Source: an uncultured Pseudomonadota bacterium (GTDB lineage: Bacteria; Pseudomonadota; Alphaproteobacteria; Caulobacterales; Aquidulcibacteraceae). From it: DNA of 64,000 nucleotides. Where the stretch lies: NCBI GenBank assembly GCA_963837475.1, contig CAWIND010000003.1, forward strand, positions 524,361 through 588,360, written 5' to 3'. The notes below the pieces were generated by a model that was not told the origin of the DNA, did no database searches, and saw only the letters and a list, made by a program, of their open reading frames with translations. Position 1 is the stretch's first letter. Every line of letters begins with the position of its first letter. The position numbers were made by a program, and so were the translations under genes. Shown piece by piece: positions 1 through 64,000 of this stretch.

Positions 1-307
1 GCTGCGAGGAACGAGCCAGTAGCTGAAGCAGTGCAAAGGGGGAGAATTTGAACGACGAGGCCGACGCTTCTTCCGCGAGCCTTGTCGAAAACGGCAGGCT
101 CCTCTTCTCGGTGCCCCGGCGTGATGTTCGCAAATGGGCAAACTACGTGGACCGCGAGTTTGAAGCCCGACCCGGCTCAACGCGGGTGTCGGTCATTTGC
201 GACGCCGACATGACCCCGAAGCGACGCAGACGTGCTTGACGCCAGCGCCCGCTCGCGCGGCACGTGAGCTCTCCGTTGGGGAGGCGAATGAATTGCGGTG
301 TGTGGGG

Positions 308-538
308 CTAGCGCCTGGCACGCGCCTGAGTGTCCGGTTGAACGAGGTCGACGTGAGAGCAACCAAGGGCCTGCGCCAACTCATAGAGCGTGACGATCGT
401 GGGGTTACGCTGTCCCTGTTCCAGTCCGCTCAAGTATTGCTGGGTGAAGCCTGACCGTTCGGCCACTTCTTCTTGAGTGAGGTTCTTTTCGCGCCGGATG
501 CGCGCGAAGTTTCGCCCCACCAGCTTGCGCATGTCCAT
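308..538 (-). CDS. XRE-family helix-turn-helix regulator (controller/C-protein-like)
   Basis: 76 aa with LTQEEVAERSGFTQQYLSGLEQGQRNPTIVTLYELAQALG, a Cro/C1 HTH pattern. Confidence 0.9.
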   Translation of the reverse strand: MDMRKLVGRNFARIRREKNLTQEEVAERSGFTQQYLSGLEQGQRNPTIVTLYELAQALGCSHVDLVQPDTQARARR

Positions 539-554
539 GCGCGCAGAATGGCGC

Positions 555-596
555 TTTACACATTCTAGTATTATCCACTATAGTATGTATGGATTC
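555..596. promoter_or_regulatory. Divergent promoter/operator between the XRE gene and a hypothetical gene
   Basis: AT-rich; TTTACA(555-560)-N18-TATAGT(579-584); repeats CATTCTAGTAT (561-571) and CACTATAGTAT (576-586); GATTC (GANTC) at 592-596. Confidence 0.55.
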
Positions 597-619
597 ATGA
601 CGAGCGGAGGAGGCTCGGG

Positions 620-1051
620 ATGTCGGGATTGCCGCATCGTAAAATGGATTTAGTTGCAGAGGCGGACCAATCGGATCCGCTGTGCGAGGCAGTGCGGCGC
701 TGGCTTGCGGAGAAGGCCGAGCAGAGCCGCCTCGAACGGCAATGGCAGGACCAAGAGCACCGCCTGATGGAGAAGTGCAGGGCGTCCGGGGTTAGCTTCG
801 CGAGCGCTTGCAAGGGTCGATCGGACGAGGCGCAGGAGATGCGTCTTTTGATGCGCCAGATCAAGGCGATCGATCACCGGCTCGACATCGCATCCCAAGG
901 CATTCTTTCAATGCGTGCATCGAGTGCTGCCGGCGCGCTCGCACTCATCGAACTTGGACTTGCCATCCAGGAACCGCTCGACTGCGAAGAGCACGCCTGG
1001 GCGCTTCTGCGCAGTGGCGCCGATCAGATGCGCGCATTGCTGCGCATTTAG
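620..1051 (+). CDS. Hypothetical helical protein
   Basis: 143 aa ORF with strong RBS GGAGGAGG a few nt upstream, divergent from the XRE gene. Confidence 0.7.
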   Translation: MSGLPHRKMDLVAEADQSDPLCEAVRRWLAEKAEQSRLERQWQDQEHRLMEKCRASGVSFASACKGRSDEAQEMRLLMRQIKAIDHRLDIASQGILSMRASSAAGALALIELGLAIQEPLDCEEHAWALLRSGADQMRALLRI

Positions 1052-1583
1052 ACATCCCGGGTTACCGATAGCGATCCTCATCCAAACGAGCTAGGCAATG
1101 CGCATGGGTCGCCTGCGCGCGCATGTAGACTTGGGGCTCCAGGCCGCTTGGTGACGATGAATAGGTTTTGCCGGTGGTGCTATGTGCCATCATGCAAGGA
1201 CACTTTATTCAAGTTGGATACGATCCGAGTGACTTCTATTTGATTGTATGTGACCGCGCAGAGGCGCTGGAGTTTGCCCGCGCCACATCCTCGCTCATGA
1301 TGTGAGTCGTGAAATTGTTGGCGGCTTATCCGATGACGAAGTGCGCCGCCGCTCGCTTGAACCTTTTACAATGCTTCGACTTCGATAGGGCGGATCTCTC
1401 CCATGTCCGCGCTTCGGCGCGACGCGGCGAGAGTCCGGTCCTGGGATCTCTCTGAAGGCCCCGATATGATCCGTGAGCGCATCGAGCGAGGTGCGTGATC
1501 AAGCAGGAACGTAGGTCAACCTGATCGCGTTCTCGCCAATTCGATCGCTCGCCACAAGGCGGAGCGGCGCGCGGGGCTTTCGC

Positions 1584-2198
1584 TCACGCCACGCGCAACA
1601 AGACGTGCCCGCCAGGCCTGGTTTCCATGCCCAAGCCCTGGATGGATTGCAGATGGGCTGCAGATGGCGCAGTTGCGGCGGCTTTTCCAAATAGCCGCGC
1701 GCACCCAACGCCTTCGCACGTTCCTTGTCTTTGTCGTAGCTCGACGTCGAGCACATGATGACGGGAGGGCCCGGGGTCGGATACTTTTGCGAACTTGGCC
1801 AACACTTCGAAGCCGTCCATGAGCGGCATGTTGATGTCCAACAGCACCAGATCGACGGGACTAACGGTGTCGCTCACGTCGCGAAGCATTTCGATGGCCT
1901 CGCGCCCGCTGCGTGCGCTCAAGATGCGGGACCGCAGTTTCGACTGCTCGATCAGCATGATGCGCGCAAGGTCAATGGCTGCTTCGTTGTCGTCGACGAC
2001 AAGGATGGCGGCAAGGCCGTGCTTCGGTTGAAGAGGACCCGGCCGGTGCGCTGTCTTGGCGTGAGCCAGAGAGCCGGCGTGCGCGCGTATCACATCGCGA
2101 TGCCATTTAGCGCTTTTGACCAGATCTTTTGCTGCACCGACCGCGGCGGCGACCTTGGCGATGCGCGGGGTGGCTGGTGTGCCCCAAATTCCGCTCAC
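1584..2198 (-). CDS. Response regulator receiver-domain protein with two compensating frameshifts (about 1770 and 1650); start uncertain
   Basis: ILVVDDN and VDLVLLDINMPLMDGFEVL in one frame; the continuation PVIMCSTSS...GARGYLEKP is in the 1499..1756 frame. Confidence 0.8.
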   Translation of the reverse strand: MSGIWGTPATPRIAKVAAAVGAAKDLVKSAKWHRDVIRAHAGSLAHAKTAHRPGPLQPKHGLAAILVVDDNEAAIDLARIMLIEQSKLRSRILSARSGREAIEMLRDVSDTVSPVDLVLLDINMPLMDGFEVLAKFAKVSDPGPSRHHVLDVELRQRQGTCEGVGCARLFGKAAATAPSAAHLQSIQGLGMETRPGGHVLLRVA

Positions 2199-2238
2199 TC
2201 GCGGCGCAATGGCCCCACGACCGCCATTGGCTATGAGT

Positions 2239-4431
2239 TCACCGGCGCTGCACAGCGATTGCGCGGCAATTGTATGGGAGGTGCGGGTCTGAACAAAAGT
2301 CAGGCCAAATATTGCTCTGGCGCCAGTAGCGCGTCAGCCCCACTGCATCGAACGTACGCCAGATGCGCGGATCGCGGCGCAGGGATGCGGTTTCGCGTTC
2401 GAACAGCGGCCACGGTCCCGCTTGCCGCGCGGGGTATACGGCACGGCTACATGTGGCCGTAGTGCCGACATAGCCTCGATCAATGTAAAGCGTTTCGACC
2501 ACTCCCCACACGCGATCGGGTAGGAATTCGGCCATCCTCGAGATCGCGTCATTGACGCATCCTTGTCCGACGCCAGGACCTGTTACACGGTCAAATAATT
2601 CCTGCACGAAGCGCCGGTCATCTGCTGGCGTGTATCGACGCCTCTCCAGGGCTTCAACCTGATGCCGGTTCTCCGACCGTATCCTCTCGGATTGTTCTTG
2701 CGACCAGCTGAAGTCGTGCGCGATCGCAGCCCAATGACGCTCAGCTTCGTGCAGGGCGCGCCCTGCGCGGTCGGGGTCCCGGGCTTCTTCCATGCGGCTG
2801 AGGAAGTCCAGCCAAAGTATGGCGGAGTGTTCGTTCTGATTGACGAGGCGCTCCAAAGCGGCCCACGCGCCATTGACGTCATGGGCATCGAGCAAGCGCT
2901 GGATCACGGCGCGTTGCGCATCGATTGAGAGTGGGTCGAGCTGGAGAATTAGTCGTCCGACATTGTCGGCCTCGTGTGCCCGGCCAGTCTTCGTGAGTAT
3001 GTCCTCCCAATAGTAGAGTACACGAACATCGTTTGGCGCCAGTTCGCGCGCGCGGCCAAAGTGCTGAGTCCGCGCCTGCCAGCTCCACTCTGGCTCGACT
3101 CGCCCGAGCATGGCTTCCGCCAAGGCCGACCTCGGTTCTAGCGCCTGCGCCCTTTGCGCGGCGGTGCGTGCTCGTTCGATCAAAGCCGCCTGTTCGGCTT
3201 CATCGCGCCGTCTGCTTTGGCGGGTGTAGGCGAGCGCCAAGAGCGCCCAGGCGCGTGAGAAGCGAGGCGCGACACGTGTAGCTTCTTCGAGGTCTTGAAC
3301 CGCCTCATCAATGCTTGGCGTTGAAAAGTCGACATCCTCCAATTGTTCGACGGCATGGAGATAGTGCTCCAGTGCGCTCGCAGGCATCTGCTCGGGCGGC
3401 GCGGCGATGTCGGGAAGCGCGTGGGTCAACAATTGTCCGACCCTGCGCGCCACATGCGCTTGAGTATCGAGGGTCTGCCTAAGGTCCCGGTCGTAGGTTT
3501 CGGTCCAGAGCACTGCGCTTGTGCGGGCGTCGATCAACTGGGCGACAATGCGGATGTCATTCCCCTGGCGCCGCACTGATCCATCGATGAGATGGGTAAC
3601 ACCGATTGTCCGGCGCACGTTGCCAGGGTCCTTGGCTGCGCCGCGGAAACGGAAGCCCGTTGCGAGACCTGCCACGCGCAGCCCCTCTTGGTATTGCGCC
3701 AGCGCGGACTGAATTTCGGTGGAGATGCCGTCGCTGAAGTAGGAGAGGTCGGCGTCGCCGGATATATTGTCGAACGGCAGCACCGCAACAAACGGCGTTT
3801 CGCCCTGCGCTCGCGGCCAGAACGCCCAACCACCCACGATCACGCTCGTCATCGCCAAGGCGACGGCCAGCGCCAGCACTGGCCTGCGCATGCTACGCCA
3901 GCGCAGCTGCGCCTCGGTGGCCTCTGGTATGTGTTCGAAGGCGACGACACTCTCGTGCATCTTCTTGAGCCGAACCCGCCCGCACGGCGTGAACCGAGCC
4001 TCGATCTCGCCGTGCAGTTGGCTTTTCACAGCTTCCGAAATTACGAGGCCGTTCGGCGCGGCCAGCGCCATCAAGCGCGCCGCGACGTTGACGCCATGAC
4101 CGAGCAGATCGTCGCCCTCGACGATCACTTCGCCCAGATGCAGGCCTAACCGGATGCGCGGCAAAGCCTCTGTCCTACGAGCAGCTGCTTGCACCAGCGC
4201 AAGGGCCGCTTTCACGCCGCTACTCGCTGTTGGAAATTCGAGCATCACGCCATCGCCAGCAGTGTTGAAGATGCGTCCGCCCTCAGTGGACGCCAGCGTC
4301 GCCGCTCTCGCGCGCAGGGCCGCCACCAAACCGGCGGCGTGCGCTTGGTCTTGCTCTGTGGAACGCGAATAACCGGCTATGTCGACCGCGAGGATCGTGG
4401 CCAGTTTGCGCTTTTCGTTTTGCTGCGCCAC
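2239..4431 (-). CDS. Class III adenylate/guanylate cyclase with TM helix, TolB-like domain and TPR repeats
   Basis: LATILAVDIAGYS, FNTAGDGVM, GHGVNVAARL; VAVLPFDNISGD...YFSDGISTEI; helical TPR region; GTG start at 4431 with GGGGATGG upstream. Confidence 0.9.
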   Translation of the reverse strand: MAQQNEKRKLATILAVDIAGYSRSTEQDQAHAAGLVAALRARAATLASTEGGRIFNTAGDGVMLEFPTASSGVKAALALVQAAARRTEALPRIRLGLHLGEVIVEGDDLLGHGVNVAARLMALAAPNGLVISEAVKSQLHGEIEARFTPCGRVRLKKMHESVVAFEHIPEATEAQLRWRSMRRPVLALAVALAMTSVIVGGWAFWPRAQGETPFVAVLPFDNISGDADLSYFSDGISTEIQSALAQYQEGLRVAGLATGFRFRGAAKDPGNVRRTIGVTHLIDGSVRRQGNDIRIVAQLIDARTSAVLWTETYDRDLRQTLDTQAHVARRVGQLLTHALPDIAAPPEQMPASALEHYLHAVEQLEDVDFSTPSIDEAVQDLEEATRVAPRFSRAWALLALAYTRQSRRRDEAEQAALIERARTAAQRAQALEPRSALAEAMLGRVEPEWSWQARTQHFGRARELAPNDVRVLYYWEDILTKTGRAHEADNVGRLILQLDPLSIDAQRAVIQRLLDAHDVNGAWAALERLVNQNEHSAILWLDFLSRMEEARDPDRAGRALHEAERHWAAIAHDFSWSQEQSERIRSENRHQVEALERRRYTPADDRRFVQELFDRVTGPGVGQGCVNDAISRMAEFLPDRVWGVVETLYIDRGYVGTTATCSRAVYPARQAGPWPLFERETASLRRDPRIWRTFDAVGLTRYWRQSNIWPDFCSDPHLPYNCRAIAVQRR

Positions 4432-4675
4432 CGCCCATCCCCGTGAGGCCGGTCCGCATCTAGCACGCCGCACAGCGCGCCGGGAGGGGGAGAGGACTCC
4501 TTTGGCGCAGATTTCGAATGGGTGCGACGCCAGACGCTCGTGCAAGTCCGCGCCGCGAATGCGGAGAGCGGGGCTCGCACCCTTTGCGCGTATCACCAAA
4601 CCCTTCGGGCCGCTTCTGGTGCTGTACCTCGGCAAACTCTTCTATGCAGCCGCGGGTCGGCTCGATAGCCACGGC

Positions 4676-4801
4676 ATGCTGTCGCCAATAGTGGAAATGC
4701 TGCTCGCCATCGGCGCGACACCAGCCGCGCTAATCTTCATGTGGCTATTCTTCCGCAGTTGGCGCCGCGCTATCGCTGAGGCGCAAGCGCTTCATCAATA
4801 G
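4676..4801 (+). CDS. Small (41 aa) single-TM membrane protein
   Basis: MLSPIVEMLLAIGATPAALIFMWLFFRSWRRAIAEAQALHQ, hydrophobic helix followed by basic residues. Confidence 0.4.
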   Translation: MLSPIVEMLLAIGATPAALIFMWLFFRSWRRAIAEAQALHQ

Positions 4802-4947
4802 ACCTTCAGACTGCAACGGCGCCGGTAGATGCTAGGCAAAATCTTCAACTCGTCGCGTCCTGATCCGAGGCAGACGGGCGACCGATTGCCCGCGACATTC
4901 TTCCGACGGTATTTGCGCTCTGTCGTCACAACCGCTCCCAGTCACAA

Positions 4948-5187
4948 TCAGTGGCGCGCGAACATTTGTCTGAATAACCGCTCCGCTTCGGCGCGTCCCA
5001 CATTTGTCAGAACGACAGACTTCGTCTTGCGTCTCGGGTTGGAAATCATGCCCTTGGCGTGCAGGCGATCCATGGCCGACCAGTCAAATCCCTTCCAAAC
5101 CGAGCCGAATTCATCGTGCAGGCCGAGCACTAGCAAAGCGAGAACCGCCTCGTCGATGCGGTCAGTATCGATGTCATCGTGTGGCAT
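4948..5187 (-). CDS. DUF6429-like small protein
   Basis: IDEAVLALLVL...WKGFDWSAMDRLHAKGMISNPRRKTKSVVLT pattern. Confidence 0.8.
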   Translation of the reverse strand: MPHDDIDTDRIDEAVLALLVLGLHDEFGSVWKGFDWSAMDRLHAKGMISNPRRKTKSVVLTNVGRAEAERLFRQMFARH

Positions 5188-5322
5188 GAGGCCATTCTAA
5201 GCGTTCGCAGTCGATAGCAAAGCCTTCATTCCCTTCTGGTCGCGTTCAATCGCGAGTAGAAGGGCCCGAGCCGGCGCGTCTGATCCGGTGACGCCGGGCA
5301 AGCGCGATGGTAATGGTGAGAA

Positions 5323-5745
5323 ATGCGTCCCGCACCTCACGATCGATTCAGCACCGATGTGCAACTAACACCTGACATCGTGGCAGCGTTCGCGGCTGGC
5401 GTCGGCGACACTAATCCTCTGCACTACAATACCACTGAGGCCGCGCGTTCGCGCTTCAAGCGGCCGATCGCCAGCGGGACGCACACGAGCGCGCTTTTGC
5501 TGGGTCTAACCGCCAAGCACTTCTCCGATTTCGGCGGCATGCTTGGGCTCTCATTCTGGCTGAAATTCCGGCGTGCGGTCTTTGCCGACGAGCTGATTTC
5601 CCTGGAATGGCTCGTGATCAGAGTTTCTGAAAACGCCAAGCTCGGCGGCCAAGTCGTCGAGCTGCGCGGGCGTGTGCGCGGCGAAGACGGGCAGACCGCA
5701 GTGGGCGCCAAGGGGACGGTGCTCGTGACCGAGCGTCCACTGTAG
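5323..5745 (+). CDS. MaoC-family (hotdog) dehydratase
   Basis: FAAGVGDTNPLHY...RFKRPIASGTHT. Confidence 0.88.
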   Translation: MRPAPHDRFSTDVQLTPDIVAAFAAGVGDTNPLHYNTTEAARSRFKRPIASGTHTSALLLGLTAKHFSDFGGMLGLSFWLKFRRAVFADELISLEWLVIRVSENAKLGGQVVELRGRVRGEDGQTAVGAKGTVLVTERPL

Positions 5746-5796
5746 CGCAAGGCGGGCCGGCCGCTTAGCGCCTGAACGCCGTCGATCCCGCACTCC

Positions 5797-5910
5797 CTAC
5801 GGAGTTTCGGAGAAATAGTTGAGCACGGCGAAAGCAAGGGCGACCATCGCTGCGAGGATAGCGCCCAGCACGGCGAAATAGACAGCATCGCGATTGCGAT
5901 CACCAGTCAT
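5797..5910 (-). CDS. Small (37 aa) single-TM membrane protein
   Basis: MTGDRNRDAVYFAVLGAILAAMVALAFAVLNYFSETP. Confidence 0.45.
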   Translation of the reverse strand: MTGDRNRDAVYFAVLGAILAAMVALAFAVLNYFSETP

Positions 5911-6214
5911 GGCGAAAGCGTGCGCCCGAAGCGCGGAGGTTGCAATCTCCAGGTCGTTTGGCCTATGGCGGGGCCTCTTGTTGCTGTGGATAATGGTCCC
6001 ATGCCCGACAGCGCCAAGAGACAGATCGCTGCGATCCTTGCGTGCTGCCACGAGATGCGCGCGCTAACGCCGGGTGTTCAGCTGTCCGCGCTCAAACGCA
6101 CCTCGAAACCAGATGATCTGTGCTGTAGTCCAGACGCGAGGAAGGGCGCGATTGCGACTACCTGCTTTGGACGCTCATTATTGCTTGTTTGGCGCTAACG
6201 TTTTTCATGGCCGA

Positions 6215-6730
6215 ATGAGAACTCACCAGCCTCTCTGGGGAGCGCTTCCAAAAGCTGCGGGAGCAGCGTTTATCGTCGGCGTGCTCGTGGCTGGCCTTCT
6301 CAGCTGCACTGAGCGATCCGCAGCGCAGAGCGAAATCGTCGGCGTTGCATCCATCATTGACGGCGACACGATTGAAATCCACGGCACGCGAATTCGGCTC
6401 AGCGGCGTCGATGCGCCCGAGAGCGGCCATTATTGCGGAACGGTCAACGTCTATCAACGTGCTTCACAAGCGCTGGAGCACCTTGTGCAAGGACGCACGG
6501 TGAGCTGTGCGGTCTCGGGGCTCGATCGCTACGGACGGAGCGTCGCCATCTGCCGCATAGGTGGGACCGATCTTTCGCAGATCATGGTCGCGCAGGGCTG
6601 GGCGCGCGATTGGCCGCGCTACAGCCACCGCGCTTACGCCGACGCAGAGGCTTCGGCGCGCGCGGAGCATCGTGGAATCTGGGGTTTGCAGTGTCCAGCC
6701 ACCTTGTGGGGAAACCGTAACTACGATTGA
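6215..6730 (+). CDS. Thermonuclease (SNase-like) family protein, probably exported or a lipoprotein
   Basis: IIDGDTIEI, RIRLSGVDAPE, DRYGR, EASARAEHRGIW; hydrophobic N-terminus ending LLSC. Confidence 0.9.
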   Translation: MRTHQPLWGALPKAAGAAFIVGVLVAGLLSCTERSAAQSEIVGVASIIDGDTIEIHGTRIRLSGVDAPESGHYCGTVNVYQRASQALEHLVQGRTVSCAVSGLDRYGRSVAICRIGGTDLSQIMVAQGWARDWPRYSHRAYADAEASARAEHRGIWGLQCPATLWGNRNYD

Positions 6731-6874
6731 ACAAGGGCGCTTTCGGAGGGGGCGCATGAGAATCCGCTCACGGTCCTCTTCATCGGCCTGGCGTCCAATA
6801 GCTCCTGTCAATGGTCCAATGGGACCATAGCGGCATCGCAAAGACGCCGCGCAAATTGGCGCGGGGTTCTGACC

Positions 6875-8837
6875 TTGCGCATCACCGTGTCATGGGCAGC
6901 AATATGCTTGGTTCTCGTCGCCGGAGCTTGGCTCTCGACCTATTGGGTCGCATTGCTCTTCGCTTTCCAGCCGGCATTGGGTGGCGTGACCATCGCCGCA
7001 CTGCACTTCTACTGGCCTTGGGATGGTCTCACTTGGGACCTGCGCTGGTCTCGCCTTTATCCAAAGCCATTCGCGTTCGCTCGCCTTATCGAGACGCTTT
7101 CCCTTGGGCTCTCATTTCTCGCTTTTGCCGCCACGCGATCGCGCGATCTTGAACTCAAACCTTCAGCTTTGGGCGCGTGGGCCAATTTCGACGACGTCCG
7201 CCAAGCACATCTCTTTTCAAAGTCCGGTACCGTTCTCGGACGCTTCCGCGGCGAACTCCTCGCTTATGACGGCCCAGAACATCAGCTTCTGATCGGCGCC
7301 TCGCGTTCCGGCAAGGGAAGGGGGCATGTCGTCCCGACTTTGCTTGCAACCGAGCATTCAGCACTTGTCCTCGACATCAAGGGAGAACTCGCGGACGGCG
7401 ACCGCCGTTATGGCTTTCCAGGCACAGCCGGATTTCGCGAGACGCTTGGCCCTGTCCTTCGCTTTGCGCCCACATGCGAGTTCAGCGCGCGCTTCAATCC
7501 CTATGTTCGAGATTTAGAAGGGCGCAAACGAAGTTCGCGGCGCCCAAAACCTCATCGATGTCTTGTTCGGCGGCTATGAAGATAGAGGCGCCAAGGATTT
7601 CTGGCTGCGCAGTGCGGCCAATATCGCAGCGCCCGTTCTCCTGCATGTCCTCTACACCGAACCGCTCGAGCGCAAGACGCTTGCGGTCGTGCGCGAGAAG
7701 CTCCGCACGCTTGCAAAGACCTGCGAGGACATGCGCATCACGCTTCATCGCAATGGCCTAAAGACAGGTTCTCCCGAAGTGCATCCCGAGATCCTGCACG
7801 CGGCCGAGAGTTTCCTCGCCGCCGAGGAGCGCGTCCGTTCGGGCATTCAAGCGACGGCCGAAAGCCTGCTCGGCGTCTTCGCCGATCCGCTCGTTGCGCA
7901 AAACACCTCCACCTCCGACTTTCGCATCGGCGATCTGATGTGTCTTGATCGCCCCGTCACGCTCTATCTACAGCCGCCGGCCTCCGACGTCATGCGGCTC
8001 ATGCCGCTCATCCGACTTATCGTTGATGTTTGCGGTCGCACGCTCATGGAGAGCCAGACGGAAGATAGCCTCGGCCGAACCAAGCAGCATCGGCTTCTTC
8101 TGCTGCTCGACGAATTTCCGATGCTCGGCCGCATGCCCTTCTTCGAAATGATGATGGGCGCGATGAGCGGCTATGGGCTTAAGGCCTACCTTGTCTGCCA
8201 ATCCCTCAATCACATTGTCCGCGCCTATGGGCGAGACAACGTCATCCTAGACAATTGTCACATCGTGACGGCGTTTGCAGGCGCCGATAGCGAAACCGCC
8301 AAGCGTATTGCCGACATGGCGGGAGAAATCTGGGAGGTGCGCGAGAACCAAACGCAGCACAAACCCAAGCCGCTGCTTGGGCTTGGGAAAGGTTCAACGA
8401 CGCAACGCGAAGAACGCAGGCCGCTCTTGTTGCCAGGCGAGGTGCGCTCGCTTCCGCGCGACGAGCAACTGATCTTTGTCTCCGGCGCAAAGCCTATCCG
8501 CGCCAAGAAAATCCGCTTCGACGAGGAGGCGGTTTTCCAGAAGCGTTTGTGCTTCTCGTCGCAGCGCCAAATGAGGCTCACGACGACCCATGATTGGATC
8601 GATGTAAAGCCGCTGGGCGTCCTCGAAGCGAGCGCGACGTCCGCGACCACCAAACAGCGCCCAAAAGCCACGGCCCCGCCTCAAGGCGACCTCTTTGAGC
8701 GGCCGCCGGCGCCAAAGACATCTGAGCCATCTGAGCCATCCGAGCCATCCGATCTGGAGCTCGCGGGCTTTCGCGATTCCGGCGGCTCGCGCCCACACTT
8801 CGCACGCCATCGGTCTTCCAAGTCCAAAGGGATCTGA
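6875..8837 (+). CDS. traG: Type IV coupling protein TraG/VirD4, frameshifted near 7500-7530
   Basis: N-terminal TM helices, Walker A GASRSGKG, LLLLDEFPMLG, LKAYLVCQSLNHI; ORFs 6875..7579 and 7563..8837 join at FNP-MFEI. Confidence 0.9.
8719..8754 (+). repeat. 9-bp tandem repeat x4 (CATCYGAKC) in the traG tail, encoding SEPSEPSEPSD
   Basis: catctgagc catctgagc catccgagc catccgatc read directly. Confidence 0.85.
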
Positions 8838-8844
8838 TTGGCCA

Positions 8845-9273
8845 ATGCCACGCCGAGGCATCACCGTCTATTTGCCGCCCGTTCTCGAAACCAAGGTCGA
8901 GAAGATCGCGCGCGACCAGCATCGTTCCGCGTCTTCGCTCATCACCGAGGCCGTCAGACTACGCTTTGGCCGGCATGATTTATCGCTGCCGCAGGAATTG
9001 CCGCCTGGTTTCATCACGCGCATCGACGCGCGCCTCGATAAGACGATCGCTGAGACGCTCATCGTGAAGGAGGCAACACTCCTCTTCATACGCGTTTGGC
9101 TGGAACACCATCCCCCGCTCGACGAAGAGCATGAAGAAAGCGCCGCAGCAAGCGCGGAAGCGCGCTTTGAGCGCTTCCTCCAGCTTGTGGCCAATGGTCT
9201 TGGAGCAAGCCGGCGCTCGGTTGCGGGAGCGCTTGGCGCCGAAGAAACGCCGCCAAGCGATGAGCGATCCTGA
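8845..9273 (+). CDS. CopG/ribbon-helix-helix protein typical of the traG-trbB junction
   Basis: ITVYLPPVLETKVEKIARDQHRSASSLITEAV N-terminus; EARFERFL motif; position between traG and trbB. Confidence 0.85.
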   Translation: MPRRGITVYLPPVLETKVEKIARDQHRSASSLITEAVRLRFGRHDLSLPQELPPGFITRIDARLDKTIAETLIVKEATLLFIRVWLEHHPPLDEEHEESAAASAEARFERFLQLVANGLGASRRSVAGALGAEETPPSDERS

Positions 9274-10180
9274 ACGCGCCGCTCAAAGGCGCCGTTCGGC
9301 GCTTGAGCGCGCCTTGGGTGCGCCAATCGCAGGCGCGCTTGCGGCATCCGATGTCGTCGAGGTTCTGGTCAACGCCGACGGCAAAGTGTGGCTTGATCGC
9401 GTGGGGCAAGGCCTCTGCGAGACCGCTTACCAGCTGTCAATCTCCGATCGCGAAGCCGCGATCAGGTTGCTTGCCCATGAGGCCGGCCAAGTTGTTTGCG
9501 CGAGCCAGCCATCGCTTGCGACTATTCTTCCTCAGTCAGGTGCGCGCATTCAGGCGCTTTTGCCGCCCTTGGTCGATGCGCCGATCGTGTCGATCCGTAA
9601 GCGGCCAATGCGGATTTACACACTCGATGATTATGTCGAGGCAGGCATAGCGAGCGAAACCCAGGCCCAAAAACTGCGTCACGCTGTGCGCGAGAGATGG
9701 AATATCGTTGTCGCCGGCGGCGCGGGCTCGGGCAAGACCACGCTCCTCAATGCGCTGTTGGCTGAAGACGCCTTCAAACAATCGCGCGTCGTCATCTTGG
9801 AAGACACCGCTGAGCTCCAGTGCGCCAGTCCTAACAGCGTCCAGCTCCTGACCAAACGCACCGCTCCGCCCGTCACCATGCGCGATCTGGTGCAGATGAC
9901 GTTGCGCCTCAGACCCGATCGCATCGTCGTTGGCGAAGTGCGCGACGGGGCAGCGCTTGAAGTGCTGAAAGCCTGGAATACAGGTCATCCCGGAGGCTTA
10001 CTTACGCTGCACGCCAATTCTGCAAGCGACTCATTGGCTCGGCTTGAGGATCTGGCGTCGGAAGCGGCGGCCTCGGTCCCGCGACGTTTAATCGAAGCAA
10101 CTGTCGATCTGATCGTGTTCATTGCGCGAACCGACCGGGGTCGCCAAATCTCGGAGATCGAAGCGGCTCGTGATCGATAG
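9260..10180 (+). CDS. trbB: P-type conjugative transfer ATPase TrbB/VirB11
   Basis: VVEVLVNADG, Walker A GGAGSGKT, LRLRPDRIVVGEVR, WNTGHPGG, TLHAN. Confidence 0.95.
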   Translation: MSDPERAAQRRRSALERALGAPIAGALAASDVVEVLVNADGKVWLDRVGQGLCETAYQLSISDREAAIRLLAHEAGQVVCASQPSLATILPQSGARIQALLPPLVDAPIVSIRKRPMRIYTLDDYVEAGIASETQAQKLRHAVRERWNIVVAGGAGSGKTTLLNALLAEDAFKQSRVVILEDTAELQCASPNSVQLLTKRTAPPVTMRDLVQMTLRLRPDRIVVGEVRDGAALEVLKAWNTGHPGGLLTLHANSASDSLARLEDLASEAAASVPRRLIEATVDLIVFIARTDRGRQISEIEAARDR

Positions 10181-10187
10181 CCTCAAA

Positions 10188-10544
10188 TCACGCCGGCTGA
10201 AGCGCCTTGCGCACTCCATCGGGATCCCGCGCAATGACTTTGAGATAGGCGCGCGTGGGCATATCGGGTTCGGCTCGCCCTTGCTCCCAATCACGCAGCG
10301 TCCCAAGCGGTATCTGAAAGCGGACTGAGAACTCTTCTTGGGTGAGCCCAAGCGCACGGCGCAGCACCTTCACCTGAGGCACGCGCTTCATCGAGCTCAT
10401 TTGCTTCTTGGTGAGCGGCCGAGCATCACGATCTGCCTTTGCTGCAGCACGCACGGCGTCGGCGTCCATCGTCCGGCCCCGAGGGACCCTCACCGGATCG
10501 CGCCCGCGACCCTTGGTGAGGCGGCCGGCCTTATCCATTCTCAT
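10188..10544 (-). CDS. XRE/Cro-C1 HTH protein, putative antitoxin
   Basis: LRRALGLTQEEFSVRFQIPLGTLRDWEQGRAEPD; start overlaps the toxin stop. Confidence 0.85.
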   Translation of the reverse strand: MRMDKAGRLTKGRGRDPVRVPRGRTMDADAVRAAAKADRDARPLTKKQMSSMKRVPQVKVLRRALGLTQEEFSVRFQIPLGTLRDWEQGRAEPDMPTRAYLKVIARDPDGVRKALQPA

Positions 10545-10824
10545 GATAATAGTAGTCTTCTTCATCACGGTTTGCTCGTCGGGCTGAAATCAATCGAATA
10601 CGAGGCGTGTCCGGGTCAGGGCTCCGGTCCGTATGCACTACGAAAAGCAATCCATTTGGGGCCATACCCAGCAGGATTGAACGCTCCTCGCCGTAATCCT
10701 CCCGGTCGTCGAGCCATTCGACGCCAAGCGGATCGCGGAACGCTTGCGTCGCCTGTTCAAAGCTGACGCCGTGTTCGCGAAGGTTCTTCGCGGCCTTGTC
10801 TTCGTCCCACTCGAACGCGATCAT
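10531..10824 (-). CDS. brnT: BrnT-family (DUF497) ribonuclease toxin
   Basis: FEWDEDKAAKNLREHGVSFE, DYGEER, RIRLISARRA. Confidence 0.92.
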   Translation of the reverse strand: MIAFEWDEDKAAKNLREHGVSFEQATQAFRDPLGVEWLDDREDYGEERSILLGMAPNGLLFVVHTDRSPDPDTPRIRLISARRANRDEEDYYYHENG

Positions 10825-10850
10825 GCGACTAGGTCAAAACTGTCAATTCC

Positions 10851-10879
10851 ATACTACGGGAAACCCGTAGTAGTGTCAA
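10851..10879 (-). promoter_or_regulatory. Sigma70 promoter of the TA operon with a perfect palindromic operator
   Basis: Minus strand TTGACA-N17-TAGTAT; TACTACGGG-AAA-CCCGTAGTA at 10852-10872. Confidence 0.8.
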
Positions 10880-11089
10880 TACCGACGCCAAGAGGGAAGT
10901 GAAGACGGTGGGGGACCTATCCTCAAGCACAGCCCATGACTCTGTTTTGATTGTCGCAAGGTGCGGCGAGGTGTTTGCGCGCGCGATGGGAATGCGATCA
11001 CACACAGGCGTTTCCGCAATTGAATGCAATTGGGGCGTGCAACGATTTGTGAGAGCAATCACGCAACGAAGCGAGCAGGGAGTGCTTAC

Positions 11090-11407
11090 GTGTTGGTGCA
11101 AAACAAGCTCAAACGAACGATCGCGCTCGCGATCCTGTTGTTCGGAATAGCAGTACCTGCCTATGCCGCGGGCACCGGCATGCCTTGGGAACAACCACTC
11201 CAGCAGGTGCTCGATAGCATCACCGGTCCAGTCGCCCGCGCCGCCGCGGTCATCGCCATCGTCATCTCCGGCTGTGGGATCATGTTTTCAGAAGGCGGCG
11301 GCGGTGTGCGCAAGCTCGCCTTCGTCGGCCTGGGCATCGCCATCATTTTCGCCGCCGCTTCCTTCTTCCTGCAGTTTTTCGGGTTTGCTGGCGGAGCCCA
11401 GATTTGA
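11090..11407 (+). CDS. trbC: Pilin TrbC/VirB2
   Basis: Signal peptide, AYAAGTGMPWEQPLQQVLDSITGPVA, two TM helices, FFGFAGGAQI tail. Confidence 0.92.
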   Translation: MLVQNKLKRTIALAILLFGIAVPAYAAGTGMPWEQPLQQVLDSITGPVARAAAVIAIVISGCGIMFSEGGGGVRKLAFVGLGIAIIFAAASFFLQFFGFAGGAQI

Positions 11408-11477
11408 CCGCGAACTGAACGCGGGCGTGTCGCTCGCTACGACTGACATTGGAAACTAAACCAAAGGGGACTTCGAC

Positions 11478-11741
11478 ATGCTCGAAGAGCCAGAGGCATA
11501 TCGCGCGCCTTTGCGCACCAGTCTGACGAGACCCATTCTCATGGGCGGCGTACCCAGAGGCTTTGCTATCGCCAACGCCACCATCGGCGCTGCCATTGGC
11601 CTTGGCCTGCAACAGCCGCTCATCGGCTTTCCGCTCTGGCTGGTTTTGCAGGCCGCAGCGGCGTGGGCCGCCGCCCACGATCCCTGGTTTCTCGAAACCT
11701 GGCCGCGGCATCTCTCCAAGCCTGTCTACTTCTCGGCGTGA
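11478..11741 (+). CDS. trbD: TrbD/VirB3
   Basis: LRTSLTRPILMGGVPR, DPWFLE; position. Confidence 0.92.
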   Translation: MLEEPEAYRAPLRTSLTRPILMGGVPRGFAIANATIGAAIGLGLQQPLIGFPLWLVLQAAAAWAAAHDPWFLETWPRHLSKPVYFSA

Positions 11742-11751
11742 GGCAGGCGCG

Positions 11752-14215
11752 ATGATCGATCTGCGTCCCTACAAACAACGCGGCGCCAAACTCTCGGACT
11801 ATCTCCTGTGGGCCGCACTCATCGCCCCCGGCCTTGTCTTGAACAAGGACGGCGCGTTCCAGCGCACGCTCGCTTTCCGTGGCCCTGATCTCGACTCTTC
11901 CACACCATCCGAATTGATGGGGGCCGCGGCCCGGCTCAATAATGCGCTCCGCCGCTTCGGCTCCGGCTGGTGCATTCACGTTGAAGCCCGCCGTGCGCCA
12001 GCGCTGGGATATCCGGACGCTCAATGGCCCGATGCGCTCTCCTGGCTCATCGACGAAGAACGCCGCGCCGTTTTTGAGACCGCGGGCGCTCGTTTCGAGA
12101 GCCAATATTTCCTGACGTTGACCTGGCTTCCGCCGGCCGAACGGCAAGGCAAGCTCGAAAGCGTCTTGTTCGAAGGCGGCGAGAGCCAAGCCAAAACCAC
12201 AGTCGATTATCGCGCTCACCTTGAACGCTTCACCCACGAGAGCGATCAGTTCATGGCGCTGATCGAGACCTTGATGCCGTGCGCGCAATGGCTCGATGAC
12301 GAGGAGACGCTCTCTTTTCTGCACGATTGCATTTCCGATCGTGCACATCGCGTCGCTGTCCCGCACGCGGCGTTCCATCTCGACACGCTTTTGACCGACG
12401 CGCCCTTGCTCGGCGGGCTCGCGCCCAAGCTCGGCGCCAAGCATCTCAAGATCATCTCGATCCGCAGCTTCGTCGCCGAAACCGAACCGGGGCTCTTGGA
12501 TCAGCTCAATCGGCTGCCAATCTCCTATCGCTGGGTGACGCGCTTCATGCCGCTGGATCGCGAAGAAGCGCGCACGCAACTCGAAATCATCCGCAAGCGC
12601 TGGTTCTCGAAGCGCAAAGGCTTGCTGACGCTGCTCCGCGAAGCGCTCTTCCGCGAAGAAGCGGCGCTTCAGGACAATGACGCCAACAACCAAACGCTAG
12701 ACGCCGATGCGGCGCTGCAGGAACTGGGCGCCGATGCGGTCAACGCCGGCTACGCGACGCTTACCATCACGATCGCGGAGGACGCCGAGGACGCCGCCAA
12801 CGACGCGGTCCGGCAAATTCAGCAGATTGCGGATGGCCTCGGCTTCATCACCCAAGTCGAAAGCGTCAATGCGGTCGAGGCGTGGCTCGGCTCGTTGCCC
12901 GGTCACGCCTATGCCGATGTGCGCCGGCCGATTCTCCTCTCGCCATCACTCGCGCATCTGCTGCCCACGAGCGCGGTGTGGGCCGGCCCCAGCCGCAATG
13001 CATCATCTGGATGCAGCGCCGCTCATGCTGACCGCCACCGATGGCGCAACGCCATTCCGGCTCGACCTCCATGTCGGCGATGTCGGCCACACCATGATTG
13101 TGGGCCCCACCGGCGCCGGCAAATCCGTGCTGCTGGCGACTCTGGCCGCGCAATGGCTGCGCTACGAGCAAGCCCAAGTCTACATGTTCGACAAAGGCCG
13201 CTCGTGCCGCGCCACGATTTTGGGTCTCGGCGGCGATTTCTTCGATCTCGGCGAAGAGGGCGCGCTCGGCTTGCAACCATTGGAGCGCGTTGACGAAGCC
13301 GATGAACGCACCTGGGCGCTCGATTGGCTCGCCGGCCTCATCGCCAGCGCCAACGTCATCGTCCCGCCAGAACTCCGCGCCGAACTTTGGCGCACGCTTG
13401 AGATCCTGAGTGAGCGGCCAAAAGAGGATCGCACACTCACGTTGGTTTCGGCCCTGGTCCAAGATGCCTCCGTGCGCGCCGCGCTCGAACCGTTCACGCA
13501 TGCGGGACCTTATGGCCGTCTGCTCGATCATGACCATTCGTCTCTAGGCTATGGGCGCGTGCAAGCCTTCGAAATGGACGATCTCATGCGCCGCCCGCAT
13601 GCCGTTGGCGCGGTCTTGGGCGTTCTCTTCCATGTGCTGGAGCGCCGCTTCGATGGCAGACCCACTCTGCTCGTCCTCGACGAAGCCTGGCTCTTCTTGA
13701 AAGACGCCGCCTTCGCCAACCAAATTCAGGATTGGCTGAAGACGCTCCGAAAGAGGAACGTCGCTGTCATCTTCGCATCCCAAGAACTCGCCGACGTTGA
13801 AGCCAGCGCAATCGCCTCCACCATCATCGAAGCATGCTTGACGCGCATCTTCCTGCCTAACGATCGCGCCCGCGAACCGAGATCACGTGCCTTCTATGAG
13901 GCGCTTGGTCTCAACGCCCGTCAGATCGAGCTCATCGCCAACGCGACGGCGAAGCGCGATTACTATCTCACCTCCCGCAATGGCGCGCGTCTGTTTGAAT
14001 TGGGCCTTGGACCCGCCGCGCTCGCCTTCGTCGCCGCCTCGCGTCCCGAAGATCACGCGCTGATCGACCACGTCCTTGAGCAGAACGGGCCAGATGCGTT
14101 CGCGAGCGCCTGGCTCGAAGCCCGCGGCTTGCGCGACGCCGCCGATGCGGTGTGCCGCTTCAACGCAACCCGACCCGCAGCTGAGCCCGCGCCCAACTCT
14201 ATCGCAGCTGAATAG
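11752..14215 (+). CDS. trbE: Conjugal transfer ATPase TrbE/VirB4, frameshifted near 13000
   Basis: LSDYLLWAAL, NKDGAFQRT, Walker A GPTGAGKS, LLVLDEAW, KTLRKRN; ORFs 11563..13293 and 12707..14215 join at RNA-HLDAAP. Confidence 0.93.
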
Positions 14216-14226
14216 GAGAGACCGTC

Positions 14227-14949
14227 ATGCAGAAGGCATGGATGAAACGACTTGCGGCAACGGCGCTGGTCCTGGCCTTCGCGTTGACGCCGGCCCAGCC
14301 GGGGCGCGCCATCACCGTGTTCGATCCGACCAATTACGCCCAGAACATCCTGCAAGCCACCCGCGCGCTCGAACAGATCAACAATCAGATCCGCCAAATC
14401 GAGCAACAAGCGCAGATGCTGACCCGCAATCCGCTGCAGCTGTCGCCGGAGTTGCAACAATCGATCAGCGACGCGCGTCAGCTTTTCTCCGCGGCGCAAG
14501 GCCTCACCTTCCAAGTCCAGCAAATGAGCCAGCAATTGCATGAACTCTATCCCGACACCTGGGCCAATTTCGATCTCGGTCAAATCGGCGACCGCACGCA
14601 GCAATGGCTCCAACAGGATCGCGCCGGAATCGAAGACGCGATGCAGGCCGAAGCGCGCGCCGCCCAATCGATGCAGGCCATGCAGGGGCAGATTGATCGG
14701 GCGCTGCAATCCTCCGCCAACGCAGAGGGCCAGACCGGCGTCGGCCAGGCTACCAATCAACTCCTGGGCATCAACGCGGCCCAGCTCGCCGAAATCCACG
14801 CACTGTTGATCGCCCAAGGCAGAGCGCTCGAAACCGAGCGACTTGAACGTGTCGCCCGCGAACAGCGCGCCGCGGAGATCCAGCGCCGCGCCTTCCCAAT
14901 CCAATCCAACGCCTCGCTCGATCCGGCGCGCTCAGCCTTCAATCACTGA
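14227..14949 (+). CDS. trbJ: TrbJ/VirB5
   Basis: Signal peptide, TVFDPTNYAQNILQATRALEQINNQI. Confidence 0.93.
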   Translation: MQKAWMKRLAATALVLAFALTPAQPGRAITVFDPTNYAQNILQATRALEQINNQIRQIEQQAQMLTRNPLQLSPELQQSISDARQLFSAAQGLTFQVQQMSQQLHELYPDTWANFDLGQIGDRTQQWLQQDRAGIEDAMQAEARAAQSMQAMQGQIDRALQSSANAEGQTGVGQATNQLLGINAAQLAEIHALLIAQGRALETERLERVAREQRAAEIQRRAFPIQSNASLDPARSAFNH

Positions 14950-14960
14950 GACAAGCGCGG

Positions 14961-16010
14961 ATGAACCCGACCACCACCAATTCCTTCCTTGACCGCTTCT
15001 TGAGCGTCGCGGATTCAGGCTTTGGCCTCATCCAAGGCGATGTCAGCGCCGTGTTGAACGCGCTCATAGTCTTGTCCGTGGTGCTCGCCGGCATTCAATG
15101 GATCTTGGCCAATGAGGCGCCGCTCGCGCCCTTCTTCCGCAAAGTGCTGTTCGTCGGGCTCTTTGCGTTCCTCGTAAACAATTGGGATCACCTCACCACG
15201 GTGATCGCTCAATCGGGCGTCATGCTGGGCCTCAAAGCCGGCGGCGGCGCAATGAGCATGGCCGACCTCCACAATCCCGGCCGCATCGCCCAAACCGGCG
15301 TCGACATGTTTGGGCGCACCTCCGCGCTTGGCGCCGGCATGAACATCATAACCGATTTCATGCCGCTCATCACCATCTACATCGCGGCCTTCTTCGTGAT
15401 GCTGGGCTTCTTCGTGCTTGCGCTGCAGCTCTTCGTCTCGCTGATCGCCTTTAAGCTGGGCGCGCTCGCAGCCTTCGTCGCGCTCCCCTGGGGCGTGTTC
15501 AACGGCACGTCATGGGTGGCAGAGCGCCCGCTCGGCTGGGTTGCGGGCTGCGCGATCCGGCTCTTTGTCCTGGCGCTCATCGCCTCGGTCTCGATCACCT
15601 TCGTCAATTCATTGCCTGGTGCGTTCACGCTCGACGCAGGGGGCGCTCTGCAAGTGCTCTTCTTTGGCCTCACCATGATCGCGCTTGCTTGGTTCGCGCC
15701 CGTGCTCGCAAGCGAAGTGGTGCAGGGTCAACCACATCTTTCCGGCTCGGACGCGATCCGCACCGGCGTCGGCGCCACTTTCGCCACCGCGGGCGGCGTC
15801 CTCCTCGGCGCCACCGCGTTCAAATCCATCACCCGCACCGGCGGCGCGCTCATGGAAATGGCTGGCGCCAGCCGTCCGCGCAGCGCCGGAAGAGGCGGTA
15901 GGTATCGCGGTGGCGGCTCTTCACGTCCGCAGATCAATTACGCACGCATGCAGCCGCGTCCGTCTTCGCCGCCGCCTCCACCGCCCTCCGGTTCAGGAAG
16001 CAACCCATGA
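14961..16010 (+). CDS. trbL: TrbL/VirB6
   Basis: DSGFGLIQGDV, multi-TM, PWGVFNGTSWVAERPLG, low-complexity tail. Confidence 0.92.
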   Translation: MNPTTTNSFLDRFLSVADSGFGLIQGDVSAVLNALIVLSVVLAGIQWILANEAPLAPFFRKVLFVGLFAFLVNNWDHLTTVIAQSGVMLGLKAGGGAMSMADLHNPGRIAQTGVDMFGRTSALGAGMNIITDFMPLITIYIAAFFVMLGFFVLALQLFVSLIAFKLGALAAFVALPWGVFNGTSWVAERPLGWVAGCAIRLFVLALIASVSITFVNSLPGAFTLDAGGALQVLFFGLTMIALAWFAPVLASEVVQGQPHLSGSDAIRTGVGATFATAGGVLLGATAFKSITRTGGALMEMAGASRPRSAGRGGRYRGGGSSRPQINYARMQPRPSSPPPPPPSGSGSNP

Positions 16011-16690
16011 ATTTCCCATTCCGATCGCCGGCGAAATCATTCGCGCCACCTCAAGCTGACACGCCATACGCACGCGCCCGGCAAGAATGGGATGCACGCA
16101 TGGGCTCTGCCGTGCTCTCCGCGCGCGCCTGGCGCGCCATCGCTTATGGGTCGCTGGCGCTTGCCGCCATCATGGGCGTCTCTCTCACCGCCGTCGCGAT
16201 GCAGAAGCGCACGTTCGTGCATGTCGTCGAAGTCGATCCGCAAGGCCAGGTCATGAGCGTGCGCGCCGCCGACGGACGCTGGACGCCAACCCAAGCGCAA
16301 ATCGCCGCGGAACTCGGGCGCTTCATCCGCCGCGTACGCTCATTGCCCACGGACGGCGTCGTGCTCCGAGAAAACTGGATGGAAGCCTATCGCTTCCTGA
16401 CCCCGCAAGCAGCGACACATCTGACGCAAATTGCCCGCGACGATGATCCGTTCCTCTTGCTCGGTCGCGTCGGCCGCACCGTGCAAGTGCGCTCCATTCT
16501 CGCCCGTTCCGATCACAGCTGGGAAGTGAGCTGGACTGAACGCAACACCAACGAAATGGGATCACCCGATCCAGAGACTTACACCGGCGTCTTCACAATC
16601 ACCACGCGTGCGCCCACCAACGCCGATGAGATCGCCGTTAACCCGCTCGGCATTTTGATCTCTGACTTCTCCTGGAGCCGCGAACGATGA
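16007..16690 (+). CDS. trbF: TrbF/VirB8
   Basis: TPYARARQEWDARMGS, NPLGILISDFSWSRE. Confidence 0.95.
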   Translation: MNFPFRSPAKSFAPPQADTPYARARQEWDARMGSAVLSARAWRAIAYGSLALAAIMGVSLTAVAMQKRTFVHVVEVDPQGQVMSVRAADGRWTPTQAQIAAELGRFIRRVRSLPTDGVVLRENWMEAYRFLTPQAATHLTQIARDDDPFLLLGRVGRTVQVRSILARSDHSWEVSWTERNTNEMGSPDPETYTGVFTITTRAPTNADEIAVNPLGILISDFSWSRER

Positions 16691-17544
16691 AACCGGTCCG
16701 CCTTCTGTTCATCGCAACAGCGATCGTCGCTGTGAGCATGCCTGCCTTCGCGGAAAGACGCCGCGCCAATGCGGCGAATGCCCAAACGCCGCTCGAAGCA
16801 TTGGCGGCCGCCAACGCCGCCTCACGTCAGCATCCCACGCACGCGGGTTTCGACGACGCGCGCCAAGTCTATGGCTACGAACCGGGAAAGATCTACGAGC
16901 TCTACACCAACCCGTCCTACATCTCGACCATCCTGCTCGAACCGGGCGAAACCGTCTCCAATATCGCCGCCGGTGACACCTCGCGCTGGATGGTGACCGA
17001 AGCCGACGGCGAAAGCGAAGGCGATGCGCGCACCATCGTCTTGGTCAAACCGCGGGCCGCCAATCTCCGTACCAATATTGTCATCATCACCGACCGGCGC
17101 ACCTATTTGGTTGAAGCGGTGTCGCAAGCGGGCAGCGCCTATTCCGCGCAGGTGGCCTGGTCGTATCCAGAGACGCTAGGAGGGAGCGCAAATAGATCGC
17201 CGATCGCCAACATCAATTTCAATTACCGTGTGCGCACAACCCGCGGGCGGACACCGATCTGGTCGCCGGTGCGCGTCTTCGATGATGGCCGCCGCACTTG
17301 GGTGGAATTTTCCCCCGACGTTGCCGCATCCGACATGCCGCCGCTCTTCGTCGTCACAGCTGACGGCGCCGAACTCGTCAACTACCGCATCCAAGATGGG
17401 CCGTCAGGTCAGCGCTACATGATCGACCGGATTTTCGATTGCGCCGAACTCCGTCTCGGCACGCGCGCGCAAACGATCGTCCGCATTGAACGCAATCCGA
17501 CGCCATCGCGCGCACTGACGATCCGCCATGGATCACATCCATGA
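16687..17544 (+). CDS. trbG: TrbG/VirB9
   Basis: GDTSRW, TNIVIITDRRTY, VFDDGRRT, LVNYRI. Confidence 0.95.
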   Translation: MKPVRLLFIATAIVAVSMPAFAERRRANAANAQTPLEALAAANAASRQHPTHAGFDDARQVYGYEPGKIYELYTNPSYISTILLEPGETVSNIAAGDTSRWMVTEADGESEGDARTIVLVKPRAANLRTNIVIITDRRTYLVEAVSQAGSAYSAQVAWSYPETLGGSANRSPIANINFNYRVRTTRGRTPIWSPVRVFDDGRRTWVEFSPDVAASDMPPLFVVTADGAELVNYRIQDGPSGQRYMIDRIFDCAELRLGTRAQTIVRIERNPTPSRALTIRHGSHP

Positions 17545-18650
17545 GCACGACCACCTCCGCGCCGCCGCAAGCGCCGCCCAACGTCGCTATTCGCGCCACG
17601 CTGCCGTCGCCACGACGCCTATCGCGCAAAGTGTTGCTCGCCGGCGTCGCCCTTGCGGGAACCATCATAGCCGCGGCGCTCATGCTTGGCCTTTCCCCGC
17701 AAGCGCACCGCGGGGCGGCACAGCAAGACCAAACGGCTGCCGCAAGCGGCCCACCCGAAACCATTGCGCAAGCGTCATCGCAATATGATCCCGCCGCGCT
17801 GCCGCGCCACACGTTGCCGACGCCGCCTGCCGATCCTGCGGTGCTCGCCGAGTTGCGAGGACCAACGGATCCGATGTGGGCGAGCAATCCCGCTTCGGCG
17901 GCGCCGAACACGGTGGTGGGTGCAAGCGCGCCGCAATCCGCATCGACGGCGGATCCTCAATCGGTCGCGCGCAGCTCGCCGATCCTGTTTGCGACTTCTG
18001 CCAGCGCGTCACGAACCGCAAACGTTCGCGATACGGGCGAAGCCTATCTCGACGCCTCGCTCATTCCGCCGCGCTCGCGCTTTTCCATTCAAGCCGGCAG
18101 CATCATCCCCGCCGCTCTGGTGAGCGAACTAAACTCGGATCTCGCCGGGCGCGTGATCGCGCAAGTGACAGCGGCGGTCTATGACAGCGTCACGGGCAAT
18201 CATCTGCTCATTCCCCAAGGCGCCCGTTTGATTGGCGCCTACGACAATGGCGTCCGCTACGGTGATCATCGCATTGTGCTCGTGTGGAATAGACTGATCC
18301 TCCCGAATGGCTGGTCGCTCAATCTTGGCCAGATGGCGGCCTCGGATCCAACTGGCGCCGCAGGTCTTTCCGATCGCACCGACAATCATTTAGCGGGTCT
18401 TGCGGGCGCCGTCGGTCTCTCGGCCATCATCTCCGTCATCGCCAATAATTCCGAAGACGACCAACGCACCGATGGATCCTTGGCGCAAGGCGTTGGCGAC
18501 GCCGCCGCGCAACAGGCCGCACAAACGGGTTCGCAGATCGTGCAGCGCGAACTCTCGGTGCACCCGACGCTTCGCGTGCGCCCCGGCGCCAATGTGCGCG
18601 TGCTCGTCACCCGCGACATTGCGCTCCGACCCTACATTTCAATCCATTGA
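17541..18650 (+). CDS. trbI: TrbI/VirB10
   Basis: AGSIIPAALVSELNSDLAG, LLIPQGARLIG, PTLRVRPG. Confidence 0.95.
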   Translation: MSTTTSAPPQAPPNVAIRATLPSPRRLSRKVLLAGVALAGTIIAAALMLGLSPQAHRGAAQQDQTAAASGPPETIAQASSQYDPAALPRHTLPTPPADPAVLAELRGPTDPMWASNPASAAPNTVVGASAPQSASTADPQSVARSSPILFATSASASRTANVRDTGEAYLDASLIPPRSRFSIQAGSIIPAALVSELNSDLAGRVIAQVTAAVYDSVTGNHLLIPQGARLIGAYDNGVRYGDHRIVLVWNRLILPNGWSLNLGQMAASDPTGAAGLSDRTDNHLAGLAGAVGLSAIISVIANNSEDDQRTDGSLAQGVGDAAAQQAAQTGSQIVQRELSVHPTLRVRPGANVRVLVTRDIALRPYISIH

Positions 18651-18727
18651 GACGCCGCGATCTCCTTCCGCAAAAGGCCGTGGCCGAGGCGGATGTCTCT
18701 TGTTGGGATTGTTCTGATCTCTGAGGA

Positions 18728-19705
18728 TCAGTTGGCGAGCGTCGCGCGCAGGCCGTGCCGCTTGCGATAGCGCGCCGGCGGGACGTCGAACTCACGTTTG
18801 AATGCGCGGCTGAAAGACGCTTCGGATTCGTAGCCGACGCCGACGGCGATTTGTTGAATGCTCTTGTGTGTGGTCTCCAGGAGGCGAACCGCGAGTTGCA
18901 GCCGCCACCGCGCCAGATAGGCGAGGGGCGACTTGCCAAGAAATCGTGCAAAGCGCGCTGTCAGCACCGAGCGCGATGTACCCGCTTCTTCCGCCAATCC
19001 ACGCAGTGTCCACGCGTTGAGCGGCTTTCGATGAATGAGAGCCAGTGCGGCGCCTACAATTGGATCACGAGCAGCCGCGAGCCAACCGACGTGTTCGGCC
19101 GGCAGTTGCGTCATGTATTGCCGCAATCCTTCCACGAAGAGCGCCTCCGACGCTTTGGCCAACAACACAGATTGCCCGGGCCGATTGGCGCCGGCGTCGG
19201 CGACGAGATGCCTGATCGAGGTTTCGATCCAGGCGCCGGCGGAGTCTCCGCGGATGTTGATTTTGATCATCGTCGGCAGGCCCGCAAGGAACATACGGTC
19301 GGCGTGACGTTCGCATCCGAAATAGCCGCAGATGAAACGGGTGAGCTCGCCGCCTTCGCCAACCCGCATCGTGGCAAGCGTGCCCGTGAGATAGTCGCGA
19401 AGCGAAGCGCTGCTGTCGATCCAGGCGGGTGGTGAGCCGTTTGACACGGTGTGCGCATCGCCATGCGGGATGATCAGCACTTCGCCCGCCCTCACCTCAA
19501 TTGATGGTTCGTCTGCGAATTGCACGATCGCCTTGCCGTCAGTGACGAGGTGAAAGGTTACAAGTCGCTCGGTTCCCGGAGCGAGCACGTGCGCGACATC
19601 GCCGAGAGGGGGAACAGAAAAGCCCCACGGCGCCGAGCACTCGAGGGAATAGAAAATCGCCCCGGTCATCCGTACGGCGTTCAAGGCTTCGGAGAGGGCG
19701 TCCAT
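18728..19705 (-). CDS. AraC-family transcriptional regulator with cupin N-terminus
   Basis: MDALSEALNAVRMTG; C-terminal VGYESEASFSRAFKREFDVPPARYR. Confidence 0.92.
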   Translation of the reverse strand: MDALSEALNAVRMTGAIFYSLECSAPWGFSVPPLGDVAHVLAPGTERLVTFHLVTDGKAIVQFADEPSIEVRAGEVLIIPHGDAHTVSNGSPPAWIDSSASLRDYLTGTLATMRVGEGGELTRFICGYFGCERHADRMFLAGLPTMIKINIRGDSAGAWIETSIRHLVADAGANRPGQSVLLAKASEALFVEGLRQYMTQLPAEHVGWLAAARDPIVGAALALIHRKPLNAWTLRGLAEEAGTSRSVLTARFARFLGKSPLAYLARWRLQLAVRLLETTHKSIQQIAVGVGYESEASFSRAFKREFDVPPARYRKRHGLRATLAN

Positions 19706-19808
19706 GACTTCTCGCCTCTGCAAAGTAACCCGGCATTGCGGCTAAGGTCAGCGGCGCCGTGCGCGAATAGATTGCCTAGGCGGTTTGGGCTTCTAGAGGA
19801 CGTTACCG

Positions 19809-21026
19809 ATGGTTCACCCAAACAAATCCTACGACGCCATCGTCATCGGCGCGCGCTGCGCGGGTTCGCCAACAGCGATGCTGCTTGCGCGCAAGGGTCA
19901 CAAGGTTCTGCTCGTCGATCGTTCGACGTTCCCAAGCGACACCATCTCGACGCACGTCGTCCATCCCCGCGCTGTGTCGGCACTCGAACGTTGGGGGTTG
20001 CTCGAGGCGTTGGTCGCCACCGGCTGCCCGCCCATTCACACCTACGCGTTCGACTTTGGTCCATTCACCATTGAAGGGGCGCCGGGAACCAAGGCATCGC
20101 CCGTCGCCTATTGCGCCAGGCGAACGGTCCTCGACAAACTCCTGCTCGACGCGGCGACCGCGGCCGGCGTTGAAGTGCGTGAAGGATGGACTGTCGATGA
20201 AGTCATAAACGACGACGGCCGCGTCATCGGCGTCCGTGGTTCTGCAGGCGACGGCCAAAGCGTTACCGAGCACGCGCGCATCGTCATCGGCGCCGACGGG
20301 CGCAATTCGATCGTCGCCGAAAGTGTGCATGCTGAGCTCTACAACGAAAAGCGGCCGTTCCTGGCGATCTATTACGCCTATTGGCGCGGACTGCCGCTCA
20401 ATGGTCGGTTTGAAACCTACATCCGTCCAAACAGGGGCTTCGCCACGGCCGAGACCCATGATGACCTCACAATGATCGTGGCTGGTTGGCCGCAGGCTGA
20501 ATTCGCGAATGTCAAAAGCGACATCGAGGACGCATTTCTCACGGTAATTGATCTCGCGCCGGCATTTGCCAAGCGCATGCGCGCCGCGGAGCGCTCAACG
20601 CGCTTCGTTGGCGCCATCACGCCGAATTTCTTTCGAAAACCTTATGGCCCCGGATGGGCGCTCGTTGGCGATGCCGGCTACCTTAAGGATCCGATCACAG
20701 CTCAAGGCATTCTCGACGCATTCCGGGATGCGGAGCGTTGTGCTCAAGCCGTTGACGAGGCGCTCAGCCCGCGGCGTCCTTTCGACGAGGCCATGGCTGA
20801 CTATCAGCGCGACCGCGACGCCGATGCGCTGCCTATGTATGATTTCACCTGCATGCTGGCGATGCTCGAGCCACCGCCGCCCGATCTGCAGAAGCTCTTG
20901 GGTGCGGTGCACGGCAATAAACAGGCCATGGATGCCTTCGCCCAAACCAACGCGGGGACCATGTCGCCGGCCCACTTCTTTGCGCCCGCGCATGTGGACG
21001 CAATATTGCGAGCGGCGCGATCATAG
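19809..21026 (+). CDS. NAD(P)/FAD-dependent oxidoreductase (geranylgeranyl reductase/FixC-like fold)
   Basis: YDAIVIGARCAGS, VIGADG, WALVGDAGYLKDPITAQGI. Confidence 0.9.
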   Translation: MVHPNKSYDAIVIGARCAGSPTAMLLARKGHKVLLVDRSTFPSDTISTHVVHPRAVSALERWGLLEALVATGCPPIHTYAFDFGPFTIEGAPGTKASPVAYCARRTVLDKLLLDAATAAGVEVREGWTVDEVINDDGRVIGVRGSAGDGQSVTEHARIVIGADGRNSIVAESVHAELYNEKRPFLAIYYAYWRGLPLNGRFETYIRPNRGFATAETHDDLTMIVAGWPQAEFANVKSDIEDAFLTVIDLAPAFAKRMRAAERSTRFVGAITPNFFRKPYGPGWALVGDAGYLKDPITAQGILDAFRDAERCAQAVDEALSPRRPFDEAMADYQRDRDADALPMYDFTCMLAMLEPPPPDLQKLLGAVHGNKQAMDAFAQTNAGTMSPAHFFAPAHVDAILRAARS

Positions 21027-21068
21027 CAGCTCGGCTTGCATCGGCCGCCAATACGGAACAGACCACGG

Positions 21069-21244
21069 TCACCGCGCCCGATGCTGAGGGGCGTCCGTTT
21101 GTCCGCATGCGTCGATATCGACCTCGGCTTGTTTAGCCCAGTTGTCAGCGTCGCTTTGCGCTTGACGCTCTGGGAGGCATGACTGCCTTTATGACGGATC
21201 TGGATCAGCCACTTGCCGGACTTAAGTTGAGAAATCACCGTCAC
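21069..21244 (-). pseudogene. Truncated, frameshifted N-terminus of a tyrosine integrase
   Basis: Manual translation VTVISQLKSGKWLIQIRHKGSHASQSVKRK, then after a shift near 21152 DADNWAKQAEVDID; this matches the arm-binding N-terminus pattern of tyrosine integrases; no catalytic domain. Confidence 0.7.
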
Positions 21245-21367
21245 TGCATACGCCCCAAATAGAGACGGCTCGTATGCGCTGCGTGTGCACAGCCGACGGA
21301 ATCGACGGGAATTGAGCTGACGCGGCATGATCGGTGTGCAAATCAAGCCAGCCTCATCTCACCAATT

Positions 21368-22372
21368 TTGTTCAAAATCATGCTAGATCAAGCACGTAGT
21401 TTCTCCATCGCGCCCATGATGGATTGGACCGACCGGCATTGCCGGGCCTTCCATCGCGTCCTCACGGGCCATGCGCTGCTCTATTCGGAAATGCTGACCG
21501 CGGACGCCATCCTTCACGGCGATCGCGAACGATTGCTTGGGTTCTCGGACGTGGAGCACCCCGTCGCGCTGCAACTCGGCGGCAGCGATCCCGATAAAAT
21601 CGCTGAGGCAGCACGCATTGGCGCTGCCTTCGGCTACGACGAGATCAATCTCAACATCGGCTGCCCATCCGACCGCGTGCAAGCCGGGCGCTTCGGCGCC
21701 TGCCTCATGCGCGAGCCCGACCTGGTGGCGCGGCTTTGGGCGGCCGCACAGAATGCTGCGCCAAACATTGAAGTCACCATCAAGTCGCGCATCGGCGTCG
21801 ACGATCAGGATGCACGCGCCGCGCTCTTCACATTGGTCGATCTCGCCGCGCGAGAGGGCTGCGGCATTTTCATTGTGCATGCGCGCAAGGCGTGGCTGAG
21901 CGGCCTGTCGCCCAAGGAAAACCGCGATGTGCCGCCGCTCGACTATGAACTCGTTCGCGACCTCAAGCGCGAGCGTCCTCATTTGCAAGTGATCCTCAAT
22001 GGCGGTTTGCGCGATCTCGATCATGCGCTCAGCGAAAGCGCCGGCCTTGACGGCGCCATGCTGGGGCGCGCCGCTTACCAAAATCCAGCAACGCTACTTG
22101 ATGTCGATGCGCGCATTTTCGGCGCGCATTCGCCATCGCAATCGCGCGCGCACGCCGTGGAGCTGTTCATCCCTTATATGGAAGCTATGCGCGCGCGCGG
22201 CGTGCCCTTGCACGCCATGACGCGCCATATGCTGGGCCTCTTCAATGCACAACCTGGCGGACGGATGTGGCGGCGTACGCTCTCAGAACATGGTGTGCGG
22301 CCAGGCGCTGGCGTTGATGTGGTTCGCACAGCGCTCGCGCACGTCGCGGTGGATGCTGAAGAGGCCGCCTAG
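21368..22372 (+). CDS. dusA: tRNA-dihydrouridine synthase A (start TTG 21368 or ATG 21380)
   Basis: FSIAPMMDWTDRHCR, INLNIGCPSDRVQ, HARKAWLSGLSPKENR. Confidence 0.95.
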   Translation: MFKIMLDQARSFSIAPMMDWTDRHCRAFHRVLTGHALLYSEMLTADAILHGDRERLLGFSDVEHPVALQLGGSDPDKIAEAARIGAAFGYDEINLNIGCPSDRVQAGRFGACLMREPDLVARLWAAAQNAAPNIEVTIKSRIGVDDQDARAALFTLVDLAAREGCGIFIVHARKAWLSGLSPKENRDVPPLDYELVRDLKRERPHLQVILNGGLRDLDHALSESAGLDGAMLGRAAYQNPATLLDVDARIFGAHSPSQSRAHAVELFIPYMEAMRARGVPLHAMTRHMLGLFNAQPGGRMWRRTLSEHGVRPGAGVDVVRTALAHVAVDAEEAA

Positions 22373-22581
22373 CGCAGGAGCGAGCCGACGCCCGTCCAAA
22401 ATGAAATCCCTTCGTAGAGCAGCATGACGAGCAGGAGCACCCCGATCCAGATCGCGGCCGATGCGAAGAGCCCAGGCCCGCCGGCGCCAGCGGCCCTGCG
22501 GCGCTGCGCCCGCATCAAGCCCGTTCCGACCAGAAGCAGCGCCATCAGGCACCAGACGACATAGACCCATTGCTCCTGCAT
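22369..22581 (-). CDS. Small two-TM membrane protein
   Basis: MQEQWVYVVWCLMALLLV...; TGATG coupling to the upstream gene. Confidence 0.7.
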   Translation of the reverse strand: MQEQWVYVVWCLMALLLVGTGLMRAQRRRAAGAGGPGLFASAAIWIGVLLLVMLLYEGISFWTGVGSLLR

Positions 22582-22769
22582 CACGGCGTTGGCTCCGCTT
22601 TGGCCAAACGCGCTGGCAATTCCCGCATGATGGCGACCCGGCGTGTCTCGTCCATGCCGCCCCAAGCGGCGATTTCCGAGAGTGTGCGCCCGCAGCCGAC
22701 GCACAAGCCGTTCTTGCCGTCGACAATGCAGACTTTAACGCAAGGCGTGGAGACGGGGTCGGCAGGCAT
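22581..22769 (-). CDS. DUF1289 Cys-rich protein
   Basis: STPCVKVC...CVGCGRTLSEIAAW. Confidence 0.9.
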   Translation of the reverse strand: MPADPVSTPCVKVCIVDGKNGLCVGCGRTLSEIAAWGGMDETRRVAIMRELPARLAKAEPTP

Positions 22770-22956
22770 GTTGCTGATTTAGCCCGTCTTTGCGGCCGAG
22801 CGCCATATATCGAATTACAATAAAAATATATTGACATTCAATGCGAGTTATTGTGAATCAATATTCATCACAGCGGCGCATCCGGTCGGCCGCTGCTCCG
22901 CATCTCAGTCGTGTCCGGCGCGCTCAAAGCGCCGCTTTTTAGGGACCTGGATCGCC

Positions 22957-23289
22957 ATGCGTATCGCGCTCATCACTACCTCGGTCGCGGCGGCTATCGC
23001 CATTCCGATGGCTGTGGCGGCTGCTGGACCGCAGATGACCAGCTCGGAATTCTTGAGCGCCGTCCAGTGCGTCGCTTATGAAAGTGCTGCCTCGCCCAGC
23101 GCCGAGCTCGGCTTGGCAAAGTTGCGGCTCAATGCTGAGGCCAGCAAGCAGCCGCCAGCAGTGGCGGCCGCAGCCCAACGTGACGCGCGCGCGATCAGCG
23201 CGGCGGTCGAGGCCGGTCAGCCGGTCGCTGCCACGCGCTGCGGGGCTTCACGGATTGCTGATGAGGGACGCAGCCCTCGCGCGGTATAA
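22957..23289 (+). CDS. Secreted hypothetical protein (paralog of 48816..49187)
   Basis: Signal peptide; QMTSSEFLSAVQCVAY; RBS AGGGA. Confidence 0.75.
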   Translation: MRIALITTSVAAAIAIPMAVAAAGPQMTSSEFLSAVQCVAYESAASPSAELGLAKLRLNAEASKQPPAVAAAAQRDARAISAAVEAGQPVAATRCGASRIADEGRSPRAV

Positions 23290-23312
23290 GGTTCGAGGTT
23301 CGGGAGGGCGCC

Positions 23313-23600
23313 ATGAAAGCAGCTTGGGTCTTCGCGTTAGGATTTGGCGCAGGGCTATTTCCAGCCATCGCAAACGCTGGCGCCACGCCTGACGCGCGCG
23401 ACTGCCAGACCGGCAACGCGCGACGCGGCGAATGCATCACCTCGAGCACCCAGCCGGTCGCCCCGCAAGTGACGACCACGACGCGGCAAGTCACGCGCAT
23501 GCCGCCGCCGCCGCAAACGGCGCGCAACGACGCTCAGCGGCGCCGTAGCGGCAAGCACATTCCTGACGCTGAGTTGATAGGCCCTCGCGGCGCTCTATAG
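23313..23600 (+). CDS. Secreted hypothetical protein
   Basis: RBS GGGAGGG, signal peptide ending ANA, Cys pair, Pro/Thr linker. Confidence 0.7.
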   Translation: MKAAWVFALGFGAGLFPAIANAGATPDARDCQTGNARRGECITSSTQPVAPQVTTTTRQVTRMPPPPQTARNDAQRRRSGKHIPDAELIGPRGAL

Positions 23601-23645
23601 TCGCTCGCGCGCGCATCGATCGTTGCGCGCAAAGCGAGGCGCGCA

Positions 23646-24837
23646 ATGGATCTCGAATTTTCGCCGGAAGACATCGCCTTTCGCAATGAAGTGCGCGCCT
23701 TCATCGAGGCAAATTACCCGCCCCACCTGAAGGGTCGCGTTTTGCGGGAGGATTTGTCGAAGGAAGACTTCCTCGCTTGGCACAAGATCCTCGGCAAGAA
23801 GGGCTGGTCGGCGCCGGCTTGGCCGAAGGAATACGGCGGCACAGGCTGGACGGCGACGCAGCGTTACATCTGGCTTGAAGAAAACGCCCGCGCCGAGACC
23901 ATCCCGCCGCTTCCGTTCGGCGTCTCGATGGTGGGCCCCGTCATCTACACGTTCGGCACGCCCGAACAGAAAGAGCGCTTCCTGCCCGGCATCCTCAAAG
24001 GCGATGTCTGGTGGGGCCAGGGTTATAGCGAACCCGGCGCCGGATCCGATCTCGCCAGCCTGAAAACCAAGGCCGTGCGCGAAGGCGACTTCTACATCAT
24101 CAACGGCCAGAAGACCTGGACCACGCTCGGCCAATACGCCGACTGGGGTTTCTTCCTTTGCCGCACCGATCCTAACGCCAAGCCGCAAGAAGGCATTTCC
24201 TTCATTCTCGTCGACATGAAATCGCCCGGCGTGAGCGTGCGTCCGATCAAATTGCTCGACGGCGGCTACGAGGTGAACGACGTCTTCCTCGACAATGTCA
24301 AAGTGCCGGTCGATCAACGCATCTATGAAGAGAACAAGGGCTGGACCTGCGCCAAATTCCTGCTCGCCCATGAACGCGCCGGCATTGCCGGCGTGGCGCG
24401 CTCGAAGCGCAATGTCGAACGCCTGAAGTCGATCGCGAAATCGGAAATCGGCGATGATGGCAAGCGCGCTGATCGAGGACGAAGATTTTCAGCGCAAGCT
24501 CGCCGAGCTTGAGATCGATCTCGCGGCGCTTGAGATGACCGAGCTGCGCGTGCTCGCGCGCGAACATGCGGGCAAGGGTCCAGGACCTGAATCTTCGCTT
24601 TTGAAAATCAAAGGCACCGAAATTCAGCAGCGCCTGACGGAATTGACGCTCGAAGCTGTCGGCAATTACGCCCAGCCCTATCTGCGCGATACGCCCGGCG
24701 GCAACGAATTTCCGGTCGGTCCCGACTATGCGCGCAGTGCAGCGCCTGTCTATTTCAACTGGCGCAAAGCCTCGATCTATGGCGGCTCAAACGAAATCCA
24801 ACGCAACATCATCGCCAAGATGGTGCTGGGGCTTTAA
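23646..24837 (+). CDS. Acyl-CoA dehydrogenase, PimC-like subunit, frameshifted near 24465
   Basis: GQGYSEPGAGSDLASL, NGQKTWT, SIYGGSNEIQRNII. Confidence 0.9.
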
Positions 24838-24840
24838 GCG

Positions 24841-25980
24841 ATGAACTTCGATTATACCGACGAGCAAAACGCGCTGCGTGACTCGCTCTCCAAATGGGCC
24901 GCGCAACAATACGATTTCGACAAACGCAAGGCCGCGATGGCCGACGAGAACGCCTGGAAGAAAAACTGGGCGACGTTTGCCGAGCTTGGCCTGCTTGCAG
25001 CGCCTTTGCCGGAAGAATTTGGCGGCCTGGGCGGGGGTCCCATCGATGTTAATGTCGTCGCCGAAGAATTCGGCAAGGCGCTCGTCGTGGAGCCTTACGT
25101 GCCGACCGTCGTTCTCGGCGCCGGCGCCATCAAATATAGCGGCAACGCCGCGCAGAAGGATCAGCATCTGAACGCGATCGCCTCGGGCGAGTGCGTCATC
25201 GCCTTCGCGCAGGCCGAACCGAAAAGCCGCTGGTCGCTCAACGATGTCTCGACCACCGCCAAGAAGGACGGCGCAGGCCATGTGCTGAGCGGCCAGAAAG
25301 CCGTCGTGCTCGGGGGTCCCCAGGCCGACCATTTGCTGGTGAGTGCGCGTACCGCAGGCGCCCAGCGCGACACCAAAGGCATTTCGCTCTTCCTCGTGGC
25401 CGCCAACGCCAAGGGCGTCACGCGCCGGGACTATCCGACGATGGATGATACCCGCGCCTCGGAAATCTATTTCGAAAACGTCTCGCTCGGCGCCGAGGCG
25501 CTCATTGGCGCCGCTGATGCAGGCCTGCCCGTCATCGAGCGCATCGTCGATGAGGCCAACACGGCCTATTGCAGCGAAGCCGTCGGCTGCATGCGCATGA
25601 TGACCTCCTCGACACAGGACTACGCAAAGCAGCGCAAGCAATTCGGCCGCGCCATCGCCGAATTCCAAGTCATCCAGCACCGGCTCGTCGACATGTTCAT
25701 GGCGACGGAGGAATCGGTCTCCATGGCGCTGCTCGCGACGATCAAACTCAGCGAAAGCGATGCCGAGCGCGCCAAGGCGGTCTCCGCCGCGAAAGTCGCG
25801 ATTGGCAAGCACGGCCGCTTCATCGGCCAGAATGCCGTGCAAACGCACGGCGGCATGGGCGTCACCGACGAAATGCGCGTCGGGCATTATTTCAAGCGCG
25901 TGACCATGATCGACGCGACCTTCGGCAACGTCGATTATCACCTGAAGCGTTATATCGCGCTCGATCAGAAGGCGGCCTGA
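24841..25980 (+). CDS. Acyl-CoA dehydrogenase, PimD-like subunit
   Basis: RKQFGRAIAEFQVIQHR, AVQTHGGMGVTDE, FGNVDYH. Confidence 0.9.
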   Translation: MNFDYTDEQNALRDSLSKWAAQQYDFDKRKAAMADENAWKKNWATFAELGLLAAPLPEEFGGLGGGPIDVNVVAEEFGKALVVEPYVPTVVLGAGAIKYSGNAAQKDQHLNAIASGECVIAFAQAEPKSRWSLNDVSTTAKKDGAGHVLSGQKAVVLGGPQADHLLVSARTAGAQRDTKGISLFLVAANAKGVTRRDYPTMDDTRASEIYFENVSLGAEALIGAADAGLPVIERIVDEANTAYCSEAVGCMRMMTSSTQDYAKQRKQFGRAIAEFQVIQHRLVDMFMATEESVSMALLATIKLSESDAERAKAVSAAKVAIGKHGRFIGQNAVQTHGGMGVTDEMRVGHYFKRVTMIDATFGNVDYHLKRYIALDQKAA

Positions 25981-26036
25981 GCCAAGCGACGACGCGTCTC
26001 ATTGCCGGAGCCAATGGGCCAGCGGATCATCGCGCC

Positions 26037-26405
26037 ATGGGCCGCGTGGAGATTCTCTACAACGCTGTTTGTCCGGTGTGTCACGCCGGCGCGTGCGAGC
26101 TTGAGAAACGCGCGGCGCTCGCGAAAGCCGATGTCGTCCTCACCGACGTCTCTCAAGATAGAGATGCGCTCCAGCGGGCCAGCGTCACTCTCGATCAAGT
26201 GCGGCTGAAAATGCACGCCATCGATGAAAGCGGGCGCGTGCTCGCCGGTATGCCGGCTGTGGCGTTGGCATGGGCCGTAACACCACCATATCGTCCGCTT
26301 GGCCGCGTCATGCAGATCCCGCCCTTCAGCTGGATCGGCGCTGTCGTCTATCACTTCTCAGCCTATGTTTTGTGGGGCTGGAATAGAGCCTGTGGCCGCT
26401 GGTAG
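26037..26405 (+). CDS. DCC1-like (DUF393) thiol-disulfide oxidoreductase family protein
   Basis: ILYNAVCPVC, MHAIDESG...GMPA. Confidence 0.85.
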   Translation: MGRVEILYNAVCPVCHAGACELEKRAALAKADVVLTDVSQDRDALQRASVTLDQVRLKMHAIDESGRVLAGMPAVALAWAVTPPYRPLGRVMQIPPFSWIGAVVYHFSAYVLWGWNRACGRW

Positions 26406-26406
26406 C

Positions 26407-26490
26407 GAACGCCGGTGAATGAACGCCGGTGAATGAACGCCCGTGAATGAACGCCCGTGAACGAACGCCGGTGAACGAGCGCTGGTAACC
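26407..26490. repeat. 14-bp tandem repeat, five good units plus one degenerate (GAACGCCSGTGAAY)
   Basis: Units at 26407, 26421, 26435, 26449, 26463 and 26477, between convergent genes. Confidence 0.95.
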
Positions 26491-28259
26491 TAACGTCTGG
26501 CCATCCATGCGCGCGCGCCGAACCAAAACGCACCGATCAGCGCCAAGACCGCGATCCCCAACACCCACCAATAATATCCGATCTGCGCCATCAGCGCGTT
26601 GTGCGCGGCTTGGTGCTGGGCGTCATAGCCGCGCGGCATGTCGACCACACCATTGGCCCGCGCATAGGCGCTATAGTCCCCCTGCATTGAGGCAAAGAGC
26701 AGCGGTTGTTCGCGCGCGAGATCGTGGGTCTCGCCGGGATCGGTGCTGATGTTGTAGAGCCGCCAAACATTGTCGCCATAGCGCGGCGTGTTACGCACGA
26801 GCTTGTAGTCGCCGCGGAAGAGCGCCGAATTGCCGGAGACTTCAATGCCGACCGGTGTTTCGGGATCGCGCATCTGCACGCTTGCCCCGCTCAGCACGCC
26901 GCTCATGCTCGCGCCGGTGATTTGTACACTATTTGCGGGCGCCGCACCCGCGTTGGCCCGCTCCAGCAAGGTCGGCGCGATGTCGGTCGCGAACGCACGC
27001 GCATCGACGCGCCCGGCGCGCACGCCGGGTCCTGCCACGATCAGCGGCACATGGATGCCACCGTCGCCAGCGTAGAATTTGAAGAGATCGCCGGGTGAAG
27101 CCGCAGCACTCGCCCATTCCGGCCCAATGAAATTGTAGGAATGGATTTCGCCGAGCGTGCTGATCTGGCGGGTGTAGCCATGCGCGTCCATCCATTGCGT
27201 GAAGCCGGTTTCGTGGATGGGGTCGCTGGGCTCGGGACCGTTGTCGCTGGTGATGACAAAGATCGTGTTTTGCGCCAGCCCGCGCTGCTGCAGATAGCCA
27301 ATCAGCCGCCCGAGGTTTGCGTCCATTGCTTCCAGCATGCCGGCATAGACGGCCATGCTGCGCGAAAAGAGGGCCCGCTCAGGCGCTGAAAGCGATGACC
27401 AAGGCCTGAGCCGCGCAGGCATTGGCGCAAGCGGGGCGCCTTCTGGGATGAGGCCCAGGGCCTGGGCGCGCCGCCAGCGCGCTTGGCGCAAGGCGTCCCA
27501 GCCCGCCTCGTAGGTGTTCAAATAGTGCGCCGTATATTCGCGCGGCGCTTGCACGGGAATGTGCACCGCTTGGAAGCCAACATAGGCGAAGAAGGGCGCT
27601 GTGCTGGGCTCATCGTCGCTCAGATATTGGATCATCCGATCGACGATGAAGCGGCTTGAATAAAAATCGCGCGGCAGGTGCGCGGGCCTGCCGTTTTCGA
27701 ACCAGGGCGCATAATTGTTGTACGGCATGTACGGCGCTTCTTGCCAATTATCCGCGCCCGAGGCGTCGAGTACGAACGAGCGGTCAAAGCCGTGATCGTT
27801 GGGCAGATCGCCCGCGCCGTGGCCCAAATGCCATTTGCCGGTGATGTAGGTGCGATAGCCGACAGCGCGCAGGCGCTGCGCCATGGTCAGTACGCCAGGC
27901 TCCAAGTGCATGGTGTAGCCGCGATGACCTTGTTGTTGGGGCGGCAGCACTTCGGGAATGGTCGCAACACCCGTGCGGTGATTGTCGACGCCCGTCAGCA
28001 ACATTGCGCGTGATGGAGCGCAAAGCGGCGAGGTGTAATAATGCGAAAACATCGCCCCGCGCGCGGCAAACGCGTCGATGTTTGGCGTGCGCGCCTCGCC
28101 GCCATAAGCGCCAAAATCGGAAAACCCCGCATCGTCGACAACAACGACGACGATGTTCGGCGGCTGCGTCCGCGTCTGTGTTTGTCTCTGTGTCTGCGCG
28201 CCGGCCGGCGCCGCGCCCAGCAGCAGGACGCACGCAAACGTCAGCACGCCATGCTTCAT
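26490..28259 (-). CDS. Arylsulfatase (Cys-type), exported, with C-terminal TM anchor
   Basis: PNIVVVVVDD, CAPSRAMLLTG, GKWHLG; signal peptide; C-terminal hydrophobic helix. Confidence 0.93.
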   Translation of the reverse strand: MKHGVLTFACVLLLGAAPAGAQTQRQTQTRTQPPNIVVVVVDDAGFSDFGAYGGEARTPNIDAFAARGAMFSHYYTSPLCAPSRAMLLTGVDNHRTGVATIPEVLPPQQQGHRGYTMHLEPGVLTMAQRLRAVGYRTYITGKWHLGHGAGDLPNDHGFDRSFVLDASGADNWQEAPYMPYNNYAPWFENGRPAHLPRDFYSSRFIVDRMIQYLSDDEPSTAPFFAYVGFQAVHIPVQAPREYTAHYLNTYEAGWDALRQARWRRAQALGLIPEGAPLAPMPARLRPWSSLSAPERALFSRSMAVYAGMLEAMDANLGRLIGYLQQRGLAQNTIFVITSDNGPEPSDPIHETGFTQWMDAHGYTRQISTLGEIHSYNFIGPEWASAAASPGDLFKFYAGDGGIHVPLIVAGPGVRAGRVDARAFATDIAPTLLERANAGAAPANSVQITGASMSGVLSGASVQMRDPETPVGIEVSGNSALFRGDYKLVRNTPRYGDNVWRLYNISTDPGETHDLAREQPLLFASMQGDYSAYARANGVVDMPRGYDAQHQAAHNALMAQIGYYWWVLGIAVLALIGAFWFGARAWMARR

Positions 28260-28311
28260 CCGCGAGGCCTCCGCCGCCATCGGTAAATAGCGGCACGTAA
28301 GGTGTCAAAAG

Positions 28312-28614
28312 TTAGCCGAGGCTTCCGCGAAGGCGCCCGATCAGAGCGTGCGCCAGCCAGGCCATCGTCAGCAATCCCGCGCTCCATACCGCGCCGTCCG
28401 CTACGGAAGCTGCATGCGCATTGGCCCAGGCGCCGAGCAGGAAGAGGCCCGCGGCCGCAGCAGTCGCGACACCGCCGCCGCGCAAAGCTGCGCGCATGCC
28501 CGCGCGGGCAAAACGCGCCTTCTCCGCACGCTCCAGCACGGCAAGCGCAAAGGCAGGATCGCGTTTCGGCGGCCCGCTCGCACGCATCGCGGCCATGAGC
28601 CGATCCTCACCCAT
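28312..28614 (-). CDS. Membrane protein, putative anti-sigma factor
   Basis: Overlaps the ECF sigma stop; D-P-x-F motif followed by two TM helices. Confidence 0.65.
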   Translation of the reverse strand: MGEDRLMAAMRASGPPKRDPAFALAVLERAEKARFARAGMRAALRGGGVATAAAAGLFLLGAWANAHAASVADGAVWSAGLLTMAWLAHALIGRLRGSLG

Positions 28615-29137
28615 CGCTTTCTCCTAAGGCAGCGAGAAGACGCGCGCGCCCACGCGTTACATGCGATTTCACCGTGCCCAGCGGCAGGTTCAGAATGCCT
28701 GCCGTTTCGCCGTGCGAAAAACCTTCTCCCAAACACAACGCCACCGCGGCGCGCTGATCTTCGGGCAATTCAGCCATGGCGTTCGCGAGCGCTATTTTGT
28801 CTTCGAGCAGCGCTTCGCTTTCAGCGTCCTGATGCTCGAGCCAGGCGCGATCGCGCATGTTTGCCCGGGTACGGGCGCGCCGTGCGTCGCGTGCGATGCG
28901 ATAACCGATGCCGACCACCCAAGCGCGAAAGCTCGATTTGCCCTCAAAGCGATCAAGGCGCGCCCATGCGGTCACGAACGCCTCCTGGGCAATGTCGTCG
29001 CCGTCGAGCCCATCGCCGGTGAAACGCCGCAAGAACCCGCGCACCGCCTGCTGGTTGGCGTCGACCAGCGCCGCGAACGCTCGGCTTTCACCGCGCCGCG
29101 CCGCTGCAATGAGGCGGGCTTCTTCATTCGTCGTCAT
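28607..29137 (-). CDS. ECF-type RNA polymerase sigma factor
   Basis: DDIAQEAFVTAW, SSFRAWV, LPLGTVKSHVTRGR. Confidence 0.93.
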   Translation of the reverse strand: MTTNEEARLIAAARRGESRAFAALVDANQQAVRGFLRRFTGDGLDGDDIAQEAFVTAWARLDRFEGKSSFRAWVVGIGYRIARDARRARTRANMRDRAWLEHQDAESEALLEDKIALANAMAELPEDQRAAVALCLGEGFSHGETAGILNLPLGTVKSHVTRGRARLLAALGESDG

Positions 29138-29513
29138 CGGCGGACGGCGGATTGCTGCGTCCGGGCGCCATCAGCGCCAGCGCAAGACAGCCCATGGCCG
29201 CGACCGTCATCGATGCGGCGACAACAAGAAACGCTGTCCGGCGTCCGTCGTCCGCATTCGCGTAGGCGAGCCAAAACCCAAACGAGAGCGCGGTGAAAAC
29301 GACGACTTCACTCCAGGGCGGCTTTGTCTGATTGGCTTGCGTCAGCTGGTCGTAAAGTTGTTGCGGGGGATCTTTGCCGGCCGCGAGCATGGCTTTGATG
29401 ACATCGAGCGTCTGCGTGCGCCGCTGGTGATCGAGAAACGACACCCAGCCTTGGCCGATCATGCCGACAGCGACTGCGCCAAAGATGAAAAGTGCGATTG
29501 CCCAGTTTTCCAT
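29124..29513 (-). CDS. Membrane protein, DUF6249-like
   Basis: TM, then QRRTQTLDVIKAMLAAGKDPP, then two TM helices, upstream of the ECF sigma. Confidence 0.65.
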   Translation of the reverse strand: MENWAIALFIFGAVAVGMIGQGWVSFLDHQRRTQTLDVIKAMLAAGKDPPQQLYDQLTQANQTKPPWSEVVVFTALSFGFWLAYANADDGRRTAFLVVAASMTVAAMGCLALALMAPGRSNPPSADDDE

Positions 29514-29524
29514 GTGCGCCGCCA

Positions 29525-29776
29525 TCAGTGTTCGCGCCGGGGGAAGAAGCGCTCGCGCAGGCGCACGAGCATCTGGCGCCGCCCAGCCAGGAATGACCAT
29601 CCCAACACGCCCGCGCAAACCCAGAAAAATCCTTCCAGCGAAAGCGCGGCCACCGTCACCACGGCTGTCCACAAGGCAAGGCTCGGATGGAAGAAGAAAT
29701 ATGTGATCGCAACCGCGCCCCAGGCGGCTGCAACCACCAAGCCCGCCGCCGCAACAATCAACCACCGCACTTTCAT
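29525..29776 (-). CDS. Small two-TM membrane protein
   Basis: RBS AAGGAG, MKVRWLIVAAAG... Confidence 0.7.
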   Translation of the reverse strand: MKVRWLIVAAAGLVVAAAWGAVAITYFFFHPSLALWTAVVTVAALSLEGFFWVCAGVLGWSFLAGRRQMLVRLRERFFPRREH

Positions 29777-29881
29777 GGGCCATTCTCCTTGTTTCGATGG
29801 AGAGCAGCCGCCGCGCCGCCATTTGGATGCATGTCCGAATCCGGCGAGACATCGGCCCCGCGCGAGCCCATATTCGCGCCT

Positions 29882-31312
29882 ATGACACTCGACGCCGACA
29901 CCTGCCATGCGGCCTGCATCGCCAAGGACAAGCGCTTTGACGGGCGCTTCTATGTGGGGGTCAAATCCACCGGCATTTATTGCCGCTGCATTTGCCCCGC
30001 GCGCACGCCAAAGCGCGAGAACCGCACCTTCTGGCCCTCGGCCGCTGCCGCTGAAGCCGCCGGCTTTCGCCCATGTCTCTTGTGCCGCCCTGAACGGGCG
30101 CCCGGACTTGCGCCCATTGACGCGCCGGCGCGCCTTGCTTCTGCCGCTTACGCACGCATCGAAGCAGGCGCGCTCGAGGAGGCAGGACTTGAAGCTTTGG
30201 CCGACGAACTCGGCGTCACCTCGCGGCATTTGCGCCGCGTGATGAACGCGCAATTCGGCGCCTCACCTATCGATATCGCCCAAACCGGGCGCTTGCTGGC
30301 CGCCCGCCGGCTGCTCAACGAAACCGCGCTCTCGGTCACCGAGATCGCGTTTGCCTCCGGTTTCCGCAGTTTGCGCCGCTTCAACGCCACGATGAAGGAT
30401 CGCTATGGCGCCCCGCCAACAAAGATGCGCGGCCGCAAACAGCTTACGCGCGGCGAAACTTTCACCGTGAGCCTGTCGCCGCGCGGCGACTACGCCATCG
30501 CACCCATGCTCGATTTCCTCGCCAAGCGTGCGCTGCCCGGCGTCGAACGCGCAGATGCGAAGACTTATGCGCGCGTCTTGAAATGGGGCGATGCGCTGGG
30601 CTGGATTGAGATCGGCATGGGGCCGAAGGGTTTGGCGCTCACGCTTTCGGAAAACCTTGCGCCGCACTTGCGCCCGCTGGTCGCCAATGTCCGCGGCGCC
30701 TTTGATCTCGACGCGGAAATGACGGCCGTCGACGCCCATCTCGCCACCGACAAGGAACTGGCAAAAGATGTGAAGCGCGAGCCTGGCGTGCGTGTCCCAG
30801 GCGCGCTCGATGGTTTTGAACTCGCCATCCGCGCCGTGCTTGGCCAGCAAGTCACTGTTGCCGGCGCACGCACGCTCACTGAGCGGCTGGTCACGAAATT
30901 CGGCGCTCCCCTGGAAAAAGGACCAGAAGGGCTCGAGCGCGCTTTCCCGGAAGCAGCAGCGCTCGCTCATGCCGGGCCTGCAGCGATCGCCAAGATCGGC
31001 ATTCCGCTGAAGCGCGCCGAGACGCTGCATCGCCTTGGCGTCGCATCCGTCGATGGCAAGCTGCCGCTTGCGCGCGGCGCCATTGCGTCAGGCCGTACCG
31101 CACTCGCCCACATTCCCGGCATCGGCCCGTGGACGATCGAGTACGTCGCCATGCGTGCGCTCGGCGATCCCGATGCTTATCCCGCAACCGACATTGCCCT
31201 CATCAACGCGCTCGGGCGCAGGGGCGAGACGCTTGAACATCTAAAACCCTGGCGCGCCTACGCCGCGATCCGGCTCTGGCGGCGCGCCGCAAAGAAGGAA
31301 CTGCGCAAATGA
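29882..31312 (+). CDS. alkA: Ada Zn-binding/AraC plus AlkA DNA-3-methyladenine glycosylase fusion
   Basis: STGIYCRCICPAR, GFRPCLLCRP, HTH, IPGIGPWTIEYVAMR. Confidence 0.92.
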   Translation: MTLDADTCHAACIAKDKRFDGRFYVGVKSTGIYCRCICPARTPKRENRTFWPSAAAAEAAGFRPCLLCRPERAPGLAPIDAPARLASAAYARIEAGALEEAGLEALADELGVTSRHLRRVMNAQFGASPIDIAQTGRLLAARRLLNETALSVTEIAFASGFRSLRRFNATMKDRYGAPPTKMRGRKQLTRGETFTVSLSPRGDYAIAPMLDFLAKRALPGVERADAKTYARVLKWGDALGWIEIGMGPKGLALTLSENLAPHLRPLVANVRGAFDLDAEMTAVDAHLATDKELAKDVKREPGVRVPGALDGFELAIRAVLGQQVTVAGARTLTERLVTKFGAPLEKGPEGLERAFPEAAALAHAGPAAIAKIGIPLKRAETLHRLGVASVDGKLPLARGAIASGRTALAHIPGIGPWTIEYVAMRALGDPDAYPATDIALINALGRRGETLEHLKPWRAYAAIRLWRRAAKKELRK

Positions 31313-31794
31313 TCAGCACCGTCTATCAAAGCCCGATTGGCAAGCTCACGCTCGTCTCCGACGGCCAAGCGCTGACCCATCTCGATTTTGAAACCACCAA
31401 GACGCCTGCGCCGAAAGCGCCGCGCGGCTTGGACAAAGTGCTCACGCTCGCTTGCAAGGAGCTCGACGCCTATTTCGCCGGCAAACTGAAGCGCTTCACC
31501 GTGCCGGTACGCCCCGACGGCACCGCGTTTCAGCAACGCTGTTGGGCAGCACTCCAGAAAATTCCATATGGCGCAACGCGCAGCTATGGCCAACAGGCGA
31601 TCATTATCGGCAACCCCAACGCCATGCGTGCTGTCGGTCTAGCCAACGGCAAGAACCCGATCGCTGTGATCATTCCGTGCCACCGCGTCATCGGCGCCAA
31701 TGGCGCCTTGACGGGTTTTGGCGGCGGCCTGCCGCGCAAGCAATTCTTGCTGGAATTGGAGCAAGGACAGCGCCGATTGCAGGCAATTGGCTAG
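31309..31794 (+). CDS. ogt: Methylated-DNA-protein-cysteine methyltransferase
   Basis: IPYGATRSY, NPIAVIIPCHRVIG. Confidence 0.95.
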   Translation: MISTVYQSPIGKLTLVSDGQALTHLDFETTKTPAPKAPRGLDKVLTLACKELDAYFAGKLKRFTVPVRPDGTAFQQRCWAALQKIPYGATRSYGQQAIIIGNPNAMRAVGLANGKNPIAVIIPCHRVIGANGALTGFGGGLPRKQFLLELEQGQRRLQAIG

Positions 31795-31904
31795 GCCGCT
31801 CATCTGGGCTGAGGATTACGCATTCGCAACGGCGTTTGCCCGTCGCCTCCGGCCAGCGCCCCTGCTAAGAGCCGCCCGGGACAGATTCTCGGGAGTGGAA
31901 CACG

Positions 31905-32360
31905 ATGCGGATGCAGCTCGCTGCGGCTCTTTGCATTGCAACCTTGGCGACGCCTGGCTTCAGCGCGGCGCAAACGCAATCGACTTGGACCTCGTCTTAT
32001 ACGGACGGCGTCGTCACCGCGACCGAGACGGACAATCGTGGCCGCGTCACCGCCATGATCCAGTGCCGTCCGCCCACAGGCGAGATTGTGCTGAGCGACT
32101 TCACCTTGGCCCGCGATGGGCGCCGCGCGCGCACGACTGCCGTCGGCATCGGCAACATGACCGTCAACGTCCCGAGCCGCGTCGAGCGCAACGGGCGCGA
32201 CGATGCGCTCATGATCAACCTGCCGCAACGGCCGCCAATCCTGGCTGGCGTGCAGCCGAGCGACCACGTCACCGTCACCGTCAACAATCGCAGCCACGTT
32301 CTTTCCGACGGCAGCGCCTTGAAGATGAAGGAAGTGGCCTACGGTTGCTGGGGCAGCTGA
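31905..32360 (+). CDS. Secreted hypothetical beta-rich protein
   Basis: RBS GGGAG, signal peptide, two Cys. Confidence 0.75.
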   Translation: MRMQLAAALCIATLATPGFSAAQTQSTWTSSYTDGVVTATETDNRGRVTAMIQCRPPTGEIVLSDFTLARDGRRARTTAVGIGNMTVNVPSRVERNGRDDALMINLPQRPPILAGVQPSDHVTVTVNNRSHVLSDGSALKMKEVAYGCWGS

Positions 32361-32464
32361 ACGCAGTTCGCGCTGAGCAGAGCGGTTGCGCTGGGCGTTT
32401 GACACATTCTAACATCACCTTCACGGGCTGAGGCGCCGCCGGGGGGCGGCGACAGGGTGAAGGA

Positions 32465-32803
32465 ATGTGGGCCGAACCCATCAAATTCAGACGCGCGGAC
32501 GCGCCCTCACGGCGCCCAGTGTGCGTCACTGTGCGCGGCGAGGCGCGCGAAGGCGCCGAAAATGATTTCGAAGCGATCCTGAGGGATCTCGCCTTTTCGG
32601 TCGATGCCGATGAACCGGACTGCACGTCCTATGTCATCACCCGTCAGATGGGCTCACGCCGTCATTTCGTCGTGCATGCGCGCTTTGTCGATTGGCGTGC
32701 GTTTCAGCGCCACGCCGAGACCGCGCACTTTAACCGCATGCTCCCGCGGCTAAACGCGCTCCTGGCCGCGCCGGTCTCCATGGAGATTTTCCTGGAGGTA
32801 TAG
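32465..32803 (+). CDS. Antibiotic biosynthesis monooxygenase (quinol monooxygenase-like) protein
   Basis: ADEPDCTSY, AFQRHAETAHF. Confidence 0.8.
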   Translation: MWAEPIKFRRADAPSRRPVCVTVRGEAREGAENDFEAILRDLAFSVDADEPDCTSYVITRQMGSRRHFVVHARFVDWRAFQRHAETAHFNRMLPRLNALLAAPVSMEIFLEV

Positions 32804-34812
32804 GCGGCGCCCCGACTTGGCCACGACGCCGGGCGCGAAATTGGCCAGGATCGCCAATGCAAATGAGACAGCGCCGAACAACGGCGCAATGGAGCCTGCG
32901 ACGTCTGGCTGGCCGGGTCTCATCACCATCAGCGCAATGCATGAGGCCGTCATCGCCGCTGCTGCGCCAAACGAGATGCGCGTGCGTACGTTGGCGCCGC
33001 GCATGCGCCAGAACACCCAATGCGCCCAATAAAGTGCGGCGGGTGCTATGAAGCCCAAGCCATCGAAGCGTAGAGCCGGCCATGCCACGCGCGAGGGAAT
33101 GAGGAGCTGCCAATAGGGCGTCAGCCAAAGGGCGGCGATGAGCGCGCTGGCGGCGAGCGAGGCAGCGCCCAGCACAAGGATGCCTGCTTTGCGCGCCGAG
33201 CCCATGCGCCGCTTTTGTCCGCGCGCGGCAACCGCGAGCGCTATCGCAAGCCAAGCGGCGATGTGGAAGCCGGCTTCAACAAAGCCCACGGGCTGCATCA
33301 AAGGCGCGCCGCCCGAGAAGAGGAGCCGCAGCACCATGTCGGCTGTCGCCACGCTCAAGCCGATGGCCACAAGTTTAGCGAGCCCGCCGCTCACGCGTGC
33401 GCCCGCACGGCGCAAGGCTGAGCCGGCAATGCCTGCCAGTGCCGCGGGAAGTGCAAGACCGCCGGCGACAATGAAGGTCGAATTCCAGCCAGGCGTCTCG
33501 TGCAGGACGAGCGGGACGCCGCCGCTGGCGACAAACGCCGTCAGCAATGCCGCAACCATCGCGCAGATGCGCCACACCGCGTCTTCGAAGCGCGCAAAAA
33601 GCAAGGCAGCGACAAGCGAAAGAGCGCCAAGCGCGGAGGCCGCAAACGGCGCCGGGAAAGCCAAGAGGGCGCCCGCAACCGAAGCGATGAAGGCGCCCGC
33701 CGCGAGCACCCAGAGCGTGATCTTGAGTGCGGCCACGCCGCGCTGATGGCGCTGCGCCGCCGCTGCAACGACGCCAGCCAGCATCACAGCAAGGGCGATG
33801 AAGGCGCCGCCCGCCGCGCGCGGATCGGCCAAGCCTTGGTGCGAGTCATAAAGTGCAGCGATCACAAGCAGGGGTGCGAGCGCGCCAGTCGCGGCCAGCG
33901 TCACGCCGCGCGCGCCAAGCTGGGGAACGCGAACCGCAGCCGTCCCGAGGAAGAGCGCGCCGGCCCAGGTCGCGACCGGCGTGAACCAGATCGCAGCGCT
34001 TGGCTGGCCGCTCAAAACGAAGAGCCCGATCAACGTTGCAGCGAAGCCAGCGAGATGCATGTTCTCAAGCTTGAGCGAAAGCGCCCCGACAATGGCCGCC
34101 ATCGCCGCCATGACGCCGAAGGCGGCGCCCGCCGGTCCAATCATGCCAATCTGGTTGCCCAGCACGAGCGCTGCGAACGCCATCATCAGCGCGGCCGCTT
34201 CACCGGGTCCGGGATCGCGCAGCCGTGCATTGACGAGGCTGGCCACGCCGGCCAAGGCGAGCGCTGCGCCAAAGGTCAGCGGATCGGTCTGGGCGACGCG
34301 CAGAGCAAACCCGACGACGGCCCAAGTCCCGCCGTGACCATGCCAGTCCACGCCGCGGCGCGCCAATAACGGTCGAACGCCAGCACCATCATGCCAGCCG
34401 CGATCAGGAGCCCGCAGGCAACGACCAGGGCGTGATTGGCGGCGAACGGGAAAGCCAGCGCCGGCAGGATCGCAGCAAGCCCTAACGCTGCGCCGCGCGT
34501 GGTCTCCGGCGAGACGTATGGCAGCGCCTTCGACAGCGCCTCGGCCAGCGAAAAGCGCGTTGGCGCCGATGGCGCCGGCTCGACCATCGCTGGCGCGTTA
34601 TCCACCGATGTGATCACGCTCGCGCGTCCGCCAATGGCCACGACCTTGGTGCGCGCTTCGCCGGCGCGGCGCGATGTGCCTGCGCTCTTGGCCGCCAACG
34701 CCTGCTTCAGCGTAGCGATCTCATTTTGCTGACGCTCGATGCGCTGCCACAAGAGCGCTGCTCCACCGGCGGCGACAGCGAGTTGGATCGCAAGGAAAAT
34801 GAACAAAATCAT
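32750..34812 (-). CDS. Large polytopic membrane protein (DUF2339-like), frameshifted near 34325
   Basis: N-terminal TM and coiled coil followed by many TM helices; ORFs 34276..34812 and 32750..34366 join at TAG-WAVV. Confidence 0.7.
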
Positions 34813-34984
34813 GGGAAGCCCGAAAATGAACGCGCTTCCTAGCCGTTCGGGCTCGCCCCGGCATGCTCAAATCAGGATGGAAGCGCTGCACCTCACGCTG
34901 GTGTGACCGCAGCGCTTCACCTTACGTCCGCGCAATCTTTCACCACACCCCTGATTTAAAGCGTCTTTTCGTGACCTTAGAATT

Positions 34985-35795
34985 TCAGGCCCGTCCTTCA
35001 TGCAGCCGCGCTGCAATCTGCCGCGCCCGGCGCGACAATCGCTGCTGTTCACGTCGAAGCGCCTTCAGCGCTGCTGCCGCCTGACTGTCGCCGCCCGTCA
35101 GTGCTGGCTGTTTTTCGAGCTTGTCGCCCAGCATGGCCAAATCGTGCTCGCGTCCAAGTGCTTTGACGAGCTTCTTGTTGGCGCGGTGGCGCGCGGGTCT
35201 CGAGTGCGGCCAAGCATCTTCGAGGAGGGCCGCCGCGTAGAGGCGATCCTTCTCGCGCTGGCGCCATTCGTGACGCTTTTCTTCCGGCGCGCCATGATGA
35301 TGACCCTTGCGCCAAGCCTTGCGGGCCCGGCGCGCCACGCGCTGGGCGCCGCGTGCGACCTGCCTGGCGGATGCTTCCGGCCAAACCTGCGCCAACGCCA
35401 AGAGATCGCGCAGGCCTGCATTGCACCGCAGAATAATCCACAGGGCCGGCCAGATCGCGCGCGCGCTCGAGCGCTTCGCGCGCCGCATCGAGCGCCTTGG
35501 CTGCACGCTTCTTTGCGTGTTTGGCCAGTTCACGGGCGGTCTTGGCCTGCGCCGCCAGGTTCCGGGCTTCGGCAAGCGAGCCCATGATGGCGCGCGCGGA
35601 ATTGTTGAAGACGCCCGCGAGCCCAGGGGCAAAGGCGTGGCCAACACGCGCCAAGGCGCGCGCCCGCTTTAGCCGCACACGAGCCGCGTGCACCGCCTTC
35701 GGCTTGCCGTCGCTGCCTTCAAGGGATTGGATGGCGGCGCGCACTTCTTCTGAGAGCGCCTCGCGCAGATCGAATGGCGAACCCGGTGAACGCAT
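34985..35795 (-). CDS. CHAD-domain protein, frameshifted near 35420
   Basis: AVHAARVRLKRARAL, RHEWRQREK, LGREHDLAML. Confidence 0.8.
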
Positions 35796-35822
35796 CTTGT
35801 CACGCTTTCGCTTGCTGTTGGC

Positions 35823-36269
35823 TTAGCCCACGATCTTCTTGAGCGTGCCGGAAAAGGCAAGCAAGGGTCGCGTTGCTTGTGTGACGAGGCCGCGCACGAA
35901 GACCAGCGACCGTGTCGCCCGCAAGACCTCGCCGCGCGCTTCGATCATTTCATCGAGCCCGCCTGGGGATAAAAATTCGCAATTGAATGCGATGGTCACG
36001 GCCTTCGCGCCGGCAAGCGCCTCGTGTGCAATGGCGAAGAGCGCAAAATCCGCGAAACTCATCAGCGCGCCGCCGTGAATAGTGCCCCCGCCGTTCAAAT
36101 GCGTGCGCTTTGGCGCAAAGGCGCAGGTGACCTCGCGGCCTTGGGCGCGAAAACAGAACGGGCCGAGCGCTGTTTCGTATGGGTCTTCGCCCGCGCCCCA
36201 CGTCATCCAGCCCCGGAAAGGCCCATCATGGATGACAACAGGTCCGGCATTTCCGACGTTCTCTGCCAT
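35823..36269 (-). CDS. PaaI-family thioesterase
   Basis: HLNGGGTIHGGALMSFAD. Confidence 0.9.
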   Translation of the reverse strand: MAENVGNAGPVVIHDGPFRGWMTWGAGEDPYETALGPFCFRAQGREVTCAFAPKRTHLNGGGTIHGGALMSFADFALFAIAHEALAGAKAVTIAFNCEFLSPGGLDEMIEARGEVLRATRSLVFVRGLVTQATRPLLAFSGTLKKIVG

Positions 36270-36330
36270 CGGGAACCTCCCAGACCCATGGTTGGCATGT
36301 TAGGACAGACCCCGGCAAGGCAGGGGATCA

Positions 36331-36954
36331 ATGCGCAGACTATTGGCAATCGCTGCGGCGCTGCTTTTGGCGCAGTGCGCGACACGACCGGGCGAAGATC
36401 ACCGCTTCCGCGTCGGCCAGGAACCGCAAGGCATGGTCTTCATGGGCCTCGCCGAAGCCACTGGCGCCACCTCGCCAATCTACACAATGCTGTGGCGGCG
36501 CATCGATCCGGCCACTGGCGCCTTCATGCCGCTCAATGCGCAAACCAATTTCGAGGCCCGCACCGATGATGGCGGCTCGATCCGTATCGACGGCATCCCG
36601 GGCGAGTTTGAATTCGCGCGCCTGACGCCGGGCACATACGGGCTCGACAGCGTCTATGCGCTCATCCCCGCAGGTCACGTGAATTATTTTGCCCAGGGCA
36701 TCATTGTCGGCCCCGATCGTCCGACCTTTGATATTCGCGCCGGCGAGGCGATCTATCTGGGCATCTGGCAGATGAATTTGAACGACACCACCGCCGTCAC
36801 CCAGCTTTGGCGTCTCGATGCCCGTGACGGCGAGGCCGCAACGCGGCGCGCCAACCAGACCATTGGCAATGTCGTGTTGCGCGAAACCGGCTCGCGCGCC
36901 GTGCAATGTTCGCCCCATCGCCTCAACACCATCAGCCAGCGTCAGGTTTGCTGA
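36331..36954 (+). CDS. Putative lipoprotein
   Basis: MRRLLAIAAALLLAQC signal and lipobox-like Cys. Confidence 0.75.
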   Translation: MRRLLAIAAALLLAQCATRPGEDHRFRVGQEPQGMVFMGLAEATGATSPIYTMLWRRIDPATGAFMPLNAQTNFEARTDDGGSIRIDGIPGEFEFARLTPGTYGLDSVYALIPAGHVNYFAQGIIVGPDRPTFDIRAGEAIYLGIWQMNLNDTTAVTQLWRLDARDGEAATRRANQTIGNVVLRETGSRAVQCSPHRLNTISQRQVC

Positions 36955-38096
36955 TGCAGGCGTCCGACCTCGAGCCGCTGCTTTTTGGCATCCGCCGCTT
37001 CGTCAACGAGCGGCTCATTCCGCTCGAGGGCAAGGTTTCCGAAGACGACGCCATTCCCGCCGATGCGCTCGCGGAAATGGCCGCGCTTGGCCTCTTCGGC
37101 CTCTCCATTCCGGAAGACTATGGCGGCCTCGGTCTTTCGATGGAGGCCGAATGCCGGGTGATGTTCGAGTTCTGCCGCTCATCGCCGGCGTTTCGCTCCG
37201 CCTTCGGCACCAATGTCGGCATTGGCAGCCAAGGCCTCGTCATGTTCGGCGCCGAAGCGCAGAAGCGGCGCTGGCTGCCCGGCATCGCCAGCGGCGAGAT
37301 CGTTACATCGTTTGCACTCACCGAACCGGAGGCGGGCTCGGATTCCGCCGCGGTGCGAACCAAAGCCGAGCTTGCAGGCGATCATTACGTCGTCAATGGC
37401 GCCAAGCGCTACATCACCAACGCCAATCGCGCTTCGCTCTTCACCGTGATGGCGCGCACCGATCCCAACCAGAAGGGCGGTTCGGGCGTCAGCGCCTTCC
37501 TCGTTCCGCGCGATTTCGAAGGCGTCTCTGTCGGCAAGCCCGAAAAGAAAATGGGCCAGCAGGGCGCCCATATCTGCGATGTGAATTTCGACAACGTTAA
37601 AGTGCCGCTTGAAAACCGCTTGGGCGAAGAGGGCCAAGGCTTCCGCATCGCCATGCAAGTGCTTGATCGCGGCCGCCTCCACATTTCATCGGTCTGCGTC
37701 GGCGTCGCCGAGCGCTTGATCGAAGAGAGCGTGGCTTATGCCGCCGAACGCAAGCAATTCGGGCAGCCCATCGCCAGCTTCCAGATGATCCAGGCGATGC
37801 TGGCCGACAGCCGCGCTGAAGCCAATGCCGCTCGCGCCATGGTGTTGGAGGCCGCGCGCAAGCGCGACGCCGGCGAAAGCGTCACCATGGATGCCGCCGC
37901 CTGCAAGCTCTTCTGCTCGGAGATGGTGGGACGCGTCGCTGACCGCGCCGTGCAGATCTTCGGCGGCGCAGGCTACGTCGCCGATCACGGCATCGAGCGC
38001 TTCTATCGCGATGTGCGTCTCTTCCGCATCTATGAAGGCTCGAGTGAAATCCAGCGGCTCGTCATTTCACGCGAAATGATGAAGCGGGGTTCGTGA
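36954..38096 (+). CDS. Acyl-CoA dehydrogenase
   Basis: FALTEPEAGSD, RKQFGQPIASFQ, AVQIFGGAGY, RIYEGSSEIQR. Confidence 0.95.
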   Translation: MQASDLEPLLFGIRRFVNERLIPLEGKVSEDDAIPADALAEMAALGLFGLSIPEDYGGLGLSMEAECRVMFEFCRSSPAFRSAFGTNVGIGSQGLVMFGAEAQKRRWLPGIASGEIVTSFALTEPEAGSDSAAVRTKAELAGDHYVVNGAKRYITNANRASLFTVMARTDPNQKGGSGVSAFLVPRDFEGVSVGKPEKKMGQQGAHICDVNFDNVKVPLENRLGEEGQGFRIAMQVLDRGRLHISSVCVGVAERLIEESVAYAAERKQFGQPIASFQMIQAMLADSRAEANAARAMVLEAARKRDAGESVTMDAAACKLFCSEMVGRVADRAVQIFGGAGYVADHGIERFYRDVRLFRIYEGSSEIQRLVISREMMKRGS

Positions 38097-38596
38097 GCGA
38101 TCAGCCGCATTTCCGCTTCCACCCAAACGCCTATTCCGAAGGCGGTCCATTCAAACGTTCAGATCAAAGCTGCGATGTTTGCGAGCGGCAAGCGGTGTGG
38201 CGCTATATCGGCGAAATCTACATGGAGGACGAGCCGCCGATCGTGTGCGCGCGGTGCATGGCGTCTGGCGCTCTGCGCGCGCGTCTGCCTGCCGAGAGCT
38301 ACGTCCTGCAGGACATTGTCCTTGAGGGCGCTAACGAAGAATTGGCGAACGAAGTCCTCCTCGCCACGCCCAGTGTCGCGAGCATTAATCCGTTCGCATG
38401 GCCCGTGATCGATGGCGAACCGCTCGCCTATGTCGGCATCGGCGACGATGTCTCGCTGAAAAACGACGCCGCCGCACAACGCGCGATCGCGCGGGCCTTC
38501 GCCGATCTTGGCGAGGCGGCCGGCCATTCCAGCCGCGCACTCGTGTTTAAAGCGCTCGAGGCTGAGGACTATGTCGCCGTGATAGACATGGATTGA
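38093..38596 (+). CDS. CbrC (UPF0167) family protein
   Basis: PHFRFHPNAY, CDVC, CARCMASG. Confidence 0.75.
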   Translation: MSDQPHFRFHPNAYSEGGPFKRSDQSCDVCERQAVWRYIGEIYMEDEPPIVCARCMASGALRARLPAESYVLQDIVLEGANEELANEVLLATPSVASINPFAWPVIDGEPLAYVGIGDDVSLKNDAAAQRAIARAFADLGEAAGHSSRALVFKALEAEDYVAVIDMD

Positions 38597-38601
38597 GCGA
38601 G

Positions 38602-41600
38602 CTATTCCGCCGCCAGCGCCTGGGCGCGCCCGAGGTCGACGCTCACGAGCTGGCTCAAGCCTTGTTCCGGCATGGTCACGCCATAGAGCCGGTCCATGCG
38701 CGACATGGTCACCGGATTGTGGGTGATGACGACGAAGCGCGTCGTGGTTAGCCGCTTCATCTCGTCCAGCAATGAGCAGAAGCGATCGACATTGGCGTCG
38801 TCCAGCGGCGCGTCGATTTCGTCGAGCACACAAAGCGGCGCCGGATTGGCCAGGAACACTGCAAAGATAAGCGCCGTCGCCGTCAGCGCCTGTTCGCCCC
38901 CGGAGAGGAGCGAGAGATGCGTCAGCCTTTTGCCCGGCGGCTGGGCGTAAATTTCGAGACCCGCGTCGAGGGGATCTTCACTCTCAGTCAGCTTCAGCGC
39001 CGCTTGCCCGCCCTCAAACAAAGTCGCGAACAATTGCGCGAAATGCGCATCGACCTGTTCGAAGGCGCGCATCAGCCGCACGCGCCCCTCATTGTTGAGC
39101 GTCGTAATGGCGCGGCGCAATTTGGCGATAGCGGCGGCGACATCGTCCTTTTCGCGCGTCAGTGTTGCGACGCGCTCGCTTGCCTCGGCGAACTCTTCGT
39201 CGGCACGGAGATTAACCGGCCCCGCCGCATCGCGCTCGGCGCGCAAGCGTTCGAAACGGCGCTCCACCTCAGCGATCGGCGCTGAACCCAGCGCCCCGTG
39301 CAACAATTTTCCGGCGATCTCCGTCATCGCCTCGATCGGCTTGCCGATGTGTTCAAACGCTGTCGCTGCAATATCGGCGGCGCGCGCAGCCGCTGCCTCT
39401 GCATGGGCTTGCGCACTCGCACGGCTCTCGCGCGCGGCGCCATGGGCATGCTCGGCGCTGCGCGCCGCCTCGCCTGCTAAACGCGCTGCGGTCTCTGCCG
39501 CGGCCACGTGGTCGCTCGCCTCGGCGCGCTTGGCCTCGGCGGCGCCCGCTTCATCCATCAAAGCATCGAGCTTGCTGCGCGCCTCCACGGGCGCTGCTTT
39601 CGCGCCATCGCGTCTGCGCTCGATGTCATCGCGTTCTTCGGCGAGCGCGGCCAATCGCTTGTCGGCATCGGCGATGCGTCCGCGCCATTGCTTCAATTCC
39701 ACCTCGATTGAACTGCGCCGCGCATCGCGCTGGGCGCGGTCGCGCACCAAGCTCTGCGCCGCCGCGGCCGCCTCGAGCTGCGGCCAGCCGTGCGGCATCC
39801 GCCGCCGTGCGCGCAGCGTTGAGCGCGCTCTCATCGGGTGGAGACATATCCGCGCCTGCCGCCGTTTCCGCCGATTGCGCGACGAGGAGGCTCGCTTCTT
39901 CGATTTCAGTATCAGCGGCACGGAGCTGTGTATCCAGTTCAGCGCGCCGCTCGCCATCTCGGGCGCGCTCAGCCTCAATCCGCTCCGCCACGCGCGCCGC
40001 ATCGGCGGCGGCCGCGGCATGCTTTGGCGCCTCGGTGCGCAGCGCGCGCGCTTTCGCATCATGGGCTTGGCGTTCGGCCTTTGCGGTTTCCCACGCAGCC
40101 TTCGCCTTGCGCGCACGCTCCTCCGCCGTCGCCAATTCAGTGCGCGCCGCGGCCAGACGATTTTTGTGTTCGAGCCGCGTTGCGGCCGGCTGCGGCGCCT
40201 CAGCGCGGCGGACAAAACCGTCCCAGCGCCAAAGATCGCCCTCGCGCGACACCAGGCGTCCGCCGGGCGGCAGCTTGCGCGCTAAAGCTGGCCCATCTTT
40301 CGCTTCAACCACCCCGATCAACGCAAGGCGCGCTGCCAGCGCTGCCGGCGCCTTGACGAAGCGCGCCAGCGAATGGGCCTCCGGCGGCAGATGCGGAGCG
40401 GGCGCCTCGGCGCCGGCCCAGCGCACCGGCGCCTCGCTATTTGTGGACGCATCAAGATCTTCGCCAAGTGCTGCGGCAAGCGCGCGCTCGTATCCAGCCT
40501 CAACTTCAATGGACGCCAGCACTGGTGGAAACTTCGCATTGGCAGGCGGGGCGAGCTTATCGAGCGCCTTCACTTCGGCTTCGAGCTGATGAAATGCCGC
40601 GTCCGCCGCACGCGAGGCGCTCCAGGCCGCCTCATCTGCGCTCTCGGCGCGCTTCAATGCGGCTTCAGCCTCTGCGAGCGCCGCACGCGTTTCGCCGCTG
40701 CGTTTATTGGCGGCTGCGGCACGCGCATGGGCGTCGGTGATGCGCTGAGTGGTCGCGCTCTCATCGGGCAGCGCGCCGATCTGCGAGATCAGCGATTGCT
40801 TGCGTTGCTCTAAACGCTGCAAGCGCGCACGCGCGTCTGTTGCAGCACTTGATAGCGCTTGTGCGCGGGCGCGGTGCGCTGCGGCGCCGGCTGCAAGGGC
40901 TTCGAGTTTCGCTTCAGCCTCAGCGCGCTTGGCGGCCGCGGTTTGCTCGACCGCCTGCGCCGATTTCAGCGCCGCCTGCGCCTTGGCGGCGTCGGCGGGG
41001 CCGAGGCTCTTCAATTCCTCCTCAAGGCGAGCAAAAGCTGCTTGCGCATCGAGCTTCAGCGCCTCAAGGCGATCGGCTTCATCACGCGCGCGCGCAGCGT
41101 CCGCGTCACAGCGCGCGATAACCGCGTCCGCCTCGGCGAGGTCGCGCTCAAGTCCGACGCGCACGCCCTCCAGGCGCCGCAATAGGGCAGCGGCGACCAT
41201 TTCTGCTTCGCGCAGAGGCGCCAATCCATCGCGCGCCGCCTCGGCGGCGCGCTCGGCTGCGCTTGCGTCCGCCGCCGCTTTCGCCACCGCGCGCTCGGCT
41301 TCGCGCAAATGGCTTTGGGCTTCGGCCTCACGTTCGCGCGCCTCGCTCCAGCGGCGATGCATGAGGAGCGCTTCGGTCTCGCGCAAAGTCTGGGCCAAGC
41401 CGCGATAGCGCTCGGCTTGCCGGGCCTGTTTTTTGAGCGCCTGCGCTTGGGCTTCGATCTCGGCCAGGATTTCGTCGAGGCGCGTCAAATTGGCCTCGGC
41501 GGCTCTAAGCTTCAGATCCGCTTCGTGACGGCGTGCATGCAGGCCCGCAATGCCTGCGGCGTCTTCCAAAATACGCCGGCGATTTTCAGGCTTGGCGGCG

Positions 41601-42058
41601 ATGAGTTCGCTGACCTGGCCTTGGCGCACAAGTGCAGGGGAGTTTGCGCCCGTGGCTGCGTCGGCGAATAAGAGCTGCACGTCCTTGGCGCGGACTTCGC
41701 GGCCATTGATGCGATAGGTCGAGCCAAGCCCGCGGCGAATGCGGCGGGTGACTTCGAGGACGTCGTCCTTGTCGTGCGGGGCGGGCGCACGTCCGGCCGC
41801 GTCGGTCAAGAGCAGCGTCACCTCGGCATGCTCGCGCGCCGGCCGGCCGGCCGAACCGGAGAAGATGACATCATCCATGTCGCTCGCGCGCATGGATTTG
41901 GCGCTGGTTGCGCCCATCACCCAGCGCACCGCTTCAAGCAGATTGGATTTACCGCACCCGTTTGGGCCGACAACGCCGGTCAGCCCCGCTTCGATCGGCG
42001 CGCGCGCGGGATCGACGAAGCTCTTGAAGCCAAGAAGGCGCAGCTCGGTGATCTGCAC
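38602..42058 (-). CDS. smc: Chromosome segregation protein SMC, frameshifted near 39780
   Basis: GFKSF, GPNGCGKSN, hinge, LSGGE, LDEIDAPLD, ITHN. Confidence 0.95.
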
Positions 42059-42081
42059 TGTGGAGCTAGCGCCTCATGAAC

Positions 42082-42723
42082 TCAGTGATGCGCCGCCAGA
42101 GCCTGATCCAGGATCTGCGACATGCCAACGTAAGAGCCCGTACGCGGATCTTCGAGCTTTTGCCCGTTCAGGATGAAGGTCGGCGTACCGGTGACGTTGA
42201 ATTGGGTAGAGCCTTGATCGAAGCGCTGTACGCGCTCCTGGCCGGCAGGATCCTCGATGCACTGCATGACCTGTTCCGGCGTAAGCCCGTAATGGGCGCC
42301 AACCGTGTCGAGGGTATCGAGCACGCCCTGCATCGTCCCGGCGGCGAACATCTGATGTTGATCGGCGAAAATTTCGCCGATGCGGTCAAAGTATTGGTCG
42401 GCGTTGGCGCCGTTGCAGCGCGCGACCTGGAAACCGGCAAGCGCCACCACTGCCGGCGCTGTCAGCGTCTCGCGGAAAATGAAGAACACTTTGCCGGTGT
42501 CGATATAGTTGGCCTTGAGTTGCGGGAACACCGTCTCGTGGAAGTGCGCACAATGGGGGCAAGCGGCCGAGGCGTATTCGATCAAGGTGAGACGCGCGTC
42601 GGGCGAACCCAACACCATGTCGTCGGGCGAGACTGTCGTCTGCGCATTGGCGCGCCCCCACGCCAGCGCGGCCACGCCGAGCGCGGTCACGCCCACCATC
42701 ACTTGCCGGCGGTTTGCGCTCAT
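42082..42723 (-). CDS. DsbA-family thioredoxin-fold protein
   Basis: YASAACPHCAHF, GTPTF, NRRQ signal. Confidence 0.92.
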   Translation of the reverse strand: MSANRRQVMVGVTALGVAALAWGRANAQTTVSPDDMVLGSPDARLTLIEYASAACPHCAHFHETVFPQLKANYIDTGKVFFIFRETLTAPAVVALAGFQVARCNGANADQYFDRIGEIFADQHQMFAAGTMQGVLDTLDTVGAHYGLTPEQVMQCIEDPAGQERVQRFDQGSTQFNVTGTPTFILNGQKLEDPRTGSYVGMSQILDQALAAHH

Positions 42724-42727
42724 GACT

Positions 42728-43384
42728 TCACCCTTGCGGACGCGACGCCAACGCCTGGTCGATCATCTGCGACAGGCCCTCGTAGGTGAGCGCGCGCGGA
42801 TCTTCGAGCTTCTGGCCGTTCAAAATGAGCGTGGGCGTGGCGCTGACATTGAATTGGCGCGCGCCTTCATCGATGCGGCGGATGCGTTCGGGGCCCGCAT
42901 CGTCGCTGATGCACTGCATCACTTGCTGTTCGGAGAGGCCAGACGAGGCGCCGATTTCAAGCAGTTTCGCGCGCACGCCTTCCATTGTGCCCGACGCAAA
43001 CATTTCATGCTGCTGGCGGAAAATCTCACCGAGGCGCGCGAAATATTGCTCGGGGGTCGCCCCACCGCAGCGCGACAATTGAAAGCCCGCCACTGCGACC
43101 GCCTCGGGCGGCGTCGGGAATTCGCGGAAGATGAAGCGCAGCTTGCCGGTGTCGATGTAGTTGGTCTTGAGCTGGTCCCAGACGGTTTCGTGGAAGTGCG
43201 CGCAGTGGGGGCAGGTGGCGGATGCATATTCGATCAATGTTGCGCGCGCGTTCGGCGAGCCCAGCGCCATGTCGTCGGGCCCGGGCGCGTTGCTCGCCCC
43301 GCCTGCGCCATTGCCACCGCTACAGGCGGCGAGCGCCAACAGGCTCGCGCCCAAAATCAACTGCCTACGGCCTACAACGCCCAT
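42728..43384 (-). CDS. DsbA-family lipoprotein
   Basis: GRRQLIL...LAAC, YASATCPHCAHF, ATPTL. Confidence 0.92.
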   Translation of the reverse strand: MGVVGRRQLILGASLLALAACSGGNGAGGASNAPGPDDMALGSPNARATLIEYASATCPHCAHFHETVWDQLKTNYIDTGKLRFIFREFPTPPEAVAVAGFQLSRCGGATPEQYFARLGEIFRQQHEMFASGTMEGVRAKLLEIGASSGLSEQQVMQCISDDAGPERIRRIDEGARQFNVSATPTLILNGQKLEDPRALTYEGLSQMIDQALASRPQG

Positions 43385-43443
43385 GCCGGGGTCCCTCCAG
43401 AAGTCCCCCGGAGGCATAGAGATTTTTCCTCGCCTAGAAAACC

Positions 43444-44004
43444 TCAGGCCTGCTTCAGTGCGCGGCCAAGCCGCATCAGGGCGGATTTGAGGCCAGGATC
43501 GGCGACCGGATCCAGCGCCTCGGAAAGGGCGGCTTCCTCGGCCGCGCTCAGCGGCGCCTTGAGCCGGCGGACATTGGCGGGCCGTGCCGCGGTGGTCCGC
43601 TGCTCGACTTTGACCGCCTTGATCTGAGCGCCCGCCACTTTGAGCCGCTCGACTAGAAGCGGGACCTGCTGAGCCAGGAAGGGCGCAAGCGCGCCGGGCG
43701 CGCGCAAGGTCAGCGTGCCGGCAACCAGCTTTTCCGGTGTGGCGCGGGAAAAGCTATCGCCGGCAATATCAGCCCAGCGGCGCTTCAATTCATTGAGCCC
43801 CATGGCGCCTTGGGGGATGAGGGGTTTGACCACCTTGGCGGCGGCCTTGCCGGCGCGGGGTGCGGCCGACCAGGTTCCCCGGCCCCGCTGGCCGTTCAGG
43901 GCCTGCGCGGCGCGCGTCTCGGCCTGCGGGTCAGACGCCAGCGCGGGCGCTGGCCGGAATTTCTCGCGCAAAGACACAGGCGCGCTAGCGAATTGAAAAC
44001 TCAT
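43444..44004 (-). CDS. DciA/DUF721 family protein
   Basis: LKRRWADIAG, GTLTLR; conserved smc-dsbA-DUF721-mutY synteny; start uncertain. Confidence 0.8.
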   Translation of the reverse strand: MSFQFASAPVSLREKFRPAPALASDPQAETRAAQALNGQRGRGTWSAAPRAGKAAAKVVKPLIPQGAMGLNELKRRWADIAGDSFSRATPEKLVAGTLTLRAPGALAPFLAQQVPLLVERLKVAGAQIKAVKVEQRTTAARPANVRRLKAPLSAAEEAALSEALDPVADPGLKSALMRLGRALKQA

Positions 44005-44026
44005 GAAGAAAGGGTAAAGACGCCTG

Positions 44027-45082
44027 ATGCCTGCGCTTGCCCGATCCGCCCCCGCAACTGTGAGCAAGGCGTCCGCGACTCGGGACAATCTGCGAAAGTC
44101 GTTGCTTGCCTGGTACGACCGCAATGGGCGGGACCTGCCCTGGCGCGTTCGTGGCGGGTGCGCCCCGCCATATCGGGTGTGGCTGAGCGAAATCATGCTG
44201 CAGCAGACAACAGTGGCGGCGGTCGCTCCCTACTTCGCCAAATTTGTAGAACGCTGGCCCGACGTCGCCGCGCTCGCGGCGGCTTTGAGAGATGATGTGC
44301 TCGAGGCGTGGGCTGGGCTTGGTTATTACGCACGCGCACGCAATCTGCATGCGGCCGCCCAAGTGCTCGCGCGCGAGGGCTTCCCCGGTGACGAAGCAGG
44401 CTGGCGCAAGTTGCCGGGTGTGGGCGCTTATAGCGCCGCGGCGATCGCGGCGATCGCATTTGATGAACCCAGCACTGTCGTCGACGCCAATGTTGAGCGC
44501 GTGATGGCGCGTTTGCACGCGGTGGCAACGCCGTTGCCGGACGCAAAGCCTCATTTGCGCGCGCTTGCGGGCGAACTCGTGAGGCCCAACCGCCCAGGCG
44601 ATTGGGCGCAGGCGCTCATGGATCTGGGCGCAACTATCTGCACGCCGAAAGCGCCGAAGTGTTTGCTCTGCCCGTGGCGCGAGGCGTGCGCAGCATTCGT
44701 TTTGGGCGCGCCGGAGGCTTATCCGCGGCGTGCGGCGAAGACTGAGCGGCCAGAGCGGTTTGGCGTTGTGTTCCGTGCTGAGCGCGACGGCGCCATCTGG
44801 CTCGTGCGCCGCCCGGACAAAGGCCTGCTCGGCGGCATGGCTGGATTGCCGACAACAGACTGGCGCGGCAAGACTTGGACGCCCGCCGAGGCGTTAAAGC
44901 GCGCGCCGATGAAGGCAAAGTGGAAGCGCATTGGCGCTGTGCGCCATGTGTTCACGCACTTTGCGCTGACGCTTGATGTTTATGCAGCCGGGGCCGAACC
45001 TTGCGGTGAAGGCTGGTGGGGGCAAGCCTCGGCGCTGCCGACCGTGTTCAAGAAGGCCGCGCTGCTGGAGGAGAAGCAATGA
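44027..45082 (+). CDS. mutY: A/G-specific adenine glycosylase
   Basis: VWLSEIMLQQT, GLGYYARARNLH, LPGVGAY, CTPKAPKCLLCP. Confidence 0.95.
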   Translation: MPALARSAPATVSKASATRDNLRKSLLAWYDRNGRDLPWRVRGGCAPPYRVWLSEIMLQQTTVAAVAPYFAKFVERWPDVAALAAALRDDVLEAWAGLGYYARARNLHAAAQVLAREGFPGDEAGWRKLPGVGAYSAAAIAAIAFDEPSTVVDANVERVMARLHAVATPLPDAKPHLRALAGELVRPNRPGDWAQALMDLGATICTPKAPKCLLCPWREACAAFVLGAPEAYPRRAAKTERPERFGVVFRAERDGAIWLVRRPDKGLLGGMAGLPTTDWRGKTWTPAEALKRAPMKAKWKRIGAVRHVFTHFALTLDVYAAGAEPCGEGWWGQASALPTVFKKAALLEEKQ

Positions 45083-45558
45083 GCGAAACGTTCGAAGGCG
45101 GCTGCAGCTGCGGGGCGGTGCGGTTCAAGCTCACATCGCGGCCGATGTTTACGCATTGCTGCCACTGCCTCGATTGCCAGAAGCAGACCGGCGGCGCCTT
45201 CGCGATCAACGCGCTCATGGAAACGGCGCGGATTGAAATGCTCTCGGGCGGCGAGGCCATTCAAGTCGTCGATATGCCGAGCCCGAGCGGGCGCGGCCAC
45301 GAAATCCATCGCTGCCCGAAATGCGAAGTCGCGGTCTGGAGCGACTATGGCAAGCGCGGCTATCTGCGCTTCGTGCGCGTGGCGACGCTGGATCAGCCAC
45401 ATTCAATCGAGCCGGATGCGCACATCTTCACGCGCTCCAAGGTCCCTTGGGTGCGCCTGCCCGAAAACGCCCGCGCGTTCGAGATTTTCTACGACATGAA
45501 GCAGGAATGGCCGGCTGAGAGCATGGCGCGGCGTGAAGCCGCTTCGAAGGGCGGATAA
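45079..45558 (+). CDS. GFA/CENP-V family protein
   Basis: GGCSCGAVRF, CHCLDCQK, RCPKC. Confidence 0.92.
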   Translation: MSETFEGGCSCGAVRFKLTSRPMFTHCCHCLDCQKQTGGAFAINALMETARIEMLSGGEAIQVVDMPSPSGRGHEIHRCPKCEVAVWSDYGKRGYLRFVRVATLDQPHSIEPDAHIFTRSKVPWVRLPENARAFEIFYDMKQEWPAESMARREAASKGG

Positions 45559-46060
45559 ATGGGCGCCCGGGAGGCAGCCATCGGCTCGGCGCTATTTTTC
45601 CTGCTGGCGCCTGGGACCATTGCGGGCCTCATGCCTTGGCTCATCACCCGCTGGCGCATCGAGCCCGATGCATCCTCGGCGCTCACTCTTGCCGGGGCGG
45701 TGCTGGTTATCCCCTGTGGCGTCATGCTGATCGAGTGCTTCGCCCGTTTCGTCCGCCATGGCGGCACGCCAGCGCCGATCATGCCAACGGAGCATCTGGT
45801 GGTGACCGGGCTTTATCGGCGCGTGCGCAATCCGATGTATGTCGCGGTGACGGGGCTCGATTTTCGCCCAGGCGCTCTTGTTCGGCAGTGCAGCTTTACT
45901 CGCCTATGGCATCGTCATCTGGCTTGGGTTTCATCTCTTCGTGCTCGGCTACGAAGAACCGACGCTGAGACGCAATTACGGGGAAGAATACCAAGACTAT
46001 TGCCGCGCCGTGCCGCGATGGCTGCCACGCTTCAAACCCTGGACGCCGCCGGCGTCGTGA
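45559..46060 (+). CDS. Isoprenylcysteine carboxyl methyltransferase-like membrane protein, frameshifted near 45860
   Basis: GTPAP, LVVTGLYRRVRNPMY, EEPTLRRNYGEEYQDYCRAVPRW. Confidence 0.88.
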
Positions 46061-46169
46061 AGACGGCCCGGTTTTGCTTGAGGGCGCGGCCTCGTTCTCT
46101 CGGTTGGCTTCGGGTTGACCTCTGGGTTGCTCTCTGGTCGCTCTCTGGGTTGCCGGCTCGCGCAGGGAC

Positions 46170-46517
46170 GAACTGATCGTATTTGCCTTTCTCGTGCTCG
46201 CCGCGTCACTCGAAGCGACAGGCGACGCCATCAGCCCTCACGGGCTCGGGCCGCACGGGCTATCCGCGGCGCGCTGGCTTCTTTGCCGTCGGCGGCGCGC
46301 TCTTGTTCGGTTACGGCTTGTCGCTCAATCTCGCGCCAGTCGAATTCAATCGCGTCGTCGGCCTCTAAATCGCGTCGCTGTTTGTGGTCTGGCGGATCGT
46401 CAACTATTTTGCGTTCACGACAGCGCCGACGCTGCCGATTTTCATTGGCGCGGCGCGCTGATCGTTGCTGGCGGCGTGATCGTCGCGCTCTGGGAAGGCT
46501 CACCGTCTCACCCATAA
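46170..46517 (+). pseudogene. Degraded small multi-TM membrane protein gene
   Basis: LVLAASLEATGDA, then GALLFGYGLSLNLAPVEFNRVVGL, in-frame TAA at 46366, IASLFVVW, and further frameshifts. Confidence 0.65.
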
Positions 46518-46558
46518 AAAGCGAAGGACGCGGAGGGGAGCGATCTCCGCGTCCTTGC
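46516..46558 (-). terminator. Rho-independent terminator
   Basis: Stem GCGAAGGACGCGGAG / CTCCGCGTCCTTGC with an A5 tract on the plus strand (U tract on minus). Confidence 0.85.
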
Positions 46559-46588
46559 TTCATTCAGATCGTCTTGGGGCTCGGTTCG

Positions 46589-46690
46589 TTAGGCGACGAT
46601 CTGAGCAGCCTGATTCATGGCGGCTAACGCAGCAGGAAGGAAAAATGCGGCCGCCAGAGCCAGGCTGAAGAATTTTTGCGAGAAGGTCAT
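46589..46690 (-). CDS. Unannotated 33-aa hydrophobic peptide
   Basis: MTFSQKFFSLALAAAFFLPAALAAMNQAAQIVA, followed by its own terminator. Confidence 0.65.
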   Translation of the reverse strand: MTFSQKFFSLALAAAFFLPAALAAMNQAAQIVA

Positions 46691-46755
46691 TGGAAGCGCC
46701 CGTTGCTGTTTCAAGTTCGATGAAACCAACATAGATACGCCCGCGCTGGGCCAAT

Positions 46756-47787
46756 ATGACCGCGGTCACGATGGTGTCGCGCCCCGGCAAGGAGCTGGAA
46801 TTGGACGCCAGATGCCCGATCTGCAGCGCTATCCCTGAACTGCGGCGTGCGGGTTATCCGGGCTATCGCGCGCCCGATGCCTACAACATCTACGCCTGCC
46901 ACAATTGCGATTTGCAGTTCGCGTGGCCGTTCGTCGCCGGCGGCGACATCTACGATGGCATCTATCGCGATCCCGACGTCGTGCCCGGCTATGCGCGTTA
47001 CGCCGCTTATGCGCGCGCGATGGAGCGTTCAGAGACGCCGCTCAATGTGCTTGCCGAAGCGGAGGCGATGTACTGGTTCGTGCGCGAGGCGCTGAAAGCG
47101 CAGGCGCCGGGCGGCGAGATCATCGAAATTGGGTCGGGCTACGGTTATCTCACGCACGCGCTGCGTCGCGCTGGTTACCGCGCGCGCGGCGTCGATATTT
47201 CCGAGAATGCCGTTCGCGCCGCGCGTCAGCGCTTCGGCGACTATTATCAGTGCGCCGACGTGATGGCGATGGCGCGCGAAGCGCCCGGATCGGCTGACGT
47301 GGTGGTGATGACGGAGGTGCTGGAGCACCTCGATCGCCCCCTTGAGATGCTGGGCGCCATCCGCGACTGGCTGCGGGGTGGGGGCATTGCTCTCATCACG
47401 ACGCCGAACAAGGGAGTATTCGCCGAAGCTGCGCTTTGGCGCACGGACAATCCCCCCGTGCACATCGCCTGGTATTCGAAAACGTCTCTGCGCGAGATGG
47501 CGCGTCGCAGCGGCCTTAGCGTCCGCTTTCAAGATTTCTCCGCCATGAATCGCGCCAAGGTCGCCGGCGTGCCGCGCGAAGAGGGCGAGCGTGTCGGGGC
47601 GCCGATTTTGAACCCGGACAATTCTGTGCGCGAAGACATGCGCGTGATGGGCGCCGACCCAGGCTGGCGCGGCGGCGCATCGGCGCTGGCGCGCCTGCAA
47701 CGGCGGCGGAAGTTCCTGCGCCGCGCGCTCACCATGTATGCGCGCGAGAGTGAAATTATCGGAGCGGTATTCTCGAAACCCGCCTGA
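46756..47787 (+). CDS. Class I SAM-dependent methyltransferase with N-terminal CxxC...CxxC
   Basis: CPIC, CHNC, IIEIGSGYG, EVLEHL, ITTPN. Confidence 0.88.
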   Translation: MTAVTMVSRPGKELELDARCPICSAIPELRRAGYPGYRAPDAYNIYACHNCDLQFAWPFVAGGDIYDGIYRDPDVVPGYARYAAYARAMERSETPLNVLAEAEAMYWFVREALKAQAPGGEIIEIGSGYGYLTHALRRAGYRARGVDISENAVRAARQRFGDYYQCADVMAMAREAPGSADVVVMTEVLEHLDRPLEMLGAIRDWLRGGGIALITTPNKGVFAEAALWRTDNPPVHIAWYSKTSLREMARRSGLSVRFQDFSAMNRAKVAGVPREEGERVGAPILNPDNSVREDMRVMGADPGWRGGASALARLQRRRKFLRRALTMYARESEIIGAVFSKPA

Positions 47788-47818
47788 AGCGCTTTTGAGG
47801 GGCGCTGTTGAGAACGCG

Positions 47819-47920
47819 CTATTGCAGCGCAATCCAGACGAATGAGCCGAGGCATAACACCGCCCACGCGCCGATCAGCGTCAGTGGAATGATATTGGAA
47901 CGCCGAGTGCCAATTTGCAT
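47819..47920 (-). CDS. Unannotated 33-aa single-TM peptide
   Basis: MQIGTRRSNIIPLTLIGAWAVLCLGSFVWIALQ with RBS GAGG. Confidence 0.55.
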   Translation of the reverse strand: MQIGTRRSNIIPLTLIGAWAVLCLGSFVWIALQ

Positions 47921-48038
47921 CTGTCCGCCTCAGTGCGTCAGCTGCCCCGCTCGTGCAAATATAGCGGAACCGCAACACGCGCGCCCTAGCGAAAGCGGTT
48001 CCCAGCTGCGGATTGCGGAACTTTAAGACGGCGCTTTT

Positions 48039-48725
48039 TTACCCAGTGCGCGATTCTTCAATGAGCGCTTTGAGCTTGTCGCGCGCCGTCAGCTTGATGC
48101 CGCTGCGGCCCATGGCGATCCAGCCTTCGTCGGCCCATTCATGCAATTTGCGGTTCACTTTCTCGCGCGACGCGCCGATGCGGCGCGCAAGTTCGGTCTG
48201 CGTGAGCGTGACGCTTGGACTGTCGCCAGCTTCCTCAAGCAAACGCTGCGCGAGACGGCCGCCGAGATCGAGCACTTGGGCGTCTTCGATCGCTTCATCC
48301 GCATGGCGCAAACGGCGGCTCATCTCAGCGATCAGCTTCAAGAGCGCCTTGGGTTCGCTTTCGAGTGCGGCGATCGCCTGATCGCGATGGATGCGGAGGA
48401 ACCGCGAGCGGCGAATGGCGCAGATGTCGGCCGAACGCACGCCGCCATCGAGCACCGCCATTTCGCCGATCACTGCAGGGGGTTTAAGGGCTGCCAGGCG
48501 CACGTCCTTGCCGGCTTCGGTGGACGTGCGCACTTCCACTTCGCCTTCGAGCAATACGTAAAGCGCATCGCCCTTGTCGCCCTTGGCGAAGAGCAAATTG
48601 CCGGGCTCGACCGTGCACGGGGCGCCCTGCTTGGCGAGCCTCGCGCGCGTGGCGTCCGAGAGCGCAGCCATCAACTCGGCCCTGCCCAACGCGGCTTCCA
48701 CACTCAGGAGATCAATGCCGGCCAT
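48039..48725 (-). CDS. Crp/Fnr-family transcriptional regulator
   Basis: GDKGDALYVLLEG, IGEMAVLDGGVRSA, LTQTELARRIGASREKVNR. Confidence 0.95.
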   Translation of the reverse strand: MAGIDLLSVEAALGRAELMAALSDATRARLAKQGAPCTVEPGNLLFAKGDKGDALYVLLEGEVEVRTSTEAGKDVRLAALKPPAVIGEMAVLDGGVRSADICAIRRSRFLRIHRDQAIAALESEPKALLKLIAEMSRRLRHADEAIEDAQVLDLGGRLAQRLLEEAGDSPSVTLTQTELARRIGASREKVNRKLHEWADEGWIAMGRSGIKLTARDKLKALIEESRTG

Positions 48726-48815
48726 CGGCGCGCAGGATTGCCGCCGCGAGGCGGCGCGTCAATCACTGACGCACCGCCTCGCGTTCTCACCGATGGCGAA
48801 AATCGGCCCGGGCGG

Positions 48816-49187
48816 TCAGGACGCCGGCGTGGACGCCTCCAATTGCACCAGCCCGCGCTGAACAAAGCCCGCACAGGCGCTATCGCGCTCCTCGCGAAGC
48901 TGTTGCAGGCCGTTATTCATTCCGCTGAGCCGGCGCGCCTGGGCGCGCACGCGCGCGGCGTTCTCGCGCGCGTCGGCAACGACCGAACCGCTATGAAAGC
49001 CGACGCCAGCGGCTGCATGCAGGGCGCTGAAGTTTGCGCCATCGGATTGGAGCTCAGGCAGATCGGCATAAGCCAGACACTGCGAGGCGGCGAGATAGCG
49101 CGCATCGCTCATGCGCGCTTCCTCCGCGTTTGCCGACAATGGCGCCAGCGTGGCAAGGGCCACAACAATTGAAAGTACGCGCTTCAT
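48816..49187 (-). CDS. Secreted hypothetical protein (paralog of 22957..23289)
   Basis: RBS GGGAG, signal peptide, RMSDARYLAASQCLAY. Confidence 0.8.
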   Translation of the reverse strand: MKRVLSIVVALATLAPLSANAEEARMSDARYLAASQCLAYADLPELQSDGANFSALHAAAGVGFHSGSVVADARENAARVRAQARRLSGMNNGLQQLREERDSACAGFVQRGLVQLEASTPAS

Positions 49188-49415
49188 GTTGAACTCCCGT
49201 TTTCGAATTCGTCTCGAACCCGCACGCGCACAAATAGGAAAAGAGATTGTGTCGGATGTGACGAACGAGATGATTTGCGACGGGGCGTAGATCGCGCACG
49301 ACAGAGCGCGCGGTCTTACTGCAAATTCAGACCGGGCCGTACATGAATGACACTGTGCGCGTGTGATGGCGTCAACGCCTGCGACAAGCGTGCAGTTGCT
49401 CGTCGACGAATTGCG

Positions 49416-50507
<1,092 letters not shown>

Positions 50508-50628
50508 TCATCCCACCAGGGAAAAACTCAAGCTTGAACGGGTTGGCGAATCAATGGGCGCCAGCGGCCATTAACCACGTTCATCTGCAGAGACAGCCGC
50601 CCTGGGCGCCGTTATCACATCCGGCGCT

Positions 50629-52311
50629 ATGCACGCTGACGCGGACTCATTTGACGGTTTCGCCCAGTCCTGGCGGGCCTATGCGCTCATCGCGCTGATT
50701 GCGCTTGCCTCGGCGCTTTTCGGGGCGGGCGCTGTGCCGGTGATGGACCGCGACGAGGCGCGTTTTGCGCAGGCCACGCGGCAAATGGTGGAAACGGGCG
50801 ATTATATCCGTATCCGCGTGCAGGACGAGGAGCGCAGCAAGAAGCCCGTCGGCATTCATTGGCTGCAGGCCGCGTCCGTCCAGGTATTTGAACCGATCAC
50901 GCATCGGCTGAATGAGATTTGGCCCTACCGCGTCCCTTCAGCTTTTGGCGTGCTGATGGCGGCGCTCGCGACATTGTGGGCGGGGACGAGGCTGATCGGG
51001 GCACGTGCTGCGTTCTTGGGCGCGGCATTGTTTGCCGCAAGCGTGCTTCTCGGCTTCGAAGGCATGACCGCAAAGACCGATGCGGTGCTTTGCGGTTTCA
51101 CTGCGCTCGCACTCGCGGCGGCGGCGCACCTCTCCACGGGCGCTCCGCGCCCGCGCTTGCTGGCTTTGCTGTTTTGGGCGGCGATGGGCGTAACGATCCT
51201 GATTAAGGGTCCGATCGGGCCGCTGGTGGCGCTCCTCACGCTTATTTCCCTTGCGCTCTGGGAGCGGCGCTGGCGCTGGTTGAAACCGCTTGCCTGGTGG
51301 CCAGGGCCGCTTTTGATGCTGCTCATCGTATTGCCCTGGATGATCGCGATTTACTTCGCGACAGACGGGCGCTTTTTCGCCGAAGCGATCGGCCACGATC
51401 TCGGCGGCAAGATCACCGGCGGTTCGGAAGGCCATTCCGGTTTGCCCGGCTATCACACCTTGTTGCTGCCGCTGTTGATTTTCCCAGCGACTTTCGCGTT
51501 GCCGTTCGCGGTGCGGCTCGGCTGGCGCGCGCTTCGCGCTCCGCGCAGTGACGAGGCGCTGCGCGGCTTGCGCTTCGTGCTCGCCTGGGCGCTGGCGGGC
51601 TTCATCATGTTCGAGTTGACGCCCAACAAGCTGCCGCACTATCCGCTGCCGGTTTACCCAGGTATCGCGCTTTTGTGCGGTGCGGCGCTGGCGCCCGCGC
51701 TCGATGCTCAAGGGCGCGCGGCCAAATGGATTGGTGTGGCCCTTGCCGCGTTTGCCGGCGCAGCATTCGTTGCGCTCATCGCGCAAGCGGCGCCGTTCGT
51801 GGACGCGGGCGCTCGCCTGCTCGTGCTCGCCTTGGAGATTGGGGCGGGGATCATAGTCGTTGCGATGCTGGCTGTGTTGGCGTTCGCGGCGAAACCCTCC
51901 GCGCGCGTCGCCGCGGGCGTCATCTGTGCGCTGGCGCTTTCATTCAGCGTGCGCCAATTGCTGCTGCCGCTCGCGCACGGCGTGCAGCCAACGGCGCAAA
52001 CAGCAACAGCACTTCAGCACGCCGGCCTCGCCAACCGGCCGCTCTGGGTCATCGGCTATCGCGAAACCAGCATGGTGTTCTCAACTCGAACCGACGCCCA
52101 TCTCACAAATGCGGACGACGCTGGCCAGCATGCCAATCCCGGCGATGCGATTATTGTTGATCAGGACGATTTCAGCGCGCTGCAGAATGGTCTCAATGCA
52201 CGCGACTTGGCGTATGCGCCCGCAGGCGAGCCGGTGCGTGCGCGCAACATCGGTAACGGCGATCGTGTGACGCTGAGCGTTGGAACGGTTCAGCTCGCCG
52301 CGCGCAACTGA
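50629..52311 (+). CDS. ArnT/GT39-family membrane glycosyltransferase
   Basis: DRDEARFAQATRQM, KKPVGIHW, AKTDA, LIKGP, KLPHYPLP. Confidence 0.9.
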   Translation: MHADADSFDGFAQSWRAYALIALIALASALFGAGAVPVMDRDEARFAQATRQMVETGDYIRIRVQDEERSKKPVGIHWLQAASVQVFEPITHRLNEIWPYRVPSAFGVLMAALATLWAGTRLIGARAAFLGAALFAASVLLGFEGMTAKTDAVLCGFTALALAAAAHLSTGAPRPRLLALLFWAAMGVTILIKGPIGPLVALLTLISLALWERRWRWLKPLAWWPGPLLMLLIVLPWMIAIYFATDGRFFAEAIGHDLGGKITGGSEGHSGLPGYHTLLLPLLIFPATFALPFAVRLGWRALRAPRSDEALRGLRFVLAWALAGFIMFELTPNKLPHYPLPVYPGIALLCGAALAPALDAQGRAAKWIGVALAAFAGAAFVALIAQAAPFVDAGARLLVLALEIGAGIIVVAMLAVLAFAAKPSARVAAGVICALALSFSVRQLLLPLAHGVQPTAQTATALQHAGLANRPLWVIGYRETSMVFSTRTDAHLTNADDAGQHANPGDAIIVDQDDFSALQNGLNARDLAYAPAGEPVRARNIGNGDRVTLSVGTVQLAARN

Positions 52312-52880
52312 AGCTGGGTCTGCAGCGCGTCCTGCACCGGTTTGAAGCTTTTGCGATGAATGGCGCAGGGCCCGAGCCGCGCCAGGGCTTCCTGATGCTC
52401 CGGCGTCGAATAGCCCTTGTGCTTTGAAAAGGCGTAGCCGGGAAATTGCGCGCAAAGTTCGGTCATCATCCGGTCGCGTTCGACCTTGGCGATGATCGAA
52501 GCAGCCGAGACGATCGGCACGATCACGTCGCCGTCGATGACGCATTCGACCGGGCACGGCAGGTCAGGCGCCATGTTGCCGTCGACGATTGCGGCGACCG
52601 GCGCTTCTAGTTTCACGAGTTCATCGAAGGCGCGGCGCATGGCGAGATGCGAGGCGCGCAGGATGTTCAAGGTGTCGATTTCCTCAACGCTCGCTAAGCC
52701 AACCGCGACGAAGCCGATGGCGCGGATCTTGGCGGCGAGTTCTTCGCGCGCCTCCGCTGTGAGCTGCTTTGAATCATCGAGCCCCTTGGGGCGGCCCTTG
52801 CGCGGCAGGATCACGGCCGCGGCCACCACCGGCCCAGCCAGGGGTCCCCGTCCGGCCTCGTCGATCCCGCAAATCGCCAT
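52290..52880 (-). CDS. rnhB: Ribonuclease HII
   Basis: GIDEAGRGPLAGPV, LDDSKQL, AASIIAKVERD, HKGY. Confidence 0.95.
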   Translation of the reverse strand: MAICGIDEAGRGPLAGPVVAAAVILPRKGRPKGLDDSKQLTAEAREELAAKIRAIGFVAVGLASVEEIDTLNILRASHLAMRRAFDELVKLEAPVAAIVDGNMAPDLPCPVECVIDGDVIVPIVSAASIIAKVERDRMMTELCAQFPGYAFSKHKGYSTPEHQEALARLGPCAIHRKSFKPVQDALQTQLQLRAAS

Positions 52881-52917
52881 GCGCGCGAGCATGGCGCAAA
52901 AGGCGCCCCTGGCAATG

Positions 52918-52986
52918 TGTAAGGACGCTCGACTTTTGGACAAGGTCGCTTGACATGGCCTCGGAGACATGTATAGTAACCTTGTC
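52918..52986 (+). promoter_or_regulatory. Sigma70 promoter with three dyad operators
   Basis: TTGACA(52950)-N16-TATAGT(52972); TGTAAG-N4-CTCGAC, GACAAG-N4-CTTGAC, GTATAG-N4-CTTGTC. Confidence 0.75.
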
Positions 52987-53007
52987 ATTTAGACGAGGAA
53001 ACACGAC

Positions 53008-53106
53008 ATGCCCGATTGGTTGCGCTGCGGACAATGGAGCTTCGGAAGCCTGGTGGCCATGGCGATTGGCGTCGCCACGGCGCTGTCGGTCGCGCTTCAG
53101 CACTGA
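53008..53106 (+). CDS. Unannotated 32-aa membrane peptide
   Basis: RBS GAGGA; MPDWLRCGQWSFGSLVAMAIGVATALSVALQH. Confidence 0.6.
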   Translation: MPDWLRCGQWSFGSLVAMAIGVATALSVALQH

Positions 53107-53136
53107 GGCAAGAGCAAGAGTTCAACGGAGGGTACG

Positions 53137-53355
53137 ATGTGTGGTGAAAGCGGCAACGGGATCATCGCGGGCCTGATCGTGGCGGCGGCTATCCTGATCT
53201 TTGCGTTCGCTGAGAAGCATTCGGGCGCGCATGCCGCGCAACCGGCGCAGCACACGATCTCGGCGCCGGCAACGCATGTGGCCATCGAGATGCATCCCGT
53301 CACGCTCGACGTCGATCTCGAACGCGGCCGCGCGTCTCTGGAAGTGAGCCTCTAA
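53137..53355 (+). CDS. Small membrane-anchored hypothetical protein
   Basis: RBS GGAGGG; N-terminal TM helix. Confidence 0.7.
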   Translation: MCGESGNGIIAGLIVAAAILIFAFAEKHSGAHAAQPAQHTISAPATHVAIEMHPVTLDVDLERGRASLEVSL

Positions 53356-53356
53356 C

Positions 53357-53782
53357 GTGACCTGCGAAACCGACGGCTTGGGCCCTAGGGCCAAACAGGC
53401 TTCACGCATTTACATGCGCGACATGGCGATCTGCGCGGTCGTCTATGTCGGTGTGGTCTTCGGTGCGGTGACGTTGATCCGGCATATGCCGTTCCACTTG
53501 CCGCAGTGGCTCATCGTCATCATCGCGCTAACGCCGCTCATCCCAGCTCTGATGATGCTGCGCACCTACCTGACGTTCTTGAGATCGTTGGACGAACTCG
53601 GACGCCGCATCCAAACGGAAGCGTGGCTCATCGCTGCCGGTGTCGTTGGCCTTGCCAGCTTCACCTACAGTTTTCTTGAGGAATGGGCGCAGTTACCACG
53701 CATCGACCTCATATGGGTATTTCCAGCTCTGATGTTCGCTTGGGGTGTGGCGCAGTATTTCGTGCGGCGCCGCTACAAATGA
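53357..53782 (+). CDS. Four-TM membrane protein (paralog 1)
   Basis: LDELGRRIQTEAWLIAA...SFTYSFLE. Confidence 0.8.
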   Translation: MTCETDGLGPRAKQASRIYMRDMAICAVVYVGVVFGAVTLIRHMPFHLPQWLIVIIALTPLIPALMMLRTYLTFLRSLDELGRRIQTEAWLIAAGVVGLASFTYSFLEEWAQLPRIDLIWVFPALMFAWGVAQYFVRRRYK

Positions 53783-53813
53783 AAAACCGCCCTGAAAAGG
53801 TCGATCGGGACAA

Positions 53814-54239
53814 ATGATCATGCCCAACCGTATGTCTTCGAGGCCGTTGCTGACGCCTGGCGTCAAACGGACGTTTAGCAGCATTGCGATTTATACGAGC
53901 CTCTACGTCATTTTGACATTTGTCAGTGCGGTCGCGGTACGCGTGCTGCATCCATCAGGCGCGCTCGCAATAGCGTTGGCGCTTGTTCCGGCGGTCGCGG
54001 CAATCGGGATTGTGCGCCCTTACATGCTTGGCTTGCGCGAAATGGACGAGTTTCAGCGGTTGCTGCAATACGAGGCTATTCTGATCGCCGCGGCGGCCAC
54101 GGCGTTCGCGAGCGTCGCTTATGGGTTTCTCGAAGTCTTCGCGGGCTTTCCGCGTCTGCCAGCGTTTTGTGTCGTGCTGGCGATGGTCGGCGCGTTCGCG
54201 CTGGCGACCGTGTTCCTAAATTTGCGCCACCGCGTATGA
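53814..54239 (+). CDS. Four-TM membrane protein (paralog 2)
   Basis: MDEFQRLLQYEAILIAA...SVAYGFLE. Confidence 0.8.
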   Translation: MIMPNRMSSRPLLTPGVKRTFSSIAIYTSLYVILTFVSAVAVRVLHPSGALAIALALVPAVAAIGIVRPYMLGLREMDEFQRLLQYEAILIAAAATAFASVAYGFLEVFAGFPRLPAFCVVLAMVGAFALATVFLNLRHRV

Positions 54240-54448
54240 AGAACCGGCTCAAAGTCCTGCGTGCGGAGCGCAATTGGAGCCAGGCGGATCTGGCCGATCG
54301 TCTCGAAGTTTCGCGCCAAAGCGTGAACGCGATCGAGACAGGCAAATACGATCCGTCCTTGCCGCTCGCTTTCAAGATCGCCGCAATCTTCGGCCTGCCA
54401 ATCGAACAGATTTTCAGCGCGGACGAAGCGGCAGAGGCCGCAGAATAG
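54236..54448 (+). CDS. XRE-family HTH regulator
   Basis: MKNRLKVLRAERNWSQADLADRLEVSRQSVNAIETGKYDPSLPLAFKIA. Confidence 0.95.
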   Translation: MKNRLKVLRAERNWSQADLADRLEVSRQSVNAIETGKYDPSLPLAFKIAAIFGLPIEQIFSADEAAEAAE

Positions 54449-54505
54449 GTTGCATCGCCGGCGCCCAGCTTGCTAACCGGCGCGACGGCCATTACCCGGG
54501 GCGCG

Positions 54506-55390
54506 ATGGCCGCCTCCCAAAACGCACCGCGCTGCTTTCAGGACGTGATCCTGACGCTCCAGACTTACTGGGCCGAGCAGGGTTGCGCGATCCTGCAGCC
54601 TTACGACACGGAAGTGGGCGCCGGTACTTTGCATCCGGCCACCACGTTGCGCGCGCTTGGCCCCAAACCGTGGCGGGCGGCGTATGTGCAGCCCTCGCGG
54701 CGCCCGAAGGATGGGCGCTATGGCGAAAACCCGAACCGGCTGCAGCACTATTATCAGTTTCAGGTCATCGTGAAGCCGAACCCGCCGAACCTGCAGGACT
54801 TGTACCTGCAATCGCTCGTGCGCATCGGCATCGATCCGCTCCTGCACGACATCCGCTTCGTCGAAGACGATTGGGAAAACCCCACTGTCGGCGCCTGGGG
54901 CTTGGGCTGGGAAGTATGGTGCGACGGGATGGAAGTGAGCCAGTACACTTACTTCCAGCAGGTGGGCGGCTTGGACGTGCGCCCTGTCAGTGGCGAACTC
55001 ACCTACGGGCTTGAGCGACTGGCGATGTACGTTTTCGGCGTCGACAACGTCTTCGACCTGCCGTTCAACGATCCCAAGTCCGCGACGCCGCTCAAGTATG
55101 GCGATGTGTTTCTGGAAAACGAGCGCCAGCAATCGCGCTTCAATTTTGAGCTCAGCGATGCGGACATGAACCTGCGCTGGTTCAATGATGCGGAGGCGAC
55201 GGCGAAGCGTCTGCTCGAAGCGGGCGCTGTGCTGCCGGCCTTCGACTACACGCTCAAGGCTTCGCACCTGTTTAATCTGCTCGACGCACGCGGCGTTGTT
55301 TCGCCCACGGAGCGGCAAAGCTTCATCGCCCGCGTGCGCGAACTGGCGAAGGGATGTGCTGAACAATGGGCGTCGAGCCAGACGCCCTAA
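54506..55390 (+). CDS. glyQ: Glycine--tRNA ligase alpha subunit
   Basis: [37 protein letters not shown]. Confidence 0.97.
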
Positions 55391-55740
55391 GCCGGAACCT
55401 GGATCACCGTGCCGCGGTGGCCGTCGCAGCCGCAGCGCGTGTGCAGATGCTGGTTTTGATCCACAGCACAGACGCCAATCGTGACCTTGAGCGGCAGCCG
55501 CATCGTACGCCCGGTCACCGGGCCGCCGTCGCTACGCCAGGCGCAGACGTTTTGGTAGGTGGGCGCCGATGGCTCGCCGGGCGGAAGCAATCCCCGATGG
55601 CGCGCGCGGAGCTGCTCTTCGGTGCCGAGCGGGGCGGTGGTTGGCGCGGCGTTGGCATTGGGGTCAACCGTCTGGGCCGCAGCGATACTGACGAACGCAA
55701 TCCCGGCGATAAGTGCAAGAGCGACAAGGCGAAGCGCCAT
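55387..55740 (-). CDS. Secreted hypothetical protein with four Cys
   Basis: Signal peptide ending AAA, Pro/Thr linker, C...C...CGC. Confidence 0.7.
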
Positions 55741-55852
55741 GACAGGCCTCCCGCGTTCCAACATGGTCTCGCCGCACGCCTCGCACCCGTTCCCAAGGTC
55801 ACGCTTTGCGCGCGCAAGAGAAGCAGCTTAAACACGCGCCTCGTGAAAGCCC

Positions 55853-58124
55853 ATGCCTGAACTCCTCCTCGAACTCTTCAGCGAAGAAATCCCGGCGCGC
55901 ATGCAGAAGCGCGCCGAGGAGGACCTCGACAAACTCATGCATGAGAAGCTCGGCGCGCGCGGGCTTCGCTACGTCATGAGCACGACATTCTCCTCGCCGC
56001 GGCGTTTGGGGTTGGCCATTGCCGATCTGCCGGCGAAAGCCGCGGACGTGAACGAAGAGAAAAAGGGCCCGCGCGTCGGCGCGCCCGATGCGGCGATCCA
56101 AGGCTTTCTGAAAAGCGCGGGGCTGAAGGCGATCAGCGAAGCGCAAATGGTCGAAGACAAGAAAGGCGCTTTCTACCTCGCGCGTATCGAGCGCGCGGGC
56201 GCCGCAACGACGACGATCCTCCAGGACGTGCTGGCGGAAATCATCCGGCAATTCCCGTGGCCGAAATCCATGCGCTCACAGTCAAGCGATCTCACTTGGG
56301 TGCGGCCGCTGCACAATATCTGCTGCACCTTTGACGGCCGCGCGGTGAAGATCGCGGTCGACGGCGTGGCGAGCGAAGCGGCGACCTGGGGGCATCGCTT
56401 CCATGCGCCGGCGAAAATCGCGGTGACGACATTCGAGCAATGGGATCGCGATCTGCGCGCGGCGAAGGTTGATCCCGTTTCGTGGCGCCCGGAAGGACTA
56501 TATCGTCGACGCCGCCAAGAAGGCGTGCGCCGAGCGCGGGCTTGAATGGGTTGAGGATCACGGGCTGGTTGAAGAAGTCGCTGGTCTCTGCGAATGGCCG
56601 CAGATCGTTTTTGGCGACATGGACCCGGGCTTCCTCGATTTGCCGGCGGAAGTGATCCGGCTCTCGATGCGCACACACCAGAAATATTTCGCGGTGCGCG
56701 ATCCGAAAACCAAGAAGCTCGCGCCGCATTTCATTGCGTTTGCGAATGTCGAAGCGAAGGATGGCGGCAAAGCCATCGCCGCGGGAAACGCCCGCGTGCT
56801 CTCGGCGCGCTTGAACGACGCGCGTTTCTTCTGGCAGACGGACAAGAAGACGCCGCTCTTTACCGAGGAGCGCAAGGAAAAGCTCAAAAAGATCGTCTTC
56901 CACCAAAAGCTCGGCTCGGTGTGGGACAAGGTCGAGCGCGTGAAGGCGCTGGCGGTCGAGCTTTGCGCGGCGACCGGCGCCAACAAAGAGCAGGTGATCC
57001 GCGCCGCCGATCTCTGCAAAATGGATCTGGTGACGGAAACAGTCGGCGAATTCCCCGAACTGCAAGGCCAGATCGGGCGCGAGCTTGCGTCACTCATCCG
57101 TCCGACGGGCGCAGTGACGAGTAAAGGCGCGAGCGCGCCGAGCGAACACGACAGCGTCGCTATCGCTATCGAAGATCACTATCGCCCGCTCGGCCCCAAT
57201 GATCGCGTCCCGACCGACAAGGTCGCTGTCACGCTCGCCCTGGCGGACAAGCTGGATACGTTGGTTGGATTTTGGGCGATTGACGAGAAGCCAACAGGCT
57301 CGAGTGACCCCTATGCTTTGCGTCGCGCCGCGCTCGGTGTCGTTCGCATCCTTCTAGAGAACGGCGTGCGGCCGACGTTCGGCCCCGTCCTCTCGCTCGC
57401 GCTCGCGAGAGTGATGCCGCTTGCCGAATTTCATGCTGCACGGGAGCGAAGGAAGCTCGCCAAGGAACTAGAAGAAGGCGGCGATACTGAAGCCGCAGAC
57501 GCATTGCGCGAAAGGGCCGCTAGGGATTTGTCGCCCGAAGCCGCAAGGAAGTTCATCGAAGAACGCCAGGAGCGGGCGAGTGCGCTATTTGGCTCGGTGA
57601 TCGCCTTCCTTGCCGATCGCCTCAAAGTTCAACTCCGCGATCACGGCAAACGTCACGATCTCGTCGATGCGGTCTTCGCGCTCGGCGATGACGATCTCGT
57701 CCGCATCGTCGTGCGCGTTGAAGCCCTGGACGCGTTCCTGAAAACTGAAGACGGCGCCAACCTGCTCGCAGGCTATAAGCGCGCCGCCAATATTCTCGCG
57801 GCCGAAGACAAGAAGGGCAAAGGCCTCTCCGAAGCTGACGCAAAAGCCGGTCTCGACGCCGCCAAACTTGTCGAGACCGCGGAGAAAGCGCTTTACGCTG
57901 CACTGGAAGCCGCGATCCCGAAAGCGCGCGCCGCCGTCGAGAAGGAGGACTTTGCCGCTGCGATGAAGGTGCTCTCCGGCCTGCGCGCGCCAGTCGATGG
58001 GTTTTTCGATTCTGTGCTGGTCAACGATCCGCAAGAACAGCTTCGCCGCAATAGACTTCTGCTGCTCGCGCGCCTAGTTGAGGCGACATCTGCGGTCGCG
58101 GATTTTTCGAAGATTGAGGGATGA
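55853..58124 (+). CDS. glyS: Glycine--tRNA ligase beta subunit, frameshifted near 56470
   Basis: [42 protein letters not shown]. Confidence 0.95.
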
Positions 58125-60788
58125 CAAAGTACGTCTACGGGTTCGGCGGCGGCGAGAGCGCAGGCGATGCGTCGATGAAAGCGCTGCTCGGCGGCAAGGG
58201 CGCCAACCTCGCCGAAATGGCAAAGCTTGGCCTGCCCGTGCCGCCCGGCTTCACGCTGACGACAGAAGTCTGCACCGAATTCTACAACAACGCGCGCAAG
58301 TATCCCGCTGACCTCGCGGGCCAAGTCGATGCCGCACTCGCATCTCTTGAAACAAAGACGGGAAAGAAATTCGGCGACGCCGCCAACCCGCTGCTGGTTT
58401 CCGTGCGTTCCGGGGCGCGCGCCTCGATGCCGGGCATGATGGATACCGTGCTCAATCTCGGCTTGAACGACGCCACCGTCGAGGGCCTGGCCAAACTCTC
58501 AGGCGATCCGCGCTTCGCCTACGATAGCTATCGCCGCTTCATTCAGATGTATTCCGACGTGGTGCTCGAACTCGAGCACGGCGCGTTCGAAGAAACGCTG
58601 GGCGCGCTGAAAGATGAGCGCGACTATCGCGCCGATACTGAACTCAATGCCGACGATTGGAAGAGAATCGTCGTCGAGTTCAAGCGCATCGTCGAGCGTC
58701 AGCTCGGCAAGCCGTTTCCATCCGATCCGAAAGAGCAGCTTTGGGGCGCCATTGGCGCTGTGTTCTCAAGCTGGATGAACGACCGGGCCATCTTTCTATC
58801 GCAAGCACAACAACATTCCCGAAAGCTGGGGCACTGCCGTCAATGTGCAGGCGATGGTGTTCGGCAATATGGGCGAGACCAGCGCCACCGGCGTTGCCTT
58901 CACCCGCGATCCCTCGACGGGCGAAAAGAAGTTCTACGGGGAATATCTGATCAACGCACAGGGCGAAGACGTGGTCGCCGGTATCCGCACGCCAAAGCCG
59001 CTGACCAAGGCGTCGCGCGAGGAGATGGGCGAGGGCGGCCAATCGCTTGAAGAGGCAATGCCCGAAGTGTTCGCGGAACTGACGCGCGTCTACCAATCTC
59101 TCGAAGCGCACTATCGCGACATGCAGGATCTGGAATTCACCGTCGAACGCGGTCACCTCTACATGCTCCAGACCCGCAACGGCAAACGCACGGCGAAGGC
59201 AGCACTCAAGATCGCCGTCGACATGGCGCGCGAAAACCTGATCAGCGAAAACGAAGCGATCCTGCGCATCGATCCGATGGCGCTCGATCAATTGCTGCAT
59301 CCGACCATTTCGCCCAACTATCATCGTAGCCTGATCTGCAAGGGCTTGCCGGCCTCGCCAGGGGCTGCGGTGGGCGCTGTCGTGTTCGATCCTGACGAGG
59401 CCGCCGACCTTGCCGGCGCCGGCAAGGCCGTCATCCTGGTGCGCGAAGAGACGAGCCCGGAAGACATTCACGGCATGCATGCCTCGAAAGCGATTGTCAC
59501 CGCGCGCGGCGGCATGACCAGCCACGCCGCCGTGGTTGCGCGCGGCATGGGCCGCCCATGCGTGTCGGGCGCGGGCGAAATCCGCATCGACATGAAGGAA
59601 GGCGTCTTCCGCGTCGGCGCCCGTGTTGTGAAGAAGGGCGAGACCATCACCGTCGACGGTTCGACGGGCGAAGTGCTGATGGGCGCAGCCGATATGGTGC
59701 AGCCCGAGCTTACCGGCGATTTCGGCACATTGATGGAATGGGCCGATCAAGCACGGCGCATGAAAGTGCGCGCCAATGCGGAAACGCCGGAAGATGCACG
59801 CACGGCGGTGAAGTTCGGGGCCGAAGGCGTCGGTCTTTGCCGCACCGAGCACATGTTCTTCGACGCCGAACGGATTGCGGCCGTGCGCGAGATGATCCTC
59901 GCTGAAACGAAAGAGGGGCGCGTTGCAGCACTCGCGAAGCTCGAACCGCATCAGCGCAACGACTTCATCGAGATCTTCCGCATCATGGGGGCGCGACCGG
60001 TGACGATCCGCTTCCTCGATCCGCCGTTGCACGAATTCCTGCCGCACGCGGAAGAGGATTGCGCTGAAGTCGCAAAGACACTCGGTGTGGACGCGCGCGC
60101 ATTGATGTCACGCGTGAAGGAATTGGCGGAAGTAAATCCGATGCTCGGCTTCCGCGGCTGCAGGCTGGCGATCGTCTATCCCGAGATTTACGAGATGCAG
60201 GCGCGCGCCGTGTTCGAAGCCGCCTGCGATGTCGCTAAAGAAAAGGGTGCAGCGCCAGTTCCAGAGATCATGGTGCCGTTCGTGATCTCGAAAACCGAGT
60301 TCGATTTCATCAAAGAGCGTGTCGATGCCGTGGCCAAGGATGTTTTCGCCGAGAAGAAGCAGAACATAGCTTACGCGGTGGGAACGATGATTGAGTTACC
60401 GCGCGCTGCCTTGCGCGCCGGAGAAATTGCGGAATCCGCGGAATTCTTCTCGTTCGGCACCAACGATCTCACGCAAACCACGATGGGGCTGTCGCGCGAC
60501 GATTCCGGGAAATTCCTTGGAACCTTTGTCGAGCGCGCCGTGTTACCGCACGACCCATTTGTTTCCATAGACGCCGAAGGCGTGGGGGAACTGGTGGAAC
60601 TGGCCTGCGAACGTGGCCGATCAGCGCGTGTGGGGTTGAAACTTGGCGTTTGTGGAGAGCACGGCGGGGACCCCGCCTCGGTTGCGTTCTTCGAGCGCGC
60701 CGGGCTCGATTACGTGTCCTGTTCACCCTATCGCGTGCCCATCGCTCGCCTGGCCGCAGCCCAGGCCGTGCTCGCCGCCAAGCGCTGA
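58121..60788 (+). CDS. ppdK: Pyruvate, phosphate dikinase, frameshifted near 58795
   Basis: [50 protein letters not shown]. Confidence 0.97.
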
Positions 60789-60981
60789 GCGGCCTAAACC
60801 TGGCCGCCTTCCCCAACGGCAGATCCCGCACTGCAGCGCGACCCCGGGTCGCGCCCCGGTTCGCTTAACAGGTGAACCGGCACGATCCTGGCAAGGCTTT
60901 GGAGGCTTTGGGCTTTCTCGGCGTGACCGAGAGGCCGCAGCTGGCCCGAAAGGGCAGCCAAGTAAACCGGAAAGCGAGACT

Positions 60982-62202
60982 ATGAACAAAAAGTCAATCG
61001 CCCCCCCGGTGAGCGCCGTGTATGTCCGCCAAGCTACGCGGCAGGTTGTTCCTGAAGCGAAATATTGGCGGTCGCGGCGGTTTGCTTGGCGGTTATCTGT
61101 GCCAAAACTGCACGCAATTAAGCGGGGCTTAATGCATTTGTCGTTGTTCTGGCGTCGACTGGCTGTCTTTGCGGGCGAAATTCGGACCCAAGTGATGGTG
61201 GAGATCGAACGGAACCCCCTGGCCGTGCGCCAGGGCGCAGCGACGATCATGTGCTTGGCGGCGGCAGCCGTCGCCATGCCTGTGATCTCGTATCGCGCTG
61301 CCGAACAGCGTGAAGGCGCTGAATGGACGGCTACGTCCACCGCCTTCCGGCAAGCCTTCCAGCAGAACTTGCTGCAGCAAACCGATCCCAATGCCCGCGT
61401 AGAACTGACGTCGCTGCGCACCAATGGCGATGGTCTGCGCGCCCGCGGCACGGCCACCCTGTTCGACAGCGCCGACGCCCGTGCGCTTCTGGTTTCAGCA
61501 GTGCTGCGCGGCCCGTCCGCGCCACAGCCGGCGACGCCGGTTCAACCCTCGATCAACGTGCGCGAGCACAACTGCCTCTCCGAGGCGATTTACTACGAAG
61601 CGCGCGGCGAGACCCAACAGGGTCAGGTCGCGGTCGCCGAAGTGATCATGAACCGGGTGCACTCGCCATTTTATCCAAAATCGGTCTGCGCGGTGGTCTA
61701 TCAGGGCTCTGACCGCGACACGGGCTGCCAGTTCACTTTCACCTGCGATGGATCGCTGAGCGCGCATCCGCGTGGGCGCGCCTGGATCCAAGCCCAGCGT
61801 CTGGCGACCGCGGTGATGAGCGGCTACACCCGCCCGATCACCCAGCACGCCACCCATTATCACACCAATGCGGTCGATCCCCGTTGGTCGTCGATGCTGA
61901 TCGAGACGACGACGATCGGCAGCCATGTCTTCTACCGCATGCCGAATGCGGCTGAGCGCGCTGAGCTGATGGACGCTACCCAGCGCCGTCACTGGGTTGC
62001 GCCGGGCGCGCGTCCGGAAGCAGAGACGCTGATCCCGCCAGCCGATCAGGCCGCGGTCGACGCAGCCGCCGCCGCCAACGACAATGCCAACGACAATGAA
62101 CGCGCAGCGCCTGCTCAACCGGAGCCAGCCGCTCAGCCCACGACGGCGACGTCGAGTGAGCATACGGCCCAAGCCGAACACGCCGACGGCAGCGCGGTTT
62201 AA
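60982..62202 (+). CDS. Cell wall hydrolase (SleB/Hydrolase_2 family); start uncertain
   Basis: CLSEAIYYEARGE, VAEVIMNRV, CQFTFTCDG, ATHYH, IGSHVFY. Confidence 0.9.
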   Translation: MNKKSIAPPVSAVYVRQATRQVVPEAKYWRSRRFAWRLSVPKLHAIKRGLMHLSLFWRRLAVFAGEIRTQVMVEIERNPLAVRQGAATIMCLAAAAVAMPVISYRAAEQREGAEWTATSTAFRQAFQQNLLQQTDPNARVELTSLRTNGDGLRARGTATLFDSADARALLVSAVLRGPSAPQPATPVQPSINVREHNCLSEAIYYEARGETQQGQVAVAEVIMNRVHSPFYPKSVCAVVYQGSDRDTGCQFTFTCDGSLSAHPRGRAWIQAQRLATAVMSGYTRPITQHATHYHTNAVDPRWSSMLIETTTIGSHVFYRMPNAAERAELMDATQRRHWVAPGARPEAETLIPPADQAAVDAAAAANDNANDNERAAPAQPEPAAQPTTATSSEHTAQAEHADGSAV

Positions 62203-62208
62203 AACGCC

Positions 62209-63018
62209 TCAAGCGTCTGTACTGAAGTTCTTGGCAATCTGTTTGCGCATGACGCCAGGAAAGAAGCGCGCAAAGAAGCGTGCGCGTTCTGCCTCTTTGC
62301 CGACCATATAGTGGATGTCGGTTCCGTGCGCTGCATCCCAGGCGCGTTCAGCGGCCATGCTCACCGGATAGATCGGGGTTTTGTTCTCAACCAGTGCATC
62401 GCGAACGGTGCGGTTCGATTCTGTTGCCGCCAGCCCGTCGAGAATGGCGGTGTCGATAAACCAGGGCATCAGGCTCACCACGCGAATGCCGAAGCGGGAG
62501 AACTCCACATCGAGCGCTTCAGTAAGTCCGCGCACGCCGAACTTGGTTGCGCAATAGACTGCAAGCCGCGGCGCGCCGAAGACGCCAGCAACGGAAGCGG
62601 TGTTGACGATGCGCGCGCCCGGCGTTTCGCGCAGCAGCGGCAGTGCTGCGTTCACGCCATTGATCACGCCCTTCAAGTTGACATCGAGCACAAGGTCGAT
62701 GTCGTCGCCTTGCATCTCTTCGATGAAGCCGCCTTTGCCGACGCCGGCATTGTTGAAGAGCACATGCATGCGCCGGTTGGTGGCTTGCCCAAACGCATCG
62801 ACTGCGCGCGCCCAGCCGCTGCGATCGCGAACATCGAATGCCATCGAAATGCGCTGACCTTCAGGCAGCATCGCGGCGGTTTCTTCAAGGCCCTTCGGGT
62901 TTACATCGAAGAGGCCGACAAACCAGCCGCGCTGCGCGAAGAGTTGTGCTGTGGCGCGCCCGATGCCTGAGCCTGCGCCGGTGACGAAAATGGTTTTCTG
63001 TGCGTCTTGAGCAGTCAT
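62209..63018 (-). CDS. Short-chain dehydrogenase/reductase
   Basis: TGAGSGIG, NNAG, YCATK. Confidence 0.93.
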   Translation of the reverse strand: MTAQDAQKTIFVTGAGSGIGRATAQLFAQRGWFVGLFDVNPKGLEETAAMLPEGQRISMAFDVRDRSGWARAVDAFGQATNRRMHVLFNNAGVGKGGFIEEMQGDDIDLVLDVNLKGVINGVNAALPLLRETPGARIVNTASVAGVFGAPRLAVYCATKFGVRGLTEALDVEFSRFGIRVVSLMPWFIDTAILDGLAATESNRTVRDALVENKTPIYPVSMAAERAWDAAHGTDIHYMVGKEAERARFFARFFPGVMRKQIAKNFSTDA

Positions 63019-63049
63019 CCGCTCGTCGTCCGACGCGGGGCGTGTTTCG

Positions 63050-64000
63050 TCAAGCGTGCCGCAACGTTCGACGCAGCGCCGCGGGCGGGGCGCCGTAGAG
63101 GCGCGTGAAGGCGCGCCGCATGCGCTCAGCATCGCCGAAACCGGTCTTGCGGGCGATCTCCTGGATTTGTCCGCCGCGCTCGAGCGCCGCGCGCGCTGCG
63201 TCCGCCCGCAAGCGCTCCACCGCTTTTGCCGGCGTCACGCCGGTTTCGTCGGCGTAGAGGCGCGCGAAATTGCGCTCGCTCATGCCGGCTTCAGAGGCGA
63301 GGCGCTCCACGCTCAAATCCTCGCTGAGGTGCTCGCGCATCCATGCGTTCAGCTTGGCGAAGCGTTCGCTCTCGGCGCCGAGATCGAGCAGGGCGGAGTG
63401 CTGGGCCTGACCGCCGGGGCGCTTGGCATAGACCACCATTTCGCGCGCGACCGCGGTTGCCGCCGCTTCGCCCAAATCTTCGCCAATCATTGCGAGTGCG
63501 AGATCGATGCCGGCGGTGACGCCCGCCGACGTCCAGATTTTTCCTTCCCGCACGTGAATGCGATCCGGTTCGACTTGCAATTTGGGAAAGAGCCGCGCCA
63601 GGCGCGGCGCCTGGCGCCAGTGCGTGGTCGCGCGCTTGCCATCGAGCAGGCCGGCCGCGGCGAGCACAAAAGCCCCCGAACACACGCTCGCCATCCGGCG
63701 TACGCGCGGATAGATGCGCTTCAGAGCGGCGATGAGTGCGGCGTCGGCCATTGCAGCGGGCGTGCCTTGACCGCCGGTGACGATGAGCGTGTCCACGTCG
63801 CGCAAGCGGGTGAGCATTTCCGCAGGCATGGAAACGCCAGAGGAAGAGCCAACCAATGCGCCCTTGGCGGCGACGACACGCAGCCGATAGAAGCTGGCCG
63901 AAACGCGCGTGGCGATTTCGAAGGCCGCAAGAGGCCCGGCGACGTCCAGGATCTGGAAATTCGGGAAGATAACGAAGGCGATTGTGCGCGAGGCTGGCGG
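63050..64000 (-). CDS. GlxA-family AraC regulator with DJ-1/PfpI domain; 5' end outside the window
   Basis: FQILDVAGP, SVCSGAF, TSAGVTAGID, GFGDAERMRRAF; frame open to the window edge. Confidence 0.92.
   Translation of the reverse strand, partial: PPASRTIAFVIFPNFQILDVAGPLAAFEIATRVSASFYRLRVVAAKGALVGSSSGVSMPAEMLTRLRDVDTLIVTGGQGTPAAMADAALIAALKRIYPRVRRMASVCSGAFVLAAAGLLDGKRATTHWRQAPRLARLFPKLQVEPDRIHVREGKIWTSAGVTAGIDLALAMIGEDLGEAAATAVAREMVVYAKRPGGQAQHSALLDLGAESERFAKLNAWMREHLSEDLSVERLASEAGMSERNFARLYADETGVTPAKAVERLRADAARAALERGGQIQEIARKTGFGDAERMRRAFTRLYGAPPAALRRTLRHA

Follow-up and report, generated by a model that had tools for sequence, protein, structure and literature searches.

An integrase remnant beside an island-type dusA 5' end: a probable attR-side scar of a dusA-specific genomic island

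Genomic islands of the dusA-associated integrase (DAI) family carry their integrase gene beside the 5' end of dusA, reading away from it; they target a conserved region near the dusA start, where the att position has been described, and the island provides a replacement 5' end for dusA (PMC4482086). The family is known to occur in Alphaproteobacteria, where some members are remnants and some carry a T4SS, and T4SS-bearing dusA-specific islands have been reported in Caulobacterales (PMC4482086). The locus presented in this study lies in a 64-kb stretch of DNA, hereafter the window, in which a fossil integrase faces away from dusA. It resembles the DAI islands in the position and orientation of the integrase, in the replacement of the dusA 5' end, and in the target region; sequence homology, an integrase at the dusA 5' end, and a replacement 5' end, by which dusA-specific islands are recognized, were all found. 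Positions 21069-21447 very probably represent a scar that a dusA-specific genomic island of the DAI family left on its attR side. This island family was described in 2015, and the window holds a degraded member of it, not a new kind of element. Unlike in the DAI islands, only ~50 N-terminal integrase codons are left, the window contains no attL and no PrtN-like gene nearby, and the fossil adjoins a 2.4-kb AraC/monooxygenase cassette that is joined by illegitimate breakpoints.

The T4SS block of the window is similar to the Trb/TraG ICEs of Caulobacterales, for example the element of Terricaulis silvestris (locus L087), in which the order is traG, an ORF of 147 to 151 aa, trbB, C, D, E, J, L, F, G, and I. 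The window has the same order, and the TrbI proteins are 57-72% identical. In this T4SS family, trbI always precedes an HTH-like ORF of ~105 aa. In contrast to the Trb/TraG ICEs elsewhere, the ORF after trbI in the window is cut past ~14 codons, and a BrnT toxin-antitoxin pair is located between trbB and trbC. Neither a relaxase nor an integrase of its own was seen for the T4SS element in the window, and the relatives of this T4SS family are not integrated at dusA. The features of the locus are listed in Table 1.

Table 1. Coordinates of the T4SS block, the cassette, the integrase fossil, and the 5' region of dusA in the window
Feature	Position	Strand	Description or basis
T4SS block	6875-18650	+	traG, 147-aa ORF, trbB, trbC, D, E, J, L, F, G, I
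BrnT/antitoxin insert	between trbB and trbC	minus	within the T4SS block
Start of HTH-like ORF after trbI	18647-18687	+	first ~14 codons; cut at 18687
Strain-specific cassette	18688-21068		flanked by two truncated genes; not in relatives at 97-98% identity
AraC/cupin regulator	18728-19723	minus	cassette gene
FAD monooxygenase	19809-21026	+	cassette gene
Pseudogene of dusA-associated (Rci-like) tyrosine integrase	21069-21244	minus	homology search and short-read contigs
Fossil piece B	21158-21105	minus	reads QSDADNWAKQAEVDIDAC
Fossil frameshift	21166-21159	minus	8 nt versus 9 nt in homologues (1-nt deletion)
Fossil piece A	21244-21167	minus	26 codons, VTVISQLKSGKWLIQIRHKGSHASQS
Integrase-dusA spacer with GTGTGCA-type repeats	21245-21379		14-spacer alignment, counts
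Degenerate repeats	21245-21251 (TGCATAC); 21271-21277 (CGTATGC)		sequence
Perfect GTGTGCA copies	21283-21289; 21334-21340	+	sequence
Tandem CGACGGAAT / CGACGGGAAT	21294-21312	+	not conserved elsewhere
dusA, tRNA dihydrouridine(20/20a) synthase, full length	21368-22372	+	NCBIfam, Pfam Dus
Island-type replacement 5' end of dusA	21380-21415	+	ATG at 21380, 12 codons MLDQARSFSIAP; AT-rich
Universally conserved dusA core	21416-21447	+	ATGATGGATTGGACCGACCGGCATTGCCGGGC, codons MMDWTDRHCR

The start codon of the fossil is a GTG (21244-21242, minus strand) that lines up with the Met or Leu start of intact homologues. Downstream of piece B, the frame remains open until a TGA at 21071-21069, and the integrase homology stops near 21100, at approximately profile position 51 (about codon 52); the core-binding and catalytic domains, which comprise about 300 codons, are missing. 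A minus-strand frame of ~58 codons with a frameshift and then a stop, facing away from dusA, is thus present as an earlier note on this DNA had described it. That note had assigned the fragment to the dusA-associated integrases, and the alignment bears this out. An HMM constructed from nine N-termini of integrases located beside dusA in other genomes was searched against the six-frame translation of the window (1757 pieces). The two parts of the fossil took ranks 1 and 2, and they are collinear, matching profile positions 2-31 (E = 4.6e-6) and 30-51 (E = 4e-3) in adjacent frames. The frameshift-corrected peptide scored 50.1 bits (E = 2e-14) with the same HMM, and the tblastn matches of several independent intact integrases converge on the fossil site in the window. 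By this homology, the fossil is a remnant of a dusA-associated integrase. Searches of the whole 64-kb window with dusA-associated integrases found no further integrase piece, in agreement with the loss of the catalytic domain proposed earlier, and the fossil is the sole integrase trace in the window. The catalytic part of tyrosine recombinases (the RHRH tetrad and the nucleophilic Tyr) is absent from the window; therefore, the fossil is a pseudogene rather than a working member of the family.

The frameshift is not an assembly error, because independent short-read contigs carry the same sequence: a contig assembled from another run (L082) matches window positions 13388-21429 with 99.88% identity and no gaps and includes the frameshift, and a 151-nt contig over 21055-21205 is identical to the window with zero differences. 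The strain-specific arrangement around the fossil is also present in other samples. A chance ORF, instead of an integrase remnant, might be proposed on the grounds that the piece is short, that the fragment has no match in Pfam or NCBIfam, and that the repaired 58-aa peptide has no word-sharing homologue in a large protein database. The lack of a Pfam or NCBIfam match is due to the fragment being too short. The profile match, the two collinear pieces in adjacent frames, the same position and orientation of the match at 13 other loci, and the conserved motifs in the flanking DNA all contradict a chance ORF, which was refuted by the profile, tblastn, and spacer alignment results and has a negligible probability.

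For comparison, 80 dusA loci were fetched from genomes of other species. The closest DusA among these loci is 74% identical and belongs to a Hyphomonadaceae MAG; later protein matches were to Terricaulis/Vitreimonas-like Caulobacterales. In a tblastn search with the fossil fragment, 13 of the 80 loci gave a match at the same position and in the same orientation, and in each of them the match is the N-terminus of a minus-strand ORF that starts about 100 bp upstream of dusA. At seven dusA loci, the ORF at this position encodes a protein of ~350 aa with a Pfam Phage_integrase domain. The integrase of Brevundimonas albigilva (L004) is 38% identical to that of phage mEp460 over 328 residues (E = 1e-63), and the phage matches include proteins annotated as shufflon-specific (Rci-like) recombinases. 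The mEp460 integrase was named as a homologue of the DAI proteins by Farrugia et al. 2015 (PMC4482086), and the integrases that match the fossil are, like the DAI family, Rci-like. A sequence search of the PDB with an intact neighbour integrase gave no match. No attL was found in the 10-kb flanks of the integrase-bearing dusA loci, and the islands at these loci are therefore larger than the flanks.

The dusA gene itself is full length, and its product exceeds the cutoff of the NCBIfam DusA equivalog (465.7 bits versus 269) and matches Pfam Dus. Two starts are available, the ATG at 21380 and an alternative TTG at 21368, which are 135 bp and 123 bp from the fossil start, respectively; no exact database record of the window DusA with either start was found, because the gene has been called from Met17. 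Immediately before the conserved dusA core, A+T amounts to 65% over 40 nt, against a G+C content of about 62% for the window, which confirms the AT-rich first codons that had been pointed out from the sequence. An AT-rich dusA start with the pattern AAAAATG..AAATCAAG..ATAGATTTTC.GT.GC.CC, which leads into the universally conserved ATGATGGAYTGGAC, is common to all 16 integrase-bearing loci, whereas the dusA starts of the integrase-free loci are mostly GC-rich and unrelated. This shared motif supports the earlier proposal that an island supplied the replacement 5' end. A DNA profile of 13 island-type starts matches the window modestly (10.1 bits, E = 0.005); the scores of its training members span this value, and about 58 integrase-free loci gave no match. 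The island-type and native-type 5' ends converge at 21416-21447, which is probably the attR crossover region; this placement of the core follows the att position near the dusA start described for the DAI islands (PMC4482086). Two short-read contigs end within the conserved core, at 21429 and 21418. These breaks fit a junction in the dusA core, but a k-mer common to many species is the simpler explanation.

Lambda-like tyrosine integrases have a separate small N-terminal domain, and their att sites contain short repeats that are clustered in the arm beside the integrase gene. The two GTGTGCA copies noticed earlier between the fossil and dusA were found at 21283 and 21334. Only five copies of this 7-mer occur in all 64 kb of the window, which gives an expectation of 0.016 copies per 210 bp. 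An alignment of the window spacer with those of 13 integrase-bearing loci (14 spacers) revealed a common layout of CGTrTGC-N5-GTGTGCA, typically CGTGTGC-N5-GTGTGCA, directly upstream of the integrase start. At some loci an extra GTGTGCA-type copy abuts the integrase start codon, and in the aligned spacers another copy, usually inverted (TGCACAC), is located nearer dusA. The window version consists of CGTATGC-N5-GTGTGCA (21271-21289), the degenerate TGCATAC at 21245, and GTGTGCA at 21334. In the 210 bp upstream of dusA, exact 7-mers occur 22 times in the 16 integrase-bearing loci versus 5 times in the 63 other loci. Four of these five copies belong to loci with AT-rich dusA 5' ends that look island-like by eye (L020, L043, L062, and L064), among which only L043 also fits the island-type 5'-end profile. 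Since GTGTGCA is both conserved and enriched, it is a real, conserved element. The repeats are probably arm-type or operator sites: they would be bound by the N-terminal arm-type domain of the integrase or by an island regulator, and two of the four GTGTGCA-type copies in the window may already be decaying. Similar to arm sites of the lambda type, the repeats are clustered next to the integrase gene, and the integrase likewise has a small separate N-terminal domain; unlike established arm sites, they could equally be the operator for a regulator of the island. Of the arm-type sites proposed in the earlier note, the GTGTGCA repeats thus stand as candidates; the CGACGG(G)AAT tandem is present but is not conserved and, having no counterpart in the other integrase-dusA spacers, is probably incidental. 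A simple sigma-70 scan of the spacer gave no promoter consensus. The GTGTGCA layout, which may be of use in annotation, provides candidate arm-type or operator sites for a little-studied integrase family.

The mating-pair-formation genes and the coupling protein of the T4SS block are complete by Pfam (traG and trbB, C, D, E, J, L, F, G, and I), and no relaxase was found among the larger ORFs scanned in 1-21000; it could be located outside the window. Both traG and trbE are split, and the relatives lack one base of the window at each site (7502 and 13000, respectively), which restores the frame. The same kind of extra base is present at 24463-24466 in a core acyl-CoA dehydrogenase gene; short reads of the same strain have no coverage at 7502, 13000, or 24463. 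Because all three extra bases are specific to this assembly and one of them lies in a core gene, the traG and trbE frameshifts are probably assembly indels or consensus errors. The idea of a stranded or decaying ICE cannot rest on the split genes, and decay of the T4SS was rejected as support for it. Adjacency and probable assembly frameshifts are not sufficient grounds for concluding that the T4SS genes belong to an ICE that is decaying or stranded.

The cassette is located exactly between the truncated HTH-like ORF and the truncated integrase, and the stop codon of its monooxygenase gene is 340 bp from dusA. Divergent AraC/monooxygenase pairs were found at 20 of 80 soil metagenome loci, and none of the 20 has an integrase, dusA, or trb nearby. 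Scans for breakpoint repeats, terminators, and promoters over 18600-21500 gave nothing beyond chance. A relative at about 97-98% identity is represented by contigs from four soil metagenomes, in which the T4SS block and dusA need not be linked. These contigs cover the window at 1-18687 and from 21418 onward at similar depth; nothing at ≥90% identity was found in the relative for 20904-21417, and 18688-20903 gave only traces of other organisms. Two of the contigs, L083 and L084, match the window up to 18687, beyond which L084 continues into other DNA, with the 3' portion of a gene for an ECF sigma factor at its end. The relative retains about nine more matching codons of the HTH-like ORF than the window does; therefore, 18687 is a derived breakpoint in the lineage of the window. 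Just upstream of dusA in the relatives, the assembly graph collapses to 31-mers in the conserved core, and its loose ends mix several species.

The integrase could have belonged to a T4SS ICE integrated in dusA, whose right end the fossil was proposed to mark in the earlier note, with one replacement between the post-trbI ORF and codon ~52 that stranded the element. The fossil is 2.4 kb from trbI, and the breakpoints at 18687 and ~21100 flank one compact cassette, such that a single substitution within one element explains both. The native left neighbour of dusA in both reference genomes, T. silvestris and GCA_006365015.1, is adh_short, which is absent from the 21 kb upstream of the window dusA, where the T4SS block takes up the space. 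T4SS-bearing dusA islands reported in Caulobacterales (PMC4482086) also agree with such an ICE, as does the cargo that follows trbI in this T4SS family, in which the 417-aa integrase of T. silvestris comes about 10 kb after trbI. However, this integrase is P4-like and is encoded on the trb strand, i.e., not on the strand of the fossil, and about 290 kb separate the T. silvestris T4SS from dusA. The dusA of GCA_006365015.1 is unoccupied, with a native GC-rich start and a chemotaxis cluster in front, and the T4SS of this genome is found about 29 kb upstream of it. At the 16 integrase-bearing dusA loci, the 8-9 kb behind the integrase contain no trb genes, and the window contains neither attL nor a relaxase. 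The relatives at 97-98% identity speak most clearly against this origin, as they keep the T4SS block and pass into ECF-sigma DNA beyond 18687, and they have dusA from 21418 at the same depth without a match to the fossil and spacer. An origin of the fossil from the T4SS ICE itself is possible, but we regard it as doubtful.

Alternatively, the fossil, the spacer, and the dusA 5' end came from a different dusA island, and a later deletion joined this remnant to a T4SS element that was older and had been inherited vertically; the island possibly carried the AraC/monooxygenase cassette and arrived, or was retained, only in the lineage of this strain. This agrees with the strain specificity of 18688-21417, whose two flanks are shared with the relatives at about equal divergence, and with the recurrence of the same strain-specific arrangement in other samples. 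In other lineages, too, decayed integrases are repeatedly found, as are island-type dusA 5' ends that lack an integrase, and small remnants are common. On the other hand, this history would take two or more deletions, or else a complex replacement, and the 20 metagenome AraC/monooxygenase pairs never adjoin such integrases, dusA, or trb. We give a separate island close to an even chance of being correct. Relatives that carry the T4SS block and dusA but nothing matching 18688-21417, together with related T4SSs that are not tied to dusA and integrase-bearing loci that have no trb, do not favor the proposal of a T4SS ICE at dusA with the fossil at its right end; the evidence on ownership leans slightly to separate histories for the 2.7-kb block (18688-21417) and the T4SS block.

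The dusA-specific scar formed when the island recombined with dusA in its conserved ATGATGGATTGGAC core, and the island's own AT-rich version replaced the promoter and the first ~12 codons of the gene. The island integrase gene, transcribed away from dusA, is reduced to ~50 N-terminal codons in which 1 nt is deleted; the 2.4-kb AraC/FAD-monooxygenase cassette has taken the place of the remaining integrase, with the other breakpoint, 18687, cutting the HTH-like ORF. dusA would now be permanently expressed from the island-derived spacer DNA. The earlier note pointed to the DNA upstream of the window for a second copy of the dusA 5' core; inside the window, no partner att copy was found in the 21 kb to the left of dusA. 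Neither blastn-short nor tblastn nor a fuzzy 26-mer match with up to 6 mismatches gave a second copy of the dusA core in the window beyond chance. Because no attL copy was found in the window, the island is recognized from one end only. No excision joints were seen in the assembled contigs of the low-depth metagenomes. The junction would not be resolvable by machinery of its own, because there is no recombinase and no nearby attL; its resolution would need a related integrase in trans and a partner att site. In an extended scenario that we consider unlikely, one replacement, that of the sequence between the post-trbI ORF and codon ~52 by the cassette, immobilised a T4SS ICE integrated in dusA, dusA has since depended on the island promoter DNA, the GTGTGCA repeats once coupled the expression of the integrase and dusA, and island-made dusA 5' ends that outlive their integrases are a recurrent route.

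Supported by the comparison of loci, this locus shows the end of a dusA-targeting island, in which the recombinase decays and the island promoter and first dusA codons stay as a working start. For the description of the family, the shared arrangement of the repeats and the recurring island-type scars are of modest use. Broken integrases with stops or frameshifts are located beside dusA at four of the comparison loci (L006, L018, L025, and L038), and two others (L043 and L065) have island-type dusA starts without any integrase. If the extended scenario is correct, DNA of mobile elements is recurrently fixed as the start of a housekeeping gene, as these six loci would exemplify. The AT-rich 5' signature flags present or past occupancy of dusA by an island even where no integrase remains.

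In a Hyphomonas MAG, a Xanthobacter sp., a Caulobacteraceae MAG and Caulobacter radicis (loci L006, L018, L025 and L038), the integrase reading frame beside dusA, situated about 100-250 bp upstream of that gene, is likewise interrupted by stops or frameshifts. Decay of integrases at this site is thus recurrent. The dusA genes of two further loci, L043 and L065, have AT-rich starts of the island type, which score 17.5 and 15.8 bits, respectively, against the DNA profile of 13 replacement 5' ends from integrase-bearing loci, and no integrase N-terminus was found within 400 bp of either start. These 5' ends look like scars from which the integrase has disappeared completely. By eye, the dusA starts of L041, L062, L064, L020, L056 and L010 resemble those of L043 and L065.

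The L020 locus, from Bradyrhizobium japonicum SZCCT0231, carries an inverted near-copy of the dusA core with 4 mismatches in 26 nt (see the table). The spacer between the integrase and dusA in L069 (about 9750-10000) contains GTGTGCA/TGCACAC seven times, an expanded array of the conserved GTGTGCA motif.

Between the T4SS block and the integrase remnant, an HTH-like ORF of approximately 105 aa that follows trbI, is conserved in this T4SS family and has no Pfam family retains approximately 14 codons in the window (18647-18687) before it is cut; in the relative L084 (3358-3600), the similarity is also lost after about nine further matching codons. The adjacent divergent pair of AraC/cupin and FAD-monooxygenase genes (window 18728-21026) recurs in soil metagenomes (loci L096-L175), with an AraC 66-68% identical to that of the window in 20 of the 80 loci, and is a conserved two-gene module there. 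The region upstream of dusA varies even without an island, because adh_short directly adjoins dusA in T. silvestris (L095 9275-9949), whereas a 10-kb chemotaxis cluster separates the two genes in GCA_006365015.1 (L088 359-9918). Left of window position 1, the adjoining 1.9 kb on a contig of the same strain (L176 958-2855) encodes a 506-aa PBP_like_2/OmpA protein, and neither ICE hallmarks nor an att site were found there.

Compared with the 97-98% identical relatives, the window has single extra bases at 7502, 13000 and 24463-24466, which split traG, trbE and the core acyl-CoA dehydrogenase gene. This pattern suggests insertion errors of the assembly rather than pseudogenes. Within the T4SS operon, and antisense to it, lies a BrnT-family toxin with an HTH/MqsA-like antitoxin (10188-10824). 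No genes separate trbB from trbC in L087, from T. silvestris, or in L089, whereas a different pair, Gp49/HTH_37, occupies the same position in L091. The trbB-trbC gap appears to be a hotspot of addiction modules.

Coordinates of the core near-copy and the toxin-antitoxin genes
Feature	Position	Strand	Location
Inverted dusA-core near-copy	L020 9931	minus	82 bp upstream of dusA core
BrnT-family toxin	window 10531-10824	minus	between trbB and trbC
HTH/MqsA-like antitoxin	window 10188-10568	minus	between trbB and trbC
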